Shown here one piece after another: positions 1 through 57,597 of a DNA stretch of 57,597 nt. Under the pieces are notes generated by a model that saw only the letters and a program-made list of their open reading frames with translations, was not told the origin of the DNA and searched no databases. Made by a program: the position numbers and the translations under genes. Location of the stretch: positions 1-57,597 of IMG/VR virus record IMGVR_UViG_3300037119_000577; one strand, 5' to 3'. The first letter of the stretch is position 1, and each line of letters begins with the position of its first letter. The stretch comes from a virus. Lineage: Duplodnaviria > Caudoviricetes.

Positions 1-62
1 AATCAATAGAAAGAGAAAATCTAGTAAAGATATTAATAGATTACGGACCGGTTATTTTTAGA

Positions 63-78
63 GGGGGGGGGGGGGGGG
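63..78 (+). repeat. G16 homopolymer in AT-rich terminal non-coding region
   Basis: 16 consecutive G at 63-78, flanked by AT-rich sequence; the length may be assembly-dependent. Confidence 0.8.
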
Positions 79-91
79 CTTAAGCCCGTAT

Positions 92-190
92 CGGCACACT
101 TATTGCAGTTAATAACTTTGGCATAGATATTAATAGTGCAACTAACGTGCCAATACTCTTAATGCCTACCTGGTTGCAATTAATATACCA
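92..190. promoter_or_regulatory. Cluster of three sigma54 (-24/-12) consensus sites
   Basis: CGGCACACTTATTGCA (92-107,+), TGGCACGTTAGTTGCA (137-152,-), TGGTATATTAATTGCA (175-190,-); all GG-N10-GC. Confidence 0.65.
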
Positions 191-244
191 ATTAACGCGA
201 CTAAGGCAAAAGTCTCACGTGTCCAAATAGACATACATGTATCC

Positions 245-274
245 TTTATAACACACCCAAAAATGGGCTGTCAA
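245..274 (-). promoter_or_regulatory. sigma70-type promoter facing the left end
   Basis: TTGACA-N18-TATAAA; spacer resembles that of the promoter at 56796. Confidence 0.6.
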
Positions 275-489
275 GTTAAATGTTTACGATCCTAATGATA
301 TCAAATGCTTACAAAAACGTCTCCTCTTCTAGTCCATCCTGGTGTTGCTGCCTAATCGCCTCGCACCGATTCAAGTCCATATAATCTGCCACGATTATTA
401 CCGCTGCCTCTGTCATTATAGCGGACACTAACGACGCGTAATTGTTAACAAAAACACCTTCCGAGTCGAACGACCGCGTAAATCGAGAC

Positions 490-921
490 TTAACGCTGGA
501 TCTCATAAACCCCTTCCGACACCTTGACGAAATACCGGCCGGTCGCGGACCGATACATTTCGCGCGGCGCCTGATTATACTGGCCGTATCGAATGCCGAC
601 GTATACGAGGCCTAGTGTATATCTAACTCGCTCGTCCTCCCTTCGGAGGGCGCGTTTGATCTGGAGGGCCGACGGCGCCTTTGTAGCGCTCGCCGGTTGC
701 GTGAGGTCATCCTGAAGTTTCGTTGCAGCGTTCATGTGGGCTCCATTGTGGCTACCATAATACTCTTCGACACTTTTCCGAAAAGCTTTAATCCTATTTT
801 CGAAATACTTAAACCATGAAATAATCACCTGTGATCTCGGTAAGTTAGCCCGCGCCCACCTGGTACTTACCTTAATCCATTTCGCCGCGCCCCGACCGGG
901 AGTTGACACGTACACCTCCAT
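490..921 (-). CDS. Hypothetical basic protein
   Basis: 143 aa ORF at the end of the left-arm gene run; no recognisable motif. Confidence 0.55.
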   Translation of the reverse strand: MEVYVSTPGRGAAKWIKVSTRWARANLPRSQVIISWFKYFENRIKAFRKSVEEYYGSHNGAHMNAATKLQDDLTQPASATKAPSALQIKRALRREDERVRYTLGLVYVGIRYGQYNQAPREMYRSATGRYFVKVSEGVYEIQR

Positions 922-971
922 AATCTAGATTTGATTAGGTTAAGTATAACCGGCAACAGGGAGGAATACCA

Positions 972-1145
972 ATGTACCCCGAAGATAAAGAAGTGTACGT
1001 GATAGACGAAAATTCCCTCGACGAAGGCGGCGAGGGTTTAGGTCAGTGGATTGTAGGTTTGATTTTCGTGGCGGCGACTCTGATCATGTCTTACGCGATC
1101 GTACTTTGGCTTTGCATCTTGGTGCCCGACGGGTGCATTATGTAA
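972..1145 (+). CDS. Small single-TM membrane protein (57 aa), opposite strand to neighbours
   Basis: Not in ORF track; GGGAGG RBS; MYPEDKEVYVIDENSLDEGGEGLGQWIVGLIFVAATLIMSYAIVLWLCILVPDGCIM; TTGACA-N17-TAGATT at 903-931. Confidence 0.65.
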   Translation: MYPEDKEVYVIDENSLDEGGEGLGQWIVGLIFVAATLIMSYAIVLWLCILVPDGCIM

Positions 1146-1389
1146 CGGAACGCCAGGATGGTCGGAAATCAATATAGACACCGATGGTTGTATAGTAAGT
1201 ATAGTGGTATACCGTCGAATATTCAATACCCTCCGGATTAAGGCCGCGGTCGCGCTTCCATTCTCCCATATGGGTAGACTGAACGAGATCGCGAACCCAA
1301 CGTCGGCGCACCCCGCGTGACCGTCCGTCCGTCGATCCTACCAGAGTTCCGTTCTTGTATACATTGTAGCCACGGATTCGTTTACTCAT
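1138..1389 (-). CDS. Hypothetical protein
   Basis: 83 aa, ATGA-coupled to the upstream RHH gene. Confidence 0.6.
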   Translation of the reverse strand: MSKRIRGYNVYKNGTLVGSTDGRSRGVRRRWVRDLVQSTHMGEWKRDRGLNPEGIEYSTVYHYTYYTTIGVYIDFRPSWRSVT

Positions 1390-1565
1390 TTCAAATACCC
1401 CTTAGATTGTAAGGCCAACTCTACCAGGTGCGCTATCAGAGCCGATGCCGTAATTCCCTCAATTCGAGAGAACTTGTCGAGAGCCTCTTTAGTTTCGGAA
1501 GAGACGCGGGCGCCGATGTATTCGTCTTGAGCAGGCTTGCGTTTGAGGTGTTTAAGGTCGATCAT
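1386..1565 (-). CDS. Ribbon-helix-helix DNA-binding protein (59 aa)
   Basis: Not in ORF track; YIGARVSSETKEALDKFSRIEGITASALIAHLVELAL fits the RHH strand-helix-G-helix pattern; ATGA overlaps on both sides. Confidence 0.7.
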   Translation of the reverse strand: MIDLKHLKRKPAQDEYIGARVSSETKEALDKFSRIEGITASALIAHLVELALQSKGYLK

Positions 1566-1918
1566 TTTAGCCTCTCGATGTACGTGTTAGCGGTCTCAAT
1601 AGACGCGAAATATCGAACTTTGATGCCGGCGTCACGGAGCTTGGTGTAGGCGCGCTTCAGTCGAAGCTTTGATGCCTTATCGTCGAAAGCAAGTACTACG
1701 ATTTGATTCGTCAGTTTATCGATGTAGTCGTCGTGCGCAACCAAATCGTTGTCCGTTAGTATAACTTTGTGGTGGCCTATACGGGCCCGGACTAGGCCAA
1801 GTTTAACATCTACCCACGTGGGACCCGTAAAGTTCAAAGCTTTGTCTGAATCCTTTGTGTTGTAGTCGACAATCATGCCGTCGTCAATAAATCGGTACAC
1901 GGGTTTGGTAAGTTGCAT
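1562..1918 (-). CDS. Hypothetical protein
   Basis: 118 aa ORF in a coupled gene run. Confidence 0.6.
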   Translation of the reverse strand: MQLTKPVYRFIDDGMIVDYNTKDSDKALNFTGPTWVDVKLGLVRARIGHHKVILTDNDLVAHDDYIDKLTNQIVVLAFDDKASKLRLKRAYTKLRDAGIKVRYFASIETANTYIERLK

Positions 1919-2445
1919 GTTAGCCCCTTTTCCGGTTTAACGTAGGTAGACGGCCCGGAAACAATTTCTCATATTGAGCCGCGATTTTAGCGGGATCGAC
2001 GCGGTACTTAGTCGCGGCTTCATCGATTAGTTGGTAGAGACTGAAACTGGAAGTCTTAGCCTCGCGATTAACTGCCATGGCGGCGGAGTTAACGATAAGA
2101 AGTGACATGTTAACCTCAGTGGTTTTTAGGGCCGTTAACAATTTGGGACGCCTTCTAAGTCCGCATCCTACCCGACTCTTATCGGTCGCAAAACTTAACG
2201 ACCTTCGACGCGGTGTCGAGACTATTATAGTCGTCGAGCGCTTCAGCGTAGGAGGTGTGAAAGCCGGTATTACTAATAATCCAGTTAGGGTCGCGTAGAT
2301 TGGCGACCGAGATAGACCCTTTGTCGCCATGAATTTCTAGTCGAACGAGATTTTGGCCGAGTACTTTGGTTTTAGCAACTTTCATTTTTTGTCCCCATTG
2401 TCGGTTTTTAGTCAGCAGGTCTGACTTACACAGCCTACCCAACTC

Positions 2446-2472
2446 TTATCGGCATCCTATCAAAAAACTTTA
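2446..2472 (-). promoter_or_regulatory. sigma28 (FliA) promoter
   Basis: TAAAGTTT-N11-GCCGATAA, exact consensus, upstream of the left-arm small genes. Confidence 0.85.
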
Positions 2473-2544
2473 GCTGAATGTATAACAAATCGTATAACAT
2501 TGTATAAACATTCATATATTATTTTATAGAGACGATAAGTAGAG

Positions 2545-2573
2545 TTGACGGGGGCCCGGAGCCAGCGTATAAA
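2545..2573 (+). promoter_or_regulatory. sigma70-type promoter with no ORF downstream
   Basis: TTGACG-N17-TATAAA. Confidence 0.55.
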
Positions 2574-2625
2574 GACCTAAGCAGCTGAGCCGACGTCAGC
2601 TACTAATGTAATGATCTGCCTCGCA

Positions 2626-2678
2626 TGCAAGACCTGCGCCAATAATTTTCCGCAAATCTGCCCGCAATATTCATGCCA
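2626..2678 (-). promoter_or_regulatory. Two tandem sigma54 consensus sites
   Basis: TGGCGCAGGTCTTGCA (2626-2641) and TGGCATGAATATTGCG (2663-2678). Confidence 0.6.
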
Positions 2679-2794
2679 ACTTTTCTATAGCCCCAAATAG
2701 ACTTTCGAAAATTCCCAAAAAGTAAAAATCCGAATTTCGACTTTTCGAGTTTCGGATCAAATATTCGGTCATTTGCTTTTGAGATTGGAGACCG

Positions 2795-3034
2795 TTAGGC
2801 GCGGCGCTTGGAAAGTTTCAAGGTCCGTAATTCTCTCAACTCGTCCAAATATATCACATCGGGGTCCCGGCGATCCCGACAAGCGCTCAGCATCTCTTGG
2901 AAATTCGCTAGTCGGCTGGGGAGATGGAGGTCGCGGGGAAACATCCGCATATATCCGTACGTTTGTTCGATGGCCTCGGTCAGATGCTTGATGCGGGTTT
3001 CGCGGATCTCATTGATAGTCTGGGTGAAGGACAT
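2795..3034 (-). CDS. Hypothetical protein
   Basis: 79 aa, last gene of the replication-arm run. Confidence 0.55.
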   Translation of the reverse strand: MSFTQTINEIRETRIKHLTEAIEQTYGYMRMFPRDLHLPSRLANFQEMLSACRDRRDPDVIYLDELRELRTLKLSKRRA

Positions 3035-3316
3035 TTACTTACCTTTCTTGAGTTTACGGCTAATCGCTAAACCGACTACGGCTACGATCGCGGATACTAG
3101 AAAGCACCCTATCAACATCGCTACCAAGTAGTCTTCTACGGAAAATCCCATTGCAGTACTCCTAGATCATCGGTTCGGCGCCCGCGACTTCGAGGTCCTC
3201 GGGATTGTCGTTACCAAGGGCCTTCTCCGCGGCGCGCTTTTTACGTTTCTTAAGCTCTTCGGCTTTACGCTTCGCTTCGAGGTACGCGGCCATCGTATCG
3301 TAGTTGGGGTCCATTT

Positions 3317-3892
3317 TTAGAATTCCTTTAGGATGCAAAGTTCGTACAGAGAGCCTTTCGCCCTTTCTACTTTAATATTAGCATGTTGGCGCAAGGAGTC
3401 AAGGACTAACCGCTCGAGACGTTCGACGCCCGCCATCGTACGGGCCTCAAATTCTAAGATCACGGAATTCTTCAGGCTTTCGTCGGTGTCCACGGTGTAC
3501 GCGGTGACGGTGTCGTACTCGGAAGCCGAAGTTTCCCACACGTAGTATGACTTACCGACGATGCCCGCGGTGGGGCCTAGTAGCGCGGTAAAGAACTTAA
3601 GGATAGTCGACGTGGGGGACGTGCAGTCGATGTCGATTTCAACGCGGTCGTCATTCGAGCCCTTGTCCTTACCTTTAACAGTGAGCTGCCGAATCCCGTC
3701 CCGCTCCCGAACACGGGCGAAGTCGGCAACGACGTTAGGGTCGCCGACGGTGAAGTATGTATCGTTCGAAGACCCGAAGCGGCGAACGTGCGACTCGGCC
3801 CGCATGATCTTGTCGATCTCCATAGTGACCCAATTAAGATCGGCACCGGTAAGGGTGAATTTTTTTTCTATCTCGCGATTTTTGAAGCCCAT
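3317..3892 (-). CDS. CYTH-domain (triphosphate tunnel) protein
   Basis: N-terminal REIEKKF (ExExK), DTYF, RVRER, LTVKG, RVEI and LEFE motifs. Confidence 0.8.
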   Translation of the reverse strand: MGFKNREIEKKFTLTGADLNWVTMEIDKIMRAESHVRRFGSSNDTYFTVGDPNVVADFARVRERDGIRQLTVKGKDKGSNDDRVEIDIDCTSPTSTILKFFTALLGPTAGIVGKSYYVWETSASEYDTVTAYTVDTDESLKNSVILEFEARTMAGVERLERLVLDSLRQHANIKVERAKGSLYELCILKEF

Positions 3893-4560
3893 ACGCGTAT
3901 CGCCTTCTGTATAGTAGGTTGACTCACGCCATATTTGGCTGCAAGATGCCTCTGTGAAACCGTACCACTCTCATATAAGGCCGCAATCTCTTTTTGCTGC
4001 GCCTCCGTCAGCCTAACCCATCTTTCCGATAAGAAATTTACGTTATCGCGTACGGCTTCTAAATGCGACCAGCGCTCACCGTGTTTTATCTTATGAATAG
4101 TAGCTTGACCTACGCCGAACATTGCTCCTATCTTTCGCTCGCTTAACACTCCGTCCCGCACTAATTTACAAATATCTATAACGTTCTCTTCGGTTAACTT
4201 AGCCGACCCGACACACACCCCTACTGCCGGTGGCGGCACTAATCCGGTGGCTCTAGAGTGCGTAATGTTCTCCATAGCCGTAGCCCATTCCAGGTTGCAT
4301 ACGCGATTGTCGCCCTTTATACCATTTTTATGGTTCACTTGCGGACGGCTTTCCGGGTTAGCCAGAAATTCTAATGCTACTAGCCTGTGGACCAACTTGT
4401 GTACTCCGCCTATTGTCACTCGGCAGTATCCTGCAGTCATATCCGGGGTAAGCAGTCGCTGAGACTGGACAGATAACACTCGCCCTGTACTACTAACTAA
4501 GTACCAGCCGTCGGTTTCGGACACCGTCCGCCACTCTTCGTCTATTAGTTTATTGAGCAT
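3868..4560 (-). CDS. NUMOD4-HNH homing endonuclease with C-terminal HTH repeats
   Basis: EEWR..YLVSSTGRV, VHRLVA..F..VNHKNGIKGDNRVCNLEW, AKLTEENV. Confidence 0.9.
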   Translation of the reverse strand: MLNKLIDEEWRTVSETDGWYLVSSTGRVLSVQSQRLLTPDMTAGYCRVTIGGVHKLVHRLVALEFLANPESRPQVNHKNGIKGDNRVCNLEWATAMENITHSRATGLVPPPAVGVCVGSAKLTEENVIDICKLVRDGVLSERKIGAMFGVGQATIHKIKHGERWSHLEAVRDNVNFLSERWVRLTEAQQKEIAALYESGTVSQRHLAAKYGVSQPTIQKAIRVWASKIAR

Positions 4561-4934
4561 AACTCGACTACTCCAGACCAAGTAGGTTTAGCCGGTCTAC
4601 CTGTTAGTAGAGTAACGGCCCTCGGACTTAGGTCAAAACCCCGCACAGAAATCCAGCGTCCGTTCATTTTGTCGTTCAAGCGTACCGACTTACACGGATA
4701 CGGGCCGGCCAACTTAATGCGAATCCACCGTCCTACCATCTTTAGTCGGTGCGGGGCCGCCATTGCTACGGACGGTATTTGGTTAGGTTTAAACACTTCT
4801 CCGGATGCCGTAACGGCGCCGGATACACAGGGCTTAGGGGTACCGACGTCAGAGCAGTTTTTCTCCCCGTATCCGTAAGTGGTGGCGGTTAGTCCGGACG
4901 CCAGGGTAATTAATAGTTCGGTTAGGATGCTCAT
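4545..4934 (-). CDS. RlpA-like double-psi beta-barrel protein (putative lytic transglycosylase)
   Basis: ATTYG, TASGEVF, VRLND, FDLSPRA motifs; hydrophobic N-terminus. Confidence 0.75.
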   Translation of the reverse strand: MSILTELLITLASGLTATTYGYGEKNCSDVGTPKPCVSGAVTASGEVFKPNQIPSVAMAAPHRLKMVGRWIRIKLAGPYPCKSVRLNDKMNGRWISVRGFDLSPRAVTLLTGRPAKPTWSGVVELCSIN

Positions 4935-5122
4935 TTGTCACCCTTCGCGCCACAGGCACACGCCCCTATCATCGAATCGTAGGACCGCACCACGCCCGGA
5001 TAGCAGACAACCCGGCAATTACGGGACATTAAGATATGCGAGTCGGGCCGCCATTGCGAGGGGTCCGTGGCGCATCCTGCTATTAATATTAAGATAGACA
5101 GCATACCTGATAATATACACAT
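4931..5122 (-). CDS. Small Cys-containing lipoprotein
   Basis: Hydrophobic leader ending in lipobox-like IAGC; ATGA-coupled to the RlpA-like gene. Confidence 0.55.
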   Translation of the reverse strand: MCILSGMLSILILIAGCATDPSQWRPDSHILMSRNCRVVCYPGVVRSYDSMIGACACGAKGDK

Positions 5123-5159
5123 AAAATCCTCATATAAGGCGGACGGGGGGTGTAGCCTA

Positions 5160-5384
5160 TCACGACCGCGACCGCGACCCCGACCACGACCCCGACCCCG
5201 ACCCCGACCGCGACCGCGACCCCGACCCCGACCCCGACCGCGACCCCGACCACGACCCCGACCCCGACCCCGACCGCGACCCCGACCACGACCCCGACCC
5301 CGACCCCGACCCCGACCACGACCCCGACCACGACCCCGACCCCGACCCCGACCGCTCCCTATATCTTTGCTTTAATCCGCGCAT
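5160..5384 (-). CDS. (Ser-X)n repeat protein, X=G/W/R (74 aa)
   Basis: GGGAGG RBS, MRGLKQRYRER then SG/SW/SR repeats. Confidence 0.65.
   Translation of the reverse strand: MRGLKQRYRERSGSGSGSWSGSWSGSGSGSGSWSGSRSGSGSGSWSGSRSGSGSGSRSRSGSGSGSWSGSRSRS
5161..5354. repeat. 6-bp tandem repeat TCG[G/T/C]GG (- strand), about 32 units
   Basis: Directly visible as ccgacc/acgacc/gcgacc units. Confidence 0.95.
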
Positions 5385-5394
5385 ACGGCCTCCC

Positions 5395-5664
5395 TCACTT
5401 GTTCGTGAATACCCCGTACGACTCAATGATCGAAGTGCGTATTCTCCACTCGTCTCCCAGTTTTTGGGCGTCCTTAAATCCTTTATCTTTAAAATCTCCC
5501 GTCTCGTATACTAAAAACGCGTTACGTAAAATGATGTCGGTACTATTAACCCCTACAAGCTCCCCATGATATATGTAATTTAGGCAGAAAAACGTTACAT
5601 TCTGCCCCAGCAAAGCTTCCATACCTTGGCCTTCGACTTCTTGAACTTGTACTAGCTTTTTCAT
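5395..5664 (-). CDS. Sm/LSm-like fold protein
   Basis: LLGQNVTFFCLNYIYHGELVGVNSTDIILRNA resembles Sm1; WRIRTSIIESY resembles Sm2. Confidence 0.55.
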   Translation of the reverse strand: MKKLVQVQEVEGQGMEALLGQNVTFFCLNYIYHGELVGVNSTDIILRNAFLVYETGDFKDKGFKDAQKLGDEWRIRTSIIESYGVFTNK

Positions 5665-5694
5665 GCTGTCTCCTAAAGTTGACTTCCACACTAC

Positions 5695-5722
5695 TCTTCG
5701 GATACCTTGCGAGCAAACTTTA
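5695..5722 (-). promoter_or_regulatory. sigma28-type promoter
   Basis: TAAAGTTT-N12-TCCGAAGA upstream of the Sm-like gene. Confidence 0.6.
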
Positions 5723-5730
5723 GAAGAAAC

Positions 5731-5916
5731 TTACAACTTCATGTAAGTACGCCACTTTCCGTCTCGGTAATCGAGCGCACCCGCCTCGATCTGTTTAAGC
5801 TGCTCCGGGGGCACGGGCTCCTCGGGACAGTCGTACGTCGCTAGGTTCCTGGAAAGTTTACATTGTTTGCAAGTCGCCACTTCCGCCGCCTCTTCCCATA
5901 TATGCATCATTTCCAT
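5731..5916 (-). CDS. Hypothetical small Cys/His protein
   Basis: H..CKQC..C pattern. Confidence 0.55.
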   Translation of the reverse strand: MEMMHIWEEAAEVATCKQCKLSRNLATYDCPEEPVPPEQLKQIEAGALDYRDGKWRTYMKL

Positions 5917-5956
5917 GCGCTCCTTTAGAAATTGCCTTAACTGGGTCGGGTATAGC

Positions 5957-6310
5957 TTATTTTACCTCCCCCTGCAACAAAGACTGAATTAGGCGCAACT
6001 TCATGTCGGGCGCGAACTCTTTGATGGCTAAAAGGGTGGCAATATTCTCTCGCAAAGTGCGCTCTCCAGTAGTGAGGATAATTTTCTTGTCCTCAATTTC
6101 CTCCCGGGCGTCCTGCCTATCGCGGGCGGCCTCGGCAGTAATCATATACCGGACCGCCATTTCTTTGATAGGAGCCTTAGTGCGAGGGGAGATATAGCCG
6201 CGGCTATTGAGTTCGGCGGCGATCCGGGAGTACTCGATCCCTTGTCTGCGGAGGCGGGTTGCGAGTTCGGCGGCTTCTTCGTGGGAGATTGCGGACTTTG
6301 CGGTGACCAT
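5957..6310 (-). CDS. HTH/recombinase-type DNA-binding protein
   Basis: RQGIEYSRIAAELNSRGY; preceded by TTGACT-N17-TAAAAG (6359-6387). Confidence 0.55.
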   Translation of the reverse strand: MVTAKSAISHEEAAELATRLRRQGIEYSRIAAELNSRGYISPRTKAPIKEMAVRYMITAEAARDRQDAREEIEDKKIILTTGERTLRENIATLLAIKEFAPDMKLRLIQSLLQGEVK

Positions 6311-6437
6311 GTTAAACCCCTTGGCTTGTGTTAAGTGTGTCGACTGCCGACATCCACTCTTTTAAAGCAAACCGCGGGCCAAGTCAAGGGTCAGTGTAAG
6401 CAGGCACTTAACCCAAGAGGGGCTGTCTAAGGATTGG

Positions 6438-6740
6438 TCAGTTGGTATAGGGGGTTACGATCAGCGAATCGATCCCGGTTAAGAGCCTATCTTTGACCGT
6501 GGAACCGTGGAAGACCGGGTCGAGATTATGAAGAATATCGTACAAGGGTAGGGGTAAATCGACCAATTGGGCGAATATAGGGGCCAAAATCGGACGAAGG
6601 TCCACCCCGTGCTGACGGGCAATTTGGTAGTGCTTTGAGGCGTCGGAGTCCCACCCCAAGAAGGACCACACGTTGTCCGCAGTGGCGTCGTCGGGGATAC
6701 GGTCCAGGATCTCTTGACGAATTTTGAGTAAGTCGGCCAT
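6438..6740 (-). CDS. Hypothetical protein
   Basis: 100 aa with GGAGG RBS. Confidence 0.6.
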   Translation of the reverse strand: MADLLKIRQEILDRIPDDATADNVWSFLGWDSDASKHYQIARQHGVDLRPILAPIFAQLVDLPLPLYDILHNLDPVFHGSTVKDRLLTGIDSLIVTPYTN

Positions 6741-6753
6741 CGGGGAGTACCTC

Positions 6754-6942
6754 CTACCACTGTTTATCGTCCGGAATGATCCAACCTTTAGGTTTCTTTT
6801 TCGGATTCAGTAACTGGGCGGTCTCGCAGCAAAATTGGGGATACATCGCCCACCGACTAGGGTTTAGCCAGATCACGCGGAGTTCTTCGGGTGTGACGTA
6901 TCGCCAAGGATTCAGGGTGTCGAATTGGTGAAGCCAGATCAT
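6754..6942 (-). CDS. CPT-motif microprotein (62 aa)
   Basis: MIWL... FCCETAQLL; ATGA-coupled to the polymerase stop. Confidence 0.75.
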   Translation of the reverse strand: MIWLHQFDTLNPWRYVTPEELRVIWLNPSRWAMYPQFCCETAQLLNPKKKPKGWIIPDDKQW

Positions 6943-7802
6943 TTAGCGTCCATCCACGTAAATCCTGAAACGAACCCGACCCTAATCTTGACTGTCCATC
7001 CGAGATCGTCGTTTAAAGATTGGACGGCGGCTTCTTTAGCGGCACGGAATTCCTCGAGGCGGTCGGTAGGCACTTCTGCCAAAATTTCGTCATGAATTAC
7101 GGTCACGAACCGACTGTAAGGCGCTAGAGCGAAAAGTTTGGCCGTCAGTATATGGATTAATCCAGACACGGAACTCTGGATCAAATAATTAAACGCCTTG
7201 CGAGGTTCGGGGGTTAGCCTATACCCAAACTCGTTTATCAATGCCCCGTCTAACTTAATCTGCCGCTCGAGACTGTCGGCCAACTCGCGAACTTTCGCAA
7301 AAAGTGCCCAATACACATTATAGAATTCCTTAGCCTCCTTAAACGACAATATGAATCCGTTTTCGTACGCAGTATTTACTAATTTGCGAGGCTGCATAGA
7401 ATAACCGAGACCGAGGCAAAGGATTTTATGCAGTTGTCTCAGGGTCTTAAGGGATTTCTTAATAATATCGTCGTCGGCTACCCACTGGTCCGCGAACGAC
7501 CCCGCAGGCCACGTCGCGTTGAACGCGGCGCGCACTTCGTCCTTACCTATCGGCGACCGGCTGGCCACCATTAAATAAATATCAGAAATCATCAACGTGT
7601 GATTACTATCGTAGTACGGCCGCTCGCCAACGCCGTCCAACGTTGCGTACCGGTACATGCGATCGCCGGAATAGTGACTAGTAACCGCAGGCTCTCCTGA
7701 AGCCAGGTCCATTGACACGATTGTATAACCTGGATCAGTCTCGATACACCGCATTAGCTCGGGGCTTTTCCTGCTGAGCCCTTGAGGATTTAATCGGGCC
7801 AC
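6939..7802 (-). CDS. polA: Family A DNA polymerase, C-terminal (palm/fingers) piece
   Basis: RLNPQGL, motif A IVSMDLASGEP, motif B RQLHKILCLGLGY, motif C VIHDEI; GGAGG-N5-GTG restart at 7802. Confidence 0.9.
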   Translation of the reverse strand: MARLNPQGLSRKSPELMRCIETDPGYTIVSMDLASGEPAVTSHYSGDRMYRYATLDGVGERPYYDSNHTLMISDIYLMVASRSPIGKDEVRAAFNATWPAGSFADQWVADDDIIKKSLKTLRQLHKILCLGLGYSMQPRKLVNTAYENGFILSFKEAKEFYNVYWALFAKVRELADSLERQIKLDGALINEFGYRLTPEPRKAFNYLIQSSVSGLIHILTAKLFALAPYSRFVTVIHDEILAEVPTDRLEEFRAAKEAAVQSLNDDLGWTVKIRVGFVSGFTWMDAK

Positions 7803-8374
7803 GAATGCCTCCGACTCATGCAACGGTCAAACCATAACTTAAATTCAGTTAATGTCAGGTCGTTTTTGGCCACATTGCATGTTCCGCAACATGCTCGTAA
7901 ATTGTTAACTAGGTATCCTGCAGTGTTATCTAATCTATCTACCCCATTAACGCGTACCGAATCCGCGACTCTACCGCCTCGATTATATGTCTTAATATTA
8001 CTACTTGCGGGTATACCGCATATATAACATGGCGACATTATCAGGTCTCGGAATTCGTCTAAGGTCACAGAAAATTCGTAATTCCGGCTCTTGGCGTTAA
8101 ATTTATAACTCCGAAAATGCTGGCGCGTGGCGGCCTCCCCATCGGGTAGCCGGCTCAGGTTCTTGCGCGGACGATTCGCCCACCGGTCTGCTTTACAGCC
8201 ACACGAGGGTAGAGGTCGATACCGAAGATACGGCCCTCTGAACACCCGCTCGGTTCCGCAATCGCATCTACCTAAGTAGTAGGGTACTTTATTTTTGGTG
8301 TGCGAAAAACTTAGTACGGTCACTAATCCGAATTTCGCGTTGATCATATCGATCCGATTGTGCGCAGCAGTCAA
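7790..8374 (-). CDS. HNH endonuclease inserted in the polymerase gene
   Basis: CDCG..SCGC, PCYICG, NGVDRLDN..GY..NN..CCGTCNVAK. Confidence 0.9.
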   Translation of the reverse strand: MTAAHNRIDMINAKFGLVTVLSFSHTKNKVPYYLGRCDCGTERVFRGPYLRYRPLPSCGCKADRWANRPRKNLSRLPDGEAATRQHFRSYKFNAKSRNYEFSVTLDEFRDLIMSPCYICGIPASSNIKTYNRGGRVADSVRVNGVDRLDNTAGYLVNNLRACCGTCNVAKNDLTLTEFKLWFDRCMSRRHSWPD

Positions 8375-9585
8375 TGGCGACCTCCCGCCATACGGCTCGT
8401 GCTAGTCCCGGCAACTTTGATGTCGATATACCAACGATTACAGTGACTTGACGCCGCGTATAGAGCGTCAATCTGTTTCAGTACGATCATGCGCTTCTTC
8501 CGTTTCTGTAACATTAGTCCCGGCTCGCCCCACTGACCCAGTAAACTAGCCTTCGTAGACGGGGCTCCCTTCTTAGTAAAGAACTTGGGCACCATCCCCA
8601 TCTTAATCATAAATAGGTGCACCAGTTGCGCCCCCGATCCGGGATTGAATTTCACTTCCTTGAGTGCCTTCGGGTCCCCGGCGCGGTACTTACGAAGACG
8701 GCCCTCCCGACCCTTGTCGGTCTTAACCTTACTCAACCACTTCTGTAGGCGGTCCTCTTCGACTTCCGCGATCTGAGGGGCGTACGCCGTCAAAAAGCGC
8801 TGCTCAATCTCGGTAATCTCCTTGGCGACGATTTCCCGGTTCTTAAGAGCGAGGGGCCGGTTAATCGGAACGCCCCGGATCTTAGCGCCCACCACGAAAT
8901 CCGCGGTCGACTTGTACAGCTGGTGATCGAGGGACCAGTCGTACCCGATCGTCACGAAATAGTCCGTGATGAACTTATAGAGGCGGAGGGTAATCTCAGT
9001 GTCCGCGACGTTGTAAGTACGCAGAATGTCCGGGGGCAGCCGATCGAGGTACATACCCTCCTGGCCCTTCTTAACCCCGGGCACGTTCGCCTTGATCCAG
9101 TCGTGGGCCTCTTTTTTATGGGAGACGGTTTCACCGAGGATCCGGAGGGCGCACTTAACGAGACCGAGGCCCGCGGTTGGGATCTTTTTAACCTCAGGGG
9201 TCTCCCCGTACTCAATAACAACGGACTCGTCGACCACGACTTCAAACGCGCTCTTGTCGCCCCCGTTATCATACACTTGCGCGAGGCGCATCGTATCGAA
9301 GGCCAAGTCGGGCTGTAGGTGCGGGTATCGACACAGGAAAACGCCCTTCTCGAATTGGTAGTTATGGACTATAAATTGGTAGCTGTCGGCGACAAGCTCG
9401 GCGATACGTTGGCCGACTTCGACTTCACCTACCAAGTACTCTGACCGGATCTCGTCCCCGACGAACTCGGAAAAGGCACACGACATTACCCGGAACAGGG
9501 GCCTGTAGTATTCGGTCGAGGCTCGAAAGGACCCGTCGGGCTGGAGTTCGCCGGTCTCAAAGTCCAAGCATATTATCTTATACAT
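8371..9585 (-). CDS. polA: Family A DNA polymerase, N-terminal (3'-5' exonuclease + thumb) piece
   Basis: ExoI CLDFETG, ExoII VHNYQFE, ExoIII YNVADT, FNPGS..QL, ends GTSTSRMAGGRH; start moved to ATG 9585. Confidence 0.9.
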   Translation of the reverse strand: MYKIICLDFETGELQPDGSFRASTEYYRPLFRVMSCAFSEFVGDEIRSEYLVGEVEVGQRIAELVADSYQFIVHNYQFEKGVFLCRYPHLQPDLAFDTMRLAQVYDNGGDKSAFEVVVDESVVIEYGETPEVKKIPTAGLGLVKCALRILGETVSHKKEAHDWIKANVPGVKKGQEGMYLDRLPPDILRTYNVADTEITLRLYKFITDYFVTIGYDWSLDHQLYKSTADFVVGAKIRGVPINRPLALKNREIVAKEITEIEQRFLTAYAPQIAEVEEDRLQKWLSKVKTDKGREGRLRKYRAGDPKALKEVKFNPGSGAQLVHLFMIKMGMVPKFFTKKGAPSTKASLLGQWGEPGLMLQKRKKRMIVLKQIDALYAASSHCNRWYIDIKVAGTSTSRMAGGRH

Positions 9586-9695
9586 AAGGTGAACATCTCC
9601 ACCGTGGGGCACATAGTCCGCATCGTAATCGTCGGGTATGTCCGCGACCATCTATAGTAACGGCCAAGTAAGAACGTATCTTCTACCCAATACAT
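9573..9695 (-). CDS. CPT-motif microprotein (40 aa)
   Basis: MYWVEDTFLLGRYYRWSRTYPTITMRTMCPTVEMFTLCIR. Confidence 0.75.
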   Translation of the reverse strand: MYWVEDTFLLGRYYRWSRTYPTITMRTMCPTVEMFTLCIR

Positions 9696-9700
9696 TCTTC

Positions 9701-9853
9701 TCACGGGCGCGCCTTAAATGGGTTACGGACGGATTGGGCGAACAACTTAATAGTCGGACAGCATACGTACTGCGCGGATATGCTCCACACCCTAAGCGTG
9801 GGTATGCGCATCCAGTGCGGCCCGTCCGGTACTCCGACGTCTCGCCAAAACAT
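9701..9853 (-). CDS. CPT-motif microprotein (50 aa)
   Basis: MFWRDVGVPDGPHWMRIPTLRVWSISAQYVCCPTIKLFAQSVRNPFKARP. Confidence 0.8.
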   Translation of the reverse strand: MFWRDVGVPDGPHWMRIPTLRVWSISAQYVCCPTIKLFAQSVRNPFKARP

Positions 9854-9972
9854 CAGCGCCTCAACATATTAACGGTGGGGCACGCCGCCGGATAAATGCT
9901 ACCTACGGCAGGACCGAGCCAATATAGGACCCTACCCCCGAGCTTGCCGTATACCCAAATCGACGTTACCAT
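9853..9972 (-). CDS. CPT-motif microprotein (39 aa)
   Basis: MVTSIWVYGKLGGRVLYWLGPAVGSIYPAACPTVNMLRR; TGATG overlap with the next gene. Confidence 0.75.
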   Translation of the reverse strand: MVTSIWVYGKLGGRVLYWLGPAVGSIYPAACPTVNMLRR

Positions 9973-10679
9973 ACGACTTCACCTGCCGAAGTTACGGAAA
10001 AATAACAGAGGGTTCCGTCCGTTGAAACATAGTTACCGGGCACCAGTAGCGAAAATCGCGTGTTCTTGCCGTTCGCATTATCGGAGAACGAAGCCAAAAT
10101 TGATCCGTCGTTGAGCCTTAAGAGCACCTCGTCGAACCCGGGCCCATTTCCGCACGGATCAATCGCCGCCACGGGGGTAAATGGGGTCGGAGGGGCGTCC
10201 AAACCGTTTTCGCCGTCCTCCCCGTTACACACCGTCGCCGACTGTTGGCCCGTGTCGAAGGGGGACCAGAGGCCGTCACGATCCGAGTCGAGGGCCGCCA
10301 ACCAGGTCACTCCTCCCGCGGGGCATCCGATTGCGGGGCCGAATTCAAATACGACAGAATACCCAGCAGGCCCCGTTGGACCATAATCGCCAGTAGCGCC
10401 GTTAGCACCGTCAGTACCAGAAACGCCCGTACTCCCCACAGAGCCAGTAGGACCGGCGCTCCCAGTAGGGCCTTGAGTACCGTTCGCGCCGTTTTCACCG
10501 GGGAGCCCATTCGTGCCGTCCTTACCGTCTTTTGGTTGTTGACCGGATTGTACCGTAGGGGGAGGGGTTGGCGCAGGGTCCGGTTGGGCGCACCCTTCGG
10601 TCACGCATTCCGACTGATAATAGACGCGCCCGCAGCCTATGATTAACGCGGCCGTTGCAAGTATTTTGACCAGGTACAC
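9966..10679 (-). CDS. Collagen-like (GXY repeat) lipoprotein
   Basis: Lipobox-like IIGC, long GXY tract, globular C-terminus. Confidence 0.8.
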   Translation of the reverse strand: MYLVKILATAALIIGCGRVYYQSECVTEGCAQPDPAPTPPPTVQSGQQPKDGKDGTNGLPGENGANGTQGPTGSAGPTGSVGSTGVSGTDGANGATGDYGPTGPAGYSVVFEFGPAIGCPAGGVTWLAALDSDRDGLWSPFDTGQQSATVCNGEDGENGLDAPPTPFTPVAAIDPCGNGPGFDEVLLRLNDGSILASFSDNANGKNTRFSLLVPGNYVSTDGTLCYFSVTSAGEVVW

Positions 10680-11365
10680 GAGATACCTCCCGAAAGATTG
10701 AGGAACATGCCCAAGGATTTTTGTAGACGCACCGACTTAAGAATACGGGGCACCAGCTGGGGGTAATTAGGGACGATCTTAAGAAAATGCGGATCGGCTT
10801 CATTAAGCTCGTATCCGGACCAGAGGGTTTCCCGATTAAAATGGTGAAGGATAACGTCCGCCTTCATCCGAAGCGCGCCGTACAGCTGATAAAGCATCAA
10901 CCGGTCGTCGTGCTGAAGAGACTCGGCCCAATTGGTAGCGGACTCCCGGGTGAGCACTCCCGACACACCAATCCGCGCCCCATGCCACAGTAGATAAGAG
11001 CCCGGCAAGGCCCACCGGTTCGTACACTGGGAGTATATGTAGAACGCCATGGACGCCGACATACTCAAGGTGTAACAATTGACAGTGCGCTTTTGGCCTT
11101 TGAGGAGGGCGATCAGGTTGATCAACTCCTGGCCCGCTGTAACCACGCCGCCCGGGGAGTCGATCAGGATGTCCACGGACTGCTTTGAGGGCACTAGGAG
11201 CCGCTGTTGGAGGGCGGCTTTGATAGGTGTGATCGACTCATCGGTAATCATGCCGTCGATAAAGATGAGGGGATCGGGTTCGGCGTCGGCGAACGTGGCC
11301 CACAGTAGGCAGCTAAGGACCGCCGCCAGAGTAACTAAAGACAGCCAATTAATAAACTTGCTCAT
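10643..11365 (-). CDS. ClpP/crotonase-like serine protease with signal peptide
   Basis: IDSPGG, SASMA (Ser), LLWH (His); hydrophobic N-terminus ending ADA. Confidence 0.8.
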   Translation of the reverse strand: MSKFINWLSLVTLAAVLSCLLWATFADAEPDPLIFIDGMITDESITPIKAALQQRLLVPSKQSVDILIDSPGGVVTAGQELINLIALLKGQKRTVNCYTLSMSASMAFYIYSQCTNRWALPGSYLLWHGARIGVSGVLTRESATNWAESLQHDDRLMLYQLYGALRMKADVILHHFNRETLWSGYELNEADPHFLKIVPNYPQLVPRILKSVRLQKSLGMFLNLSGGISCTWSKYLQRPR

Positions 11366-12210
11366 TTGCCCATCCTGTCCGCTTTAAGTTTCGCGAGTAA
11401 CGAAAGATCCGCAGGCATCGTAGGTTCTTGGATGTCCAGACCGGACAATCGCGGCGAAAAGTTCATTGCTTTCTTCTGGTTACCCGATTCGTCCTTCGAA
11501 ACCTTGGTGAGGTCGGTAAGAAACTGGAACTTGTACTTTGTTTCCCCGCCCCGCGTCATCTTACCGACGACCGCGATGTCCCCGAAATGCTGATTCAAGG
11601 ACTCCGCCAAACCGTAGCCGCCAAGCCGGGGGGCCGCCTCGTCGATAGCGCCAAACGCGTCCGTCGATTTGACATCCAGGACCCCCGTTACAACGATATG
11701 GGTACCGAGTTCCCGCTGGCATGCCTTGAGGAGGCCAATAACTTCGCCTAGGATTTCTTGGGTCGCTTCGGTCTCCTTGTACGTATTATGCTTACCCGCG
11801 GTAGTGCGGCACTTCTCCTTCCACTCCTGGGTACCTTTCACCATCGCTTCAAGGACCGCGAGACCGTCGACGGCAATCGCCTTGTACGCCTGGGACTTGA
11901 TGTACGCCTGGTCCATCAAGATCGCACGAAGGAACTCGAGGGACTCGTCGGAAGTAAAGGCGCGCTCGTCTTTCTCCCCGGGCCACACGCCATAGTCGAT
12001 GCACATTGGCTCGACATTAGCCTTACCTTGAACGGATGCGGTCTTCGGCCCGTGGGACTCTCGGAGCCCATACAGATAAAGCGTCTTAACGCCCAAGGTA
12101 CCGATACAATACGACTTTCCCGCGCCTTGACTTCCAAGCACAATAAGTTCAAGCAGTGGGTTCTTAAGAGCCTTAGCGGCGGACTTTTTCGCGGCGTCGA
12201 AGTTAAACAT
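11362..12210 (-). CDS. Sak4/AAA_24-like ATPase (recombination)
   Basis: GSQGAGKS Walker A, IAVDGL Walker B; size and context. Confidence 0.7.
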   Translation of the reverse strand: MFNFDAAKKSAAKALKNPLLELIVLGSQGAGKSYCIGTLGVKTLYLYGLRESHGPKTASVQGKANVEPMCIDYGVWPGEKDERAFTSDESLEFLRAILMDQAYIKSQAYKAIAVDGLAVLEAMVKGTQEWKEKCRTTAGKHNTYKETEATQEILGEVIGLLKACQRELGTHIVVTGVLDVKSTDAFGAIDEAAPRLGGYGLAESLNQHFGDIAVVGKMTRGGETKYKFQFLTDLTKVSKDESGNQKKAMNFSPRLSGLDIQEPTMPADLSLLAKLKADRMGK

Positions 12211-12448
12211 TACTTACGGTCTCCTTTGAGGTTCAAACGTTTAACCAGGTCCAAGTTAGCGGCCTTACGGTCCGCAGCTTCCCGGCGCTTAGCTTCCCAC
12301 TTCCGACGGGCCAGACGCTCGAGAGGGGTGCGACGACGGGACTGATCGTACGGGATCACTTGGGCCAAGCCAATGCTGCCCCCGAAGACCGAGACCCGGG
12401 CCGTTTGAAAGACCCGGTTAAGGACGGTATTAATATCTTTTTGATCAC

Positions 12449-12586
12449 TCATTGTTTGGTTCCTCCATTAAGCTTATCGTCGGTCCGTCTGGAAAACTTT
12501 AGCAGTTTCTCAGAACCGCAGCGAGGACAGCGGGTTACCTTGGTGCGCATTAATAGTCGGCAAGAGGCGCACTTGTATATAGTCAC
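12449..12586 (-). CDS. Zinc-ribbon microprotein (45 aa)
   Basis: Not in ORF track; YKCASC..RCPRCGS; overlaps both neighbours by 4 nt. Confidence 0.6.
   Translation of the reverse strand: MTIYKCASCRLLMRTKVTRCPRCGSEKLLKFSRRTDDKLNGGTKQ
12474..12501 (-). promoter_or_regulatory. sigma28-type promoter
   Basis: TAAAGTTT-N12-GACGATAA upstream of 12210..12452 and the Sak4-like gene. Confidence 0.65.
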
Positions 12587-13371
12587 CGGGACCCCGGCCG
12601 CAGAGACGCCTTCTTTTCCAGTGAAAGCAGATTGTTACGATCACGGGTCTCCGCGCCGCACTCGACGCATTTGTATCTTTGATACTTACCAACCGCGGTA
12701 AACTTGTAACCGTTCTTCTTAAACTCCGTGGATCCACAGTTACACTCAGTATCTAAGGATGCGGAATACATATTGAAATTGATCGAGTTATCCCACGGTT
12801 CGAGCTTCTTATAAAGTTCCTCGAGCGAGAGTACATCGTACTTATTATACCGCTCCATCTCTTTCCACGCCGCCAGATTGCCCGCGAGGCACTCCTTCCA
12901 CAATTCGAACCCGCCAAACTTCGCGTGCTTGATCTTCTTGTACTTAACGCACAGTTTGTCCGTCATGTACTCGAGCTTATTGGAAGTAAATTTGAAATGC
13001 TTGGACGCGATCTGTTTGGTATCAATATGCTTAAACGACGATGGGGGCTGAAATCCGTTGAGAATGAACCGCGCGTTCAATTTCTTCTGATCAAAGGACT
13101 TTCCATTTTGGGTGATTACGATATCGGCCTCGTTAAGGAGGTCCCAGATACCCTGGAGCAGCTTGCGGTCGTCTTGGATGTCCTTAACGCCCCGCTGATC
13201 CTTGTACATGATCTTGGTAGGCGGATCATGCAGCCACTTGGCGGACCACGAAAGTACGTGCCAGTCGGAATGGACCTGATTGAGGGCGACGTTGTTCTCC
13301 CAGAGACCCCACACATAGCCGAGCATGGGAGCCGTCTCTATATCAAAGATAAGGACCTTAGGCTTACTCAT
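12583..13371 (-). CDS. DnaQ/RNase H-like 3'-5' exonuclease with C-terminal Zn ribbon
   Basis: FDIET, QNGKSFD, HIDT, YNKYDV, CNCGS..CVECG. Confidence 0.85.
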   Translation of the reverse strand: MSKPKVLIFDIETAPMLGYVWGLWENNVALNQVHSDWHVLSWSAKWLHDPPTKIMYKDQRGVKDIQDDRKLLQGIWDLLNEADIVITQNGKSFDQKKLNARFILNGFQPPSSFKHIDTKQIASKHFKFTSNKLEYMTDKLCVKYKKIKHAKFGGFELWKECLAGNLAAWKEMERYNKYDVLSLEELYKKLEPWDNSINFNMYSASLDTECNCGSTEFKKNGYKFTAVGKYQRYKCVECGAETRDRNNLLSLEKKASLRPGSR

Positions 13372-13494
13372 TGTGTTATCATCCTAGCGGCAATAGATAG
13401 TACGCAAGCGGTCCCTGCTCCGAATATAGTAACCGACATACAGTAGCATAGCATCCAACAAATATCGGCTACCCGATCTCGGTATTCACCTAAA

Positions 13495-13776
13495 CTACTC
13501 ATCGTCAGACCTCATCGGGATGTTAAACTTGAGACCACGAACTTTAGCGAATGCTCGAGCCGCTTTCAGCTTAGATGCGAACTTACGTTTATTGTCTAAA
13601 TACTTAGTATCGCGGTAGTCCTTAAGTTCCGCCGTCATCTTCTCGATCTGCTCGTCAGATTTCATAGCCTCGTCTAACCGCTTAATACCCTCGAACAGCG
13701 AGCCAACTAAGTCCACTAGCTCCTCGTCGGTCATGTTTACGAGCCGCGCCTCTTCTAGAATGAGCTTATTTGCCAT
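13495..13776 (-). CDS. Hypothetical helical protein
   Basis: GAGG RBS before MANKLILEE. Confidence 0.55.
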   Translation of the reverse strand: MANKLILEEARLVNMTDEELVDLVGSLFEGIKRLDEAMKSDEQIEKMTAELKDYRDTKYLDNKRKFASKLKAARAFAKVRGLKFNIPMRSDDE

Positions 13777-13919
13777 GTATGCCTCGGCTTTAAAATGTTT
13801 ATCTCCATCGGGTGCCATGTATAGAAATCAGGCTCTTTAATCAAAAGGCACGTAGGGCAACTCCACCCCCGACTTGTAAAGAACGTCGTATACAGCGGCG
13901 TGGGTCCGCTATACGTCAA
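13755..13919 (-). CDS. Possible atypical CPT-motif microprotein (motif internal)
   Basis: TTG start; GWSCPTCLLI followed by a 27-aa tail; fills the gap between two genes. Confidence 0.4.
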   Translation of the reverse strand: MTYSGPTPLYTTFFTSRGWSCPTCLLIKEPDFYTWHPMEINILKPRHTWQISSF

Positions 13920-14331
13920 GATCCGCCCGCCATTTCCGGAGATCGTTTCGGAAGTCTTCGGGGTCAAAATTGGGGCAAGTCTTTCCGGCGTTGAATTCCC
14001 GATGCCCATAAACGTCCTTACTCTTAAGGCCGAATTCGTCCAAAAGGTCTGATACCAGTTCATACATTGACTCCCGTTGCACTTCAGTCATCCGGTCTCG
14101 CCCGATCCAACAAATACCGATAGACTCGGCGTTCTTCCCCTCGCAATGGGCTCCGCGTTGGTCAACCGGACGCCCATCTTCGATCGCGCCATTGCGACGG
14201 ATAACATAATGATATCCCACATCTTTCCAGCCGCGCCCTTTAACGTGCCATTCGCGGACCTCTCTTACGCCGACGTCTAGAGTATCGGGGCTGTCCGACG
14301 TATGCAGGATAATCATGGAAATTTTACGCAC
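13909..14331 (-). CDS. N-acetylmuramoyl-L-alanine amidase (T7 lysozyme-like endolysin)
   Basis: IILHTS, WH..RGWKDVGYHY, GAHC, GHRE..KTCP. Confidence 0.93.
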   Translation of the reverse strand: MRKISMIILHTSDSPDTLDVGVREVREWHVKGRGWKDVGYHYVIRRNGAIEDGRPVDQRGAHCEGKNAESIGICWIGRDRMTEVQRESMYELVSDLLDEFGLKSKDVYGHREFNAGKTCPNFDPEDFRNDLRKWRADLDV

Positions 14332-14758
14332 GCCAAATCTCCTTGATAGCGTAGCCCTGCGGGGTTACGTATAGCCCGAAGCGTTTTGCTACCAGCAGCT
14401 CGTAAGGGTCTGTACACTCGATCCATATAAGCGGGTCCGCGCAAAGCCTGTCTAAATTTTCAGCAAACCTTATACGCGCGACCTCTATACGCTCTTGGTG
14501 ACTATTGTCGTACAACTTTGCCAAATGCCGCATCGCCCGGCTGCGGTACCTGCTACTAGTCCACATACCCTTAGGCGTTCGTAGCAGGTCATAGTCCGTA
14601 CCGGGTCTAGAGTTAAATAGCTCGATTACGCGGGTCTTTAGCCCTGCATATGATAATAGGGCAGGCACGGTTAGATCGCCGAGATAGACTACTTCCCCGG
14701 AACTACGTACACCGTACTCCATTACAACTTTTGGCTTGAATAGGTCTCTAATCTTCAT
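14324..14758 (-). CDS. Hypothetical protein
   Basis: 144 aa with GAGGAGG RBS. Confidence 0.65.
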   Translation of the reverse strand: MKIRDLFKPKVVMEYGVRSSGEVVYLGDLTVPALLSYAGLKTRVIELFNSRPGTDYDLLRTPKGMWTSSRYRSRAMRHLAKLYDNSHQERIEVARIRFAENLDRLCADPLIWIECTDPYELLVAKRFGLYVTPQGYAIKEIWRA

Positions 14759-14832
14759 TTAACAACCCTCCTCGCGACTCGAAAATAACTTATCAACTAT
14801 TAATATCAACGTCAACATATTAATGTTTGCGC

Positions 14833-16293
14833 TTATGATTCTGCCCAAACTATAGACTCGACGAAGGACTTAGGCAACTTGTCCTTATACTGGCGAATGA
14901 GTCGGCTAAAGTTGCCGTCCAGAATGTAGGTCTTCGAAAAATCATCAGGATCCCGGGTGGACCGCCCGCACGCCTGGATCACCACTTTAAGCGTCTCGAG
15001 CGCGTACCAATCGTCCCCATCCTGGAGGGCCTTCCTCTTCGCAACAATCGGATCTTTGAGGTCGGGGAACGGGAGCTTAGGTATAATATTCAGGCGGCAC
15101 AGATCGCCCTTCAAGTCGATCCCCTCGGCGCACCCCGACGCCAGAAACACGCCCCCGTGCTGCTTAAAGAAGTCTAGCTTTTCAATCTTGTTCGTGGAGT
15201 CATTCACGATCACGGGCCCCGAAAAGTGGGGAGCCAGCTTCTTGGACATCGAGTACGTCGTATGGACCAAAGTATTAAGGCCCAGATTCGCCGCCAAGAT
15301 CTTCTCGATTTCGCCCACGATCTTCCGGGGGTCCGCCTCCCAATTCATCCGGAACGGGGCGGGCTTGAAGTACACGGGCCGATTCTCTTTGGGGATCGGG
15401 GAGGGCGCGTCTAGGAATTTAACGTGCCGATCGCCCACCAGATCGAGAATGTCGGACTGCATCAAGGTTCCCGACATTAAGATCAACTTCTTGGCTCTTA
15501 ATAGTTTATCAACGACGAACCGCGGAGGCCGGATGGGCTTAATATTAAGATACCGATCGGGCCTACCCCGGTACTTACCCGAATCGATCCACACCGCGTA
15601 ATTCTCGGGGGCCTCCTCCAGGCCGCGGAGGGTCATCCGGATTTGCTCGAGTTCGCGGGTTATTTCGGCGAACCGTGTGGGTTGGGCCTTATAGTAAATC
15701 GCGAGCGCGGACAGCTTTTTGATCTGATCCTGGAGCCACCGACCGAGGAATACGGTATTCGTGACGGTCTCGGGGAACTTGAACATCGAATACCGGAGCC
15801 GAGATCCGCACAACAAGAGGAGCATCGACGGAAGGGTGTGAGCCTCGTCGACTATCAGGACGTTCGGGTCCTCCCACCCCTCTGCCTGCGTAAGATAATA
15901 AAGCGACATAGGGTTAAAGAACGTCGGTTGCGTAAGGGCCCGCTGCTTACAAACGGTATAGGGGCAGTCCTGACACGCTTTTTGCTCAAGGGTGTTAGTC
16001 CAATCGTGGCACGAATAACCCGACGAGCAGTTATAATGGGTCTTCCCCTTCAAGAAATTCTTCTTTGGGTATGAAGCGGCGTACTGGTCGATCAGAAGGT
16101 TCGACGGCGTTATAACGTGGGCCCCGGTCACCAGGGAGATTGCCTGCGCTAAGGCGGACTTCCCGAGAGCGACGGGGAAATTGCCCGCGAGGATCGGGTG
16201 CTTCCAGTTTTCGGCGAACCACTCAAGAACGTCCTTCTGAACAGGTCGAGGAACGCGCGAGGTGCCATCGAAGTATTTAAGGAAGTCTACCAT
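14833..16293 (-). CDS. DinG/XPD-like SF2 helicase
   Basis: Q motif RPVQ, PVALGKS, Cys cluster, DEAH, MSGT, EGIDL, QACGRSTR. Confidence 0.9.
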   Translation of the reverse strand: MVDFLKYFDGTSRVPRPVQKDVLEWFAENWKHPILAGNFPVALGKSALAQAISLVTGAHVITPSNLLIDQYAASYPKKNFLKGKTHYNCSSGYSCHDWTNTLEQKACQDCPYTVCKQRALTQPTFFNPMSLYYLTQAEGWEDPNVLIVDEAHTLPSMLLLLCGSRLRYSMFKFPETVTNTVFLGRWLQDQIKKLSALAIYYKAQPTRFAEITRELEQIRMTLRGLEEAPENYAVWIDSGKYRGRPDRYLNIKPIRPPRFVVDKLLRAKKLILMSGTLMQSDILDLVGDRHVKFLDAPSPIPKENRPVYFKPAPFRMNWEADPRKIVGEIEKILAANLGLNTLVHTTYSMSKKLAPHFSGPVIVNDSTNKIEKLDFFKQHGGVFLASGCAEGIDLKGDLCRLNIIPKLPFPDLKDPIVAKRKALQDGDDWYALETLKVVIQACGRSTRDPDDFSKTYILDGNFSRLIRQYKDKLPKSFVESIVWAES

Positions 16294-16463
16294 ACGTTCC
16301 TCTTTCCTAGCTGAATGAACATATCTATCGTGGGGCACGCGGGAATAATTTTAATAGAGGCGGGCTGCCTAAGCCTGGCTAATTGCGCGCGGTCACGCTT
16401 ATAATTACATCTAATCCATATACCTTGGTACGCCGTCAACCACCCATCTTGTGGGTCGATCAT
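16287..16463 (-). CDS. CPT-motif microprotein (58 aa)
   Basis: MIDPQDGWL...IIPACPTIDMFIQLGKRNVW; ATGA-coupled to RuvC. Confidence 0.75.
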   Translation of the reverse strand: MIDPQDGWLTAYQGIWIRCNYKRDRAQLARLRQPASIKIIPACPTIDMFIQLGKRNVW

Positions 16464-16951
16464 CGCGCAGCCCAACATTTGTAGATCATTACGCTATCCG
16501 AAATGTCATCCGACACAATGTGGTGCGTGACCATATCGAATCCCGTTTCCGCAAGGGACCGGCAACCCTTAATATCCGCGGTCGGTCCGGCAGCCCCATT
16601 CTTCTTGGCCCACTGCTTCCACGACGAAGAGTAAATGAAGGACGCGGACTCCGACATCTTTGCATGGATCCGGGGGCAGCAGAGGAACGACCCGATCACA
16701 ATAAGGACCAGCCGAGACTTAACGCCCTCGAACAGGACTTTCTGAACGTCCAAACCGGGGGGCAGGTGCTCGTTAAGGAAGTCCGTAAGCTGCTCGAGCT
16801 GATACTGGACACGCCGGGAGAAGGGGTCCGTGGGCTTCCGCGAGCGGAGGACCGTGGTCGCGATCAGGTTGCCGTTGAGCCACAGGGACACCCCCGCGGC
16901 ATTTGACGCCTGATCGATCGAGAGGACGTAGCCAGCTTCCTTAGATTTCAC
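16460..16951 (-). CDS. RuvC-like Holliday junction resolvase
   Basis: LSIDQA..GVS, VLFE, SWK, DDISDS. Confidence 0.8.
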   Translation of the reverse strand: MKSKEAGYVLSIDQASNAAGVSLWLNGNLIATTVLRSRKPTDPFSRRVQYQLEQLTDFLNEHLPPGLDVQKVLFEGVKSRLVLIVIGSFLCCPRIHAKMSESASFIYSSSWKQWAKKNGAAGPTADIKGCRSLAETGFDMVTHHIVSDDISDSVMIYKCWAAR

Positions 16952-17070
16952 AGGGACGTCCTTTGCTCGGTTAGGGTTGGCCTTTTAATGACTTGCCAAG
17001 GTCAGTCAAGGTAGGCGCCCGTTGAAGCGCCTCGTTACGGGATTACTTCATGGGTAATTCCCTCCTTCGC

Positions 17071-17751
17071 TTACCAGTTGGAGACAGCTTTGATCTTAGC
17101 GTTAGCAGAGGCGGTGTACTCGAGGACCGACGCATACTTCTGGACCCGGATCTGATTGGCTTCGGCATGTGCAGAAGCGGCATCGAAATCCGCGAACACG
17201 AGGGCCTTGCCCCGGGTGTCAGCCAGCGTCGAACCGTCCGCCATAACGATATTGTAGACCTTGGTGCCGATCTCGTCCTTACCGATGTACTTGATGTAGT
17301 TACCGTCGAACCCGAGTTGGATCGTCATTGTGCGACCGATCAAGGCCTTAACGACGCCATCTTCAGCGGCCGTGAAGTTCTCGTTAAGAACGTCCTCGAG
17401 CGTCTCGATGGTAACAACGACGCCGAGCGCTTTCATGAACTTCTGAAACTTGCCGTACAAGAAAGTGGTCTTCTTGCCGGTGTCCGGATTGGTGTACTCA
17501 ACGTCCGCCATGGGGACAAGGAGGAACGCCGTCGTCGTCTTTTCGCCCAGACCTTCGAGGGTAAGTTTGAAGTTACCCCAATTCGGGTCACGGGCGGGAC
17601 CTTGGAACACCGCAGCCTGAATCGTCACGTCATGCTTGCCCGGATCGAGGTACTTCGATTTGAAGCCTCCCGACTCGGCCAACTTCTTTTGAAGTTCGTC
17701 CTCCGTCTTAATAACTGCCTTGGTTAGTTTAAATTTTGGAATGCTCGCCAT
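17071..17751 (-). CDS. Putative ssDNA-binding protein
   Basis: LDPGKHDVTI OB-type start; located among Sak4-like, Cas4-like and RuvC genes. Confidence 0.55.
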   Translation of the reverse strand: MASIPKFKLTKAVIKTEDELQKKLAESGGFKSKYLDPGKHDVTIQAAVFQGPARDPNWGNFKLTLEGLGEKTTTAFLLVPMADVEYTNPDTGKKTTFLYGKFQKFMKALGVVVTIETLEDVLNENFTAAEDGVVKALIGRTMTIQLGFDGNYIKYIGKDEIGTKVYNIVMADGSTLADTRGKALVFADFDAASAHAEANQIRVQKYASVLEYTASANAKIKAVSNW

Positions 17752-17805
17752 AATCTATGTACCTCATTGCTTGTTACCAGAACCCTTACCGCAACATACG
17801 GTAAG

Positions 17806-18309
17806 TTATTCTCTTAATACATGTCGCTCGATATAATCCGAGCGAGCTTTTTCTGAGGCGCGAGCCGCGTCCTCTAATTGATCAAAATACCCTAGAAAAT
17901 GATTATATCCGCCGTGTTTAATCTGAGCCCGCCACCGCCCTCTATCCTTACACCACACTACCCCGCGGTACCCTGAAGCATTCTTGCGCTTACTATTAAC
18001 ACAATTAGCACTTTGACTGATAAATCTCAGGTTACTTTTCTGATTGTTGAGCGGGTTACGGTCAATATGATCCACTACGTACCCCTCCCTACGTCCCATG
18101 ATTGCAAAGTGTAGTAGTAATACCGTACCTATAGCCGCCCATTCTGACGTCAATTCGCGGACGCCGTACCCTTTGGTGTGTCTTGTCCAGTTAAATTGGT
18201 CTAGAAACGCATAATCTTCGTCGTCTACCATAGCGAATATCGCGGCCGTCTTATTTCTCTTACTTAATTGTAATAGTCGCATGTCCAGCCATTCTTTACT
18301 CCTTAACAA
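17806..18309 (-). CDS. HNH endonuclease with AP2 domain
   Basis: VDDED, VDHIDRNPLNNQKSNLR, SGYRGV..WRAQI..LGYF. Confidence 0.9.
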   Translation of the reverse strand: MLRSKEWLDMRLLQLSKRNKTAAIFAMVDDEDYAFLDQFNWTRHTKGYGVRELTSEWAAIGTVLLLHFAIMGRREGYVVDHIDRNPLNNQKSNLRFISQSANCVNSKRKNASGYRGVVWCKDRGRWRAQIKHGGYNHFLGYFDQLEDAARASEKARSDYIERHVLRE

Positions 18310-19081
18310 ACTGTTTGCTTACAGAAACGAAGTCATCGACCGATTCGATAACCCCAGAGTCCCAAGATGTACACGCCTCCTTAAAGGCACAATAATTACA
18401 CGGGCTCCCGAACGCCGCTGCGTAATTAATTGGGCGGTCCCAAATGATATCCTCATCAATGCACTTCGCCGCCATCTGCGTGTGCGCCATCTGATCGTAC
18501 ACGGTGAACCGGTTAGGCTTACCGTCGATAATCAGCCGCCCGAAATCGTCTATCTTAATATCGAAGGCGCGCTCTTTCTTGATCGTGTAATTGCCGGCGG
18601 CGTCGGGCTCCATATACGCGTACCGAAGCTCACCTTTATCGGTGCCCACCGAGATCATATACGAAACCAACTGCGCCAAGTTCTCAGTCTTAAACTTGCC
18701 GTTCTTAATGACTTCCCGAAGGACGTTCTTAGATTCGGTAGACTTAAGCTCGTGAACCGTTACACCGCTCGAATCAGAAACCACAAAATCGCACCTACCA
18801 GAATGCTCAATCCCAGGTACGCCATCGATCGGTCGGCGGAGGACTTTTTCCGCTTGAAAGGTAAGACCGTCCCCTTGGAGTCTTTGTCCGTGCTGCTGCT
18901 CAAATTGTGTACCTCGCTTAAGATGTACTTCCGGGATCGATCCGCGAACGCCGCGGGATCGTAGGTAGACTTTCCGCAGACATCCTGTATCGTAATCTGT
19001 AAATACGAGCCGTCCCCACATAAAGGCCGACTCAGACCCGCGAACTTTGCGCTCCTTCGTATCATTTTTGCCACTTGACAT
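18296..19081 (-). CDS. Cas4-like PD-(D/E)XK Fe-S exonuclease
   Basis: CLRK, GRCD..HELKS, QL..Y, CNYCAFKEAC. Confidence 0.85.
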   Translation of the reverse strand: MSSGKNDTKERKVRGSESAFMWGRLVFTDYDTGCLRKVYLRSRGVRGSIPEVHLKRGTQFEQQHGQRLQGDGLTFQAEKVLRRPIDGVPGIEHSGRCDFVVSDSSGVTVHELKSTESKNVLREVIKNGKFKTENLAQLVSYMISVGTDKGELRYAYMEPDAAGNYTIKKERAFDIKIDDFGRLIIDGKPNRFTVYDQMAHTQMAAKCIDEDIIWDRPINYAAAFGSPCNYCAFKEACTSWDSGVIESVDDFVSVSKQFVKE

Positions 19082-19556
19082 GGTAGTCCGCTCTCGCTTT
19101 CAGCTCGTCGTTTTCGAAGTGTGGCTCAGGGGTACCGGTAGTGGAAACAACGTGGAAGTGGGTCACGAGACCCGAAAAGCGCGATCTCAGGTGATCAATT
19201 TCGCACAGTTTGCGGACGTCGTCAATAACAAATATCTTTGCCCCTGTTAATATCTTTACAGACTCTAATAGTCGGTCCGACAATAAAGATACCCACACCG
19301 TCGGATTAATGGCGGCCTTCTTTTGTCCATACTCAACTAGAACGTCGCGCATCGACATGCGGCCCGACCCGTACTCCTTGATTCGGGTAGTCTCTTTGTA
19401 CGCCTGATCTTTGGAAAACCATTTGTAGCCCGGATATTGGCGGGACAGGTCTTCCCGAAGTGCTCCGGCGATTGACCACACTTCGTCGCCCAACTTGGCG
19501 GCGAGTGTCGACTTACCTGACCCGTACCCATCGCCCGATATAAGATAGATTTTCAT
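19062..19556 (-). CDS. Deoxynucleoside monophosphate kinase
   Basis: SGDGYGSGKST, KE..R, RDVL..G, VIDDVR..E. Confidence 0.8.
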   Translation of the reverse strand: MKIYLISGDGYGSGKSTLAAKLGDEVWSIAGALREDLSRQYPGYKWFSKDQAYKETTRIKEYGSGRMSMRDVLVEYGQKKAAINPTVWVSLLSDRLLESVKILTGAKIFVIDDVRKLCEIDHLRSRFSGLVTHFHVVSTTGTPEPHFENDELKARADYHVKWQK

Positions 19557-19742
19557 TTATACCTCGTCCGAAGACCAAATCACGCGGTCACCCCTAGCCA
19601 CTAGGGTATAGCGCTTAGCACATGCTATCGCGTAATCTTCTCGAAAAGACGTATATCGCCACCACCATATGCCGCATATACGTCGCTGTACGGTATACCT
19701 CAGTTCTCCCGAGTGTATGGTTTTAATAACCCTGTACATAAT

Positions 19743-20036
19743 TTAGCCCTCATCATAAAGTTCGCAAAAATGCTCCACGGCGTCGTCTAATTGTGCTACC
19801 AGGTCCGCGTCACAGTGCGCCTCATCGTCGTCGAGTTCCACATCGACGCCCACGATCGCTAGACGGGCGAGGACTTCCACCAGGGCTCTGTACGTATAAT
19901 CAGGGATCCGATACGCGTTGCCATCAGGGTACGCCCGCTGCATACGCTCGACGATGTCTGCAAGGGACTGTCTCACGTCGGGGGCTCCTTCCGAAAACAA
20001 GAAATAATACCGAAGATACAGAAGTACGCGGTCCAC
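19743..20036 (-). CDS. Hypothetical acidic protein
   Basis: 97 aa ORF. Confidence 0.5.
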   Translation of the reverse strand: MDRVLLYLRYYFLFSEGAPDVRQSLADIVERMQRAYPDGNAYRIPDYTYRALVEVLARLAIVGVDVELDDDEAHCDADLVAQLDDAVEHFCELYDEG

Positions 20037-20078
20037 ACGATTGCTACTGCCAGAAATCCGCCGAAGATAGCTACCATG

Positions 20079-20525
20079 TTAAAACTCCATTCGTAAGCCG
20101 ACGATTATTGCGCGATCCCGAAACCTGTAATCGAGAGTCCCAAATGCCGGCAGATCCCCCAGGCGCACGCCAATACCTACCTGATAATCTTTCCAATCTT
20201 TCCAGGCACTTACCGGCGTGGCCACATGGAGATCGTACCGACTAATGGGGGAGGTCACAACCGACACATCCTTCTTATCGGCGACTACTTGGGAAACTTT
20301 AGTATCTTTTTTAGTTTCGACGATCTTTTTTTCTTTGGTGCCGTCGGGCTTAACTGTAATAGTGGTGACTTTTTGCTCGGTAGCGATTTCCTCAACCTTT
20401 TCATCGGTATGCGCTCCCGCAACAGTAATAGCGGTTGGACAAACCTGATCCGGTCTGGTATAAAGGACATAGGTTACGGCACTTAATACCAATATTAGCA
20501 GTTCACGCCAAAAACGTATTAACAT
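20079..20525 (-). CDS. Membrane-anchored protein with C-terminal amphipathic beta strands (spanin-like?)
   Basis: N-terminal TM, T/K/E/V-rich linker, ends AIIVGLRMEF. Confidence 0.55.
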   Translation of the reverse strand: MLIRFWRELLILVLSAVTYVLYTRPDQVCPTAITVAGAHTDEKVEEIATEQKVTTITVKPDGTKEKKIVETKKDTKVSQVVADKKDVSVVTSPISRYDLHVATPVSAWKDWKDYQVGIGVRLGDLPAFGTLDYRFRDRAIIVGLRMEF

Positions 20526-20540
20526 TAAGAGTCCTTGAAA

Positions 20541-20762
20541 ATGAAGAAATTCGCCGAATTCGAGATACACGAAGTCGCCATCGAGATCGTATACAAAGAG
20601 ATTCAGGAAATCAAGAAGAAAAAATTCCGGGATGAGGACGATATCGCGCGGATGGAAAAGCTGATCCGCATGTACTCCACATTAATGGATAACTTGCGGA
20701 CCAACATTAGGGATGGGTTACACGATAAACTTGTTCCAGATAGCGGCGACGACGGCACTTAA
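20541..20762 (+). CDS. Small helical protein on the opposite strand
   Basis: 73 aa amphipathic sequence filling an otherwise empty gap on the - strand. Confidence 0.55.
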   Translation: MKKFAEFEIHEVAIEIVYKEIQEIKKKKFRDEDDIARMEKLIRMYSTLMDNLRTNIRDGLHDKLVPDSGDDGT

Positions 20763-20918
20763 TGCGGCGACCCCCAGAGCGGCGATCATCTTAACGGACC
20801 CCTTGACCCACTCGAGCGCCTCTTCGGCCCGGGATATCCGGGACTGATAGGTGTCTAGCTTCTCTTCGATCTTGTCGAGCCGAGCTTCGAGATACTGATG
20901 CAGGTCGCGGATTTCCAT
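20718..20918 (-). CDS. XhlA-like coiled-coil + TM protein (holin-associated)
   Basis: RLDKIEEKLD..RISRAE then a hydrophobic C-terminal helix. Confidence 0.6.
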   Translation of the reverse strand: MEIRDLHQYLEARLDKIEEKLDTYQSRISRAEEALEWVKGSVKMIAALGVAALSAVVAAIWNKFIV

Positions 20919-20928
20919 AACAGACCCT

Positions 20929-21777
20929 TTAGTTGGTATGGTCGAGAAGTAGCTTGAGAACGAAGGCCCGGTGAGCCAAACAATAAGCGGGAGCGCCCCG
21001 GACGTACGGAGGGCAGTCGTAACCAGGGTCGAGCATTAGAGCGATTGCGGGCTCAAAGGTGCCGAAGTAAATACCGCGGGCCGTTTGGAAGAGGCCGTCC
21101 TGAGGATGGAGAGCTGCCAAAGCGGCTACCAGACTAGCGGACGCCTTGTTAGTGGACCCTTCGATTTCGCCTTGAAGCAAGATCGCGAGTACTTGTATAT
21201 GCTGCTCGTAATCCGACGGGACGGGAAAGAAGGCTGCGGGCGTCTTCCTACATTCGCGGGCGTCGTCGCCGGCCGACAAAGCGTAGATCGCACGGCACAA
21301 TAGGCCCTTGAGATTGTCGCCTAAGTAAACCTCGGGCTGGGACGCGGGTAAGCCCATCTGCCAATCGTGCGCGGCGCCATAGTCCGCGAGCCGCTGGAGC
21401 TCCCCCAGATCCTTGGCGGACCAGCGGGACCAGATATAACCGATCAACATATCGCGGGATACCGTGGACTTAGACCCCCGATCGACACCGTCCCAACAGG
21501 GGCCTACGGTAACGGGTCTACGGTGAATCTCGCCCGACGCGTGTTCCGCCAAATCCATTTGGGGGGATCCGCCTGCCGCCGACGCGATACCTGCCCACAT
21601 GGTGCCGTCGCAATCGTGGGACGAGGGCCAGCCAGTCTGGGGGTCCGAAGCATCCCGTAAGCTGCCGAGAACGTCCTGATAAGCAGCCTGTAGGTTGCCC
21701 GACGCGCCACCCTCGCGCACTTCCGCACGCCCGCACCCTATTAACATTAATACCAATATCGGATAATAAGCGCGCAT
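20929..21777 (-). CDS. Lipoprotein, helical (possible alpha/alpha-toroid) domain
   Basis: Lipobox-like LIGC; SRDM motif; helical composition. Confidence 0.55.
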   Translation of the reverse strand: MRAYYPILVLMLIGCGRAEVREGGASGNLQAAYQDVLGSLRDASDPQTGWPSSHDCDGTMWAGIASAAGGSPQMDLAEHASGEIHRRPVTVGPCWDGVDRGSKSTVSRDMLIGYIWSRWSAKDLGELQRLADYGAAHDWQMGLPASQPEVYLGDNLKGLLCRAIYALSAGDDARECRKTPAAFFPVPSDYEQHIQVLAILLQGEIEGSTNKASASLVAALAALHPQDGLFQTARGIYFGTFEPAIALMLDPGYDCPPYVRGAPAYCLAHRAFVLKLLLDHTN

Positions 21778-24462
21778 TTAATCAAACTTTACATAAGATA
21801 TTGTGTTAGTGTACGTAGTGGACACGGTATACGCCAAGGTCGCAATCGACGTGGCGACTTGCCGACTGAACCCGGAAAGGAGGCCGGTCGTACTGGCTTG
21901 AACAACCGTGAACGTCGAGCTGGACAGGTTATTCCATGCTAGAACCGTGTTCGCTGGACGGGCCCATGCAGGAAGCTCCGCAGATTGACTGTCGACGGAG
22001 TTACCTGGAGACCCGGTGCCGATGGCCCAATTGATAGTGACCTGGACCTGCCGCCCGACCCTGGTTGCATAAACCGCATACGTCCCGCCCGTACCTCCGC
22101 CTGATGCGATGTTAACGGCCGTATTTTTATACGATTGGTAGTATTCGCCAATAAAGTCCCAAGAGGCGGACCCATCGGACTGCAGGGTAACCGAGTCCCC
22201 GGGCAGCGCCAAAGTGAGCGCCGTCTCCGAACCGGGCCCGATGGTATCCGAACCCGCCCGAGCGATCGTCAGAATCGCCGTGGAAACATTGACGAAGGTG
22301 ATAGGCCGCGACGAGTTGTTAGCAGCAGCCGGCAAGGTGAACGTGCGCGCCGTAGATCCGGTCAGCTTAACTACGTGATAGCCGTCGGTGTCCGTGACCG
22401 TATACGCCGCGGACGTGGAGTTCGTGGAATTCCACCCCCATACCGGAGTCGTCGCGCCCGCTGACCTGAGCCGTTGACCTGCAACCCCGGCCGCCAAACG
22501 GGTACCCGTGCCCGATGCGCCCCCGTAGACGATGTCGCCCGCAGTGGTCATAGGGGAAAGCGCGTCGTACCCCGCCGCCTTCGTAATTTGCCCGGTACCT
22601 CCGTTGGCGATCGGAGTAGCGCCCGAAAGCTGAGTCGCCGCCAGAACCGTCAAAGTGTTGCTGTTACCGTCAATGGTCTTACTGGTAAGCGTCTGAGACG
22701 CATTCGTACCTACGAGCGTGGTGTCGGCGTTCGGGACCCCGAAAGTGCGCGTAGTGGACGCGGACACGTTCGTAGCATCAAAGACAAAGCGCTTAGTTGG
22801 GTCCGAATTGTCCCGAATCTCGAAACCTGTATCCAGAAGAGTTACGGTGTTCGTGGTTGACAGTGCCGCACTCGTGATAACCGGAGCCGTCAAAGTCTTA
22901 TTGGTTAATGTGTCGGTAGTGGCCCGACCCACCAAAGTGTCCGTGGACGTCGGCAACGTAAGAGTGCCTGTATTTGTGATGGTAGCAATTACAGGGGCCG
23001 TCAGCGTTTTATTAGTTAGAGTCTGGCTCCCCGCTTCCGTAACCACCACGCCCGATGTAGGGAACGTCGCCGTAGAATTTTGCCCAGTACCGCCGTTAGC
23101 GGCAGGCAATATCCCCGACACATCCGTCGTGAGGACAGCTTTGGTCCACGAAAGCGTGCCCGACCCATTATTACGCATGAACGTATTCGCAGCACCTTGG
23201 GCGTCCGGGAGCACTAGGCCGTAGGTAACGTCGCCCACACCCGGAACCGGGGGCGCCGACAAATTGACGGTCATTGTGTCGAAATTAGTCGAATTCTGCA
23301 AAGACAACGCCGCACCCGAAGACCCCAGTTCCTGGTACGCTATAATAGCCGGGTCACCTGCGAGGGCTCCCGCAACGACCGCCGCCGCACCGCCCGTAAC
23401 ATAAGGCGTGATCCCCGCCGTAGTGGCCGACGTCGCCAGTACACCGACCGCCGCGGTACCGGATCCCGACGCCGTAGCGGCTGCCCAAATCGCCGCCGGA
23501 CGATCCGCAGCCCCCGTGGTATCATTCGCGGTAACGGTCAATCCTGCCACAGCGGATCCTACATCCAGTACATAATCGCCTGTAGTAATCGTATCGCCGC
23601 CAGCAAAGGCAGTTTGCAAAGACGTGGCCAATATGCCGGATGTAGGCAATGTTACGTTTGTAGTCCCCGTCGTTGTCAGCGTGAGCGCATGATTACCAGA
23701 CCGCGTGAGGGTGGCCGCCGCATTGTTGGCTACACCCGTACCGCCGTTCGCAGGAGGTACAACGCCCGTCGTAATATCGCCATACCCAAGAACAACAGAA
23801 CCGGTTTGACCGTTCACCGATAGAACGGTATCCGTAGGCGTAAGCAACTCTTGCCAATCGCCGAGAACTGTGGGGTCGGTGCCCGCTAAAATGTAGCTCT
23901 TACTTAAGTCCGTGCGAACCGCAACGTCGCCGGTTTCGGCGGTCAAAGCCAACATAGCTACCTGACTGGCAACAACGAACGTATTAGTAATCGCGATTGC
24001 AGGCAGCTGAATTTGCGGGATTTTCGCGGACCCGTCGAGAGAGGCGACGCCTCCTGCAACGCCCACCGACGTAGTGGCCACTTTGGCGTTCAACTGAGTC
24101 TGTATCGACGACGTCACATTGTCGAGGTAGCCAATCTCCGTTGACGTTATAGTATTGATCGACGTAACACCCGTAAGATCCCCGCCATCAGATACGATCA
24201 CAGTAGAGTTCTGCGCAGCCATCCCCGTGGTACCGTCCCACCGCACCAACGCGTTGTCCGTGGTTGAACCGGGACCAATCACCGTATCTGGATCCACCGA
24301 CGACGTATGCCACGCCGCCCCATCGTACGTGTAAAGCGTGTCGGTGTCCTCGACGTATCGAATAGACCCCACCGGCACTCCAGCGGGGAGGTCCGCCGCC
24401 GTCGCGACCGTGGTGATCGCGTCCGCAACTTTAGTAGGCAAAGATAGGAAAATATTCGACAT
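21778..24462 (-). CDS. Tail fibre protein
   Basis: 894 aa T/G/A-rich; ANGGTG and TLTNKTLT repeats; VLSVNGQTG. Confidence 0.85.
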   Translation of the reverse strand: MSNIFLSLPTKVADAITTVATAADLPAGVPVGSIRYVEDTDTLYTYDGAAWHTSSVDPDTVIGPGSTTDNALVRWDGTTGMAAQNSTVIVSDGGDLTGVTSINTITSTEIGYLDNVTSSIQTQLNAKVATTSVGVAGGVASLDGSAKIPQIQLPAIAITNTFVVASQVAMLALTAETGDVAVRTDLSKSYILAGTDPTVLGDWQELLTPTDTVLSVNGQTGSVVLGYGDITTGVVPPANGGTGVANNAAATLTRSGNHALTLTTTGTTNVTLPTSGILATSLQTAFAGGDTITTGDYVLDVGSAVAGLTVTANDTTGAADRPAAIWAAATASGSGTAAVGVLATSATTAGITPYVTGGAAAVVAGALAGDPAIIAYQELGSSGAALSLQNSTNFDTMTVNLSAPPVPGVGDVTYGLVLPDAQGAANTFMRNNGSGTLSWTKAVLTTDVSGILPAANGGTGQNSTATFPTSGVVVTEAGSQTLTNKTLTAPVIATITNTGTLTLPTSTDTLVGRATTDTLTNKTLTAPVITSAALSTTNTVTLLDTGFEIRDNSDPTKRFVFDATNVSASTTRTFGVPNADTTLVGTNASQTLTSKTIDGNSNTLTVLAATQLSGATPIANGGTGQITKAAGYDALSPMTTAGDIVYGGASGTGTRLAAGVAGQRLRSAGATTPVWGWNSTNSTSAAYTVTDTDGYHVVKLTGSTARTFTLPAAANNSSRPITFVNVSTAILTIARAGSDTIGPGSETALTLALPGDSVTLQSDGSASWDFIGEYYQSYKNTAVNIASGGGTGGTYAVYATRVGRQVQVTINWAIGTGSPGNSVDSQSAELPAWARPANTVLAWNNLSSSTFTVVQASTTGLLSGFSRQVATSIATLAYTVSTTYTNTISYVKFD

Positions 24463-24471
24463 TGGGCACCT

Positions 24472-24648
24472 TTATTTTTGGAACTTAGCCTTAAACGACG
24501 CTTCGGCCGCGTTGGACCCCGCCAAACCGATCGCCACCGACGCCAACGCCATTGATGTATCTATACCGTGAAGAACACTCATCGCCATAAGAGCGCTCAT
24601 AGCAAACACGGCGATAAAGGTCCGACGGCATAATAGAACGTTTTTCAC
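24472..24648 (-). CDS. Two-TM holin-like protein (58 aa)
   Basis: Not in ORF track; GAGG RBS; MKNVLLCRRTFIAVFAMSALMAMSVLHGIDTSMALASVAIGLAGSNAAEASFKAKFQK. Confidence 0.6.
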   Translation of the reverse strand: MKNVLLCRRTFIAVFAMSALMAMSVLHGIDTSMALASVAIGLAGSNAAEASFKAKFQK

Positions 24649-24668
24649 GAGTACCTCACTTTAATCGA

Positions 24669-24971
24669 TTAAGCGTCCGGGGCCCCGACAAACGGGTGGC
24701 TCGGCGCGAACGGCGGTGTCTCTTCCTTGATCTTATCGTAGCACTTGGTGCGAATGGTACCCGCGGTCATATCCATAGACGTAACCACGTTGACCCACTC
24801 GAAATAGTATTTCTTAGACGCCTTGAATCCCGCGTCTCGTGTCGCTTTGTCCACGAACCCGCCAAGCGTAACCTTGGTCAAATTCGCCTCTAGGTCTACC
24901 GTCACCGATATAATGCGCCAATAACTCAGCGTCACACCAGTGTTTTGCGGTAATGATATTGCCAAAGCCAT
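24669..24971 (-). CDS. Fibre-associated small protein (chaperone-like)
   Basis: 100 aa directly after a fibre gene; GV..SYWRI, ends FVGAPDA. Confidence 0.55.
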   Translation of the reverse strand: MALAISLPQNTGVTLSYWRIISVTVDLEANLTKVTLGGFVDKATRDAGFKASKKYYFEWVNVVTSMDMTAGTIRTKCYDKIKEETPPFAPSHPFVGAPDA

Positions 24972-24982
24972 TCCTGTCTCCG

Positions 24983-27100
24983 TTACGACATCAAGCCTAA
25001 GGCCCGTACTGCGTTATAGACTTCCTGTAACATCGTCTGTTCAACGGACGTATACAGGACCCCAGCCGTAGCCGCACCGGACGAGGCCGGCTGCGAAACC
25101 GGACTAGTTCCGAAGAATCCCAAATTGCCCGTAAACGCCGCCGCACCGTCTACTTCGAACGCATGCGCGGTCGTGTCGGACCCTCCGATCTTAAGGGCAT
25201 TCGCTAAATAATTGTACTTCGCGCCCGAATCGTAAAATCCCCAGGAGTTTACGGCTACATCCCCCGCCCCGTAATCTGCGAAGAAATTAATAGACTGCGT
25301 AATCGTCTGGGTACCGCCGGTAGACACGTTGAATGACCGAGCCCCGATCAATCTACCAATCGTACCGCCAGTATTGCCGGCGTCAAACACGTTGGCATAT
25401 ACGCACGCAGTTAGATTATCCAATGTTGCCCCCGCCTGCATCGAAATTACATTGGGGAGCGCTAAAGAGGCTAGCCCGAGTCCGAATGGGCCCGACGTAC
25501 CCACAAAGGTAGCGTCCATGTTAACCAAACACGACGTATTAAACGCAATCGTGTCGCAGTTTGCAACCGTGCCCGTTGCTGTTAGCATCGTAACTAGTAG
25601 GTTATTAGACGCGGGGTTACCGCCGCCATCGGCTACCGTATAGCCCGAGGTGGACGTGAGCTTGCCGATAGTGAGGCCGCCTGAGAATTGCAAGCTACCT
25701 TGGATCTCCACGTCCCCCATAAACCGCGCGGCGCGAACCGTACCGGAAGACGTAACATTTTGCATATCGACAACGATACCCTCTGCGGACTGGCATGCAC
25801 CTACGTTAGGGGCGATGTTTACCCCAAAAAAGGAGCCGCCAAGGGTCTCTAGATTCGGCTGCAGCGCGGCCGAGAAGTAATTCGACCCAATCGTGCCGCC
25901 CGACTGCTGATTAAAGTCCGTAAACGCGTTAACAGTGTTACTGACGTCAGTTAGGCCGTGCGCAGTCTGAAAGCAGGCCACATCGCCCGCAGACGATATA
26001 TTGAGGCCTTGTACATACCCGAAAAATTGATCGGTCTCGGCAATCGCTCCGTTGACTGTCGATCCGAGAGTCTGCCCTGCAACAAGCGCGGTTGCGTCCA
26101 CGCCAATATTAATGTTTTGCCCAATGATTTTGGACGCCTCACACCCGGCGGCAACATGAATCGTACTGTCGTAAGATTTTAGTTCGCCGCTCGTTAATGG
26201 GTCCGTCCCATTGCCGACCGTCATATAGGCGGCAAACGGGGTCATATTTCCCGTGTTGGACGCTTGGATAGACCTCAGGGACACCCCGACCCCAAACAAT
26301 GACCCCTCGGACGGAAGGGCTGACATATCGTCCCCGATGGACCCCTCGTAAAAATGGAGGTTCCAACTCTCGATGGCACCTACGTCGGCCGCATTAATCG
26401 CAGAATAGTGCGTATGAAGTGCATTAAACGTATTCTGGTCGCTTGGTACGATAGTATGATTGAAAATCTGACCGTGCGTGACTTCGCCGAATGTGTATCC
26501 AGGAACGGAGTACAGCTCCCCATCGTCGTCGAAACCCGCAAACGACCGCACATTGCCCGTGATATCCGCCGCGACCGGGGACCACGACAACTGCCCGTTA
26601 CCGTCATTAACTAGGGCAGTCGCTGCGGCCCCTTGCCCGTTAGGCCACGTATAATCCACACCCCGGACTTGACTCAAGCCGTTCGGGGTAAACTGCGCCG
26701 TCAGAACCGCATTAGCGTAAACCGAAATAACCCCGTCGGACGGAGACGTGAAGCCGGTATCATTGCCCGTCTCACCGAACGTTAGACCGCCGTCCGAAAA
26801 GTCTGTCGACTCGTACAGCCGCAAAGACTGAGTCTGAATGGGGCCGGAATCTGTGAGATCGATATCCGCACCAGTAAGTTCAACTACGCCGGTAAGACCG
26901 TTAATCGAATCTACCGCCCCGGACCCTCCGCCCGCAACCGCCGACCACGTCGACCCATTAAATGTGTATAAGGTCTCGTTGTCCGAAACATAAAGCAACG
27001 ACCCTTCGACCACACCCTGAGTCGGTAGGTCGGCGACCGTCGGCACCGTCAAAACGGCGTCCGTAGCGGTAATCGGTAAGTCTACGAAATTAGTGGTCAA
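24983..27100 (-). CDS. Tail fibre/spike protein
   Basis: 705 aa; VDSINGLTG; N-terminus paralogous to 21778..24462. Confidence 0.8.
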   Translation of the reverse strand: MTTNFVDLPITATDAVLTVPTVADLPTQGVVEGSLLYVSDNETLYTFNGSTWSAVAGGGSGAVDSINGLTGVVELTGADIDLTDSGPIQTQSLRLYESTDFSDGGLTFGETGNDTGFTSPSDGVISVYANAVLTAQFTPNGLSQVRGVDYTWPNGQGAAATALVNDGNGQLSWSPVAADITGNVRSFAGFDDDGELYSVPGYTFGEVTHGQIFNHTIVPSDQNTFNALHTHYSAINAADVGAIESWNLHFYEGSIGDDMSALPSEGSLFGVGVSLRSIQASNTGNMTPFAAYMTVGNGTDPLTSGELKSYDSTIHVAAGCEASKIIGQNINIGVDATALVAGQTLGSTVNGAIAETDQFFGYVQGLNISSAGDVACFQTAHGLTDVSNTVNAFTDFNQQSGGTIGSNYFSAALQPNLETLGGSFFGVNIAPNVGACQSAEGIVVDMQNVTSSGTVRAARFMGDVEIQGSLQFSGGLTIGKLTSTSGYTVADGGGNPASNNLLVTMLTATGTVANCDTIAFNTSCLVNMDATFVGTSGPFGLGLASLALPNVISMQAGATLDNLTACVYANVFDAGNTGGTIGRLIGARSFNVSTGGTQTITQSINFFADYGAGDVAVNSWGFYDSGAKYNYLANALKIGGSDTTAHAFEVDGAAAFTGNLGFFGTSPVSQPASSGAATAGVLYTSVEQTMLQEVYNAVRALGLMS

Positions 27101-27274
27101 TTAAACTGCACCCCAAGTCGTGCCATTATAAAATTCGAGCACATCCGTATCGACATTAAAAACAACCATACCCGCGGACGGCACCAGGGCGTCCCGCTGC
27201 GCGGTCGTCAAAGGGGTCAACTGGACCCAAGCAAAGATATTTTCTACTGGTAGCTCTTTATAATCAGATGTCAC
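27101..27274 (-). CDS. Small fibre-related virion protein
   Basis: LTTAQRDAL..GMVVFNVDT..LEFYNGTTW fibre motif. Confidence 0.65.
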   Translation of the reverse strand: MTSDYKELPVENIFAWVQLTPLTTAQRDALVPSAGMVVFNVDTDVLEFYNGTTWGAV

Positions 27275-27765
27275 AAGCGCTCCGCAATGAAAAGGGCTAC
27301 TTGAAGAAACCCGAGACCGACGATCGCGCACCAAAGCCGGACATGGGACAGTACAGGGGGAACATTAGGGATACGGGCATCGACCTTACTGACGTCGGTC
27401 GCAACATCTTGCACACCCGTCTGAGTATCCCGGATCCGACGTTCCATTTGGCCGATTAGCTTGATGATTTCGTCACGCTCGTCCTTGATCGCCCCAAACG
27501 CGGCGCCGAGGCCTGAATCGAGATCCGCATGCGCCTGAGCCAAGGCATCGAGGGATACGCGGTTCTCGTCCACACCATCGCCTAATAGTGACACCTGCTG
27601 ATGCGTGTCGGCGAACTTGGTCCGATAGTCCTCGAGACGCCGCTCAACTTCGAACAGGCGGTTGTCCAGCTTATCGGCAAGAGTCGACACCGCGCCAATC
27701 GCCTTGACAGAATTGTCATTGACGGCCGCGGCCTTCGACGGTTTGCCGATCACACTGAAACCCAT
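27271..27765 (-). CDS. Coiled-coil protein with C-terminal TM
   Basis: TAATG-coupled; heptad pattern then LWCAIVGLGFLQVALFI. Confidence 0.6.
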   Translation of the reverse strand: MGFSVIGKPSKAAAVNDNSVKAIGAVSTLADKLDNRLFEVERRLEDYRTKFADTHQQVSLLGDGVDENRVSLDALAQAHADLDSGLGAAFGAIKDERDEIIKLIGQMERRIRDTQTGVQDVATDVSKVDARIPNVPPVLSHVRLWCAIVGLGFLQVALFIAERL

Positions 27766-28817
27766 TACACGATACCTTTGTAATTCAGGTACGCGGTGAA
27801 ATCGCCCGAGCCCGACGTTGCGGTATATACGAGGCGGAACCAGAGATAGTAGACATCTGAGACGTTCCAGAACTGGGAACCAGATCCAGCAACCGCTGTC
27901 GACGAGCCCGTAATATCGACCCACACCGCGTTCGGGTCCGCCATCTGAGCGGGGGTAAGGTCACCGACGTTATCGAGTTCGGCGTTATTCGACGCTTGGA
28001 GTTTGAACGCGCCAACCAGGGCCGTAGTGTCGATGGTCTGAGTGCCCGTGCCGAAGTCAGTAATATCGATCACCGGGACGCCCGCAATAGCGTTAGCGTA
28101 AGACGTCGCTAGCTTAATAGTGTCCACGTCGATCTTAATGACATAATAGTCCGTAGCGACCAACAGAGGTGCCGGAAGGGCCGACGATGTCGTGAAGCGG
28201 ACCTTGAGGCCGGTAACCAGACCGTGGGCGGTTTTGGTGATCGTGTTTGCGGTCGGGTTGACGGCCGTAGCGACGCCGCCAGTGGTCTGAACGCCTGCAA
28301 TAGAACCGGCGCCCGAGTCGTTAAGATTATGGGGGACCGGGTTGGTCGTTGGGCCGCGAACGGTTTGCGTCAACAGCATCGTACCGTCGGCCGCAGTGTC
28401 GTCCGTGGTGACCGACGCTGTAAAGCCGGTGAGAGTATTAAAAGCCGTCTCAAACCGCGCCGCAACTTCGGCAGCCGTAGTGTCTGCACTGACATTGGCT
28501 TTAACTTTGAAGGACGCAGCAACGTATGCCGCGCCCGTGGGGGCGATCGAGGTGCCCGTTTTGTCGGCGTACACCGCGAACGACGTGCCCGCCTGGTTGT
28601 AGACGACGATATAATCGCGGTCCGTGAGACCCACAAACGCGGGGAACGTGAGCGTTTGGACCTCGAGCACGCCCGAAAGGAACGTCGGGTCCGTGGGCGT
28701 GGTGTCCGTCCATGAGGCGCAAATTGAGTACCCTTCGATTGACTCAACCTTAACGGGGTTACCGTTGAAGGACGTGAGCAACGAGCCGCCCGAATCTACG
28801 CGTTTACCGAATTTCAT
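27765..28817 (-). CDS. Virion structural protein
   Basis: T/A/G-rich; contains LPAPL..TDYYVI..KLATS module. Confidence 0.7.
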   Translation of the reverse strand: MKFGKRVDSGGSLLTSFNGNPVKVESIEGYSICASWTDTTPTDPTFLSGVLEVQTLTFPAFVGLTDRDYIVVYNQAGTSFAVYADKTGTSIAPTGAAYVAASFKVKANVSADTTAAEVAARFETAFNTLTGFTASVTTDDTAADGTMLLTQTVRGPTTNPVPHNLNDSGAGSIAGVQTTGGVATAVNPTANTITKTAHGLVTGLKVRFTTSSALPAPLLVATDYYVIKIDVDTIKLATSYANAIAGVPVIDITDFGTGTQTIDTTALVGAFKLQASNNAELDNVGDLTPAQMADPNAVWVDITGSSTAVAGSGSQFWNVSDVYYLWFRLVYTATSGSGDFTAYLNYKGIV

Positions 28818-31693
28818 TAAGAGTCTCCGTATTTACCTTCTGAAACTTTAGTGGCCTCAGTCGCCACCGCAGTCATTGGGTCAAGTTTAAGTTTCGACTT
28901 AGGTCGTTTGGTTTGCTGGGATGCCTGAGCGCCTTGATCCTGGTCCGCGAACAAGTTCTGCATTTCCGCAATGAACTCGGGCTGCAGCGTATAGTCCGTT
29001 GGTATATCAAAGATGGCACTTAATGTTAACTTTGCTTGATAAGGTACTTCTGATCCCTTGTCTAATATACCATCCATAACCCTACGTTGCAAGCGGGCAA
29101 ACAGGTCGGGGTGAACGACTTTAAGTGCTTCGGTCTCTTCGGGGGTCACGGTGCCGTCGGCAATTTTATCAATAACTTGGAGGGGCTGATCGACCGCATT
29201 AACATACCGCATAAACGTCTCAAACTCTTGGTTCGACGGGGTCCACTTCGACGAGCCGAACGGCGACACCGCGAGGGTCGTATCTTGAGGTATCTTTGAC
29301 TGCAAAAAGCCCGCGGCCGTTGCGAGGCGGGACTGAATTTCCAACTTTAGGGCCGGCATCCCTTGAACACCCGCGGTCGCGTCCGCTAGAGAATTCGCCA
29401 TATAATCCGGATCTTGCATCCGAGGGAGAACTTTAGCAATCTTCTCAAAGCGTTGCAGGCGTTCGGTGGGGGACAGGGATTTAACAGCGGAAACCGTCGT
29501 TAAACGTTTCGCGGGAGCGGCCGTCAGTGAATCAATAACCCGGTCCGACGCTTTAGCGAACAGAGCGGCGCCGCGTGAAGCAACTCCGTCGATTGTCGCT
29601 AAAGTTTGTATAGCTTTAACGGGGGTCATAGCGGTAGTCGCCCCATTCGCGAGCGCCGCGCCGATGGGGCCTCCGATTTTGCCGCCGATGAAAGTCGCCG
29701 CGGTCCTGCCGATGGGCGCCTGAACGTCAAGCTCTTGAAGGCGCTGAAACGCCGCCATCTTATCGCGCAAGGGGAGCAGCTTTTCCATGGCGGCAACATC
29801 TTTACCCATCGCACGCTGGAACAGGATAGCTGCGGAAAACGGGTCAACGCCTTCTGTACTCTTAAGTATGTCCGACGCTTTCCGGACGTCCTCGAGTTTA
29901 GACATAATGTCGCCCCGCTTGGGCGTCAGTAGCTTAAAGATCTCGTCCATGTCGCCGAGGGACACGTTCCCGTCGACCGACCGGCCGATACTCTGCGATA
30001 TCTTATCTTTAGCCTGTTTTAAAATTGCCTGGCGCTCTTGGAACGTCCCAACCTTGGATTGAAATTTCGCCAGCTCCGGAGCGTAGTCCGCCAAGTTCTC
30101 GAGCATGGGCCGAATGGCGGCGAACTTCTCTGGGGACGCTAGAATCGATCCGAGATGCTTAAAGTTGGCGTCTTTGATCGTCGATGAAACGGCGGAATGG
30201 AGAGCGTCCATGCCGTCCTGTGGGCGGATCACATTCTCGTAGAGAGCGGTGAGATTTTCGTCCTTGGAGCTGCGGACCATGTCGTCAAGGTCGGCGCGAA
30301 ATTTTTGGGCGTACTCCGCGACCTGGGGCCGAGACTCGATCTGACGGGAGATATTGCGGAAGTCCTTGAACGCCGCCATCTCGTCGGAAAGGCTCAAATC
30401 AGATTTGGCAAACTTGGCCTGAAGATGGTCCTTAAGCTCGCGAACGGTCGAATTGGTCTTAGTACCCGGAACCTTCTCCAGGTCGCCGATCAGCTTTTGC
30501 ACGCGGCTTTCAAGGGCATCGAGCTGCGCCGGGGGCATACCGACGTACTCGGGAACGGCTATCGCCGAATCAAACCTCTGCGAAGCCAATTCAGTGCGCG
30601 CTGCCAAATCGTCAAGGGCCTGACGCATGTCCCCACCCGCGGCCTCCAAGCCTTGAGTAACTTCAGCTTGAGCTTGCTTCGGTAACGTTTTGAACTTGGA
30701 TACCAACTCCCCTTCGGCACGCTTAGTTTGCGAAAGGTAGTTGGCGTGCGCGGCTTCGGCGTCTCGGACGTATCTTTGGGCTTCACCGGGGGCACCCTCC
30801 TTGATGAGGCGCATGGCTTCGGGACTAGAGGCTAAGTCTTTAAAGAGTAACCCGGCCTCCTTCTCCCCCGCAAGGGAGAGGACCGCTTTCCCCGCGGAAC
30901 CCGCGCCGGACCGCATTGCTGAACGTACGATATCAGAGGTCTTCTCGACGATCTTTGATACTTTCTGTTTAATGAAGGGAGATACGGTTTCGACACCCGC
31001 GAAGGCACCCCCGAGCGCCCCGCCGATCAAGGCCCCGGTTCCGATATGGCTGATCATATTATCGAGGACTTCTTTACGGTCCCCGAGAGCGGCTTCCGAA
31101 ACACCCTGATCAAAGCCGAACGTCGCACCTTCCGCGGCCGAAGCGAGTACTTTGGGGGCAATCCGGCTCACGACGTTCGCGGCCTGGGTAGACGTTTTCA
31201 CGACCTTACCAACCGCGGATATAGGGTTCGGAGCTATGAGACCGGCGATCTCTCCGACCGTGGTCGCGACCGGATTCTCCGTCTTAATGTCGGAAGAAAG
31301 TTGGCGAGCCTCGTCCTCGGTAACTTGGCCCCCGGAAAAGGTCTCCGCGAGCTTGGGGGCGACGATGTCCGACGCGCCCAAGGTCATGGTACGAAGGGCA
31401 CCCGCAGCGGCGGCGGCAACCGGGGTATTCGCGGCATCGCGGCGGATCGCGGCGGCCTGATCGGCGTTACTTTGGTTCTTGTCGGCCTGAGTGGCCCACC
31501 GGAAATCGTTCTTGGTGAACGCCTCGTGCGCCCGGGACGAATCGAGGTCCATCAGCTCCCCTGTGGGGGCGACCGACGGAATACTAATACCTTGTTCGAA
31601 CGTGTAATTGCCCGACCGAACGGCCGAATCTACTTGGTCGTCCGGTACTTCAACCCACGTTTTCGTTGAATGGTCGTATAGTTTTGCCGACAT
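28817..31693 (-). CDS. Large internal virion (ejection) protein
   Basis: 958 aa Ala-rich helical protein with Gly-rich hydrophobic segments; podovirus gene position. Confidence 0.65.
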   Translation of the reverse strand: MSAKLYDHSTKTWVEVPDDQVDSAVRSGNYTFEQGISIPSVAPTGELMDLDSSRAHEAFTKNDFRWATQADKNQSNADQAAAIRRDAANTPVAAAAAGALRTMTLGASDIVAPKLAETFSGGQVTEDEARQLSSDIKTENPVATTVGEIAGLIAPNPISAVGKVVKTSTQAANVVSRIAPKVLASAAEGATFGFDQGVSEAALGDRKEVLDNMISHIGTGALIGGALGGAFAGVETVSPFIKQKVSKIVEKTSDIVRSAMRSGAGSAGKAVLSLAGEKEAGLLFKDLASSPEAMRLIKEGAPGEAQRYVRDAEAAHANYLSQTKRAEGELVSKFKTLPKQAQAEVTQGLEAAGGDMRQALDDLAARTELASQRFDSAIAVPEYVGMPPAQLDALESRVQKLIGDLEKVPGTKTNSTVRELKDHLQAKFAKSDLSLSDEMAAFKDFRNISRQIESRPQVAEYAQKFRADLDDMVRSSKDENLTALYENVIRPQDGMDALHSAVSSTIKDANFKHLGSILASPEKFAAIRPMLENLADYAPELAKFQSKVGTFQERQAILKQAKDKISQSIGRSVDGNVSLGDMDEIFKLLTPKRGDIMSKLEDVRKASDILKSTEGVDPFSAAILFQRAMGKDVAAMEKLLPLRDKMAAFQRLQELDVQAPIGRTAATFIGGKIGGPIGAALANGATTAMTPVKAIQTLATIDGVASRGAALFAKASDRVIDSLTAAPAKRLTTVSAVKSLSPTERLQRFEKIAKVLPRMQDPDYMANSLADATAGVQGMPALKLEIQSRLATAAGFLQSKIPQDTTLAVSPFGSSKWTPSNQEFETFMRYVNAVDQPLQVIDKIADGTVTPEETEALKVVHPDLFARLQRRVMDGILDKGSEVPYQAKLTLSAIFDIPTDYTLQPEFIAEMQNLFADQDQGAQASQQTKRPKSKLKLDPMTAVATEATKVSEGKYGDS

Positions 31694-33327
31694 TACTTCT
31701 TCTTTTTAGATTGCTGCTTTTCCGTATACGTCTGCATATACGGCGACCGAGTAGTGGGAACCGTCAAAACTTCCTGCTGCGACATACGCTGATTGTACGC
31801 ACGCTTCGCCGACCCATCGAGCAGCACTTCCAACTTCGTTACCAACAATTCCGGATTGTCGGAATAGTCCGCGATAGCCTTCGCACCACGAATCGCTTCT
31901 TGGGGAGACAGTACGCCGCCGTACAGTTCGTTAAGACGGGCGTTTGCAATTTCCGAAACTCGCGCCCGGAACGCTTCCGACTTGGGATCGGCGTTGCTGC
32001 CCAAGGACTGCAAGGCCTTCGCCTTAATGTCCGACAGGAGACCGGCCTTATTCGGATCCGCTTTGATGTCCTTGATCAACGCGTCGATCTGGTCCAACTG
32101 CGTTTCGCTGTTGACCATCTTCTCCATAGACGTCGCGTTCTGGACTTCTTTCGGCTTACTGACGATAACCTGAGGCTTCGTGGTCTGGAGGACTTCGGAA
32201 AGCTCCATATTGTACCGCGCCTGTTTCTCTTGAACCCCGGCAAGCCCCTGTGCCAACGACATCTTTTGTGCATCGTTGGTAGCTCGTCCGATGGCCGACT
32301 CGTACTCTCCGGCAATTTTCTGCAAAGCCATCTCTTTGGTAGCTAGACGGGCCGCGCGCTCATCCCCTGTAGCCTGGAGGAAATCCTGGTACGCGGTCCG
32401 CTCGGCGTCGAGTTCCCGGCCCCGCTGATTAATGTTGGCCTTTTGTTGGTCGATGTCCCGGTCAATTGTTTTGTCGATAATATCCCACGCGGGATTACCG
32501 GCACGCCCTTGAAGAGCCATACCCATGCCGCCGAGCGCCATCGCGACAGTCGCAAGTAGCTTGTCGCCCGTCGATGCGTCGTTCCACATCCGGCGCGAGT
32601 CGACCGTGAGGCCGTTGTACTCGTCCTTTTTGGCTTGATATTGAGAGAGTCGCTCCGCTTTGGCTTTGTCTTCCTCGTGCCGCTGTTGAAGCTCGGTATC
32701 GATGAACTTAGCGTTCTCGAGGGTAAGCCGATCCGCTTGAGTCTGCTTAGCAGTCGATAGGGCGGCCTCGGCGTCCATATGGGCCTTGTAGGCGCCGATT
32801 TCGGAAACTTGGGCCTCGTGGGACGCTTTCATCTCTTTGTCGCCGTATAGCTTTCTTTGAGTCTCCGTAATGTCGACCGTCTGAGGCCCTTGTGCCGATT
32901 GGGGGGATTCCGCAGCGGGACTGGGGACGGGAACGGCCTCGCCACCTTCCATAGGCTGAACGGTCTTCGGCTCGGCGCGAACGGGGGCCGATTGGGGGAC
33001 GATTGGGGGTTGAACGGGGGTCGATTGGGGGTCCGAAGCGAACATCGTTCGCATATTCTCAGCGGGCGTGGGGACCTGCTTAGCGGCATCGGCGACGGCG
33101 CTACCGACGGCCTTCGCGCCCGACGCAATCGACGAACCGAAATCCGCCCACTCCTTCAGGCTTTTCTGATCTTCCGAGGGGGCCGCGACACCAAGAGACC
33201 GAAGAACCGGACCGTGCTCCGGGATATCCGGATAGAACGGCGCGGTGCCGTGCTCGGTCTCCACGACGTAATACGGCTTCCCGGTATTCGGGTCGGTTTG
33301 TGGATTAGGATCAGCTAAACGCGCCAT
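31693..33327 (-). CDS. Internal virion (ejection) protein
   Basis: 544 aa coiled-coil with one hydrophobic segment. Confidence 0.6.
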   Translation of the reverse strand: MARLADPNPQTDPNTGKPYYVVETEHGTAPFYPDIPEHGPVLRSLGVAAPSEDQKSLKEWADFGSSIASGAKAVGSAVADAAKQVPTPAENMRTMFASDPQSTPVQPPIVPQSAPVRAEPKTVQPMEGGEAVPVPSPAAESPQSAQGPQTVDITETQRKLYGDKEMKASHEAQVSEIGAYKAHMDAEAALSTAKQTQADRLTLENAKFIDTELQQRHEEDKAKAERLSQYQAKKDEYNGLTVDSRRMWNDASTGDKLLATVAMALGGMGMALQGRAGNPAWDIIDKTIDRDIDQQKANINQRGRELDAERTAYQDFLQATGDERAARLATKEMALQKIAGEYESAIGRATNDAQKMSLAQGLAGVQEKQARYNMELSEVLQTTKPQVIVSKPKEVQNATSMEKMVNSETQLDQIDALIKDIKADPNKAGLLSDIKAKALQSLGSNADPKSEAFRARVSEIANARLNELYGGVLSPQEAIRGAKAIADYSDNPELLVTKLEVLLDGSAKRAYNQRMSQQEVLTVPTTRSPYMQTYTEKQQSKKKK

Positions 33328-34394
33328 TATTTCATTCCGTTATTAGAGCCGCTAGCGGCCACGTTTCCTTCGCCAGAGCCCGCGACGGAGGAGTAGCCGT
33401 CGGGCTGAGCTGCACCGTTTCCAGTGTTACTCGCCAATTTCGCACCGGCCTGGTTGCCGACGGCGGCCCCTGCAGGACCCCCGAAATACGCCCCTAAAAT
33501 CGTCCCGCCAGTTGACATCAATCCACCGAGCATATTAGCGCCGCGATCTTTTGCCGCCTGGTCTCCTTGGTACCGGATCCTATCAACTTCAATTGCCGCC
33601 ATCTGGTTCGCGCGCTGAGCGTCTATTCCCATAGCGGCGTACTTGGCGACCAGATCGTTATACTGCATCGCCATCTGCTGATTAAGCTGAGCCTGGGACT
33701 GCATCTGTTGAATACCGCCCTGATATCCCGCTAAATTGGCTTGCTGATGAAGACTCGCCTGAGCTTGCGCCAACCCGATATCTTGCTCCCGACCCTGACC
33801 TGCGACTTGACCAAGCGTAGCCTGGGATTGCTGCATTTCGGCCAACTTGGCTAGCGCTGCATCCCGAGACGTTTTTGCGGCTAAGTCCGACGATGTCGCC
33901 ATAGTCTGACGGGCCAATAGAGGATTAGCCCCACCCCGGGCCGATGCCAATTGGGCGAACGTTGCTGCCTGATTCGTATCTTGGGCCTGCTTAAGAGCCA
34001 GGTCGGAAACAAACTGACCTTGCCCCGACGCCCGCTCCGCTAGCTGCTTTGCAAGATTGTCCTGATATCCGCGAAACTGACCTTGGGCCAACGTATTAAT
34101 GTGCGCACCAGTAGGGCCTGCCAGTGCAATATCGCCCGTACTCAGACGCCCACCCGCGAACCCCGCAGGATTAACCGCGCCAGGACCCTGCACTTGAAGC
34201 GGATTACTGGGGTTGGGGCCCGATCCGCCGCCTAAAGCGTTCTTAGCTTCATCTGTAATACCCTCGAACTTGTCCTTATTAGAACGCCAGTCCTCCCGCC
34301 AAACGTCGCCCGTAGCATAATCCGACGCCGCCCCGCCCAGATTTCCAGACTTGGCTTTATTAACCGCCTTCGTCGTACCTTCCATCCAAGCCAT
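33327..34394 (-). CDS. DNA pilot/ejection protein
   Basis: Q/A/G-rich; glycine zipper GGTILGAYFGGPAGAAVG. Confidence 0.65.
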   Translation of the reverse strand: MAWMEGTTKAVNKAKSGNLGGAASDYATGDVWREDWRSNKDKFEGITDEAKNALGGGSGPNPSNPLQVQGPGAVNPAGFAGGRLSTGDIALAGPTGAHINTLAQGQFRGYQDNLAKQLAERASGQGQFVSDLALKQAQDTNQAATFAQLASARGGANPLLARQTMATSSDLAAKTSRDAALAKLAEMQQSQATLGQVAGQGREQDIGLAQAQASLHQQANLAGYQGGIQQMQSQAQLNQQMAMQYNDLVAKYAAMGIDAQRANQMAAIEVDRIRYQGDQAAKDRGANMLGGLMSTGGTILGAYFGGPAGAAVGNQAGAKLASNTGNGAAQPDGYSSVAGSGEGNVAASGSNNGMK

Positions 34395-37300
34395 TACAGA
34401 CTCCCGATGCGCTTCGAACCGCGCATTTTATTAATAGTCGACTTCAGGCCCACTTCCAAAGTTAGCCCGACCAAATTAAACGACCCGCCGCCTTCGAGCA
34501 CCTGATTATCAAGATCTTCGATGCGGAATTTCATGGATTCACATTTTTGCTTGCGGGGTTTGGACGAGAACTGATAGACACCCGACCCACTTCCCCCGTA
34601 AACGGTTGAATCCCCGTACGTTGGATCATCTCCATAATACGACAGATCTAACCCCTCGTCAACATTGAAGTAGACCGTTTCGGTGAAAGCCTCTTCGTAA
34701 TCGTAGGCTAGCTTTACCCTGGTAATATGGTCACTTACAAAGTCGCCTAAAAATGCATAACGGTAAACGCGCTGATATCCTTGGAGTTGCGCGAACGCCA
34801 ACCAGGACGTCTCAATCGCCATCTTAATCTTGCGGCCCGCATCGAGGTATCCGGTAGACTCGGCGCGCACCGATCCGTCGGACTTAAGATGGTGGTAAAC
34901 GCCAAACACGTTAATGGCGGAAACCGCCTCGTAATTAGTGAACGTCGACCACTGATCAAAGAAGTAGTTGTAAACGAGGGCTTGGCCGGTCGATGTGGTA
35001 AACCGGACCTCATTATTGTCCGCCAAAATCGCCGCGGACGTAACTGTAAGACTATTGAAGTTCTCAACCGGAGCGCCTACATACGTGACCGACAAAGACC
35101 GGTCAAGTAGGTAGATGCCCTTGTCGGACTTAAACATGGTGCCCGTAGGCGTAATCGCGATCGACTCGGGCTGCCGACAACCGGTATCAGAGGCCACAAG
35201 GTACGGCGCAAAGTAATCGGTCTGTTGGCCGGTATCGAGGGGCCCGTCGCCCGACAAGGTAAAGATCCGGTCCTCTTTAAAGATGATCAACTTATCGTCA
35301 AGAACGCCGAGCGCGGTAATTGGCCCGCCCCGGGGGTCGACTTGGATAATGAACGCGTCGGAGAAAGCCACACCTTCGCCGGACACGAACTCCTTGGAGT
35401 AGGCGATCTGATTCGGGTCCTCGAGACCGGCAAGAAACAGTCGGTTCTTATGCTTGAGGACTATAGATCCCGACGGAGGGGCGATGTTATCAAGTACTCC
35501 CCCAGTCGTGTAAAGAACGGCTTTGGTTGCCAGAACGGCGTCCGACTGAGTTAGACTGATCGTAAGGGTGTCCACGGTCGGGTCATTGGTGACGTCGTTG
35601 TCCCGATAAAGGACTTCGACTCCACCTGCGAGGGACCGGTAAACGACGATCTTGCAGTCGGCACGGTCCCCGGTCTTTTGGGTCAAACGTAGGGTGGGGA
35701 CGGTAACCGCGATGTACCCGTTGGCCGCAACCACGATTTGCGCCTTGATACCCGCGGCGGACTGATGGATCTGTCCTTGAGCGTCGATCCACTCATACAC
35801 GGCGGTATACCGGTAGGTGCCCGACGATAATGCGGAAGATGGGTCCACGATGGTATGAACGCCCGTGCCCTGAGTGGTGATATTGATCGCGGTCCCGGCC
35901 TGCGCGTTAACTAAAGATGTCGCCAGCTTAAAGGGGCCGTTAAAAACGGGGATAACGTAATAGTCGGTCGCCGCCGCGAGAGGGGCCGGGAGACCGCCGG
36001 TCGTGGTGAGTCGGATGACTTTGCCGACCGTGTAACCGGTGTCCTTGGCGATCGAGTCGTCCGTGGTGTCAACGTCGGCGGGCAGGAAGGTTATCGGGGA
36101 AACCGCCGAGAATCCTTCGGGAAAAATATTGAAGCCCAACTCGGTCAGGGAGACCCCGTCGTACGCGCCTACGATACCGGACCCGACATGGAGATTTTGG
36201 CCGAGCTGATCGGAATACATCGTCGCGGCGTCAAATGTTACATTGTATCGCTGAACACCATACGACGCTGCCACCACGGTACCGTCCAGATCCGCAGCCA
36301 ACCGGTTCGTGATTTGACCTACGATTGCGCGGTTATCGCCCACAACGTCGAAGGACGAGAGACCCGACCGGAGGGTGCGCGCAGTGTTTACGGTCCTAGT
36401 GAGACCGCCGCCGACACCGGGGGACATTTTGCCGACAATGAGGCCGTCGTCGCGGATAATGAAATAGGTGGACTGCAGCGTCGACTCATGAGAAACCGTC
36501 ACGTAAACGTAGGGCCCGACCATAGTGGGCTTGGAATAGAGGCCCACAGATCGAGCGAAGACCGCGGGGACTCCAGTGGACAGAGTATTAAGGATAGGGG
36601 TGTAAGTGGCGGCCCCCATCTTAACATAGTGATTTTTAACCTGAGACGCGGACACTTCGTAAAAGACCGTGTACGTCCCGTCTCCCGCCGACGCGCAACC
36701 GACGTTCCGCACCAGGGCCAAGGTTTCAAAGTCGTCGTCATCCTGAAAAAGGAAGGCGGTGTCCGTCGCGAGTACGCCCACTTTATTGATGTACGTGCCC
36801 GAGGAGGCGTGGAAGGTAACCATGATCGTATCGAGGACGGCATCGGCGACAATATTGATGCAAGTCAGGGCGTCGAAGTCCGTCGCGGAACCGAAAGTGA
36901 TCGCCGAGGGCATACCGTTCGTACCCGAGCCTACCGCGCCCTCGGAATTGAATTGCGCGACCTTAATTTGGCCGCCCGTGGTGACGTAAGTGAGGGCGGC
37001 CTTAACCGTAATGGGACAAATGTCGAACGGTAGCGCCGCGGCAACCCCGGAGCCAACTAGAGATCCCTCAAGGAAAAATTGAGTGGGGTCGGACGCGGAG
37101 ACGCGCGTATACTTGAGGGCGTTACCGACCAGGTAGACCATGATAATTTGGCCATTAATACCGACCACTTTAGGCCGAGACGCCGCAACATTAAGGGTAT
37201 GGTCGTATACTAAGGAAGAGCCGGAGGTTTCGTCGAAAATGGAGCAGTGGACCTGGGTGACCCCCGCGACATCGACTTCCCAAACGACGGCCGTTATACC

Positions 37301-37678
37301 GTTGGTATAAGCAATGTCCGCCATGCCCTGCACGAGCGAGTTCCGGATCGCGGGCGTGGATTGGATATTGACGGACGATATCGCCCCTTTGTCGATCCAA
37401 TTGTCGTTCGCAGGGGAGTGTGAGTAGATCTTTTCCGAGTTCATCAAAACCAGGTCGTCGTCAAGTAGGCCTAGACGAATTCCAGACTCGATTGAACTCC
37501 CGCCCACCACGTCACGGGACAAGGCGCTGAAACCGAAGCGCTTTTCGATCCGACCCAGCTTCCGACGCACACAATTTTCCAGGACCAGGAACCGACCTGG
37601 CACGGCAAGCTGCTTAGCCGACTTGGTGTCCAAGCCGCCAGCAAAAAGGACCGGAATTACCGAACGGGGTAGACTCAT
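34394..37678 (-). CDS. Tail nozzle / packaged-DNA stabilisation protein
   Basis: 1094 aa; GGLDTK start, NRLF, GPITAL, GC..P.SI, YNYFFDQWS propeller-type motifs. Confidence 0.75.
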   Translation of the reverse strand: MSLPRSVIPVLFAGGLDTKSAKQLAVPGRFLVLENCVRRKLGRIEKRFGFSALSRDVVGGSSIESGIRLGLLDDDLVLMNSEKIYSHSPANDNWIDKGAISSVNIQSTPAIRNSLVQGMADIAYTNGITAVVWEVDVAGVTQVHCSIFDETSGSSLVYDHTLNVAASRPKVVGINGQIIMVYLVGNALKYTRVSASDPTQFFLEGSLVGSGVAAALPFDICPITVKAALTYVTTGGQIKVAQFNSEGAVGSGTNGMPSAITFGSATDFDALTCINIVADAVLDTIMVTFHASSGTYINKVGVLATDTAFLFQDDDDFETLALVRNVGCASAGDGTYTVFYEVSASQVKNHYVKMGAATYTPILNTLSTGVPAVFARSVGLYSKPTMVGPYVYVTVSHESTLQSTYFIIRDDGLIVGKMSPGVGGGLTRTVNTARTLRSGLSSFDVVGDNRAIVGQITNRLAADLDGTVVAASYGVQRYNVTFDAATMYSDQLGQNLHVGSGIVGAYDGVSLTELGFNIFPEGFSAVSPITFLPADVDTTDDSIAKDTGYTVGKVIRLTTTGGLPAPLAAATDYYVIPVFNGPFKLATSLVNAQAGTAINITTQGTGVHTIVDPSSALSSGTYRYTAVYEWIDAQGQIHQSAAGIKAQIVVAANGYIAVTVPTLRLTQKTGDRADCKIVVYRSLAGGVEVLYRDNDVTNDPTVDTLTISLTQSDAVLATKAVLYTTGGVLDNIAPPSGSIVLKHKNRLFLAGLEDPNQIAYSKEFVSGEGVAFSDAFIIQVDPRGGPITALGVLDDKLIIFKEDRIFTLSGDGPLDTGQQTDYFAPYLVASDTGCRQPESIAITPTGTMFKSDKGIYLLDRSLSVTYVGAPVENFNSLTVTSAAILADNNEVRFTTSTGQALVYNYFFDQWSTFTNYEAVSAINVFGVYHHLKSDGSVRAESTGYLDAGRKIKMAIETSWLAFAQLQGYQRVYRYAFLGDFVSDHITRVKLAYDYEEAFTETVYFNVDEGLDLSYYGDDPTYGDSTVYGGSGSGVYQFSSKPRKQKCESMKFRIEDLDNQVLEGGGSFNLVGLTLEVGLKSTINKMRGSKRIGSL

Positions 37679-39168
37679 TATTGGTACATCATTACAACGC
37701 GGTAACTGTTAGAAGAATTATTATCTTCATTATTTAATATGATATCGGGGTTAGACCCTCCCGCCGCCGAAATTTGGCCAGAGGTGCTCGCCCCCACAGA
37801 CCCCACAATAGTACGGTTATAATTCGCCCCACCATTGAGAGTCGTAACTCCAAATAGGCCTAATAGTGCGGTTCCCGGATTACTTAGGGTAATGGTATCC
37901 CCCGCCGTTAAAGTTCCCGTGAACACCTTCCACTTAACCGCGTCCGCCGTAGACGTAGAGCCCGACGTCAAACCAGATGACGTGACCAAAGACCGCACCG
38001 ATCCGCCGGTAACCAGGGACAACTCGTCGGCGCCGCTATTATAGAGACCCGTGTTAGTGTCCGTAATGAACCCTAGACCCGGGATCGACGCGGACCCGGA
38101 TAGAACCCGGAACGCGGTACCGAGGGCCGCAATTGCCGTGCCCCCGGTAACTAGGGTAAGCGTATCGGCACCGGGGGAGTAAATGCCCGTATTAAGGTCC
38201 CCGGCGAACGTGTACGAAGGGGTAGACAGCGCGCCCGGAGGAGCTAGGTAAGGTAGGGTCGACGTAACCGCGGCGGTGTTCACGGAAAGGCGGAGGGTAC
38301 CCGAAGTAGATACACCAACGGTGTTCGCCGCGGGGGCATACAAACCGGTGTCCGTGTCTCCGATGAAGGCCAAGGAGGGGTCCGCTGCGGTACCGGCGAT
38401 TGTTCCGAGGCCCACCGAAGCGATATAAGCAACCCGGGATCCGGCCGCCGACGCGGAAATCGTATTCGCGGAGCTAAGATAGAGGCCCGTGTCCTTGTCG
38501 CCCGCGAAATACATCGAGGGGGCGCCTACGGTACCGTTGCCTACGCCCTGGGTGATCGCTCCCGTAGTATCCATACCGAGAACGCCGGTCTGAGTCGGGA
38601 CTGCGGCGGGGAGGGTCAAGGAATACGTAACAGTCGTAGTAGGGACGGTAAGGGCGATGTACTCAGTATACGGAGCCGCGCCCGAAGCGTCATAAGCGTG
38701 TAGCTGAATCGTCGAAATGTCGAACTTAGCCTGCGAGGCGCCATCAAGATAGAAAGCTAGGATGTTCGTGGCATCGTAGTAAACGCCCGACGAGCCGCCG
38801 TCGCCGAGGCCCGTAATCGCACCCGGGGTACCTGCGATCGAGTTTCCGTTAGTGATTTGGACCTGGTCCCCGGCGGTGTTCGTGTAATAGAGATCGCCGC
38901 CCACCGAGTAGATGGAACGCACGTCGGTAAGAGCCGCCAGCTGATCGTCGAGGCCCACGCGCTCGAGAGTAATCGCCGCATACGAATTGAACGTGAGGTC
39001 GCCGTTGATACCGAGGCCCGCAGTCGGGACTAAATTTCCATCCCCAGGCGTATGCGTATGGGCAGAGACGACTTCTAGAGCCGTATTGAGTTCCGATGCC
39101 CACTCGGGCCCTAATGTTAGACTAACATCCGGTAGCACAAGATTCATTTCGGGCGTGGTCGTCGACAT
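37678..39168 (-). CDS. Tail fibre-like protein with repeated FxGDxxTGLY units
   Basis: Four PS/PGxxFxxDxxTG[LI]Y repeats. Confidence 0.7.
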   Translation of the reverse strand: MSTTTPEMNLVLPDVSLTLGPEWASELNTALEVVSAHTHTPGDGNLVPTAGLGINGDLTFNSYAAITLERVGLDDQLAALTDVRSIYSVGGDLYYTNTAGDQVQITNGNSIAGTPGAITGLGDGGSSGVYYDATNILAFYLDGASQAKFDISTIQLHAYDASGAAPYTEYIALTVPTTTVTYSLTLPAAVPTQTGVLGMDTTGAITQGVGNGTVGAPSMYFAGDKDTGLYLSSANTISASAAGSRVAYIASVGLGTIAGTAADPSLAFIGDTDTGLYAPAANTVGVSTSGTLRLSVNTAAVTSTLPYLAPPGALSTPSYTFAGDLNTGIYSPGADTLTLVTGGTAIAALGTAFRVLSGSASIPGLGFITDTNTGLYNSGADELSLVTGGSVRSLVTSSGLTSGSTSTADAVKWKVFTGTLTAGDTITLSNPGTALLGLFGVTTLNGGANYNRTIVGSVGASTSGQISAAGGSNPDIILNNEDNNSSNSYRVVMMYQ

Positions 39169-39461
39169 TAATAAACCCACATCTTGATAGTGACTGCTCC
39201 GGAGGCGGTCAACGTCATTGTTTTAGAATCCCACGCCGTCCGATAAACGGTGGCCGCCGAATCGCGGTCCACAATGATCCACCCTTGGGGGATGCGCTGA
39301 AGAGTCTGAGCGATCCGATTGGATCCCGAAGCTAACGTAGCAGTAACGTGGACCCCGTCTATCACGGGCACGCGCACCAGAGAATCGAGCACGCCCGCCA
39401 CATTCTCTTGAAGAGACTGGACGTCGGACGTAGGAAAATTTATTTTTGCAAAGAATTTCAT
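39168..39461 (-). CDS. Small virion protein
   Basis: 97 aa, coupled within the tail operon. Confidence 0.6.
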   Translation of the reverse strand: MKFFAKINFPTSDVQSLQENVAGVLDSLVRVPVIDGVHVTATLASGSNRIAQTLQRIPQGWIIVDRDSAATVYRTAWDSKTMTLTASGAVTIKMWVY

Positions 39462-40153
39462 TAGACAAACGGGGGGAACATGTCGGCCCCGAGGAACTCC
39501 GTACTAATTAAAACCAATGAATTCCCGTACATATGGTACTGGAGGGCGCCGTACACCATCTGGATGTTGGGCCGATAGATGTCCGAAATCCGGAACGCCA
39601 TTCCCGTGTCGCGGGGGTTCGCCATATCGCGGATCCGCTTGAGGGTCCGGTCGTACTTGGCTTGAAGGGCCGTGGTATCGGACTCTTCCGCGTTAAGGAA
39701 GTCGATTGCCAACGAGAGCGTCATTAGACGATCCCATCCGGCCACACCGTCAACTTCAGTCGCGAGATCGGTAAAGATGGGGGGCGCGGGAACATACCGA
39801 AGGCGCAAAGAGCCCGAGGGGATCGTGACATTAGTAGTTAGTGTGACATTTCGTTCGGCGTTCTGGTACGGGCGGAGCGTAATGTAAGCGTCGTTATTAA
39901 CCTGAAAATCCACCCCGATCATCTTATAGAAGTCGTCGGGCAGATCGTATTCGTTCGTACCGGTAGTAAGAGTCAACGTCTCGGTAGCGGAATAGTAGTC
40001 TTCGTACGAGCCGACAAGCTCATCGTAAAGTTCGCAAAAGCAGTCGTTAACGAGAGCGAGGGCTTCCGCGTTGGAGATGAAATTGGAGGACTTCATGTCC
40101 GCCAAAATCCGCGCTTTATCGACAATCGACTGAAGGGAAACAGCGCGAGCCAT
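39461..40153 (-). CDS. Head-tail adaptor (tubular protein A-like)
   Basis: ARILADM, YDLPDDFY, LRYVPAP; position after capsid genes. Confidence 0.7.
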   Translation of the reverse strand: MARAVSLQSIVDKARILADMKSSNFISNAEALALVNDCFCELYDELVGSYEDYYSATETLTLTTGTNEYDLPDDFYKMIGVDFQVNNDAYITLRPYQNAERNVTLTTNVTIPSGSLRLRYVPAPPIFTDLATEVDGVAGWDRLMTLSLAIDFLNAEESDTTALQAKYDRTLKRIRDMANPRDTGMAFRISDIYRPNIQMVYGALQYHMYGNSLVLISTEFLGADMFPPFV

Positions 40154-40173
40154 CCGTGGCCCTCCCTGATATT

Positions 40174-40207
40174 AAAGTCGAGAGCGGGATTTTTAGGCCC
40201 CGCCCTC
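40174..40207 (-). terminator. Rho-independent terminator
   Basis: GAGGGCGGG..TCCCGCTCTC stem then ACTTT. Confidence 0.5.
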
Positions 40208-40214
40208 TAACCGT

Positions 40215-40409
40215 TTAGCACTGTTCGTAAAAAGCCTTGAGAGCCGACTTAAGAGCCGACGCATCCTTGCTCTCGACCGCCGCTAGAATGTCTTCCGCGG
40301 CAGCATCGAGACCCTCGTCGCCGTTGCTTTCCGCTTCGCCTTCAGGACCCCGGGGGCCCATCTTGGAAACGAGAAGTGCGGCGATTCCTTTTCCTTTACC
40401 TTCGGACAT
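40215..40409 (-). CDS. Small acidic head-region protein
   Basis: AGGAG RBS, 64 aa. Confidence 0.65.
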   Translation of the reverse strand: MSEGKGKGIAALLVSKMGPRGPEGEAESNGDEGLDAAAEDILAAVESKDASALKSALKAFYEQC

Positions 40410-40420
40410 TGTGGTGCTCC

Positions 40421-40816
40421 TTAGGTAGCGGACGAGTTACGGAGGTCGATCTTGAAGTACGCAACCGCGCCTGAAGCCGGGTCCGCAGCGGCGCCGTCGT
40501 CCGTCGCCACGAATTGAAACACGACCGTGGGGGTCGTTGTTGCAACGGCTTGGGAAAACAGGTCCGCGAACACGCCGACGGACGAGGGGTCCGACAGGGT
40601 CGCATTCAGGATCTTGCAGTCCGCCCACAGAAACGCGTTGTACGTATCTTGGAGGAGGACGGTGTACTTACCGGCCGAGTTGCGCGTAACCGACGTGATA
40701 CCTTTGCCAGTCGATGACGCAACGGCGCCCGTAGAGCCGAAGGTGACCGAGCCGTAAAGACTTACGACATCGTTTTCTAGGCAGCCCAACGGCTGTCTAA
40801 AGGTCCTATTTGCCAT
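40421..40816 (-). CDS. Capsid decoration/cement-like protein
   Basis: 131 aa beta-rich, directly after the major capsid gene. Confidence 0.6.
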   Translation of the reverse strand: MANRTFRQPLGCLENDVVSLYGSVTFGSTGAVASSTGKGITSVTRNSAGKYTVLLQDTYNAFLWADCKILNATLSDPSSVGVFADLFSQAVATTTPTVVFQFVATDDGAAADPASGAVAYFKIDLRNSSAT

Positions 40817-40845
40817 GATTAATGTTCCTTAAAAGAGTGGTTGAT

Positions 40846-40881
40846 AAAACGGGGAGACTATTAATATTAACAGCCGCCCCG
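40846..40881 (-). terminator. Terminator hairpin after the major capsid gene
   Basis: CGGGGCGGCTG..TAGTCTCCCCG-TTTT. Confidence 0.65.
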
Positions 40882-40897
40882 AATTATCGTAATTAAC

Positions 40898-42112
40898 TTA
40901 GAAACTTAGAACAGCATTTGCTCCTGGGGCAGTGCATCCGAGCTGGAAGTAGCCGCCGATCCGAACTTCCATCGCATCGGCGGTGGATTCACGAAGCAAA
41001 CGATTTCCATCTTGGTCCAACAGTTGAACCGGCTCTTTCAGCGAGTACAGAGCCCAGGTGTCTTTCTCGAGCATGTACGCCTTGTCTTCCGGGCAATCGC
41101 GGTCCGCGAAGACTTTGATCGTGCCAGCAGGACCGGAGATCTCAATAGCGCGGAAAGCGATACCGGCAATCGTCTCTTCTTTATAACGGACTTTCGAGCC
41201 CAACAGTTTCTCGAGGGAAGCATAACGAGCAAAGCCCATAAGGACGGTGTCGGGGTTGCCCACACCTTCACGGGCGAGCCGGCGCGCGGCATCGATCAAG
41301 GCTTCGTCAATCGGCTTACCAGTCGACGTCACGCGAACGCCGCCGAGACGGGTCGAGTCGATCGTACGGTCTACGCCGAAGAACGCGGTCGCGGCAGGGG
41401 CACTTGACGGAATCCAAGCAGCGAGTCCGCTCAGTTTCGCGTTGTAGTCACCCTTAACATTAACAGTGTCCGAAGCGGCGATTGTACCCGAAGAGGTATA
41501 AGCGACGTTAACGGTGAACGCGCCCGTGTCACGGTTGACAGCGGAAACAAGGCCCGAAGAGATCGTGCCGTCGAACGTGCGGAGAGTGGCGCCCGAACGG
41601 AACTGGACCGTTTGGCCCACTTCGATTTTGCTGATGTTCTCAACCGAGGAGAAGGTCACGACCGTGGTCGCGGCTTCGGCCGGTTCGGCGACAATAGCGC
41701 CCATAGAACCAGAACCGTCACCGAAAATGGCCCAGCCCATCCGACGACGCATGGTGTCGAAGGCGCCGTCGATTTCGGCGGTGGCGAGTTGTAGGAACGC
41801 GCCCGGGTTGGTTTCGGAAGCGAGAACGGCTTCAGTCTCGATCGACGCCAAGGAGTAGTCCTTAACGCGGGTCAGGGAGAACTTCTTGTAATTGGAAGGA
41901 ACTTTTTGGGCTTGGGCATCTTCAAACGTCGCAGATCCGCCTTGGGGATTGCTGACGCGCATCGGAAGGGGGTAGCTCGAACCGAAGAAATCTTTGGTCT
42001 TCGTGAGCATCGCATAGAACGGGCTGTCCTTAATGGTCAGCTGGGTAACGCGCTGCTTCGAGTAATATTCCTTAAGAATCGCACTGGCTGACGTGGTGTC
42101 TAGAGCCGTCAT
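40898..42112 (-). CDS. Major capsid protein
   Basis: 404 aa, LKEYY start, IFGDGSG, FFGVDR; follows scaffold, followed by a terminator. Confidence 0.85.
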   Translation of the reverse strand: MTALDTTSASAILKEYYSKQRVTQLTIKDSPFYAMLTKTKDFFGSSYPLPMRVSNPQGGSATFEDAQAQKVPSNYKKFSLTRVKDYSLASIETEAVLASETNPGAFLQLATAEIDGAFDTMRRRMGWAIFGDGSGSMGAIVAEPAEAATTVVTFSSVENISKIEVGQTVQFRSGATLRTFDGTISSGLVSAVNRDTGAFTVNVAYTSSGTIAASDTVNVKGDYNAKLSGLAAWIPSSAPAATAFFGVDRTIDSTRLGGVRVTSTGKPIDEALIDAARRLAREGVGNPDTVLMGFARYASLEKLLGSKVRYKEETIAGIAFRAIEISGPAGTIKVFADRDCPEDKAYMLEKDTWALYSLKEPVQLLDQDGNRLLRESTADAMEVRIGGYFQLGCTAPGANAVLSF

Positions 42113-42125
42113 CGATTAAATCCTT

Positions 42126-43115
42126 TTAATCTTGTTTATATTGAAGTTTTTTAGCTAGATATGCGATAGCGTCCTGCTTCGACATATCATCAATATTAAC
42201 CGTGGCTTGGGGGGCGGTTTGAAGGCCCTGGGTGAGCGTCTGTTTAGGGGCTTTAACTTCTTTAGGGGCTGGTTGCTTTGAGGTCTCGGGCTGCGGGAGT
42301 CGAGACTTAAGTTTCTTAGTTGTGACGAACCGGTTTAAGTACTCGTCTTCGTAATGTTTTTCGACGATCTCAGCGGCTTCGGCGTAATCAAGCATCTTTT
42401 GATGCCTACTGAAGTACTCTACCACGGTATCCCTAATTAAGTCAATGGCATCGTCGCCAATAACATTAATAAGCTCATACTTTTCTACGTCCGCCGCAAC
42501 CGAACGTATCTCCGACATCGCCTGGTTATAATTCTCTTGCTGCGCCTTCATCGTAAGCTCAGACTTAAGCCCTTGGATTTCCGACTTAAGAGCCTCGAGA
42601 TTCGGCTCAAACTTGTCCCACTTGTCTTTAAGGGGCTTAAGCTTAGCGTCGACCGGGTCCAGTTCGGGTTCCTTGTAACCGCCCATAAAGTCTTGGAGGG
42701 CGTCGTTATATTGAAAGCCGTGCTCTTTCAAGAGGTCGAGTGGGCGCCGCTTAGCGGACTGGAGACGGGCTTCGCGATCCTGGAGGGCCTTCTCCCGGGC
42801 GTCGAACTCTTGCTGACGCTGACTAACTTTGGCCTGCTCATCGCGGAACGATTTCTCACGGCGTGCGAGGGCAGCAAACCGAGACGACGCCGGGTCTTTC
42901 TTGGGCTCGGGCTTGGGTGCTTCGGGGACGGGGGCAGCTACAACGGGTTCCGCGGTAACCTGAGAATGCTGGGCTGCGGAGTCCGGGGTAGGTACCGCAT
43001 TCGGGTCCGACGTGGTGCCGCCCGCGCCGGAAGAACCGTCGGTAACGGGGGCCTCGTGGGACGGGCCCGAGAACTTGGCAGCGACTTCACTAATTGACGG
43101 TAGACCATCTGACAT
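42126..43115 (-). CDS. Capsid scaffolding protein
   Basis: P/A-rich N-terminus, RFAALARREK coiled-coil, between portal and capsid. Confidence 0.75.
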   Translation of the reverse strand: MSDGLPSISEVAAKFSGPSHEAPVTDGSSGAGGTTSDPNAVPTPDSAAQHSQVTAEPVVAAPVPEAPKPEPKKDPASSRFAALARREKSFRDEQAKVSQRQQEFDAREKALQDREARLQSAKRRPLDLLKEHGFQYNDALQDFMGGYKEPELDPVDAKLKPLKDKWDKFEPNLEALKSEIQGLKSELTMKAQQENYNQAMSEIRSVAADVEKYELINVIGDDAIDLIRDTVVEYFSRHQKMLDYAEAAEIVEKHYEDEYLNRFVTTKKLKSRLPQPETSKQPAPKEVKAPKQTLTQGLQTAPQATVNIDDMSKQDAIAYLAKKLQYKQD

Positions 43116-43142
43116 TAATAACCTCTTAACTTTTAAGGCCCG

Positions 43143-44915
43143 TTATTGAGCCGGGGGTAACTGCTGCTGGGACGCGGCCGCCTTCTTAATGAGAGCGTCA
43201 CTTTGGCTGATCCAACGCCGCAAGAGTTCCAACGTGGATTCGGGAACCTTAGTGGACCGCGCCCGCAGGTACGCCGAGTGGAAGATACGGATACCACTGA
43301 CTAAATCCTGCATCGGATCCGGGGCCTCATAACGGCCGGTCTTCATGATCCGCTCGAGCGTCTCCATGATGTCGTCCATAGGGGCGTTCACCATGGACGC
43401 GTACGTATCCAAGTCCGGGAAATCAAGGAGCTTCATAGCTTGCTCTTTAGGGACGTACCCGGCGTTCACCAGGTCCTCGACCATCTGAAGGCGGCCCGCG
43501 GGCGTGTGCGGGAGCATCGAGACGGGGAAAGCTTTCATAATGAATTCATTGCCTTCGGTCTTAATGTCGGACCACTTAATCCGCTCGATGAACTTCTTGG
43601 ATTCAGCTTGAGCCTCGTAGTCCACGCCCGACTCGTACATCTCCTTAACCAGGTCGATATAAATGCGGGCGGTCTCCATAAAGGTCCGCTCGTACTCCTG
43701 AGAGATAATCGCGAACCGCTCGGTCTCGATGTCGTTGTACTCACGGAGCGCCTTCCCCGAATCAAGGCCCGCCGGCTTAACCGACGACGCCGACAGCTGG
43801 GAGATGCCCGCTTCTTCGTACGAGGACTGGATCAAGAACTGAAGATGCCGGAAATATTCCTCGGACACCACTTTAGGGACGTAGTACTCGGGCTTGGTGC
43901 CAGTGTAGTACACTAACCCACCGATTTCATTGGAAAGATGCTCTTTCGCAATCTTCGAGCCGTGCTCGAGGAACACCTTGAACGACGATCCCAGGTGGAA
44001 CGCCCGCTGGATCATCCGAAGCATCTTGTTGATCTCGATCTGGTTACCGGTGAGCCGGTTGGCCAGAGAGTCGCCCCAGAAGCCCGTAAGTCGCGGAGAC
44101 CAGCGAAACCAGGTAAACGGCGGATAATCTTTAGTGTAGTCGTTGATTTCTAGCCAATCTTTATCCGTGCATATAACATGCTTACCGTCATCGGCGCCAG
44201 GCTTAGACGCCGTATACCAAGCCTCGACCACTACAACGTAATCTGCGGCGGAGTCCGGAGTATCAATTTGCGAAGTTAACGTGTTCGACGACATCTTAAT
44301 AGACGCCGCTTTCTTGGGAAACATCTGTGTTAACACGGTCTTATGGATAAATTTCACTTGAAAATACGACCTGGGCTTACCGTACATGGCGTCAACCGGG
44401 TCTACAAAGAGTTCGTTGGCATGAACGCGCTCCGACTTTATACGATCGCCATCTATGTAATGCTTAATCGCCCCACAGTCCGCGACCGTAGCGTCTCTAA
44501 ATCCTGCCTGATGTAGTCTGTGCACACCGTTGGCATAAAAAAGACCGTCCACGAATTTCGACAGATCTTGAGCCTGAGACTGAGAGGAATAGTCACCCCC
44601 CTCAGTAAGAAACGTGATCCGAGGACGTATCTTTGAAATTTTCGCAGATACCGTGTCACACATATTAGTCACTATAGATAATTTTACTCGACCCTGATCG
44701 AGTGACGGCATGGTAAAAGACTGAACAGACGACCCGTATCCGCCAACGTCCGATACCTCACCATAAAGGCGCATACATCGAATATTACGGTCACGTCGGT
44801 CCGAAGTAGATGCCCATAAAGCCGAAACCGTATCGAAAATATGCCGGTGGATGTTATCTTTAGGCTCTAACCACCACAATTTCGACAATCCCGCCGTCCC
44901 TGGCGCGTTTTTCAT
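43143..44915 (-). CDS. Portal protein
   Basis: 590 aa after the terminase; P.IT F, FWG.SL, GISQLSA..SGKALR, Q-rich tail. Confidence 0.85.
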   Translation of the reverse strand: MKNAPGTAGLSKLWWLEPKDNIHRHIFDTVSALWASTSDRRDRNIRCMRLYGEVSDVGGYGSSVQSFTMPSLDQGRVKLSIVTNMCDTVSAKISKIRPRITFLTEGGDYSSQSQAQDLSKFVDGLFYANGVHRLHQAGFRDATVADCGAIKHYIDGDRIKSERVHANELFVDPVDAMYGKPRSYFQVKFIHKTVLTQMFPKKAASIKMSSNTLTSQIDTPDSAADYVVVVEAWYTASKPGADDGKHVICTDKDWLEINDYTKDYPPFTWFRWSPRLTGFWGDSLANRLTGNQIEINKMLRMIQRAFHLGSSFKVFLEHGSKIAKEHLSNEIGGLVYYTGTKPEYYVPKVVSEEYFRHLQFLIQSSYEEAGISQLSASSVKPAGLDSGKALREYNDIETERFAIISQEYERTFMETARIYIDLVKEMYESGVDYEAQAESKKFIERIKWSDIKTEGNEFIMKAFPVSMLPHTPAGRLQMVEDLVNAGYVPKEQAMKLLDFPDLDTYASMVNAPMDDIMETLERIMKTGRYEAPDPMQDLVSGIRIFHSAYLRARSTKVPESTLELLRRWISQSDALIKKAAASQQQLPPAQ

Positions 44916-45499
44916 TATGCAACGTCCTTGTACTTGGCAGACTTTTTGAGATTGTCGGCCGCCCATAGAGGCTGTAAATTTGTGTAATGGCAGGCTTTAA
45001 GAAATTGTTCGCGGTCCGTTAAATCGAAGGATGCCAAGGGCTTAATATGATCAATATGCCAACCTTGCTTTCCATGATTATCCCACGTCATACCCGGTTG
45101 AAACTTTGTCTCTAGATACCTGCGTAATTCGTCTACAGTGCATCCTACGTCTTTTACCGCCGATCCGATCTTCTTTCGCGTAGATTTAACTGCCGCCGCG
45201 ACCCGCACTCGCAATACTTTCTTAAGCCGGAATTCTACATCGATTGCGTACCTCTCTCTTTCCCGGACTCTAGTCGCGGGCAAACGCTGTCTTGCATTCT
45301 CCTTAAATATCGCCGCGTTCTCGAGATAATATACAGCCTTATTCGCCTTAACGGCCTCGGCATTTAGTGAATTATACGCGGCAGAGGCGCGTTTAATTTC
45401 CTCAGGCTTATCTACGTAACGCTGACGGGCGCGCGCCTTAATAGTCTCTTTATTATTTTGGTAGTACTCTGCGGCCTTGATTTGTTTAATAGTTTTCAT
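44915..45499 (-). CDS. HNH endonuclease
   Basis: GMTWDNHG..WHIDHIKP..CHYTNLQPLWA.DNLKK. Confidence 0.9.
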   Translation of the reverse strand: MKTIKQIKAAEYYQNNKETIKARARQRYVDKPEEIKRASAAYNSLNAEAVKANKAVYYLENAAIFKENARQRLPATRVRERERYAIDVEFRLKKVLRVRVAAAVKSTRKKIGSAVKDVGCTVDELRRYLETKFQPGMTWDNHGKQGWHIDHIKPLASFDLTDREQFLKACHYTNLQPLWAADNLKKSAKYKDVA

Positions 45500-45502
45500 A
45501 GA

Positions 45503-45769
45503 TTACGGTGCGCTATAGTACAAGTCTTCGTCCGCCGAAGCCGCCACCTGTTGCAAACGATCCTTAATGCGCGCCAGCTCCTCTTCCCGCTGCTCCGGGG
45601 TCAAAGTGACCGTGACGACTTCTCCAGCGGACGGAGCGCTCATACCGAACGTGACCTTAACGGCGTCCGCGGTAACTTCGAACGAGTCCACGTTTTGCGA
45701 GCGCATATACTCGACCAAACTTTTCACCGCTTCGAGATTAATAGACGAACTCTGTTTCTTCGCGGGCAT
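45503..45769 (-). CDS. Hypothetical protein between terminase and portal
   Basis: GGAGG RBS, 88 aa. Confidence 0.65.
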   Translation of the reverse strand: MPAKKQSSSINLEAVKSLVEYMRSQNVDSFEVTADAVKVTFGMSAPSAGEVVTVTLTPEQREEELARIKDRLQQVAASADEDLYYSAP

Positions 45770-47129
45770 CTTCGGTTTCCTCCTTTGCTTGGCGAACTAG
45801 CGACTCTATCATTAAATCTTCAGTGGTCGGCGGGGGCTGGAAGTGCTTCAAGTGCACCGTATAAATGTGCCGATACAACGTAAGGCACGCATCCGACATT
45901 AAACACTCGTTACCGTCGTCAATTTCCACGCCGGCAGAATCTCTCACAATTCTAACCCATTCTTCAATAATGGGCAAGTCTTCTTTAATACGGATGTAAT
46001 TCGCTACTAAGTCTTGGCGCATCGTCATCTGAAAGAATGACTTGTCGTCTTGAGTGCCTTCAACAAATCCCAACTCATAACGCTTGCTTATCTCTTGGAG
46101 GACGTCCGTGGTGAACTCGCCCAGATTACAGACACGAAATTGCGAGTAATTGTACCAGGTTCGCAGGATCTCAACGTCCTCGGTACAGGAAAACGATCCA
46201 ACGTACGAATTCTTAATATTAATATGCCGGGAATATTCCGAATGCTCAACAACGACGGCGCCGAACGTGCCGTTGGGCCCTAGGCAGATACCCAAGGAAG
46301 GTTGGCCTCCGTAAATGGTCTCGGGTACAAAGTTGGCCGCGGTCGCGGGGTACACCTTGTGGGTATCGTCGGTCACATACAGGCCCAAGTACTCCCGCCG
46401 GAAAGCGGGATGGTCCCGGTTACCGCCGAACTGGAGCTTGCAGATCGTATCGAGTTCCTCTTCGCCCGACGAGGTGTACTTCGACGGATCGGAGGCGGGC
46501 ACCATAAAGTGGGGATTGTCTCTCAAGTCCCAGCTGAACTGATGCCAGGACGACTTGAGCTTGCCCATGTAGGCTTCGTAAAAGAAACCTGAAAGTAGCT
46601 CGCCGGGGGACGACGTGAGCGCAAGCGTGCCCTTCGTGTCCGCAAGAGCCGGTAAAAGGGCCTCCACGAGTCCGCTCAAGCCCGTGTAGAAGCCCGTTTC
46701 GTCGATCACCACTAAGGAAAACTTCTGCCCCCGGAGCCGGTTCTTCATGTTTGAAACGTCGGCCCCGGTCACCTGGATCGCGGACCCGTTGGGGAACTTG
46801 ATAGTGAGCGTCGAGATCTCGATTTCGTGGGGGATCTCGGCAGAGTCAAGGAACGACACCAGGATAGGCCAAATCGCGTTCTTAGAGGCTTCCCGGGTGA
46901 GGCCGCAATAGAGGGACTTGGTTCCCTGCTTAAGGAGGCAATTCATGATCATCATCGCGCCGTCGACGTACGACTTGCCCCCGCGGCGGCCCGCCACCAG
47001 GATCTTAAAGCGGTAGGGGTCATCTACGAACGCCAGCTGCCGAGGGGACAGTAGGGCCCGAAGCGCGGCAACCATCCGTCCGACGGTCGCAACCTTGGTC
47101 GCCCTAAGAGAGGAGCTAAGAGTCTTCAA
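45738..47129 (-). CDS. terL: Terminase large subunit
   Basis: Q motif, AGRRGGKS, LRG..VVIDE, TSSP, DNPH, FRREY. Confidence 0.9.
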   Translation of the reverse strand: MKTLSSSLRATKVATVGRMVAALRALLSPRQLAFVDDPYRFKILVAGRRGGKSYVDGAMMIMNCLLKQGTKSLYCGLTREASKNAIWPILVSFLDSAEIPHEIEISTLTIKFPNGSAIQVTGADVSNMKNRLRGQKFSLVVIDETGFYTGLSGLVEALLPALADTKGTLALTSSPGELLSGFFYEAYMGKLKSSWHQFSWDLRDNPHFMVPASDPSKYTSSGEEELDTICKLQFGGNRDHPAFRREYLGLYVTDDTHKVYPATAANFVPETIYGGQPSLGICLGPNGTFGAVVVEHSEYSRHINIKNSYVGSFSCTEDVEILRTWYNYSQFRVCNLGEFTTDVLQEISKRYELGFVEGTQDDKSFFQMTMRQDLVANYIRIKEDLPIIEEWVRIVRDSAGVEIDDGNECLMSDACLTLYRHIYTVHLKHFQPPPTTEDLMIESLVRQAKEETEDAREETEFVY

Positions 47130-47390
47130 TTATTCTTCAACGAATAGAACGGAGCCCACGGACGCCCACGGGAGGAACTGCGAATACGGAGGTTTACCGG
47201 GCTTATGGAAGTCAATCCGGAGGAATGTTGAATCGTACTTGGAAAGTTCAACTTTACCGAACACGTATGCGGTATGTGGATCTAAACGCTGATCGACCAA
47301 ACAATTCATCGGCTCCAACTCGGTCCCGATCAGAGGATGGTCAATGAACCTAACGATCGTGATTCGCATACTTTTCTTAACGTTGCTCAT
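47130..47390 (-). CDS. Hypothetical protein
   Basis: 86 aa coupled upstream of terL. Confidence 0.6.
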   Translation of the reverse strand: MSNVKKSMRITIVRFIDHPLIGTELEPMNCLVDQRLDPHTAYVFGKVELSKYDSTFLRIDFHKPGKPPYSQFLPWASVGSVLFVEE

Positions 47391-47833
47391 TACTTACCCC
47401 AGAAGGTGAAAGGGTCGTACGTGTAATCTTGCCGTCTACTTATCGCTTTGAAAACGGGCGGGGTCCGGGTCGAATACCGCACCGACGTATGGGGCAGCTT
47501 TAAGAGTTCCGCCTCCATAGCCTTCGCGACCCCGAACCCGCGCAGGGCGTGCTTACAATAGAAAAAATGGAGGATGAGGACGTCCTTGTCCACTTCCCCC
47601 ACTCCCCACCCGTAGATCAGGTCAGGTTCCGCCGGATCGCAAGCTATTACAATGTTTGACCGTTTAAGGAGACTCTCAACAATCGCATGCATCGCAGGAT
47701 AGTAGGTCGAATTGGGCGTACCCGCGACGAACGTAGAGTCCCTAAACGTCTTAAGGAACGAATTAAACACGAAGCTCACGTCGCTCTCAGACGGGGCCCG
47801 TAGGTGCCAATGCGGCTTGTCCATTGCTATCAT
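47390..47833 (-). CDS. GNAT-family acetyltransferase-like protein
   Basis: LHFFYCKHALRGFGVAKAM acetyl-CoA motif A. Confidence 0.7.
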   Translation of the reverse strand: MIAMDKPHWHLRAPSESDVSFVFNSFLKTFRDSTFVAGTPNSTYYPAMHAIVESLLKRSNIVIACDPAEPDLIYGWGVGEVDKDVLILHFFYCKHALRGFGVAKAMEAELLKLPHTSVRYSTRTPPVFKAISRRQDYTYDPFTFWGK

Positions 47834-48002
47834 CCTTAATAGTGGCCAACTGGCCCTCGAGCGCCTTCTTGGCCCTCGTTAGATCTGCCATCTCGGAACG
47901 AAGCTTCGCAAGGGCGGCCTCTAGTTCCTGAAGCTTAAACGCCCGGTCCCCCATTTGAACGGCGATCCGGGTATACTGCTGATTAAGTTCTTCTTTATTC
48001 AA
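47787..48002 (-). CDS. Small coiled-coil protein, first gene of the late operon
   Basis: AGGAG RBS then TTG AAT AAA GAA. Confidence 0.6.
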   Translation of the reverse strand: MNKEELNQQYTRIAVQMGDRAFKLQELEAALAKLRSEMADLTRAKKALEGQLATIKDDSNGQAALAPTGPV

Positions 48003-48031
48003 GGCCTTGGCTCCTATTGATACTGGAAGTG

Positions 48032-48047
48032 TGCAAGAATCGCGCCA
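48032..48047 (-). promoter_or_regulatory. sigma54 promoter at the head of the packaging/structural operon
   Basis: TGGCGCGATTCTTGCA, correctly oriented, about 30 nt before the first start. Confidence 0.7.
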
Positions 48048-48089
48048 CTCTGTTATCAATATAGACCGAGGCACTCTTAATGTCAACTA

Positions 48090-49439
48090 TTATTGAATCT
48101 TGGGGACCCAATCATTGTAGTCTTTATACTTGCGCATCAAGACCTTGTAACAGGACTCCATATAATGCCGCAGCGTATCCTTATCTTCCGCTTTTACGAT
48201 GAAAGAATCGTGAACCCCTAAACAAGGTCTACCGGCGCGCTTGAACGATAACATAATATTATTAGCCAGTTGCGAGTCTAGATATTGTAGGTCAAGCCCT
48301 ATACCTGTAAAAAATTTATCTGCAATCGGGGCGTGCGCGCCTATTAGCAAATCGATCAAAGACTTTGCCGGGTCGTTGCAGTCCGACACACTTAACCCAT
48401 CATGCAAGATGATACCCTTCTCCTTTAAACCGCTTACAATGGCCTTAATCGCAACCTGGCGCGACGTTGCGTTAAAGACGCACATCAGGGCCACTTTCGC
48501 CGCCTCGCGGTTTAGCGGGCCAATTCCGGCTGCCTGGTAGGGATCTCCGACTACAGGTGCACCTTTAATATGGTAGATCATCGTCGGATGCAAAGAGCTG
48601 TAGTCTAACTCAACCGTAGGCTCCCCATCGATCTCTATAGTGGCTCGCTCCAGCTTACGCAGGTTCTGGAAGTCCGCGTAAAACCTACCCCCCTTATGGA
48701 ACCTCCCCATGAATACTCTATTAAATGATATAGACGCCGGTTCCAAATCTATAGATTTCCTATTTGGGTTACTTATCAGTAATGATTGGTCTAATGTACT
48801 AAGTCTTCTATGTAGGAGGGGGAGGGAGAGGGGGGGAGGGGTGTACCTATACTTATAGGATAGATTACTATCATTAATTAGTCCTAATAACTGATGAGTC
48901 TCTTTAATCTTTCCAGATAAGTAGTACTTCATTAACTTACCCGTATCAGGGTTCCGTAGGAGGAGGCGCCCCTTTTCCTTTATTTGTTCGGTACTTAGGG
49001 TGTTTACGTACTGAGCCAGCAATCGGTTAAACTTAACCGTAGGCCAAAGACCAGTACGGAGGCCCTTTTCGTAACCTGGCGTTTTGAATCCCTTTTTCTG
49101 TTCTAGAAAACCGTCTCGCTCGAGGGTGTCGATCGCTAAGACTAATGCGGCTAGGTTTATATGTTTGTAATTGTACACCTTTGGGTCCTTAACATAGTCC
49201 GACGCGGCCCGCGAGACCACGACGCGGCACTCCGACGCCTGTTGCTCGGAGATCAAGGATGCGCACGCGAGATTGAATATGAGACATGTATACGCGAGCT
49301 GCGTTTCGGGACCGGGACCAACGTTAAATTGTCCAATGATGTTGCGGGATAGGTCGCCGATTTCGCCCCGGGACATCGAGAAAAAAATGAATAGGCCGTG
49401 GGGGTCTGTGCCAGACTTCGGTAAGGTATCAATACTCAT
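48090..49439 (-). CDS. Compact PolA / single-subunit RNAP-like palm-domain protein
   Basis: GGRFY..FQNL, motif A VELDYSSLHP, motif B REAAK, LQYLDS, motif C GVHDSFIV; no exonuclease domain. Confidence 0.7.
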   Translation of the reverse strand: MSIDTLPKSGTDPHGLFIFFSMSRGEIGDLSRNIIGQFNVGPGPETQLAYTCLIFNLACASLISEQQASECRVVVSRAASDYVKDPKVYNYKHINLAALVLAIDTLERDGFLEQKKGFKTPGYEKGLRTGLWPTVKFNRLLAQYVNTLSTEQIKEKGRLLLRNPDTGKLMKYYLSGKIKETHQLLGLINDSNLSYKYRYTPPPLSLPLLHRRLSTLDQSLLISNPNRKSIDLEPASISFNRVFMGRFHKGGRFYADFQNLRKLERATIEIDGEPTVELDYSSLHPTMIYHIKGAPVVGDPYQAAGIGPLNREAAKVALMCVFNATSRQVAIKAIVSGLKEKGIILHDGLSVSDCNDPAKSLIDLLIGAHAPIADKFFTGIGLDLQYLDSQLANNIMLSFKRAGRPCLGVHDSFIVKAEDKDTLRHYMESCYKVLMRKYKDYNDWVPKIQ

Positions 49440-49473
49440 CGTAAAGGCTCCTGCAAGTTAGTGCCCGACAGAC

Positions 49474-49518
49474 TTATCGGTAAAATCTATTAAAGTCTTG
49501 AGGGCCGTCTGCCGATTA
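49474..49518. promoter_or_regulatory. Overlapping divergent sigma28 promoters
   Basis: +: TAAAGTCT-N12-GCCGATTA (49491-49518); -: TCAAGACT-N12-ACCGATAA (49501-49474). Confidence 0.75.
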
Positions 49519-49538
49519 GTGGGGTGGAGGTACGATTT

Positions 49539-49703
49539 ATGATTTTATGGGTGCAGTTTAGAACGCCGAATACTCCCGATAGACTCGAGGGCCGGCACGG
49601 TCGGTGGGGGTTCGACACGGCCGGGGCCCTTTATCCGGCCCGGGGCTGGGTTAACGCGAGATACGTACCCTACTGCCCCACCGTCGGCATATTTTGGGCA
49701 TAA
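49539..49703 (+). CDS. CPT-motif microprotein (54 aa)
   Basis: GGAGG RBS; MILWVQF...YVPYCPTVGIFWA. Confidence 0.8.
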   Translation: MILWVQFRTPNTPDRLEGRHGRWGFDTAGALYPARGWVNARYVPYCPTVGIFWA

Positions 49704-49718
49704 TTAAGGAGTCCGTGT

Positions 49719-49895
49719 ATGTGGGTTCATAGTGGCGGCCCCGATTCGCCGGTTAAGTTGCTCAGGTCGGGAGATATGGCGGGCCTACAAAATCCGATGT
49801 ACGAACCTTTCTCGGCCTGGCTTGCGCGCACTTGTTCATGGGACTTCTGCTGCCCCACCGCGCAGCTTTTCAATCGGGGAGGGTCGAACCTGTGA
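49719..49895 (+). CDS. CPT-motif microprotein (58 aa)
   Basis: AAGGAG RBS; MWVHSGG...WDFCCPTAQLFNRGGSNL. Confidence 0.8.
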   Translation: MWVHSGGPDSPVKLLRSGDMAGLQNPMYEPFSAWLARTCSWDFCCPTAQLFNRGGSNL

Positions 49896-50128
49896 AAATC
49901 GTGCGGCCGATTCGTATGATGCGGGTAACGGCGGACGTAGGGCCAAAATACTGGTTGGTTAAGGTCGCGCCGCCCGGGCGTACGAACTGGATGCACGGAC
50001 TCTATTACTTTATTATGCGCGATGGGGGTAGTAAGCTTGATACGATTAGCGAACGCGCTCTAATTGAGTTCGGCTATCGGCCCGTTTGCGAACTCCAGGC
50101 CCTTTTCGCTATTGAGGAGACCCCGTGA
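49892..50128 (+). CDS. CPT-motif variant microprotein (78 aa)
   Basis: GTGA overlap; ...YRPVCELQALFAIEETP. Confidence 0.7.
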   Translation: MKIVRPIRMMRVTADVGPKYWLVKVAPPGRTNWMHGLYYFIMRDGGSKLDTISERALIEFGYRPVCELQALFAIEETP

Positions 50129-50373
50129 AATTCTTCCCCACGCAAGTCGACGACATAATTATGAATTTAGGCGGTAAGTACTTCTTGGTCGGAGAGCGTA
50201 TGTATAAGGAGAAATACTCCTTAGGGGCGCCGTGGGACCTCGTATCGCCGTCTGGGAGTTCGCCGTTCGGCCCTACAGAGTGGGACCGGTGGCGGAAGAG
50301 TTACGATCATCGTCTGATACGGTGTGATACGGTAAAGCTATTTTGCGGAGGGACCGATGTACGTAATCCATAA
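50125..50373 (+). CDS. CPT-motif microprotein (82 aa)
   Basis: ...RLIRCDTVKLFCGGTDVRNP. Confidence 0.75.
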   Translation: MKFFPTQVDDIIMNLGGKYFLVGERMYKEKYSLGAPWDLVSPSGSSPFGPTEWDRWRKSYDHRLIRCDTVKLFCGGTDVRNP

Positions 50374-50536
50374 ATCAGATGGGCGCGTGGAAAGGTTGTA
50401 CCGGGGAGACTACGGACAATTTTGGCGTGCCGGAGTGGGTCCGCATCATGTACGTCCGCTAAAATTGTGGACGTTCTATTGGTACGTTCACATTTGTCCC
50501 ACGGTGGAGATGATCATATCTAAGGAGAATTTCTAA
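50357..50536 (+). CDS. CPT-motif microprotein (59 aa)
   Basis: GGAGG RBS; MYVIHK...YVHICPTVEMIISKENF. Confidence 0.8.
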   Translation: MYVIHKSDGRVERLYRGDYGQFWRAGVGPHHVRPLKLWTFYWYVHICPTVEMIISKENF

Positions 50537-50739
50537 TGCGGATCGGTGATCTTCAAGTGGGCGATATTATTTGGGAAACCGAGTCCGGACTACTTAAAGG
50601 GGGCCTAGTTCTGAATTCTCGTCATTATATTTGTGAGACGAATCGTTTGGACCTACCCGCTCACGACCTAGATATTTCCTATCTGCGTGTAGTGCGGTGC
50701 CCGCTCTTGACGAAACTTTTCCCGGGGAGTCCGCTTTAA
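50536..50739 (+). CDS. CPT-motif variant microprotein (67 aa)
   Basis: TAATG overlap; ...RVVRCPLLTKLFPGSPL. Confidence 0.7.
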   Translation: MRIGDLQVGDIIWETESGLLKGGLVLNSRHYICETNRLDLPAHDLDISYLRVVRCPLLTKLFPGSPL

Positions 50740-50749
50740 AATTATGTTC

Positions 50750-50776
50750 TAAAGTTTTTCCGCGCGGGGTCGATAA
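50750..50776 (+). promoter_or_regulatory. sigma28 promoter upstream of the MoxR ATPase
   Basis: TAAAGTTT-N11-GTCGATAA. Confidence 0.8.
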
Positions 50777-50830
50777 GAAGTAAGTGAGTTGCGAAAGTCC
50801 ACTATTAATATCTTTACCGGAGTAACGTCG

Positions 50831-52069
50831 ATGAATCTTAAAGAGTACCGCGAGGCGCTGCCCCTACTGTTCCAGGCACGCGTAACGTCACTTTGCTGGT
50901 CATTTCACGGAGTTGGAAAGAGTTCCGTTCCGCAACAATTTGCGGACGAGGGGGGCCATAAGCTAGTCAATTACCGTCTCGGCAATGTGGAGGCCGGGGA
51001 ACTTCTAGGTATCCCGACCGAGGTTATTGACCAGTACAATTCGGCCAATAAAGTCGCCACTCGCAACCTAATGCCCGAGTGGCTTAAAGATATGATCGCC
51101 TTTTGTGTAGCTAATCCGGATAAATATGGCATTCTACACTTGGACGAGATCAACCACTGCAGAAAAGACATGCAGTCATTCGTTTTCCAAATGTCCCTGG
51201 ATCACCGCCTGCACGAAACGGACTTCCCACCGAACCTTCATGTGATTTGTTCAGCAAACCCCCCTACGGACGACTACGCGGGCGTGTTCGACTTTTCCAA
51301 CAAGGCGCTCTTAAGCCGCTTCTGTCATATTAAGCTTCAGCCCACCTCCTCGGAATGGCTCGAGTATGCGCGCTTCAAAGAGTTCGACGCCGACGTGGTC
51401 GACTATATTGCTCTTAATCCGGAGCAGCTCGACCCGGTCCTTCAGCCGTTCTCCGTGGACGAATACGCGAACCGGAACCGCCGAAGTTTCGAGTTCTTCT
51501 CGAGGCTCCGGAAGCTGGGCGCCTCGAATGAGCTTCTGATGGGTATCATCGGTTCGGCGAACGTACTCGCTTTTAATAAGTGGCTCGACGAAGCCCGGGA
51601 AAAGTCCATTGTGGGTGCGGACATTCTCGACGGCTATTCGAAGGTCCAAGATCGGGTGCGCGAACTTGTGAAGGCGGGTAAAATCGCCTCCCTGACCACG
51701 ATAACCGCGTCCCTGGTGTCCGCAATCGAGCCGATCCCCGAGGCGGCCTTCGTCGACCAAGTGGACCGTGTGCGCAATGTGGCGGCCTTTATTTGCGACT
51801 TGCCCCCGGACATCGGTTGGGCCGCTGCGAGTCAGATCGTATTCCTTCCCGCCGCCCACTACGGTCCCGACAAGCCCACCGGCAAGGAGCCCACCCAAAC
51901 GCCCGGATCGATGTGGGGCCCCCACACGTGTCCGGAGCTTTACGAAACCGTAAAAGCGTGGAAGGAAGCGGGCATCGACAAGAAGCACCAGGCCGCGGAA
52001 GAGACGAAAGCCAGAGAGGCCGAAGTTGCCGCAGAAGCCCCAGTCGCCAAAAAGAAAAAGAAGGCTTAA
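50831..52069 (+). CDS. MoxR-like AAA+ ATPase
   Basis: HGVGKS, LLGIP, LHLDEINH, SANP, ALLSRF. Confidence 0.85.
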   Translation: MNLKEYREALPLLFQARVTSLCWSFHGVGKSSVPQQFADEGGHKLVNYRLGNVEAGELLGIPTEVIDQYNSANKVATRNLMPEWLKDMIAFCVANPDKYGILHLDEINHCRKDMQSFVFQMSLDHRLHETDFPPNLHVICSANPPTDDYAGVFDFSNKALLSRFCHIKLQPTSSEWLEYARFKEFDADVVDYIALNPEQLDPVLQPFSVDEYANRNRRSFEFFSRLRKLGASNELLMGIIGSANVLAFNKWLDEAREKSIVGADILDGYSKVQDRVRELVKAGKIASLTTITASLVSAIEPIPEAAFVDQVDRVRNVAAFICDLPPDIGWAAASQIVFLPAAHYGPDKPTGKEPTQTPGSMWGPHTCPELYETVKAWKEAGIDKKHQAAEETKAREAEVAAEAPVAKKKKKA

Positions 52070-52086
52070 TCCTTTTAGGAGATCTC

Positions 52087-52299
52087 ATGTATATTATGTT
52101 GTATGTTATTGTACCTATCGGCTACAACGATAAGACAGACTGGGTCGATTTTATGGACGTTCAGTGCGCGGGCCCCTTTGATACTGAGGAGGCGATGCAC
52201 GAATTCGATATACCGCTATTAAGTGGTACCTGCGCCCCGCTTAAATTTTTCCGCCTAGATCCTGCGACGGGCCTATACGCGCCGTATCTTCCAGAATGA
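52087..52299 (+). CDS. Small protein, weak motif variant (70 aa)
   Basis: AGGAG RBS; internal GTCAPLKFF. Confidence 0.6.
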   Translation: MYIMLYVIVPIGYNDKTDWVDFMDVQCAGPFDTEEAMHEFDIPLLSGTCAPLKFFRLDPATGLYAPYLPE

Positions 52300-52439
52300 G
52301 AGTCTACTGGTCTCGCATCCGCGGCGACTACGGCCGCAACGTTGAGAATCCGGGTATGCGGGAGCTTTTCTGGGAGCATATCCCCTTAGAAGAAATCGCG
52401 TGCCCCACGGTTGGCCTATTTTTAAGGGAGTACTCTTAA
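52296..52439 (+). CDS. CPT-motif microprotein (47 aa)
   Basis: MRVYWSR...EEIACPTVGLFLREYS; ATGA and TAATG overlaps. Confidence 0.82.
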   Translation: MRVYWSRIRGDYGRNVENPGMRELFWEHIPLEEIACPTVGLFLREYS

Positions 52440-53593
52440 TGGATATTAATCCCCTCGAGCGCGCGATCATGCACTTGATTCGCGAGGAGCGCTGGTACGC
52501 CGAAGTGATCATGCAACTGGACCGTAAGGAGGACCCCAAAATCCCGGGAGGCACCGCCGCGGTGGGTATTCGCCCCCGGCCCACCCTCTACTATCATCCG
52601 GATCTATTTGCGAATAACGACTTACAGACGAACGTCCAACTCCTTAAACACGAAGTGGTCCATCTTCTTAATCAGCACTTAACGCGCACGGGCGGAACGA
52701 TGAACCGCCTCCAGAACGCGGCTGCGGACCTCGCCGTTAATTCCTTTATCGACGGCTTTCAGGGCCTTAAGACGAAGGACCCCGACGGCCAGTGGACCTT
52801 CAAGAAGGGGTGCACGGTCGAGAATATGAAGGACCAGTTTCCGTCATTGATCAAGGGGCAGACTATGGAGTGGTACATTGCCGCTCTCAAGCAGGACGGC
52901 GCAACCGAGGGGGGTGCTCCCGACACGTCCGACGATCACTCGAAGTGGTCCGAGGGCGACTCGTCCGGGTCCGAACTCGAGGAGTACGCCGTCAAAGGGA
53001 TCATGCAAACCGCGGTCGAGCGCACCCAGCGCGCCGGGGGGCAGGTTCCCGACGGTCTTCGGGACCTCCTTAAGAGCTTGCTATCAAGTAAGAGCCAGTG
53101 GCAGCGGGAGCTTCAACGGTTCCCCCAAGATGCTGAAATCGTGGGCACTGAAGATACGTGGCGCCGCAGGAATCGGAGGTTGGGATCTATAGTTCCCGGG
53201 TCCAAGAAGGTCCGCAAAGTCAAGGTGTGCGTGGGTATTGATGTATCCGGATCGGTGGACGGGCCTCTGTTGCAGCTTTTTTACGCGGAAATCGACAAAA
53301 TCGCCCAACATGCCGAAGTGGTAGCGAGTTTCTTTGACCATTGCGTGCAAAAAACGCTCCCGTGGTCTGAAGTGCGCAAACTTTCCAAAATTCCGGGCGG
53401 GGGCGGTACCTGTTTTCAGCCGATGCTCGACGAGGCCACAAAGATTAAAGCTGATGGGCTAATCATGTTAACTGACGGCATGAACGGGGACACGATCACC
53501 CGGCCGAAGTACCCGGTAATCTGGGCCGTCCCGGAACAGTACAACTACGTGCCCCAATTCGGAAAGTTGGTCAATATTGCGGATCCGAAATGA
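52439..53593 (+). CDS. HExxH metallopeptidase-like + vWA domain protein (MoxR partner)
   Basis: HEVVH..H..R, NAAADLAVN, MIDAS DVSGS, GGGGT, LTDG. Confidence 0.88.
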   Translation: MDINPLERAIMHLIREERWYAEVIMQLDRKEDPKIPGGTAAVGIRPRPTLYYHPDLFANNDLQTNVQLLKHEVVHLLNQHLTRTGGTMNRLQNAAADLAVNSFIDGFQGLKTKDPDGQWTFKKGCTVENMKDQFPSLIKGQTMEWYIAALKQDGATEGGAPDTSDDHSKWSEGDSSGSELEEYAVKGIMQTAVERTQRAGGQVPDGLRDLLKSLLSSKSQWQRELQRFPQDAEIVGTEDTWRRRNRRLGSIVPGSKKVRKVKVCVGIDVSGSVDGPLLQLFYAEIDKIAQHAEVVASFFDHCVQKTLPWSEVRKLSKIPGGGGTCFQPMLDEATKIKADGLIMLTDGMNGDTITRPKYPVIWAVPEQYNYVPQFGKLVNIADPK

Positions 53594-53730
53594 AAATATG
53601 GGGATGGGACGCTACGTATAATTCGTGGGTGTTAATCGGACGTAACGCGTGTCGCGCCTGGCCCATTTGGAGTGGGCACTTTATAGCATGCCCTACTGTA
53701 GCTCTACTAATACAGGATCCGAAATGAAAA
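53581..53730 (+). repeat. 16-bp direct repeat GGATCCGAAATGAAAA flanking one microprotein gene
   Basis: Identical copies at 53581-53596 and 53715-53730. Confidence 0.9.
53590..53727 (+). CDS. CPT-motif microprotein (45 aa)
   Basis: MKIWGW...HFIACPTVALLIQDPK. Confidence 0.8.
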   Translation: MKIWGWDATYNSWVLIGRNACRAWPIWSGHFIACPTVALLIQDPK

Positions 53731-53864
53731 ACGGAATTCAGGGTGTCGTCTGGTGGCGCGAGTTCGGTGATTATCCGAACCCATGGCGGTCCAGGTTTAT
53801 GGTGGACTCCGGAATTGCTGAACGGCTCTGGTGTGAAACGTGCAAACTGATGGGGACTAAATGA
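53724..53864 (+). CDS. CPT-motif microprotein (46 aa)
   Basis: MKNGIQGVVWWR...RLWCETCKLMGTK. Confidence 0.8.
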   Translation: MKNGIQGVVWWREFGDYPNPWRSRFMVDSGIAERLWCETCKLMGTK

Positions 53865-54013
53865 TTTTTCGCTCAAAAAGTGTTTGGTGGCGCCCTTTTA
53901 ACGACCCACAAGCGGGGCCGGAGACGTGCCCTTACGATTTCTACACCAACTCGTACGTCGCCGAGGGTCTATACTGTCCCACGTGTAAGCTTTTCGCCAC
54001 TCGAGGCACTTAA
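53861..54013 (+). CDS. CPT-motif microprotein (50 aa)
   Basis: MIFRSKSVWWR...GLYCPTCKLFATRGT. Confidence 0.82.
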   Translation: MIFRSKSVWWRPFNDPQAGPETCPYDFYTNSYVAEGLYCPTCKLFATRGT

Positions 54014-54150
54014 TGTACTGGTTCACCATAAATGGGGGGCCTGAATGGGAATATTATATACCCGGGCGCTCCGGCGACACGGTCTACAGCAACGAAACGA
54101 TATGCGAAACGTGCCGACTCTTTTTACGCGAGTCTACTCATAATGCTTGA
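54013..54150 (+). CDS. CPT-motif microprotein (45 aa)
   Basis: MYWFTI...ETICETCRLFLRESTHNA. Confidence 0.82.
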   Translation: MYWFTINGGPEWEYYIPGRSGDTVYSNETICETCRLFLRESTHNA

Positions 54151-54679
54151 CCAAATACACGAATTTAACATCGATCGCCGTAAGCGCACTCTCTATTGCT
54201 TATACGAGTCCATCGACGGCGCGGCGGCGAATCAATTCCTTAAAAATCTTGATTACCTCAATCGCACCAAGGGCCGGATCCGCGTATACTTTTCCACCAG
54301 CGGCGGTTCGGTGATCGACGGTCTCACGATGTACGAGGCGATCCGGCGGTCCGCCAATCCCGTAGATATCATTATTACCGGCGCCGTCCAGTCGATCGGG
54401 GCGTTTATTATCCAAGCCGCCCATCGCCGCCTGATTGAGCCCACTGCCTATATCATGTATCATTCCGGGACGTTCCAGACTTCGGAAACCGCCGTGGACG
54501 AGGTCGCTAAAGAGGCCTTGTTTACTCGCGACCAATTCTCGATGATCGACTCCTTGATGTATGCGCGTATCAAGCCAAAGATGTCCCTCGATGCGTTTCG
54601 GGAAGCCGTGAGGAGATCTATTTGGCTTGATGCTAGGCAAGCTTTGAAGGCGGGATACGTGGACGAGGTGCTTAAATGA
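54143..54679 (+). CDS. ClpP-like protease (cytoplasmic)
   Basis: STSGGSV..G..MYEAI, VQSIG (Ser), IMYH (His), WLDARQALKAGYVD; start moved to ATG 54143. Confidence 0.85.
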   Translation: MLDQIHEFNIDRRKRTLYCLYESIDGAAANQFLKNLDYLNRTKGRIRVYFSTSGGSVIDGLTMYEAIRRSANPVDIIITGAVQSIGAFIIQAAHRRLIEPTAYIMYHSGTFQTSETAVDEVAKEALFTRDQFSMIDSLMYARIKPKMSLDAFREAVRRSIWLDARQALKAGYVDEVLK

Positions 54680-54957
54680 AAACTCTTTGGCTGTGGGCGG
54701 ATCCGCTGTCCGATAATGACAGCCCAAGAGCCACGTCGAATGCCGGATTGACTATAGGCGAACGTCGATTCGTCAAAATTGCGCAAGATAACGACAGTCA
54801 TATCAATGATCAAGCCGTTAAGCACGCCAACCATGGTTGGATCACCTCCAACACCATCGGAGTGCGCCTCGATCCGAATTCGAGCAGTTCCGCCTGGTGG
54901 GTTGCGCGAGAGAACTTGTCGATCTGCTGTCCAACCCTTTTTCTGATGGGTATCTAA
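54676..54957 (+). CDS. CPT-motif protein (93 aa)
   Basis: MKTLWLW...LSICCPTLFLMGI. Confidence 0.78.
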   Translation: MKTLWLWADPLSDNDSPRATSNAGLTIGERRFVKIAQDNDSHINDQAVKHANHGWITSNTIGVRLDPNSSSSAWWVARENLSICCPTLFLMGI

Positions 54958-55194
54958 ATGTGGTATCATTATATAGACTCGAAAACACCAATGCTCCGGG
55001 CCCTTCCAACCGATAAGATCGGCGCGCGTGCAGTTAGTGAGTTTATCAGTACGCCCGCTTATAGGACCAAGTACATCTGTCTACGAACTTTCCGCAACGA
55101 CCCGACGTCCGCAGCCTTTTATGAACGCCGTTACTATGAGGCCTTCTGCCCTCTGGTGCGCTTAATGGACGAGGTAGCCCGTGGTGTGGGTTAG
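54958..55194 (+). CDS. CPT-motif variant microprotein (78 aa)
   Basis: MWYHY...EAFCPLVRLMDEVARGVG. Confidence 0.75.
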   Translation: MWYHYIDSKTPMLRALPTDKIGARAVSEFISTPAYRTKYICLRTFRNDPTSAAFYERRYYEAFCPLVRLMDEVARGVG

Positions 55195-55339
55195 GACAAA
55201 TCATGGTGTAATCTGTGCAGTACGACATTCGCAAAACGAGTACGGCGGATATAAATATGTCAACTCGCGCGTGTCGTGGGATTTTGCGAAAAGTTTCAAG
55301 GTCTACTGCCCAACTTCCGCAATGTTATTCGGAGGTTAG
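55181..55339 (+). CDS. CPT-motif microprotein (52 aa)
   Basis: GAGG RBS; MVWVR...KVYCPTSAMLFGG. Confidence 0.8.
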   Translation: MVWVRTNHGVICAVRHSQNEYGGYKYVNSRVSWDFAKSFKVYCPTSAMLFGG

Positions 55340-55342
55340 CCG

Positions 55343-55489
55343 ATGTGGGTCCGGTTCAGTCACGTGAGCGATGCGGTGCGGTCATTCTGCGTCAATTGGG
55401 ACATCTTTAATACATGTTATAAAAACAAGTCTACGGTCCTAAAGTTTTGCTGCGAGACTGCCGATATGTTTAGAGTGGGAGGTGACTAA
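55343..55489 (+). CDS. CPT-motif microprotein (48 aa)
   Basis: GGAGG RBS; MWVRF...LKFCCETADMFRVGGD. Confidence 0.8.
   Translation: MWVRFSHVSDAVRSFCVNWDIFNTCYKNKSTVLKFCCETADMFRVGGD
55440..55467 (+). promoter_or_regulatory. Intragenic sigma28 promoter
   Basis: TAAAGTTT-N12-GCCGATAT. Confidence 0.65.
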
Positions 55490-55644
55490 TGTTTTAGTGG
55501 CGCGCGGGTCCCGGAAAGCACTTAAACGGGAAATGGTACAACTTCGAATACGCTAAAGCTAATGCCGTAATAGTTTCCGGTCAAGAAGTGTGCCCGACCG
55601 TCCGCCTGTTCGTGAGGATCTGGGATGTGGATGTATCACCGTAG
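55489..55644 (+). pseudogene. CPT-motif microprotein gene with amber stop at codon 3
   Basis: GGAGG RBS, ATG TTT TAG TGG then open to ...QEVCPTVRLFVRIWDVDVSP. Confidence 0.7.
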
Positions 55645-55789
55645 CGACCCCCTGCAATTCGGTAAAATGCAGCCGATGTACGAATATCGCTATATTACGT
55701 TAAGTGTAAATCAGTATTACCAGATTTCCGGATCGTCTAAGATATTCACGTACTTCTGCGATACGTGCGAAATGTTGCGAGGCGCCTGA
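55625..55789 (+). CDS. CPT-motif microprotein (54 aa)
   Basis: MWMYHR...TYFCDTCEMLRGA. Confidence 0.8.
   Translation: MWMYHRSDPLQFGKMQPMYEYRYITLSVNQYYQISGSSKIFTYFCDTCEMLRGA

Positions 55790-57597: not shown

Follow-up and report, generated by a model that had tools for sequence, protein, structure and literature searches.

Why would a phage carry a MoxR-type ATPase, a vWA protein with an HExxH motif and a ClpP-like protease within an array of very small genes? The DNA analyzed here, hereafter the window, is a complete IMG/VR virus record of 57,597 bp from a soil phage. In MoxR-vWA machines an ATPase ring works with a client-holding partner that bears a MIDAS, and F-box and SOCS/BC-box adaptors are families with a common docking motif. 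A preliminary description of the locus proposed, by analogy with such adaptors, that a tag docks many different target-binding microproteins on the three enzymes. We show that the three large genes are one conserved phage operon. Among them, and in translational coupling with them, lie the genes of a very fast-evolving microprotein family that has grown in tandem.

Three enzyme genes on the plus arm

ORF and family searches identified the three genes between 50831 and 54679 as a MoxR/AAA_5 AAA+ ATPase, a DUF2201 protein and a ClpP-fold protein. The only ORFs of at least 120 aa on the plus arm (49.5-57.6 kb) are 50789-52069, 52400-53593 and 54032-54679, plus 51793-52299, which is out of frame and overlaps another ORF of that arm. 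Comparison with a relative, L084, placed the true starts of the three genes at 50831, 52439 and 54143.

The ATPase (50831..52069, plus strand, 412 aa) matched phrog_1297 ('ATPase') at 4e-41, and a profile of 19 homologues matched Midasin (1e-35), NorQ (1e-7) and CbbQ (3e-7) in the PDB. PF07728 was matched by 16 of these 19, and the Walker A Lys, the Walker B Asp-Glu, Asn143 and Arg163 are all invariant in the homologue alignment. The N4 gp25-like DUF2201 protein (52439..53593, plus strand, 384 aa) matched PF13203 at 3e-17 and PF09967 at 1.5e-17, both above cut-off, and comprises an N-terminal HExxH zincin domain and a C-terminal vWA domain whose MIDAS is complete; H71, E72, H75, H80, D268, S270, S272, T324 and D346 are invariant in all 22 sequences aligned. 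A tblastn search with this protein matched 130 phage records, many of them N4-like and some under genes named 'N4 gp25-like', and the protein is homologous to gp25 of phage N4.

The third gene (54143..54679, plus strand) encodes a Ser-His peptidase of the ClpP fold, 178 aa in length, that matched PF00574 at 9e-20, above cut-off, and a ClpP in the PDB at 2e-10, with an alignment. Its Ser and His match the catalytic pair of S. aureus ClpP in the alignment, and the Ser of its RRSIWL motif aligns with the third Asp of the S. aureus DTDRD segment, which we take to be the catalytic Asp. Within its clade Ser84 and His107 are invariant (6/6), and none of the six members has an Asp at the canonical catalytic column. 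The N-terminus is about 12 residues shorter than that of S. aureus ClpP, and the protein is without the N-terminal segment that canonical ClpP uses with its partners. PF00574 and the Ser-His pair tie this protein to ClpP (S14), and its PHROG matches tie it to ClpP-fold phage head maturation proteases, but the missing Asp, the shorter N-terminus and a position outside the head gene module set it apart from these. A second ClpP-family gene (10643..11365, minus strand, 240 aa; PF00574 at 5e-9 and 36.7 bits, phrog_94 at 7e-10) encodes an N-terminal hydrophobic segment and sits two genes upstream of three minus-strand microprotein genes.

The preliminary description had named a MoxR-like ATPase, an HExxH-vWA protein and a ClpP that keeps Ser and His with RRSIWL in place of the catalytic Asp, as the only large genes of the plus arm; these identities are borne out by the family, profile and motif evidence and by the S. 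aureus alignment, and the gene count agrees with the ORF list save for the overlapping out-of-frame ORF.

A coupled family of microprotein genes

The window holds about 28 copies of a microprotein family, with proteins of 40-90 aa. On the plus strand, ORF, alignment and family-profile evidence placed six CPTVxLF-family genes upstream of the ATPase (49524-49703, 49719-49895, 49916-50128, 50125-50373, 50357-50536 and 50536-50739). Behind the ATPase lies a 70-aa ORF (52087..52299) with a degenerate tag, CAPLKFF, and an AGGAG ribosome site, followed by a tagged gene (52296..52439) that has an ATGA overlap on its upstream side and shares a TAATG overlap with the DUF2201 start at 52439. Four genes, each overlapping the next, fill the DUF2201-ClpP interval (53590-53727, 53724-53864, 53861-54013 and 54013-54150). 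Past ClpP, six more were found by ORF and alignment evidence (54676-54957, 54958-55194, 55181-55339, 55343-55489, 55625-55789 and 55765-55959), and a further seven occupy 56301..57428, up to the record end. The plus-strand frame 55498-55644 encodes a perfect tag, but no ATG, GTG or TTG start in it yields 30 aa. The other arm carries three family members on the minus strand (9573-9704, 9701-9853 and 9853-9972) and a single further one (16287..16478, minus strand) that overlaps the start of a helicase gene.

The coupling of microprotein genes to the starts and stops of DUF2201 and ClpP, noted earlier at 52439, 53590, 54143 and 54676, was confirmed at all four positions: besides the TAATG overlap, genes share 4 nt in ATGA-type overlaps at both 53590/53593 and 54676/54679, and the ClpP start and a microprotein stop overlap by 8 nt (54143/54150). 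Such overlaps imply co-expression.

The tag was counted as C[PED]T[VCIAST]x[LMI][FLMI] within the last 22 residues of frames. This strict motif occurs in 17 plus-strand and four minus-strand frames of the window, against a mean of 0.05 and a maximum of 1 in 100 first-order shuffles and none in the reversed window sequence. The codons for its Pro, Thr, Val and Leu differ synonymously, and the motif is therefore conserved as peptide rather than as DNA. The Gly/Arg/Glu codons that follow it coincide with GGAGG-like ribosome sites. Its distance from the C-terminus is not fixed (8-19 residues), and the alignment of the 28 microproteins revealed a common N-terminal Trp and Gly in addition. The recurrence of the tag stands, but it is no independent docking peptide attached to proteins without kinship: the 28 are paralogues, and the tag is the C-terminal block of their family. 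In these proteins a variable middle lies between a Trp-bearing N-terminal hairpin and a C-terminal CPTVxLF helix.

Conservation of the module among phages

In L084 (64% identity), the gene order is that of the window and microprotein genes occupy matching inter-gene positions; a tagged ORF (9819-9980 in L084) lies between the ATPase and DUF2201 genes, as 52296..52439 does in the window. DUF2201 is followed by ClpP, and a protein of about 110 aa lies downstream, in all four of L084, L004, L085 and L086. The window's own copy (55963..56304, plus strand, 113 aa) has homologues in these and in P0107-P0109, matched no Pfam or PHROG family, and is predicted to fold into a long helix, a beta-hairpin and two helices (AF2 pLDDT 87). 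In the window's clade it joins the three enzymes as the fourth conserved component of the module.

The closest relatives keep the order ATPase, DUF2201, ClpP and 110-aa protein among microprotein arrays that carry other, lineage-specific conserved ends; these ends are uniform inside one genome and different between lineages. Window and L084 enzymes are 71, 64, 53 and 43% identical, whereas matches between their microproteins span only 5-43 residues, at E values of 1e-5 or worse. The microproteins evolve far faster than the enzymes. As to whether relatives keep the tagged array without the three genes, which the preliminary description had held to bear on its proposal, the outcome did not go against that proposal: L084, the sole long relative, has both, and more distant relatives keep the trio among arrays of other microprotein families.

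More widely, 106 of 162 DUF2201-homologue loci have a same-strand ATPase homologue upstream, and most of the remainder end short on the upstream side. Among 101 loci of at least 10 kb, 26 have, on the module's strand, a family of at least six ORFs related at their C-terminal ends (1/101 with shuffled tails), 47 have at least four N-terminal motifs on the plus strand (0/101 on the minus strand), and 51 have an array by either criterion. A marine microprotein family profile matched 456 ORFs, every one on the module's strand, from 70 of 163 sources, and had no matches in the window's clade; hence at least two families without detectable sequence relation accompany the module. In marine phages of about 190 kb this family surrounds the module within about 11 kb. 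All 22 tag-pattern matches in four records of 131-191 kb fall no farther than 10.7 kb from the DUF2201 gene (control pattern, 0 matches), and all 26 N-terminal-motif matches in two records fall within 8.5 kb of the module. The DNA itself accounts for part of the conserved microprotein ends: the MKVGD start of the following gene, in a different reading frame, gives the marine NESR/SESR-stop end.

The co-occurrence check suggested earlier was favorable: records picked by the motif of the marine family alone contained DUF2201 in 36 of 50 cases, including 11/11 of those at least 90% complete, and the 14 without it are 14-47% complete; but these genomes are mutually related. The array-bearing genomes are two clades of related phages, so that co-occurrence may be inherited neighborhood rather than selection, and the statistics are limited accordingly. 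Conversely, of 31 loci whose 10-kb flanks are complete, 13 have the pair but no array; they include a marine subclade with 14 rows, 13 of them array-less. One array-less record, G056, has three family-type motifs at a distance of 31-34 kb from the module. Linkage is therefore common without being obligatory. ClpP adjoins the module only in the window's clade; in the marine genomes, ClpP genes lie at distances of 18-47 kb.

Known relatives of the module

The ATPase-DUF2201 pair is an already known phage module, often without arrays. Genes 24 and 25 of N4-like phages (Schitoviridae) are homologous to the pair, run in the same order and are separated by one ORF. The window ATPase corresponds to the ATPase encoded next to the gp25 homologue in these phages; N4-like ATPases align with it at 2e-13 and 8e-8. 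Identity between the N4-like and window pairs is only about 24%, and two N4-like loci (L002 and L003) have, unlike the window, neither an adjoining ClpP nor a microprotein array. The window's lineage has extended this gene 24/25-type pair by a ClpP-fold peptidase and a 110-aa helical protein. In N4, both genes are core genes on middle transcripts, and the core-gene table lists 24 as 'Unknown' and 25 as 'vWFA domain', giving the pair no function (PMC4193335). Group 2.2 jumbo phages encode a MoxR ATPase with a vWA cochaperone that carries a metallopeptidase at its N-terminus, as in the window; in their passages on MoxR, vWA and ClpP, Iyer et al. (2021) treat phage ClpP separately from the pair and mention neither an adjoining ClpP nor microprotein arrays (PMC7824862). 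Cellular MoxR-vWA machines include Midasin/Rea1, NorQ-NorD, CbbQ-CbbO, RavA-ViaA and CobS-CobT (PMC7159879). The best solved relatives of the window ATPase profile are Midasin, NorQ, CbbQ and CobS, but in the window the vWA protein carries a zincin peptidase and the genes are viral.

Discussion

Our preferred, if tentative, explanation is an ATP-driven remodelling and processing machine. A client would be captured by the vWA MIDAS, force would come from the ATPase ring, and cutting would be carried out by the fused zincin, together with ClpP in the window's lineage; the clients would be the microproteins, alone or in complex with a target. The data show directly which genes these are, that their catalytic and metal-binding motifs are intact, that gene order is conserved and that linkage to arrays recurs; any physical contact, a direction of the relation (adaptor or substrate) and a host target are inferred.

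It is somewhat unlikely that the genes are merely co-located, as independent early or middle functions in a permissive, packed transcription unit with arrays arising by tandem duplication and conserved ends reflecting a small-domain fold core plus overlapping-gene and ribosome-site constraints. The microproteins do have both N- and C-terminal blocks in common, as paralogues would, with ends explained in part at the DNA level; four members lie on the other arm, distant from the operon; and the array-less pairs of N4-like phages and the 13 full-flank loci, the distant G056 motifs and the relatedness of array-bearing genomes all fit. Yet families without detectable sequence relation flank the module in a 57-kb phage of podovirus-like gene order and in the phages of about 190 kb, large-genome arrays lie only near it (22/22 and 26/26), and microprotein-type ORFs sit inside the ATPase-DUF2201 interval in the window, L084 and L023.

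Two special cases of the remodelling and processing machine draw on the same linkage evidence. The adaptor proposal, in which variable middles would bind host defense or housekeeping proteins and the C-terminal helix would dock them for unfolding and cleavage in F-box/SOCS-box style, seems unlikely to us in this specific form. The likeness, many diversified small proteins with a common block beside a protease and an ATPase, is one of analogy only; there is no homology, and the conserved block may belong to the fold. The tag's varying distance from the C-terminus, a ClpP without the segment that canonical ClpP uses with partners, and a module that works without arrays in many phages count against it. 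Divergence far faster than that of the enzymes is nevertheless expected of arms-race binders, the ends differ among lineages yet are uniform per genome, and phage Bas54 requires a MoxR ATPase to overcome the defense system DS-28 (PMC13716836). Of the preliminary description's proposal, gene identities, the missing Asp and linkage are supported, and the free docking tag is not; adaptor-directed proteolysis is one of several readings because the tag is on paralogues, pairs occur without arrays and the genomes are related. We consider it about equally unlikely that the microproteins are instead precursors whose conserved ends the zincin and ClpP would trim, freeing or activating variable peptides, with ATPase-vWA as a chaperone devoted to them, in loose analogy to precursor arrays that share a single maturation enzyme. 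Two peptidases interleaved with about 28 related short ORFs with conserved ends and a variable middle, and overlaps implying co-expression, suit this arrangement, but no cleavage site can be named, marine arrays are without an adjoining ClpP, and small folded domains would need no processing.

Least probable, and in our view very unlikely, is that the pair and ClpP help to assemble or mature structural proteins and the microproteins are unrelated to this. Such a role is reported for the tail of the two-tailed virus of Acidianus, and the window ClpP has its best PHROG matches in 'head maturation protease' families. For the MoxR-vWA pair of jumbo phages, virion assembly was proposed by Iyer et al. 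(2021), citing an archaeal virus (PMC7824862). The trio, however, lies on the arm opposite to the structural genes; ClpP stays behind DUF2201 in four relatives, not beside capsid genes; and no protease gene was found in the window's head module (portal, a 329-aa protein without hits, major capsid protein). The middle transcription of N4 genes 24 and 25 (PMC4193335) also speaks against assembly, as does a viable phage 0305phi8-36 deletion, with a growth defect, that includes MoxR-like and vWA-like genes and eight others (PMC3357382).

Similar combinations of enzymes and arrays turn up in many uncultured phages, a hint that they may have a job in common.

Results

A three-gene module among microprotein genes

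Tiny ORFs predominate in the plus arm of the window (49.5-57.6 kb), where only three real ORFs exceed 120 aa: an ATPase gene (50831-52069), a DUF2201 zincin-vWA gene (52439-53593) and a ClpP-like gene (54143-54679). The preliminary description had reported these three large genes and the overlap of tagged microprotein genes, and this observation was confirmed; the tag is a C-terminal CPTVxLF block. Comparison with a relative agrees with its starts at 50831, 52439 and 54143. One microprotein gene overlaps the DUF2201 start through a TAATG at 52439, ending on the A of the start codon, and there are further microprotein overlaps at the stop of DUF2201 (53590/53593) and at both the start (54143/54150) and the stop (54676/54679) of ClpP. 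Translational coupling of the operon to the microprotein genes is tight. Terminator-like sites in the plus arm (49300-57597) number 2, against 8.7 expected (sd 2.5) in shuffled sequence, and this scarcity is consistent with a single long transcription unit; a promoter scan of the arm found no more than chance level. A 70-aa ORF with its own AGGAG site follows directly on the ATPase gene (52087-52299, plus strand) and carries a degenerate tag, CAPLKFF, about 20 residues before its end.

The minus arm (~490-49439) has a T7-like structural gene order (large terminase, endonuclease VII, portal, a 329-aa protein without family, major capsid protein, tail and internal virion proteins), followed by replication and lysis genes. 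A minus-strand region (9573-12210), situated between the gene for a DNA polymerase exonuclease (12583-13371) and those for the polymerase (8371-9651 and 6939-7823), encodes a Sak4-like protein, a second member of the ClpP family whose N-terminus has a hydrophobic segment (10643-11365), a collagen-repeat protein with an N-terminus resembling that of a lipoprotein (9966-10679) and three CPTVxLF-family microproteins. The DNA polymerase is split over separate ORFs (6939-9651, minus strand), two of which are separated by an endonuclease VII/HNH gene (7790-8374), and additional HNH genes lie at 3868-4581 and 17806-18309; together these suggest homing endonuclease insertions.

The entire 57,597-bp IMG/VR record has a completeness rating of 100%. 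Its DNA was present in four runs, all labelled soil metagenome and none of them an RNA run, and three of the four contain the entire stretch and may be where it came from. Among cultured phages, blastn of 50700-54700 found nothing at the DNA level and tblastn with the capsid protein found nothing. Scans of IMG/VR with a single DUF2201 or capsid protein returned no relative, and relatives surfaced only via alignment. tblastn with the window DUF2201 protein matched 130 phage records, many of them N4-like, in which the homologues are annotated as gp25-like or, mistakenly, as HNH endonuclease.

Conserved residues of the three proteins

The window ATPase by itself falls under every Pfam threshold (AAA_5 E 0.22, below the cut-off). 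Its assignment to the MoxR/AAA_5 group follows from its match to a PHROG ATPase family (4e-41), from the Pfam matches among 19 homologues (PF07728, AAA_5, 16/19; PF07726, AAA_3, 6/19; PF20030, bpMoxR, 2/19), from the family profile, which matched Midasin (1e-35), NorQ (1e-7), CbbQ (3e-7), CobS (9e-7) and also McrB among solved structures in the PDB, and from its motifs. The Walker A Lys (K30), Walker B Asp-Glu (D105, E106), sensor-1 Asn (N143) and R163 are invariant in the 19 aligned homologues, the window protein included. The gene adjoins that of a vWA/MIDAS partner, with the DUF2201 gene 370 nt downstream. Of 162 loci with a DUF2201 homologue, 106 have the ATPase gene upstream on the same strand, and most of the others are cut short.

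The DUF2201 protein passes the gathering score of both PF13203 (63.4 bits, cut-off 23.2) and PF09967 (64.3 bits, cut-off 26.4). The HExxH zinc site with an extra His (H71, E72, H75, H80) is invariant in 22/22 sequences, as are the DxSGS, Thr and Asp residues (D268, S270, S272, T324, D346), which we read as a complete MIDAS.

The ClpP-like protein matches PF00574 (CLP_protease) at 71.7 bits against a gathering cut-off of 20.2, and in alignment with solved ClpPs its Ser and His take the positions of the catalytic pair. That the catalytic Asp is missing had been proposed earlier and holds, since the Ser of RRSIWL occupies the Asp column. The Ser-His-Asp triad is incomplete in all six clade members, where the window protein has Ser in that column and the other five have Ser, Gly, Gly, Gly and Thr; the loss is therefore a conserved trait and does not reflect decay. 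Only 15 residues precede the aligned core, compared with 27 in S. aureus ClpP, whose N-terminal segment forms the axial loops that serve in gating and with Clp ATPase partners. The operon thus encodes an apparently active ATPase, a zincin that likewise appears active and whose MIDAS is intact, and a Ser-His peptidase of ClpP fold. In five marine phage genomes of ~190 kb that carry the module (G009, G015, G022, G024 and G029), one or two ClpP-family genes each lie 18-47 kb from it, and 6/8 of the ClpP-family matches in these genomes contain one in-frame stop codon.

Close relatives of the window

DUF2201 homologues at 69, 63, 57 and 55% identity were found in the protein collection, and locus L084, from a 55-kb contig, belongs to this group. 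It repeats the layout of the window: microprotein genes, ATPase, one microprotein gene, DUF2201, two microprotein genes, ClpP, microprotein genes, a homologue of a 113-aa protein and then further microprotein genes. Identity to the window is 71% for the ATPase, 64% for DUF2201, 53% for ClpP and 43% for the 113-aa protein; the microproteins match over 5-43 residues only, mostly around the tag, at E 1e-5 or worse. In three more distant members of the same clade (L004, L085 and L086; 35-37% identity) ClpP follows directly on DUF2201 with the 113-aa homologue downstream, and flanking microproteins end in (I/V)PD(S/T)A(V/I)LL..G, VP.LL..LRG and (V/C)PDT..IL.G. Two more loci share this identity range: in L088 six microprotein genes end in KLARLLYE and no ClpP lies within 2.7 kb, and the L087 locus stops 0.4 kb after its DUF2201 gene.

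The 113-aa protein (55963-56304, plus strand) is conserved in each window-clade relative compared that extends that far. Its model is confident (pLDDT 87), and it belongs to no family; Foldseek against the PDB gave a best E of only 0.46, VIA-align a best Z of 5.6 to generic helical hairpins, and the Atlas no usable match.

The window microprotein family

The strict tag motif, C[PED]T[VCIAST]x[LMI][FLMI], sits close to the C-terminal end in 17 frames of the plus strand and 4 of the minus strand, compared with a mean of 0.05 and a maximum of 1 over 100 shuffles. The preliminary description had seen a shared tag on many microproteins. A common C-terminal block is indeed present in 28 ORFs, with the Cys of CPTVxLF invariant in their alignment, but a Trp near the N-terminus (at least 90%) and a Gly are common too, and the 28 microproteins are paralogues of one family, sharing more than a bare tag. 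The family profile matched 22 ORFs on the plus strand of the window, 4 on its minus strand and 5 in the L084 relative. Against 1.84 billion representatives it gave three matches: the window's own protein, a 918-aa low-complexity repeat and a 2445-aa protein. No Pfam or PHROG family fitted; there was one match to "Phage tudor domain" at E 0.11 and a few others, at chance level. An AF2 model (low confidence, pLDDT 64) has an N-terminal hairpin and places the tag in a short C-terminal helix. Three runs of complex prediction with DUF2201, the ATPase and one microprotein, run without controls, scored 0.57, 0.01 and 0.01.

Tag codons vary synonymously, so the tag is conserved as a peptide; with no conserved family on the opposite strand, a DNA or RNA element was rejected for the window. 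Involvement of the tag Cys in metal, heme or thioether chemistry was rejected as well, because the position is Val, Ile or absent in related arrays, and the Cys thus has no essential chemical role. A likeness of the tag's xLF to a beta-clamp motif was considered and dropped. Gly, Arg and Glu codons are frequent after the tag, where they fall on GGAGG-like ribosome sites that serve the following gene. One frame (55498-55644, plus strand) has a perfect CPTVRLF tag and no ATG, GTG or TTG start that yields 30 aa. Possibly this family member has decayed, or it begins at a different codon.

Microprotein arrays around the module elsewhere

In a de novo test of 101 loci of at least 10 kb, a family of at least six ORFs with related C-termini on the module's strand was found in 26, compared with 1/101 for shuffled tails. 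An N-terminal motif in at least four copies occurred on the module's strand in 47 of these loci and on the opposite strand in none, and by either of two criteria 51/101 loci have an array. An array is present in 18 of the 31 loci whose 10-kb flanks are complete and whose proteins are distinct.

A large marine clade supplies most array loci, and its microproteins read MKVGDLVK...W.DG...LEVISESR. The profile of this second family matched 456 ORFs in 70/163 sources, all on the module's strand. It had no match in the window's clade, and the window profile had none among the marine ORFs; the same module is therefore accompanied by at least two families whose sequences show no detectable relation. 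Four records of 131-191 kb gave 22 matches to a C-terminal pattern, every one of them no more than 10.7 kb from the DUF2201 gene, and two of the four gave 26 matches to an N-terminal pattern, every one no more than 8.5 kb from it; the C-terminal pattern had no match in a fifth record and a control pattern had none. Consecutive genes of marine arrays overlap by 14 nt, the NESR/SESR-stop of one being the M/V-KVGD start of the next in another frame (locus L023, 868-7596, and marine records G001-G004), so that the marine "tag" is partly a by-product. The window capsid protein was found in none of five marine genomes, in a search without a positive control.

IMG/VR was also scanned with the tag DNA pattern alone, which gave at least 120 stretches. 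The test was based on the 80 matches listed, and 30 of these were set aside (9 on contigs found through the module, 8 contig duplicates and 13 on contigs <25 kb). Among the matches listed, 36 of the 50 records kept have a DUF2201 gene, including 11/11 of those rated at least 90% complete, and the 14 records without one are 14-47% complete. Module and microprotein arrays co-occur across genomes, as L084, its clade and the marine records show; the genomes are interrelated, and exceptions exist. N4-like loci lack an array, as do 13 of 14 rows of one marine subclade; G056 of that subclade has three family-type motifs 31-34 kb from the module, and G057 has two at 10-12 kb. Many "none" labels in the marine clade belong to rows near-identical to "array" rows and reflect truncated loci.

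Discussion

Modules of this kind are recurrently linked with arrays of fast-evolving microproteins. The ATPase-DUF2201 pair itself is already known. In two N4-like phages the order is ATPase gene, one ORF and gp25 homologue; the intervening ORF was considered as a microprotein relative and rejected, having no likeness by eye. Among the titles, abstracts and passages that our literature search covered, we found no description of the ClpP and 113-aa extension of the module, of the window's microprotein family or of the recurrent embedding in microprotein arrays.

In Midasin, NorQ-NorD and CbbQ-CbbO, an ATPase ring works with a MIDAS partner that holds the client. These machines are listed in PMC7159879. 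By analogy, we tentatively prefer, at a little under an even chance, the reading that the clients of the module are the microproteins or microprotein complexes. A client would be held by the vWA MIDAS and pulled by the ATPase ring, and would then be cut by the zincin, joined by ClpP in the window's lineage. Within this scheme the microproteins could serve as adaptors, as the preliminary description had envisaged for the tag, or else be substrates; each of the two roles taken singly is given a low probability, about the same for both.

Mere co-location of module and arrays is a less likely rival; it draws on the fact that array-bearing genomes form two clades, so that neighbourhood inheritance accounts for much of the co-occurrence, and on the absence of arrays from 13/31 full-flank loci. 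Also speaking against a link are the remote ClpP genes of the five marine genomes, the motifs far from the module in G056 and G057, and the partly by-product nature of the marine "tag". A role of the module in virion assembly seems quite improbable to us; it has been proposed for the MoxR ATPase and metallopeptidase-vWA partner of jumbo phages by Iyer et al. 2021, who handle phage ClpP separately, as possibly directed at the host (PMC7824862). N4 genes 24 and 25 are core genes and give middle transcripts (PMC4193335). A 0305phi8-36 deletion mutant that lacks a MoxR-like gene, a vWA-like gene, two tRNA genes and six others without known function is viable, with a growth defect (PMC3357382). A MoxR ATPase of phage Bas54 is required to overcome one defence system (PMC13716836).

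The preferred reading, with microproteins as clients, bears on a pair that is core to N4-like phages and also occurs in jumbo phages. If the clients are encoded next to the pair as fast-evolving microprotein arrays, its function would be testable with a few synthetic genes, and there would be an explanation for tiny ORFs that run to hundreds in abundant, uncultured marine phages (456 in 163 sources). There is an outside chance of a widespread and hitherto undescribed phage system in which a MoxR-class ATPase and a zincin-vWA protein, with ClpP in some lineages, service a genome-encoded set of hypervariable microprotein adaptors that aim host proteins at ATP-driven unfolding and cutting. If so, the targets would be host defence or housekeeping proteins, the microproteins would be interchangeable, this one machine would have acquired different microprotein scaffolds in different phage lineages, by recruitment or reinvention, and the conserved N4 gene 24/25 pair would gain a function. 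A phage library of adaptors or precursors coupled to its own remodelling protease would, if true, be a new route to host takeover or counter-defence.
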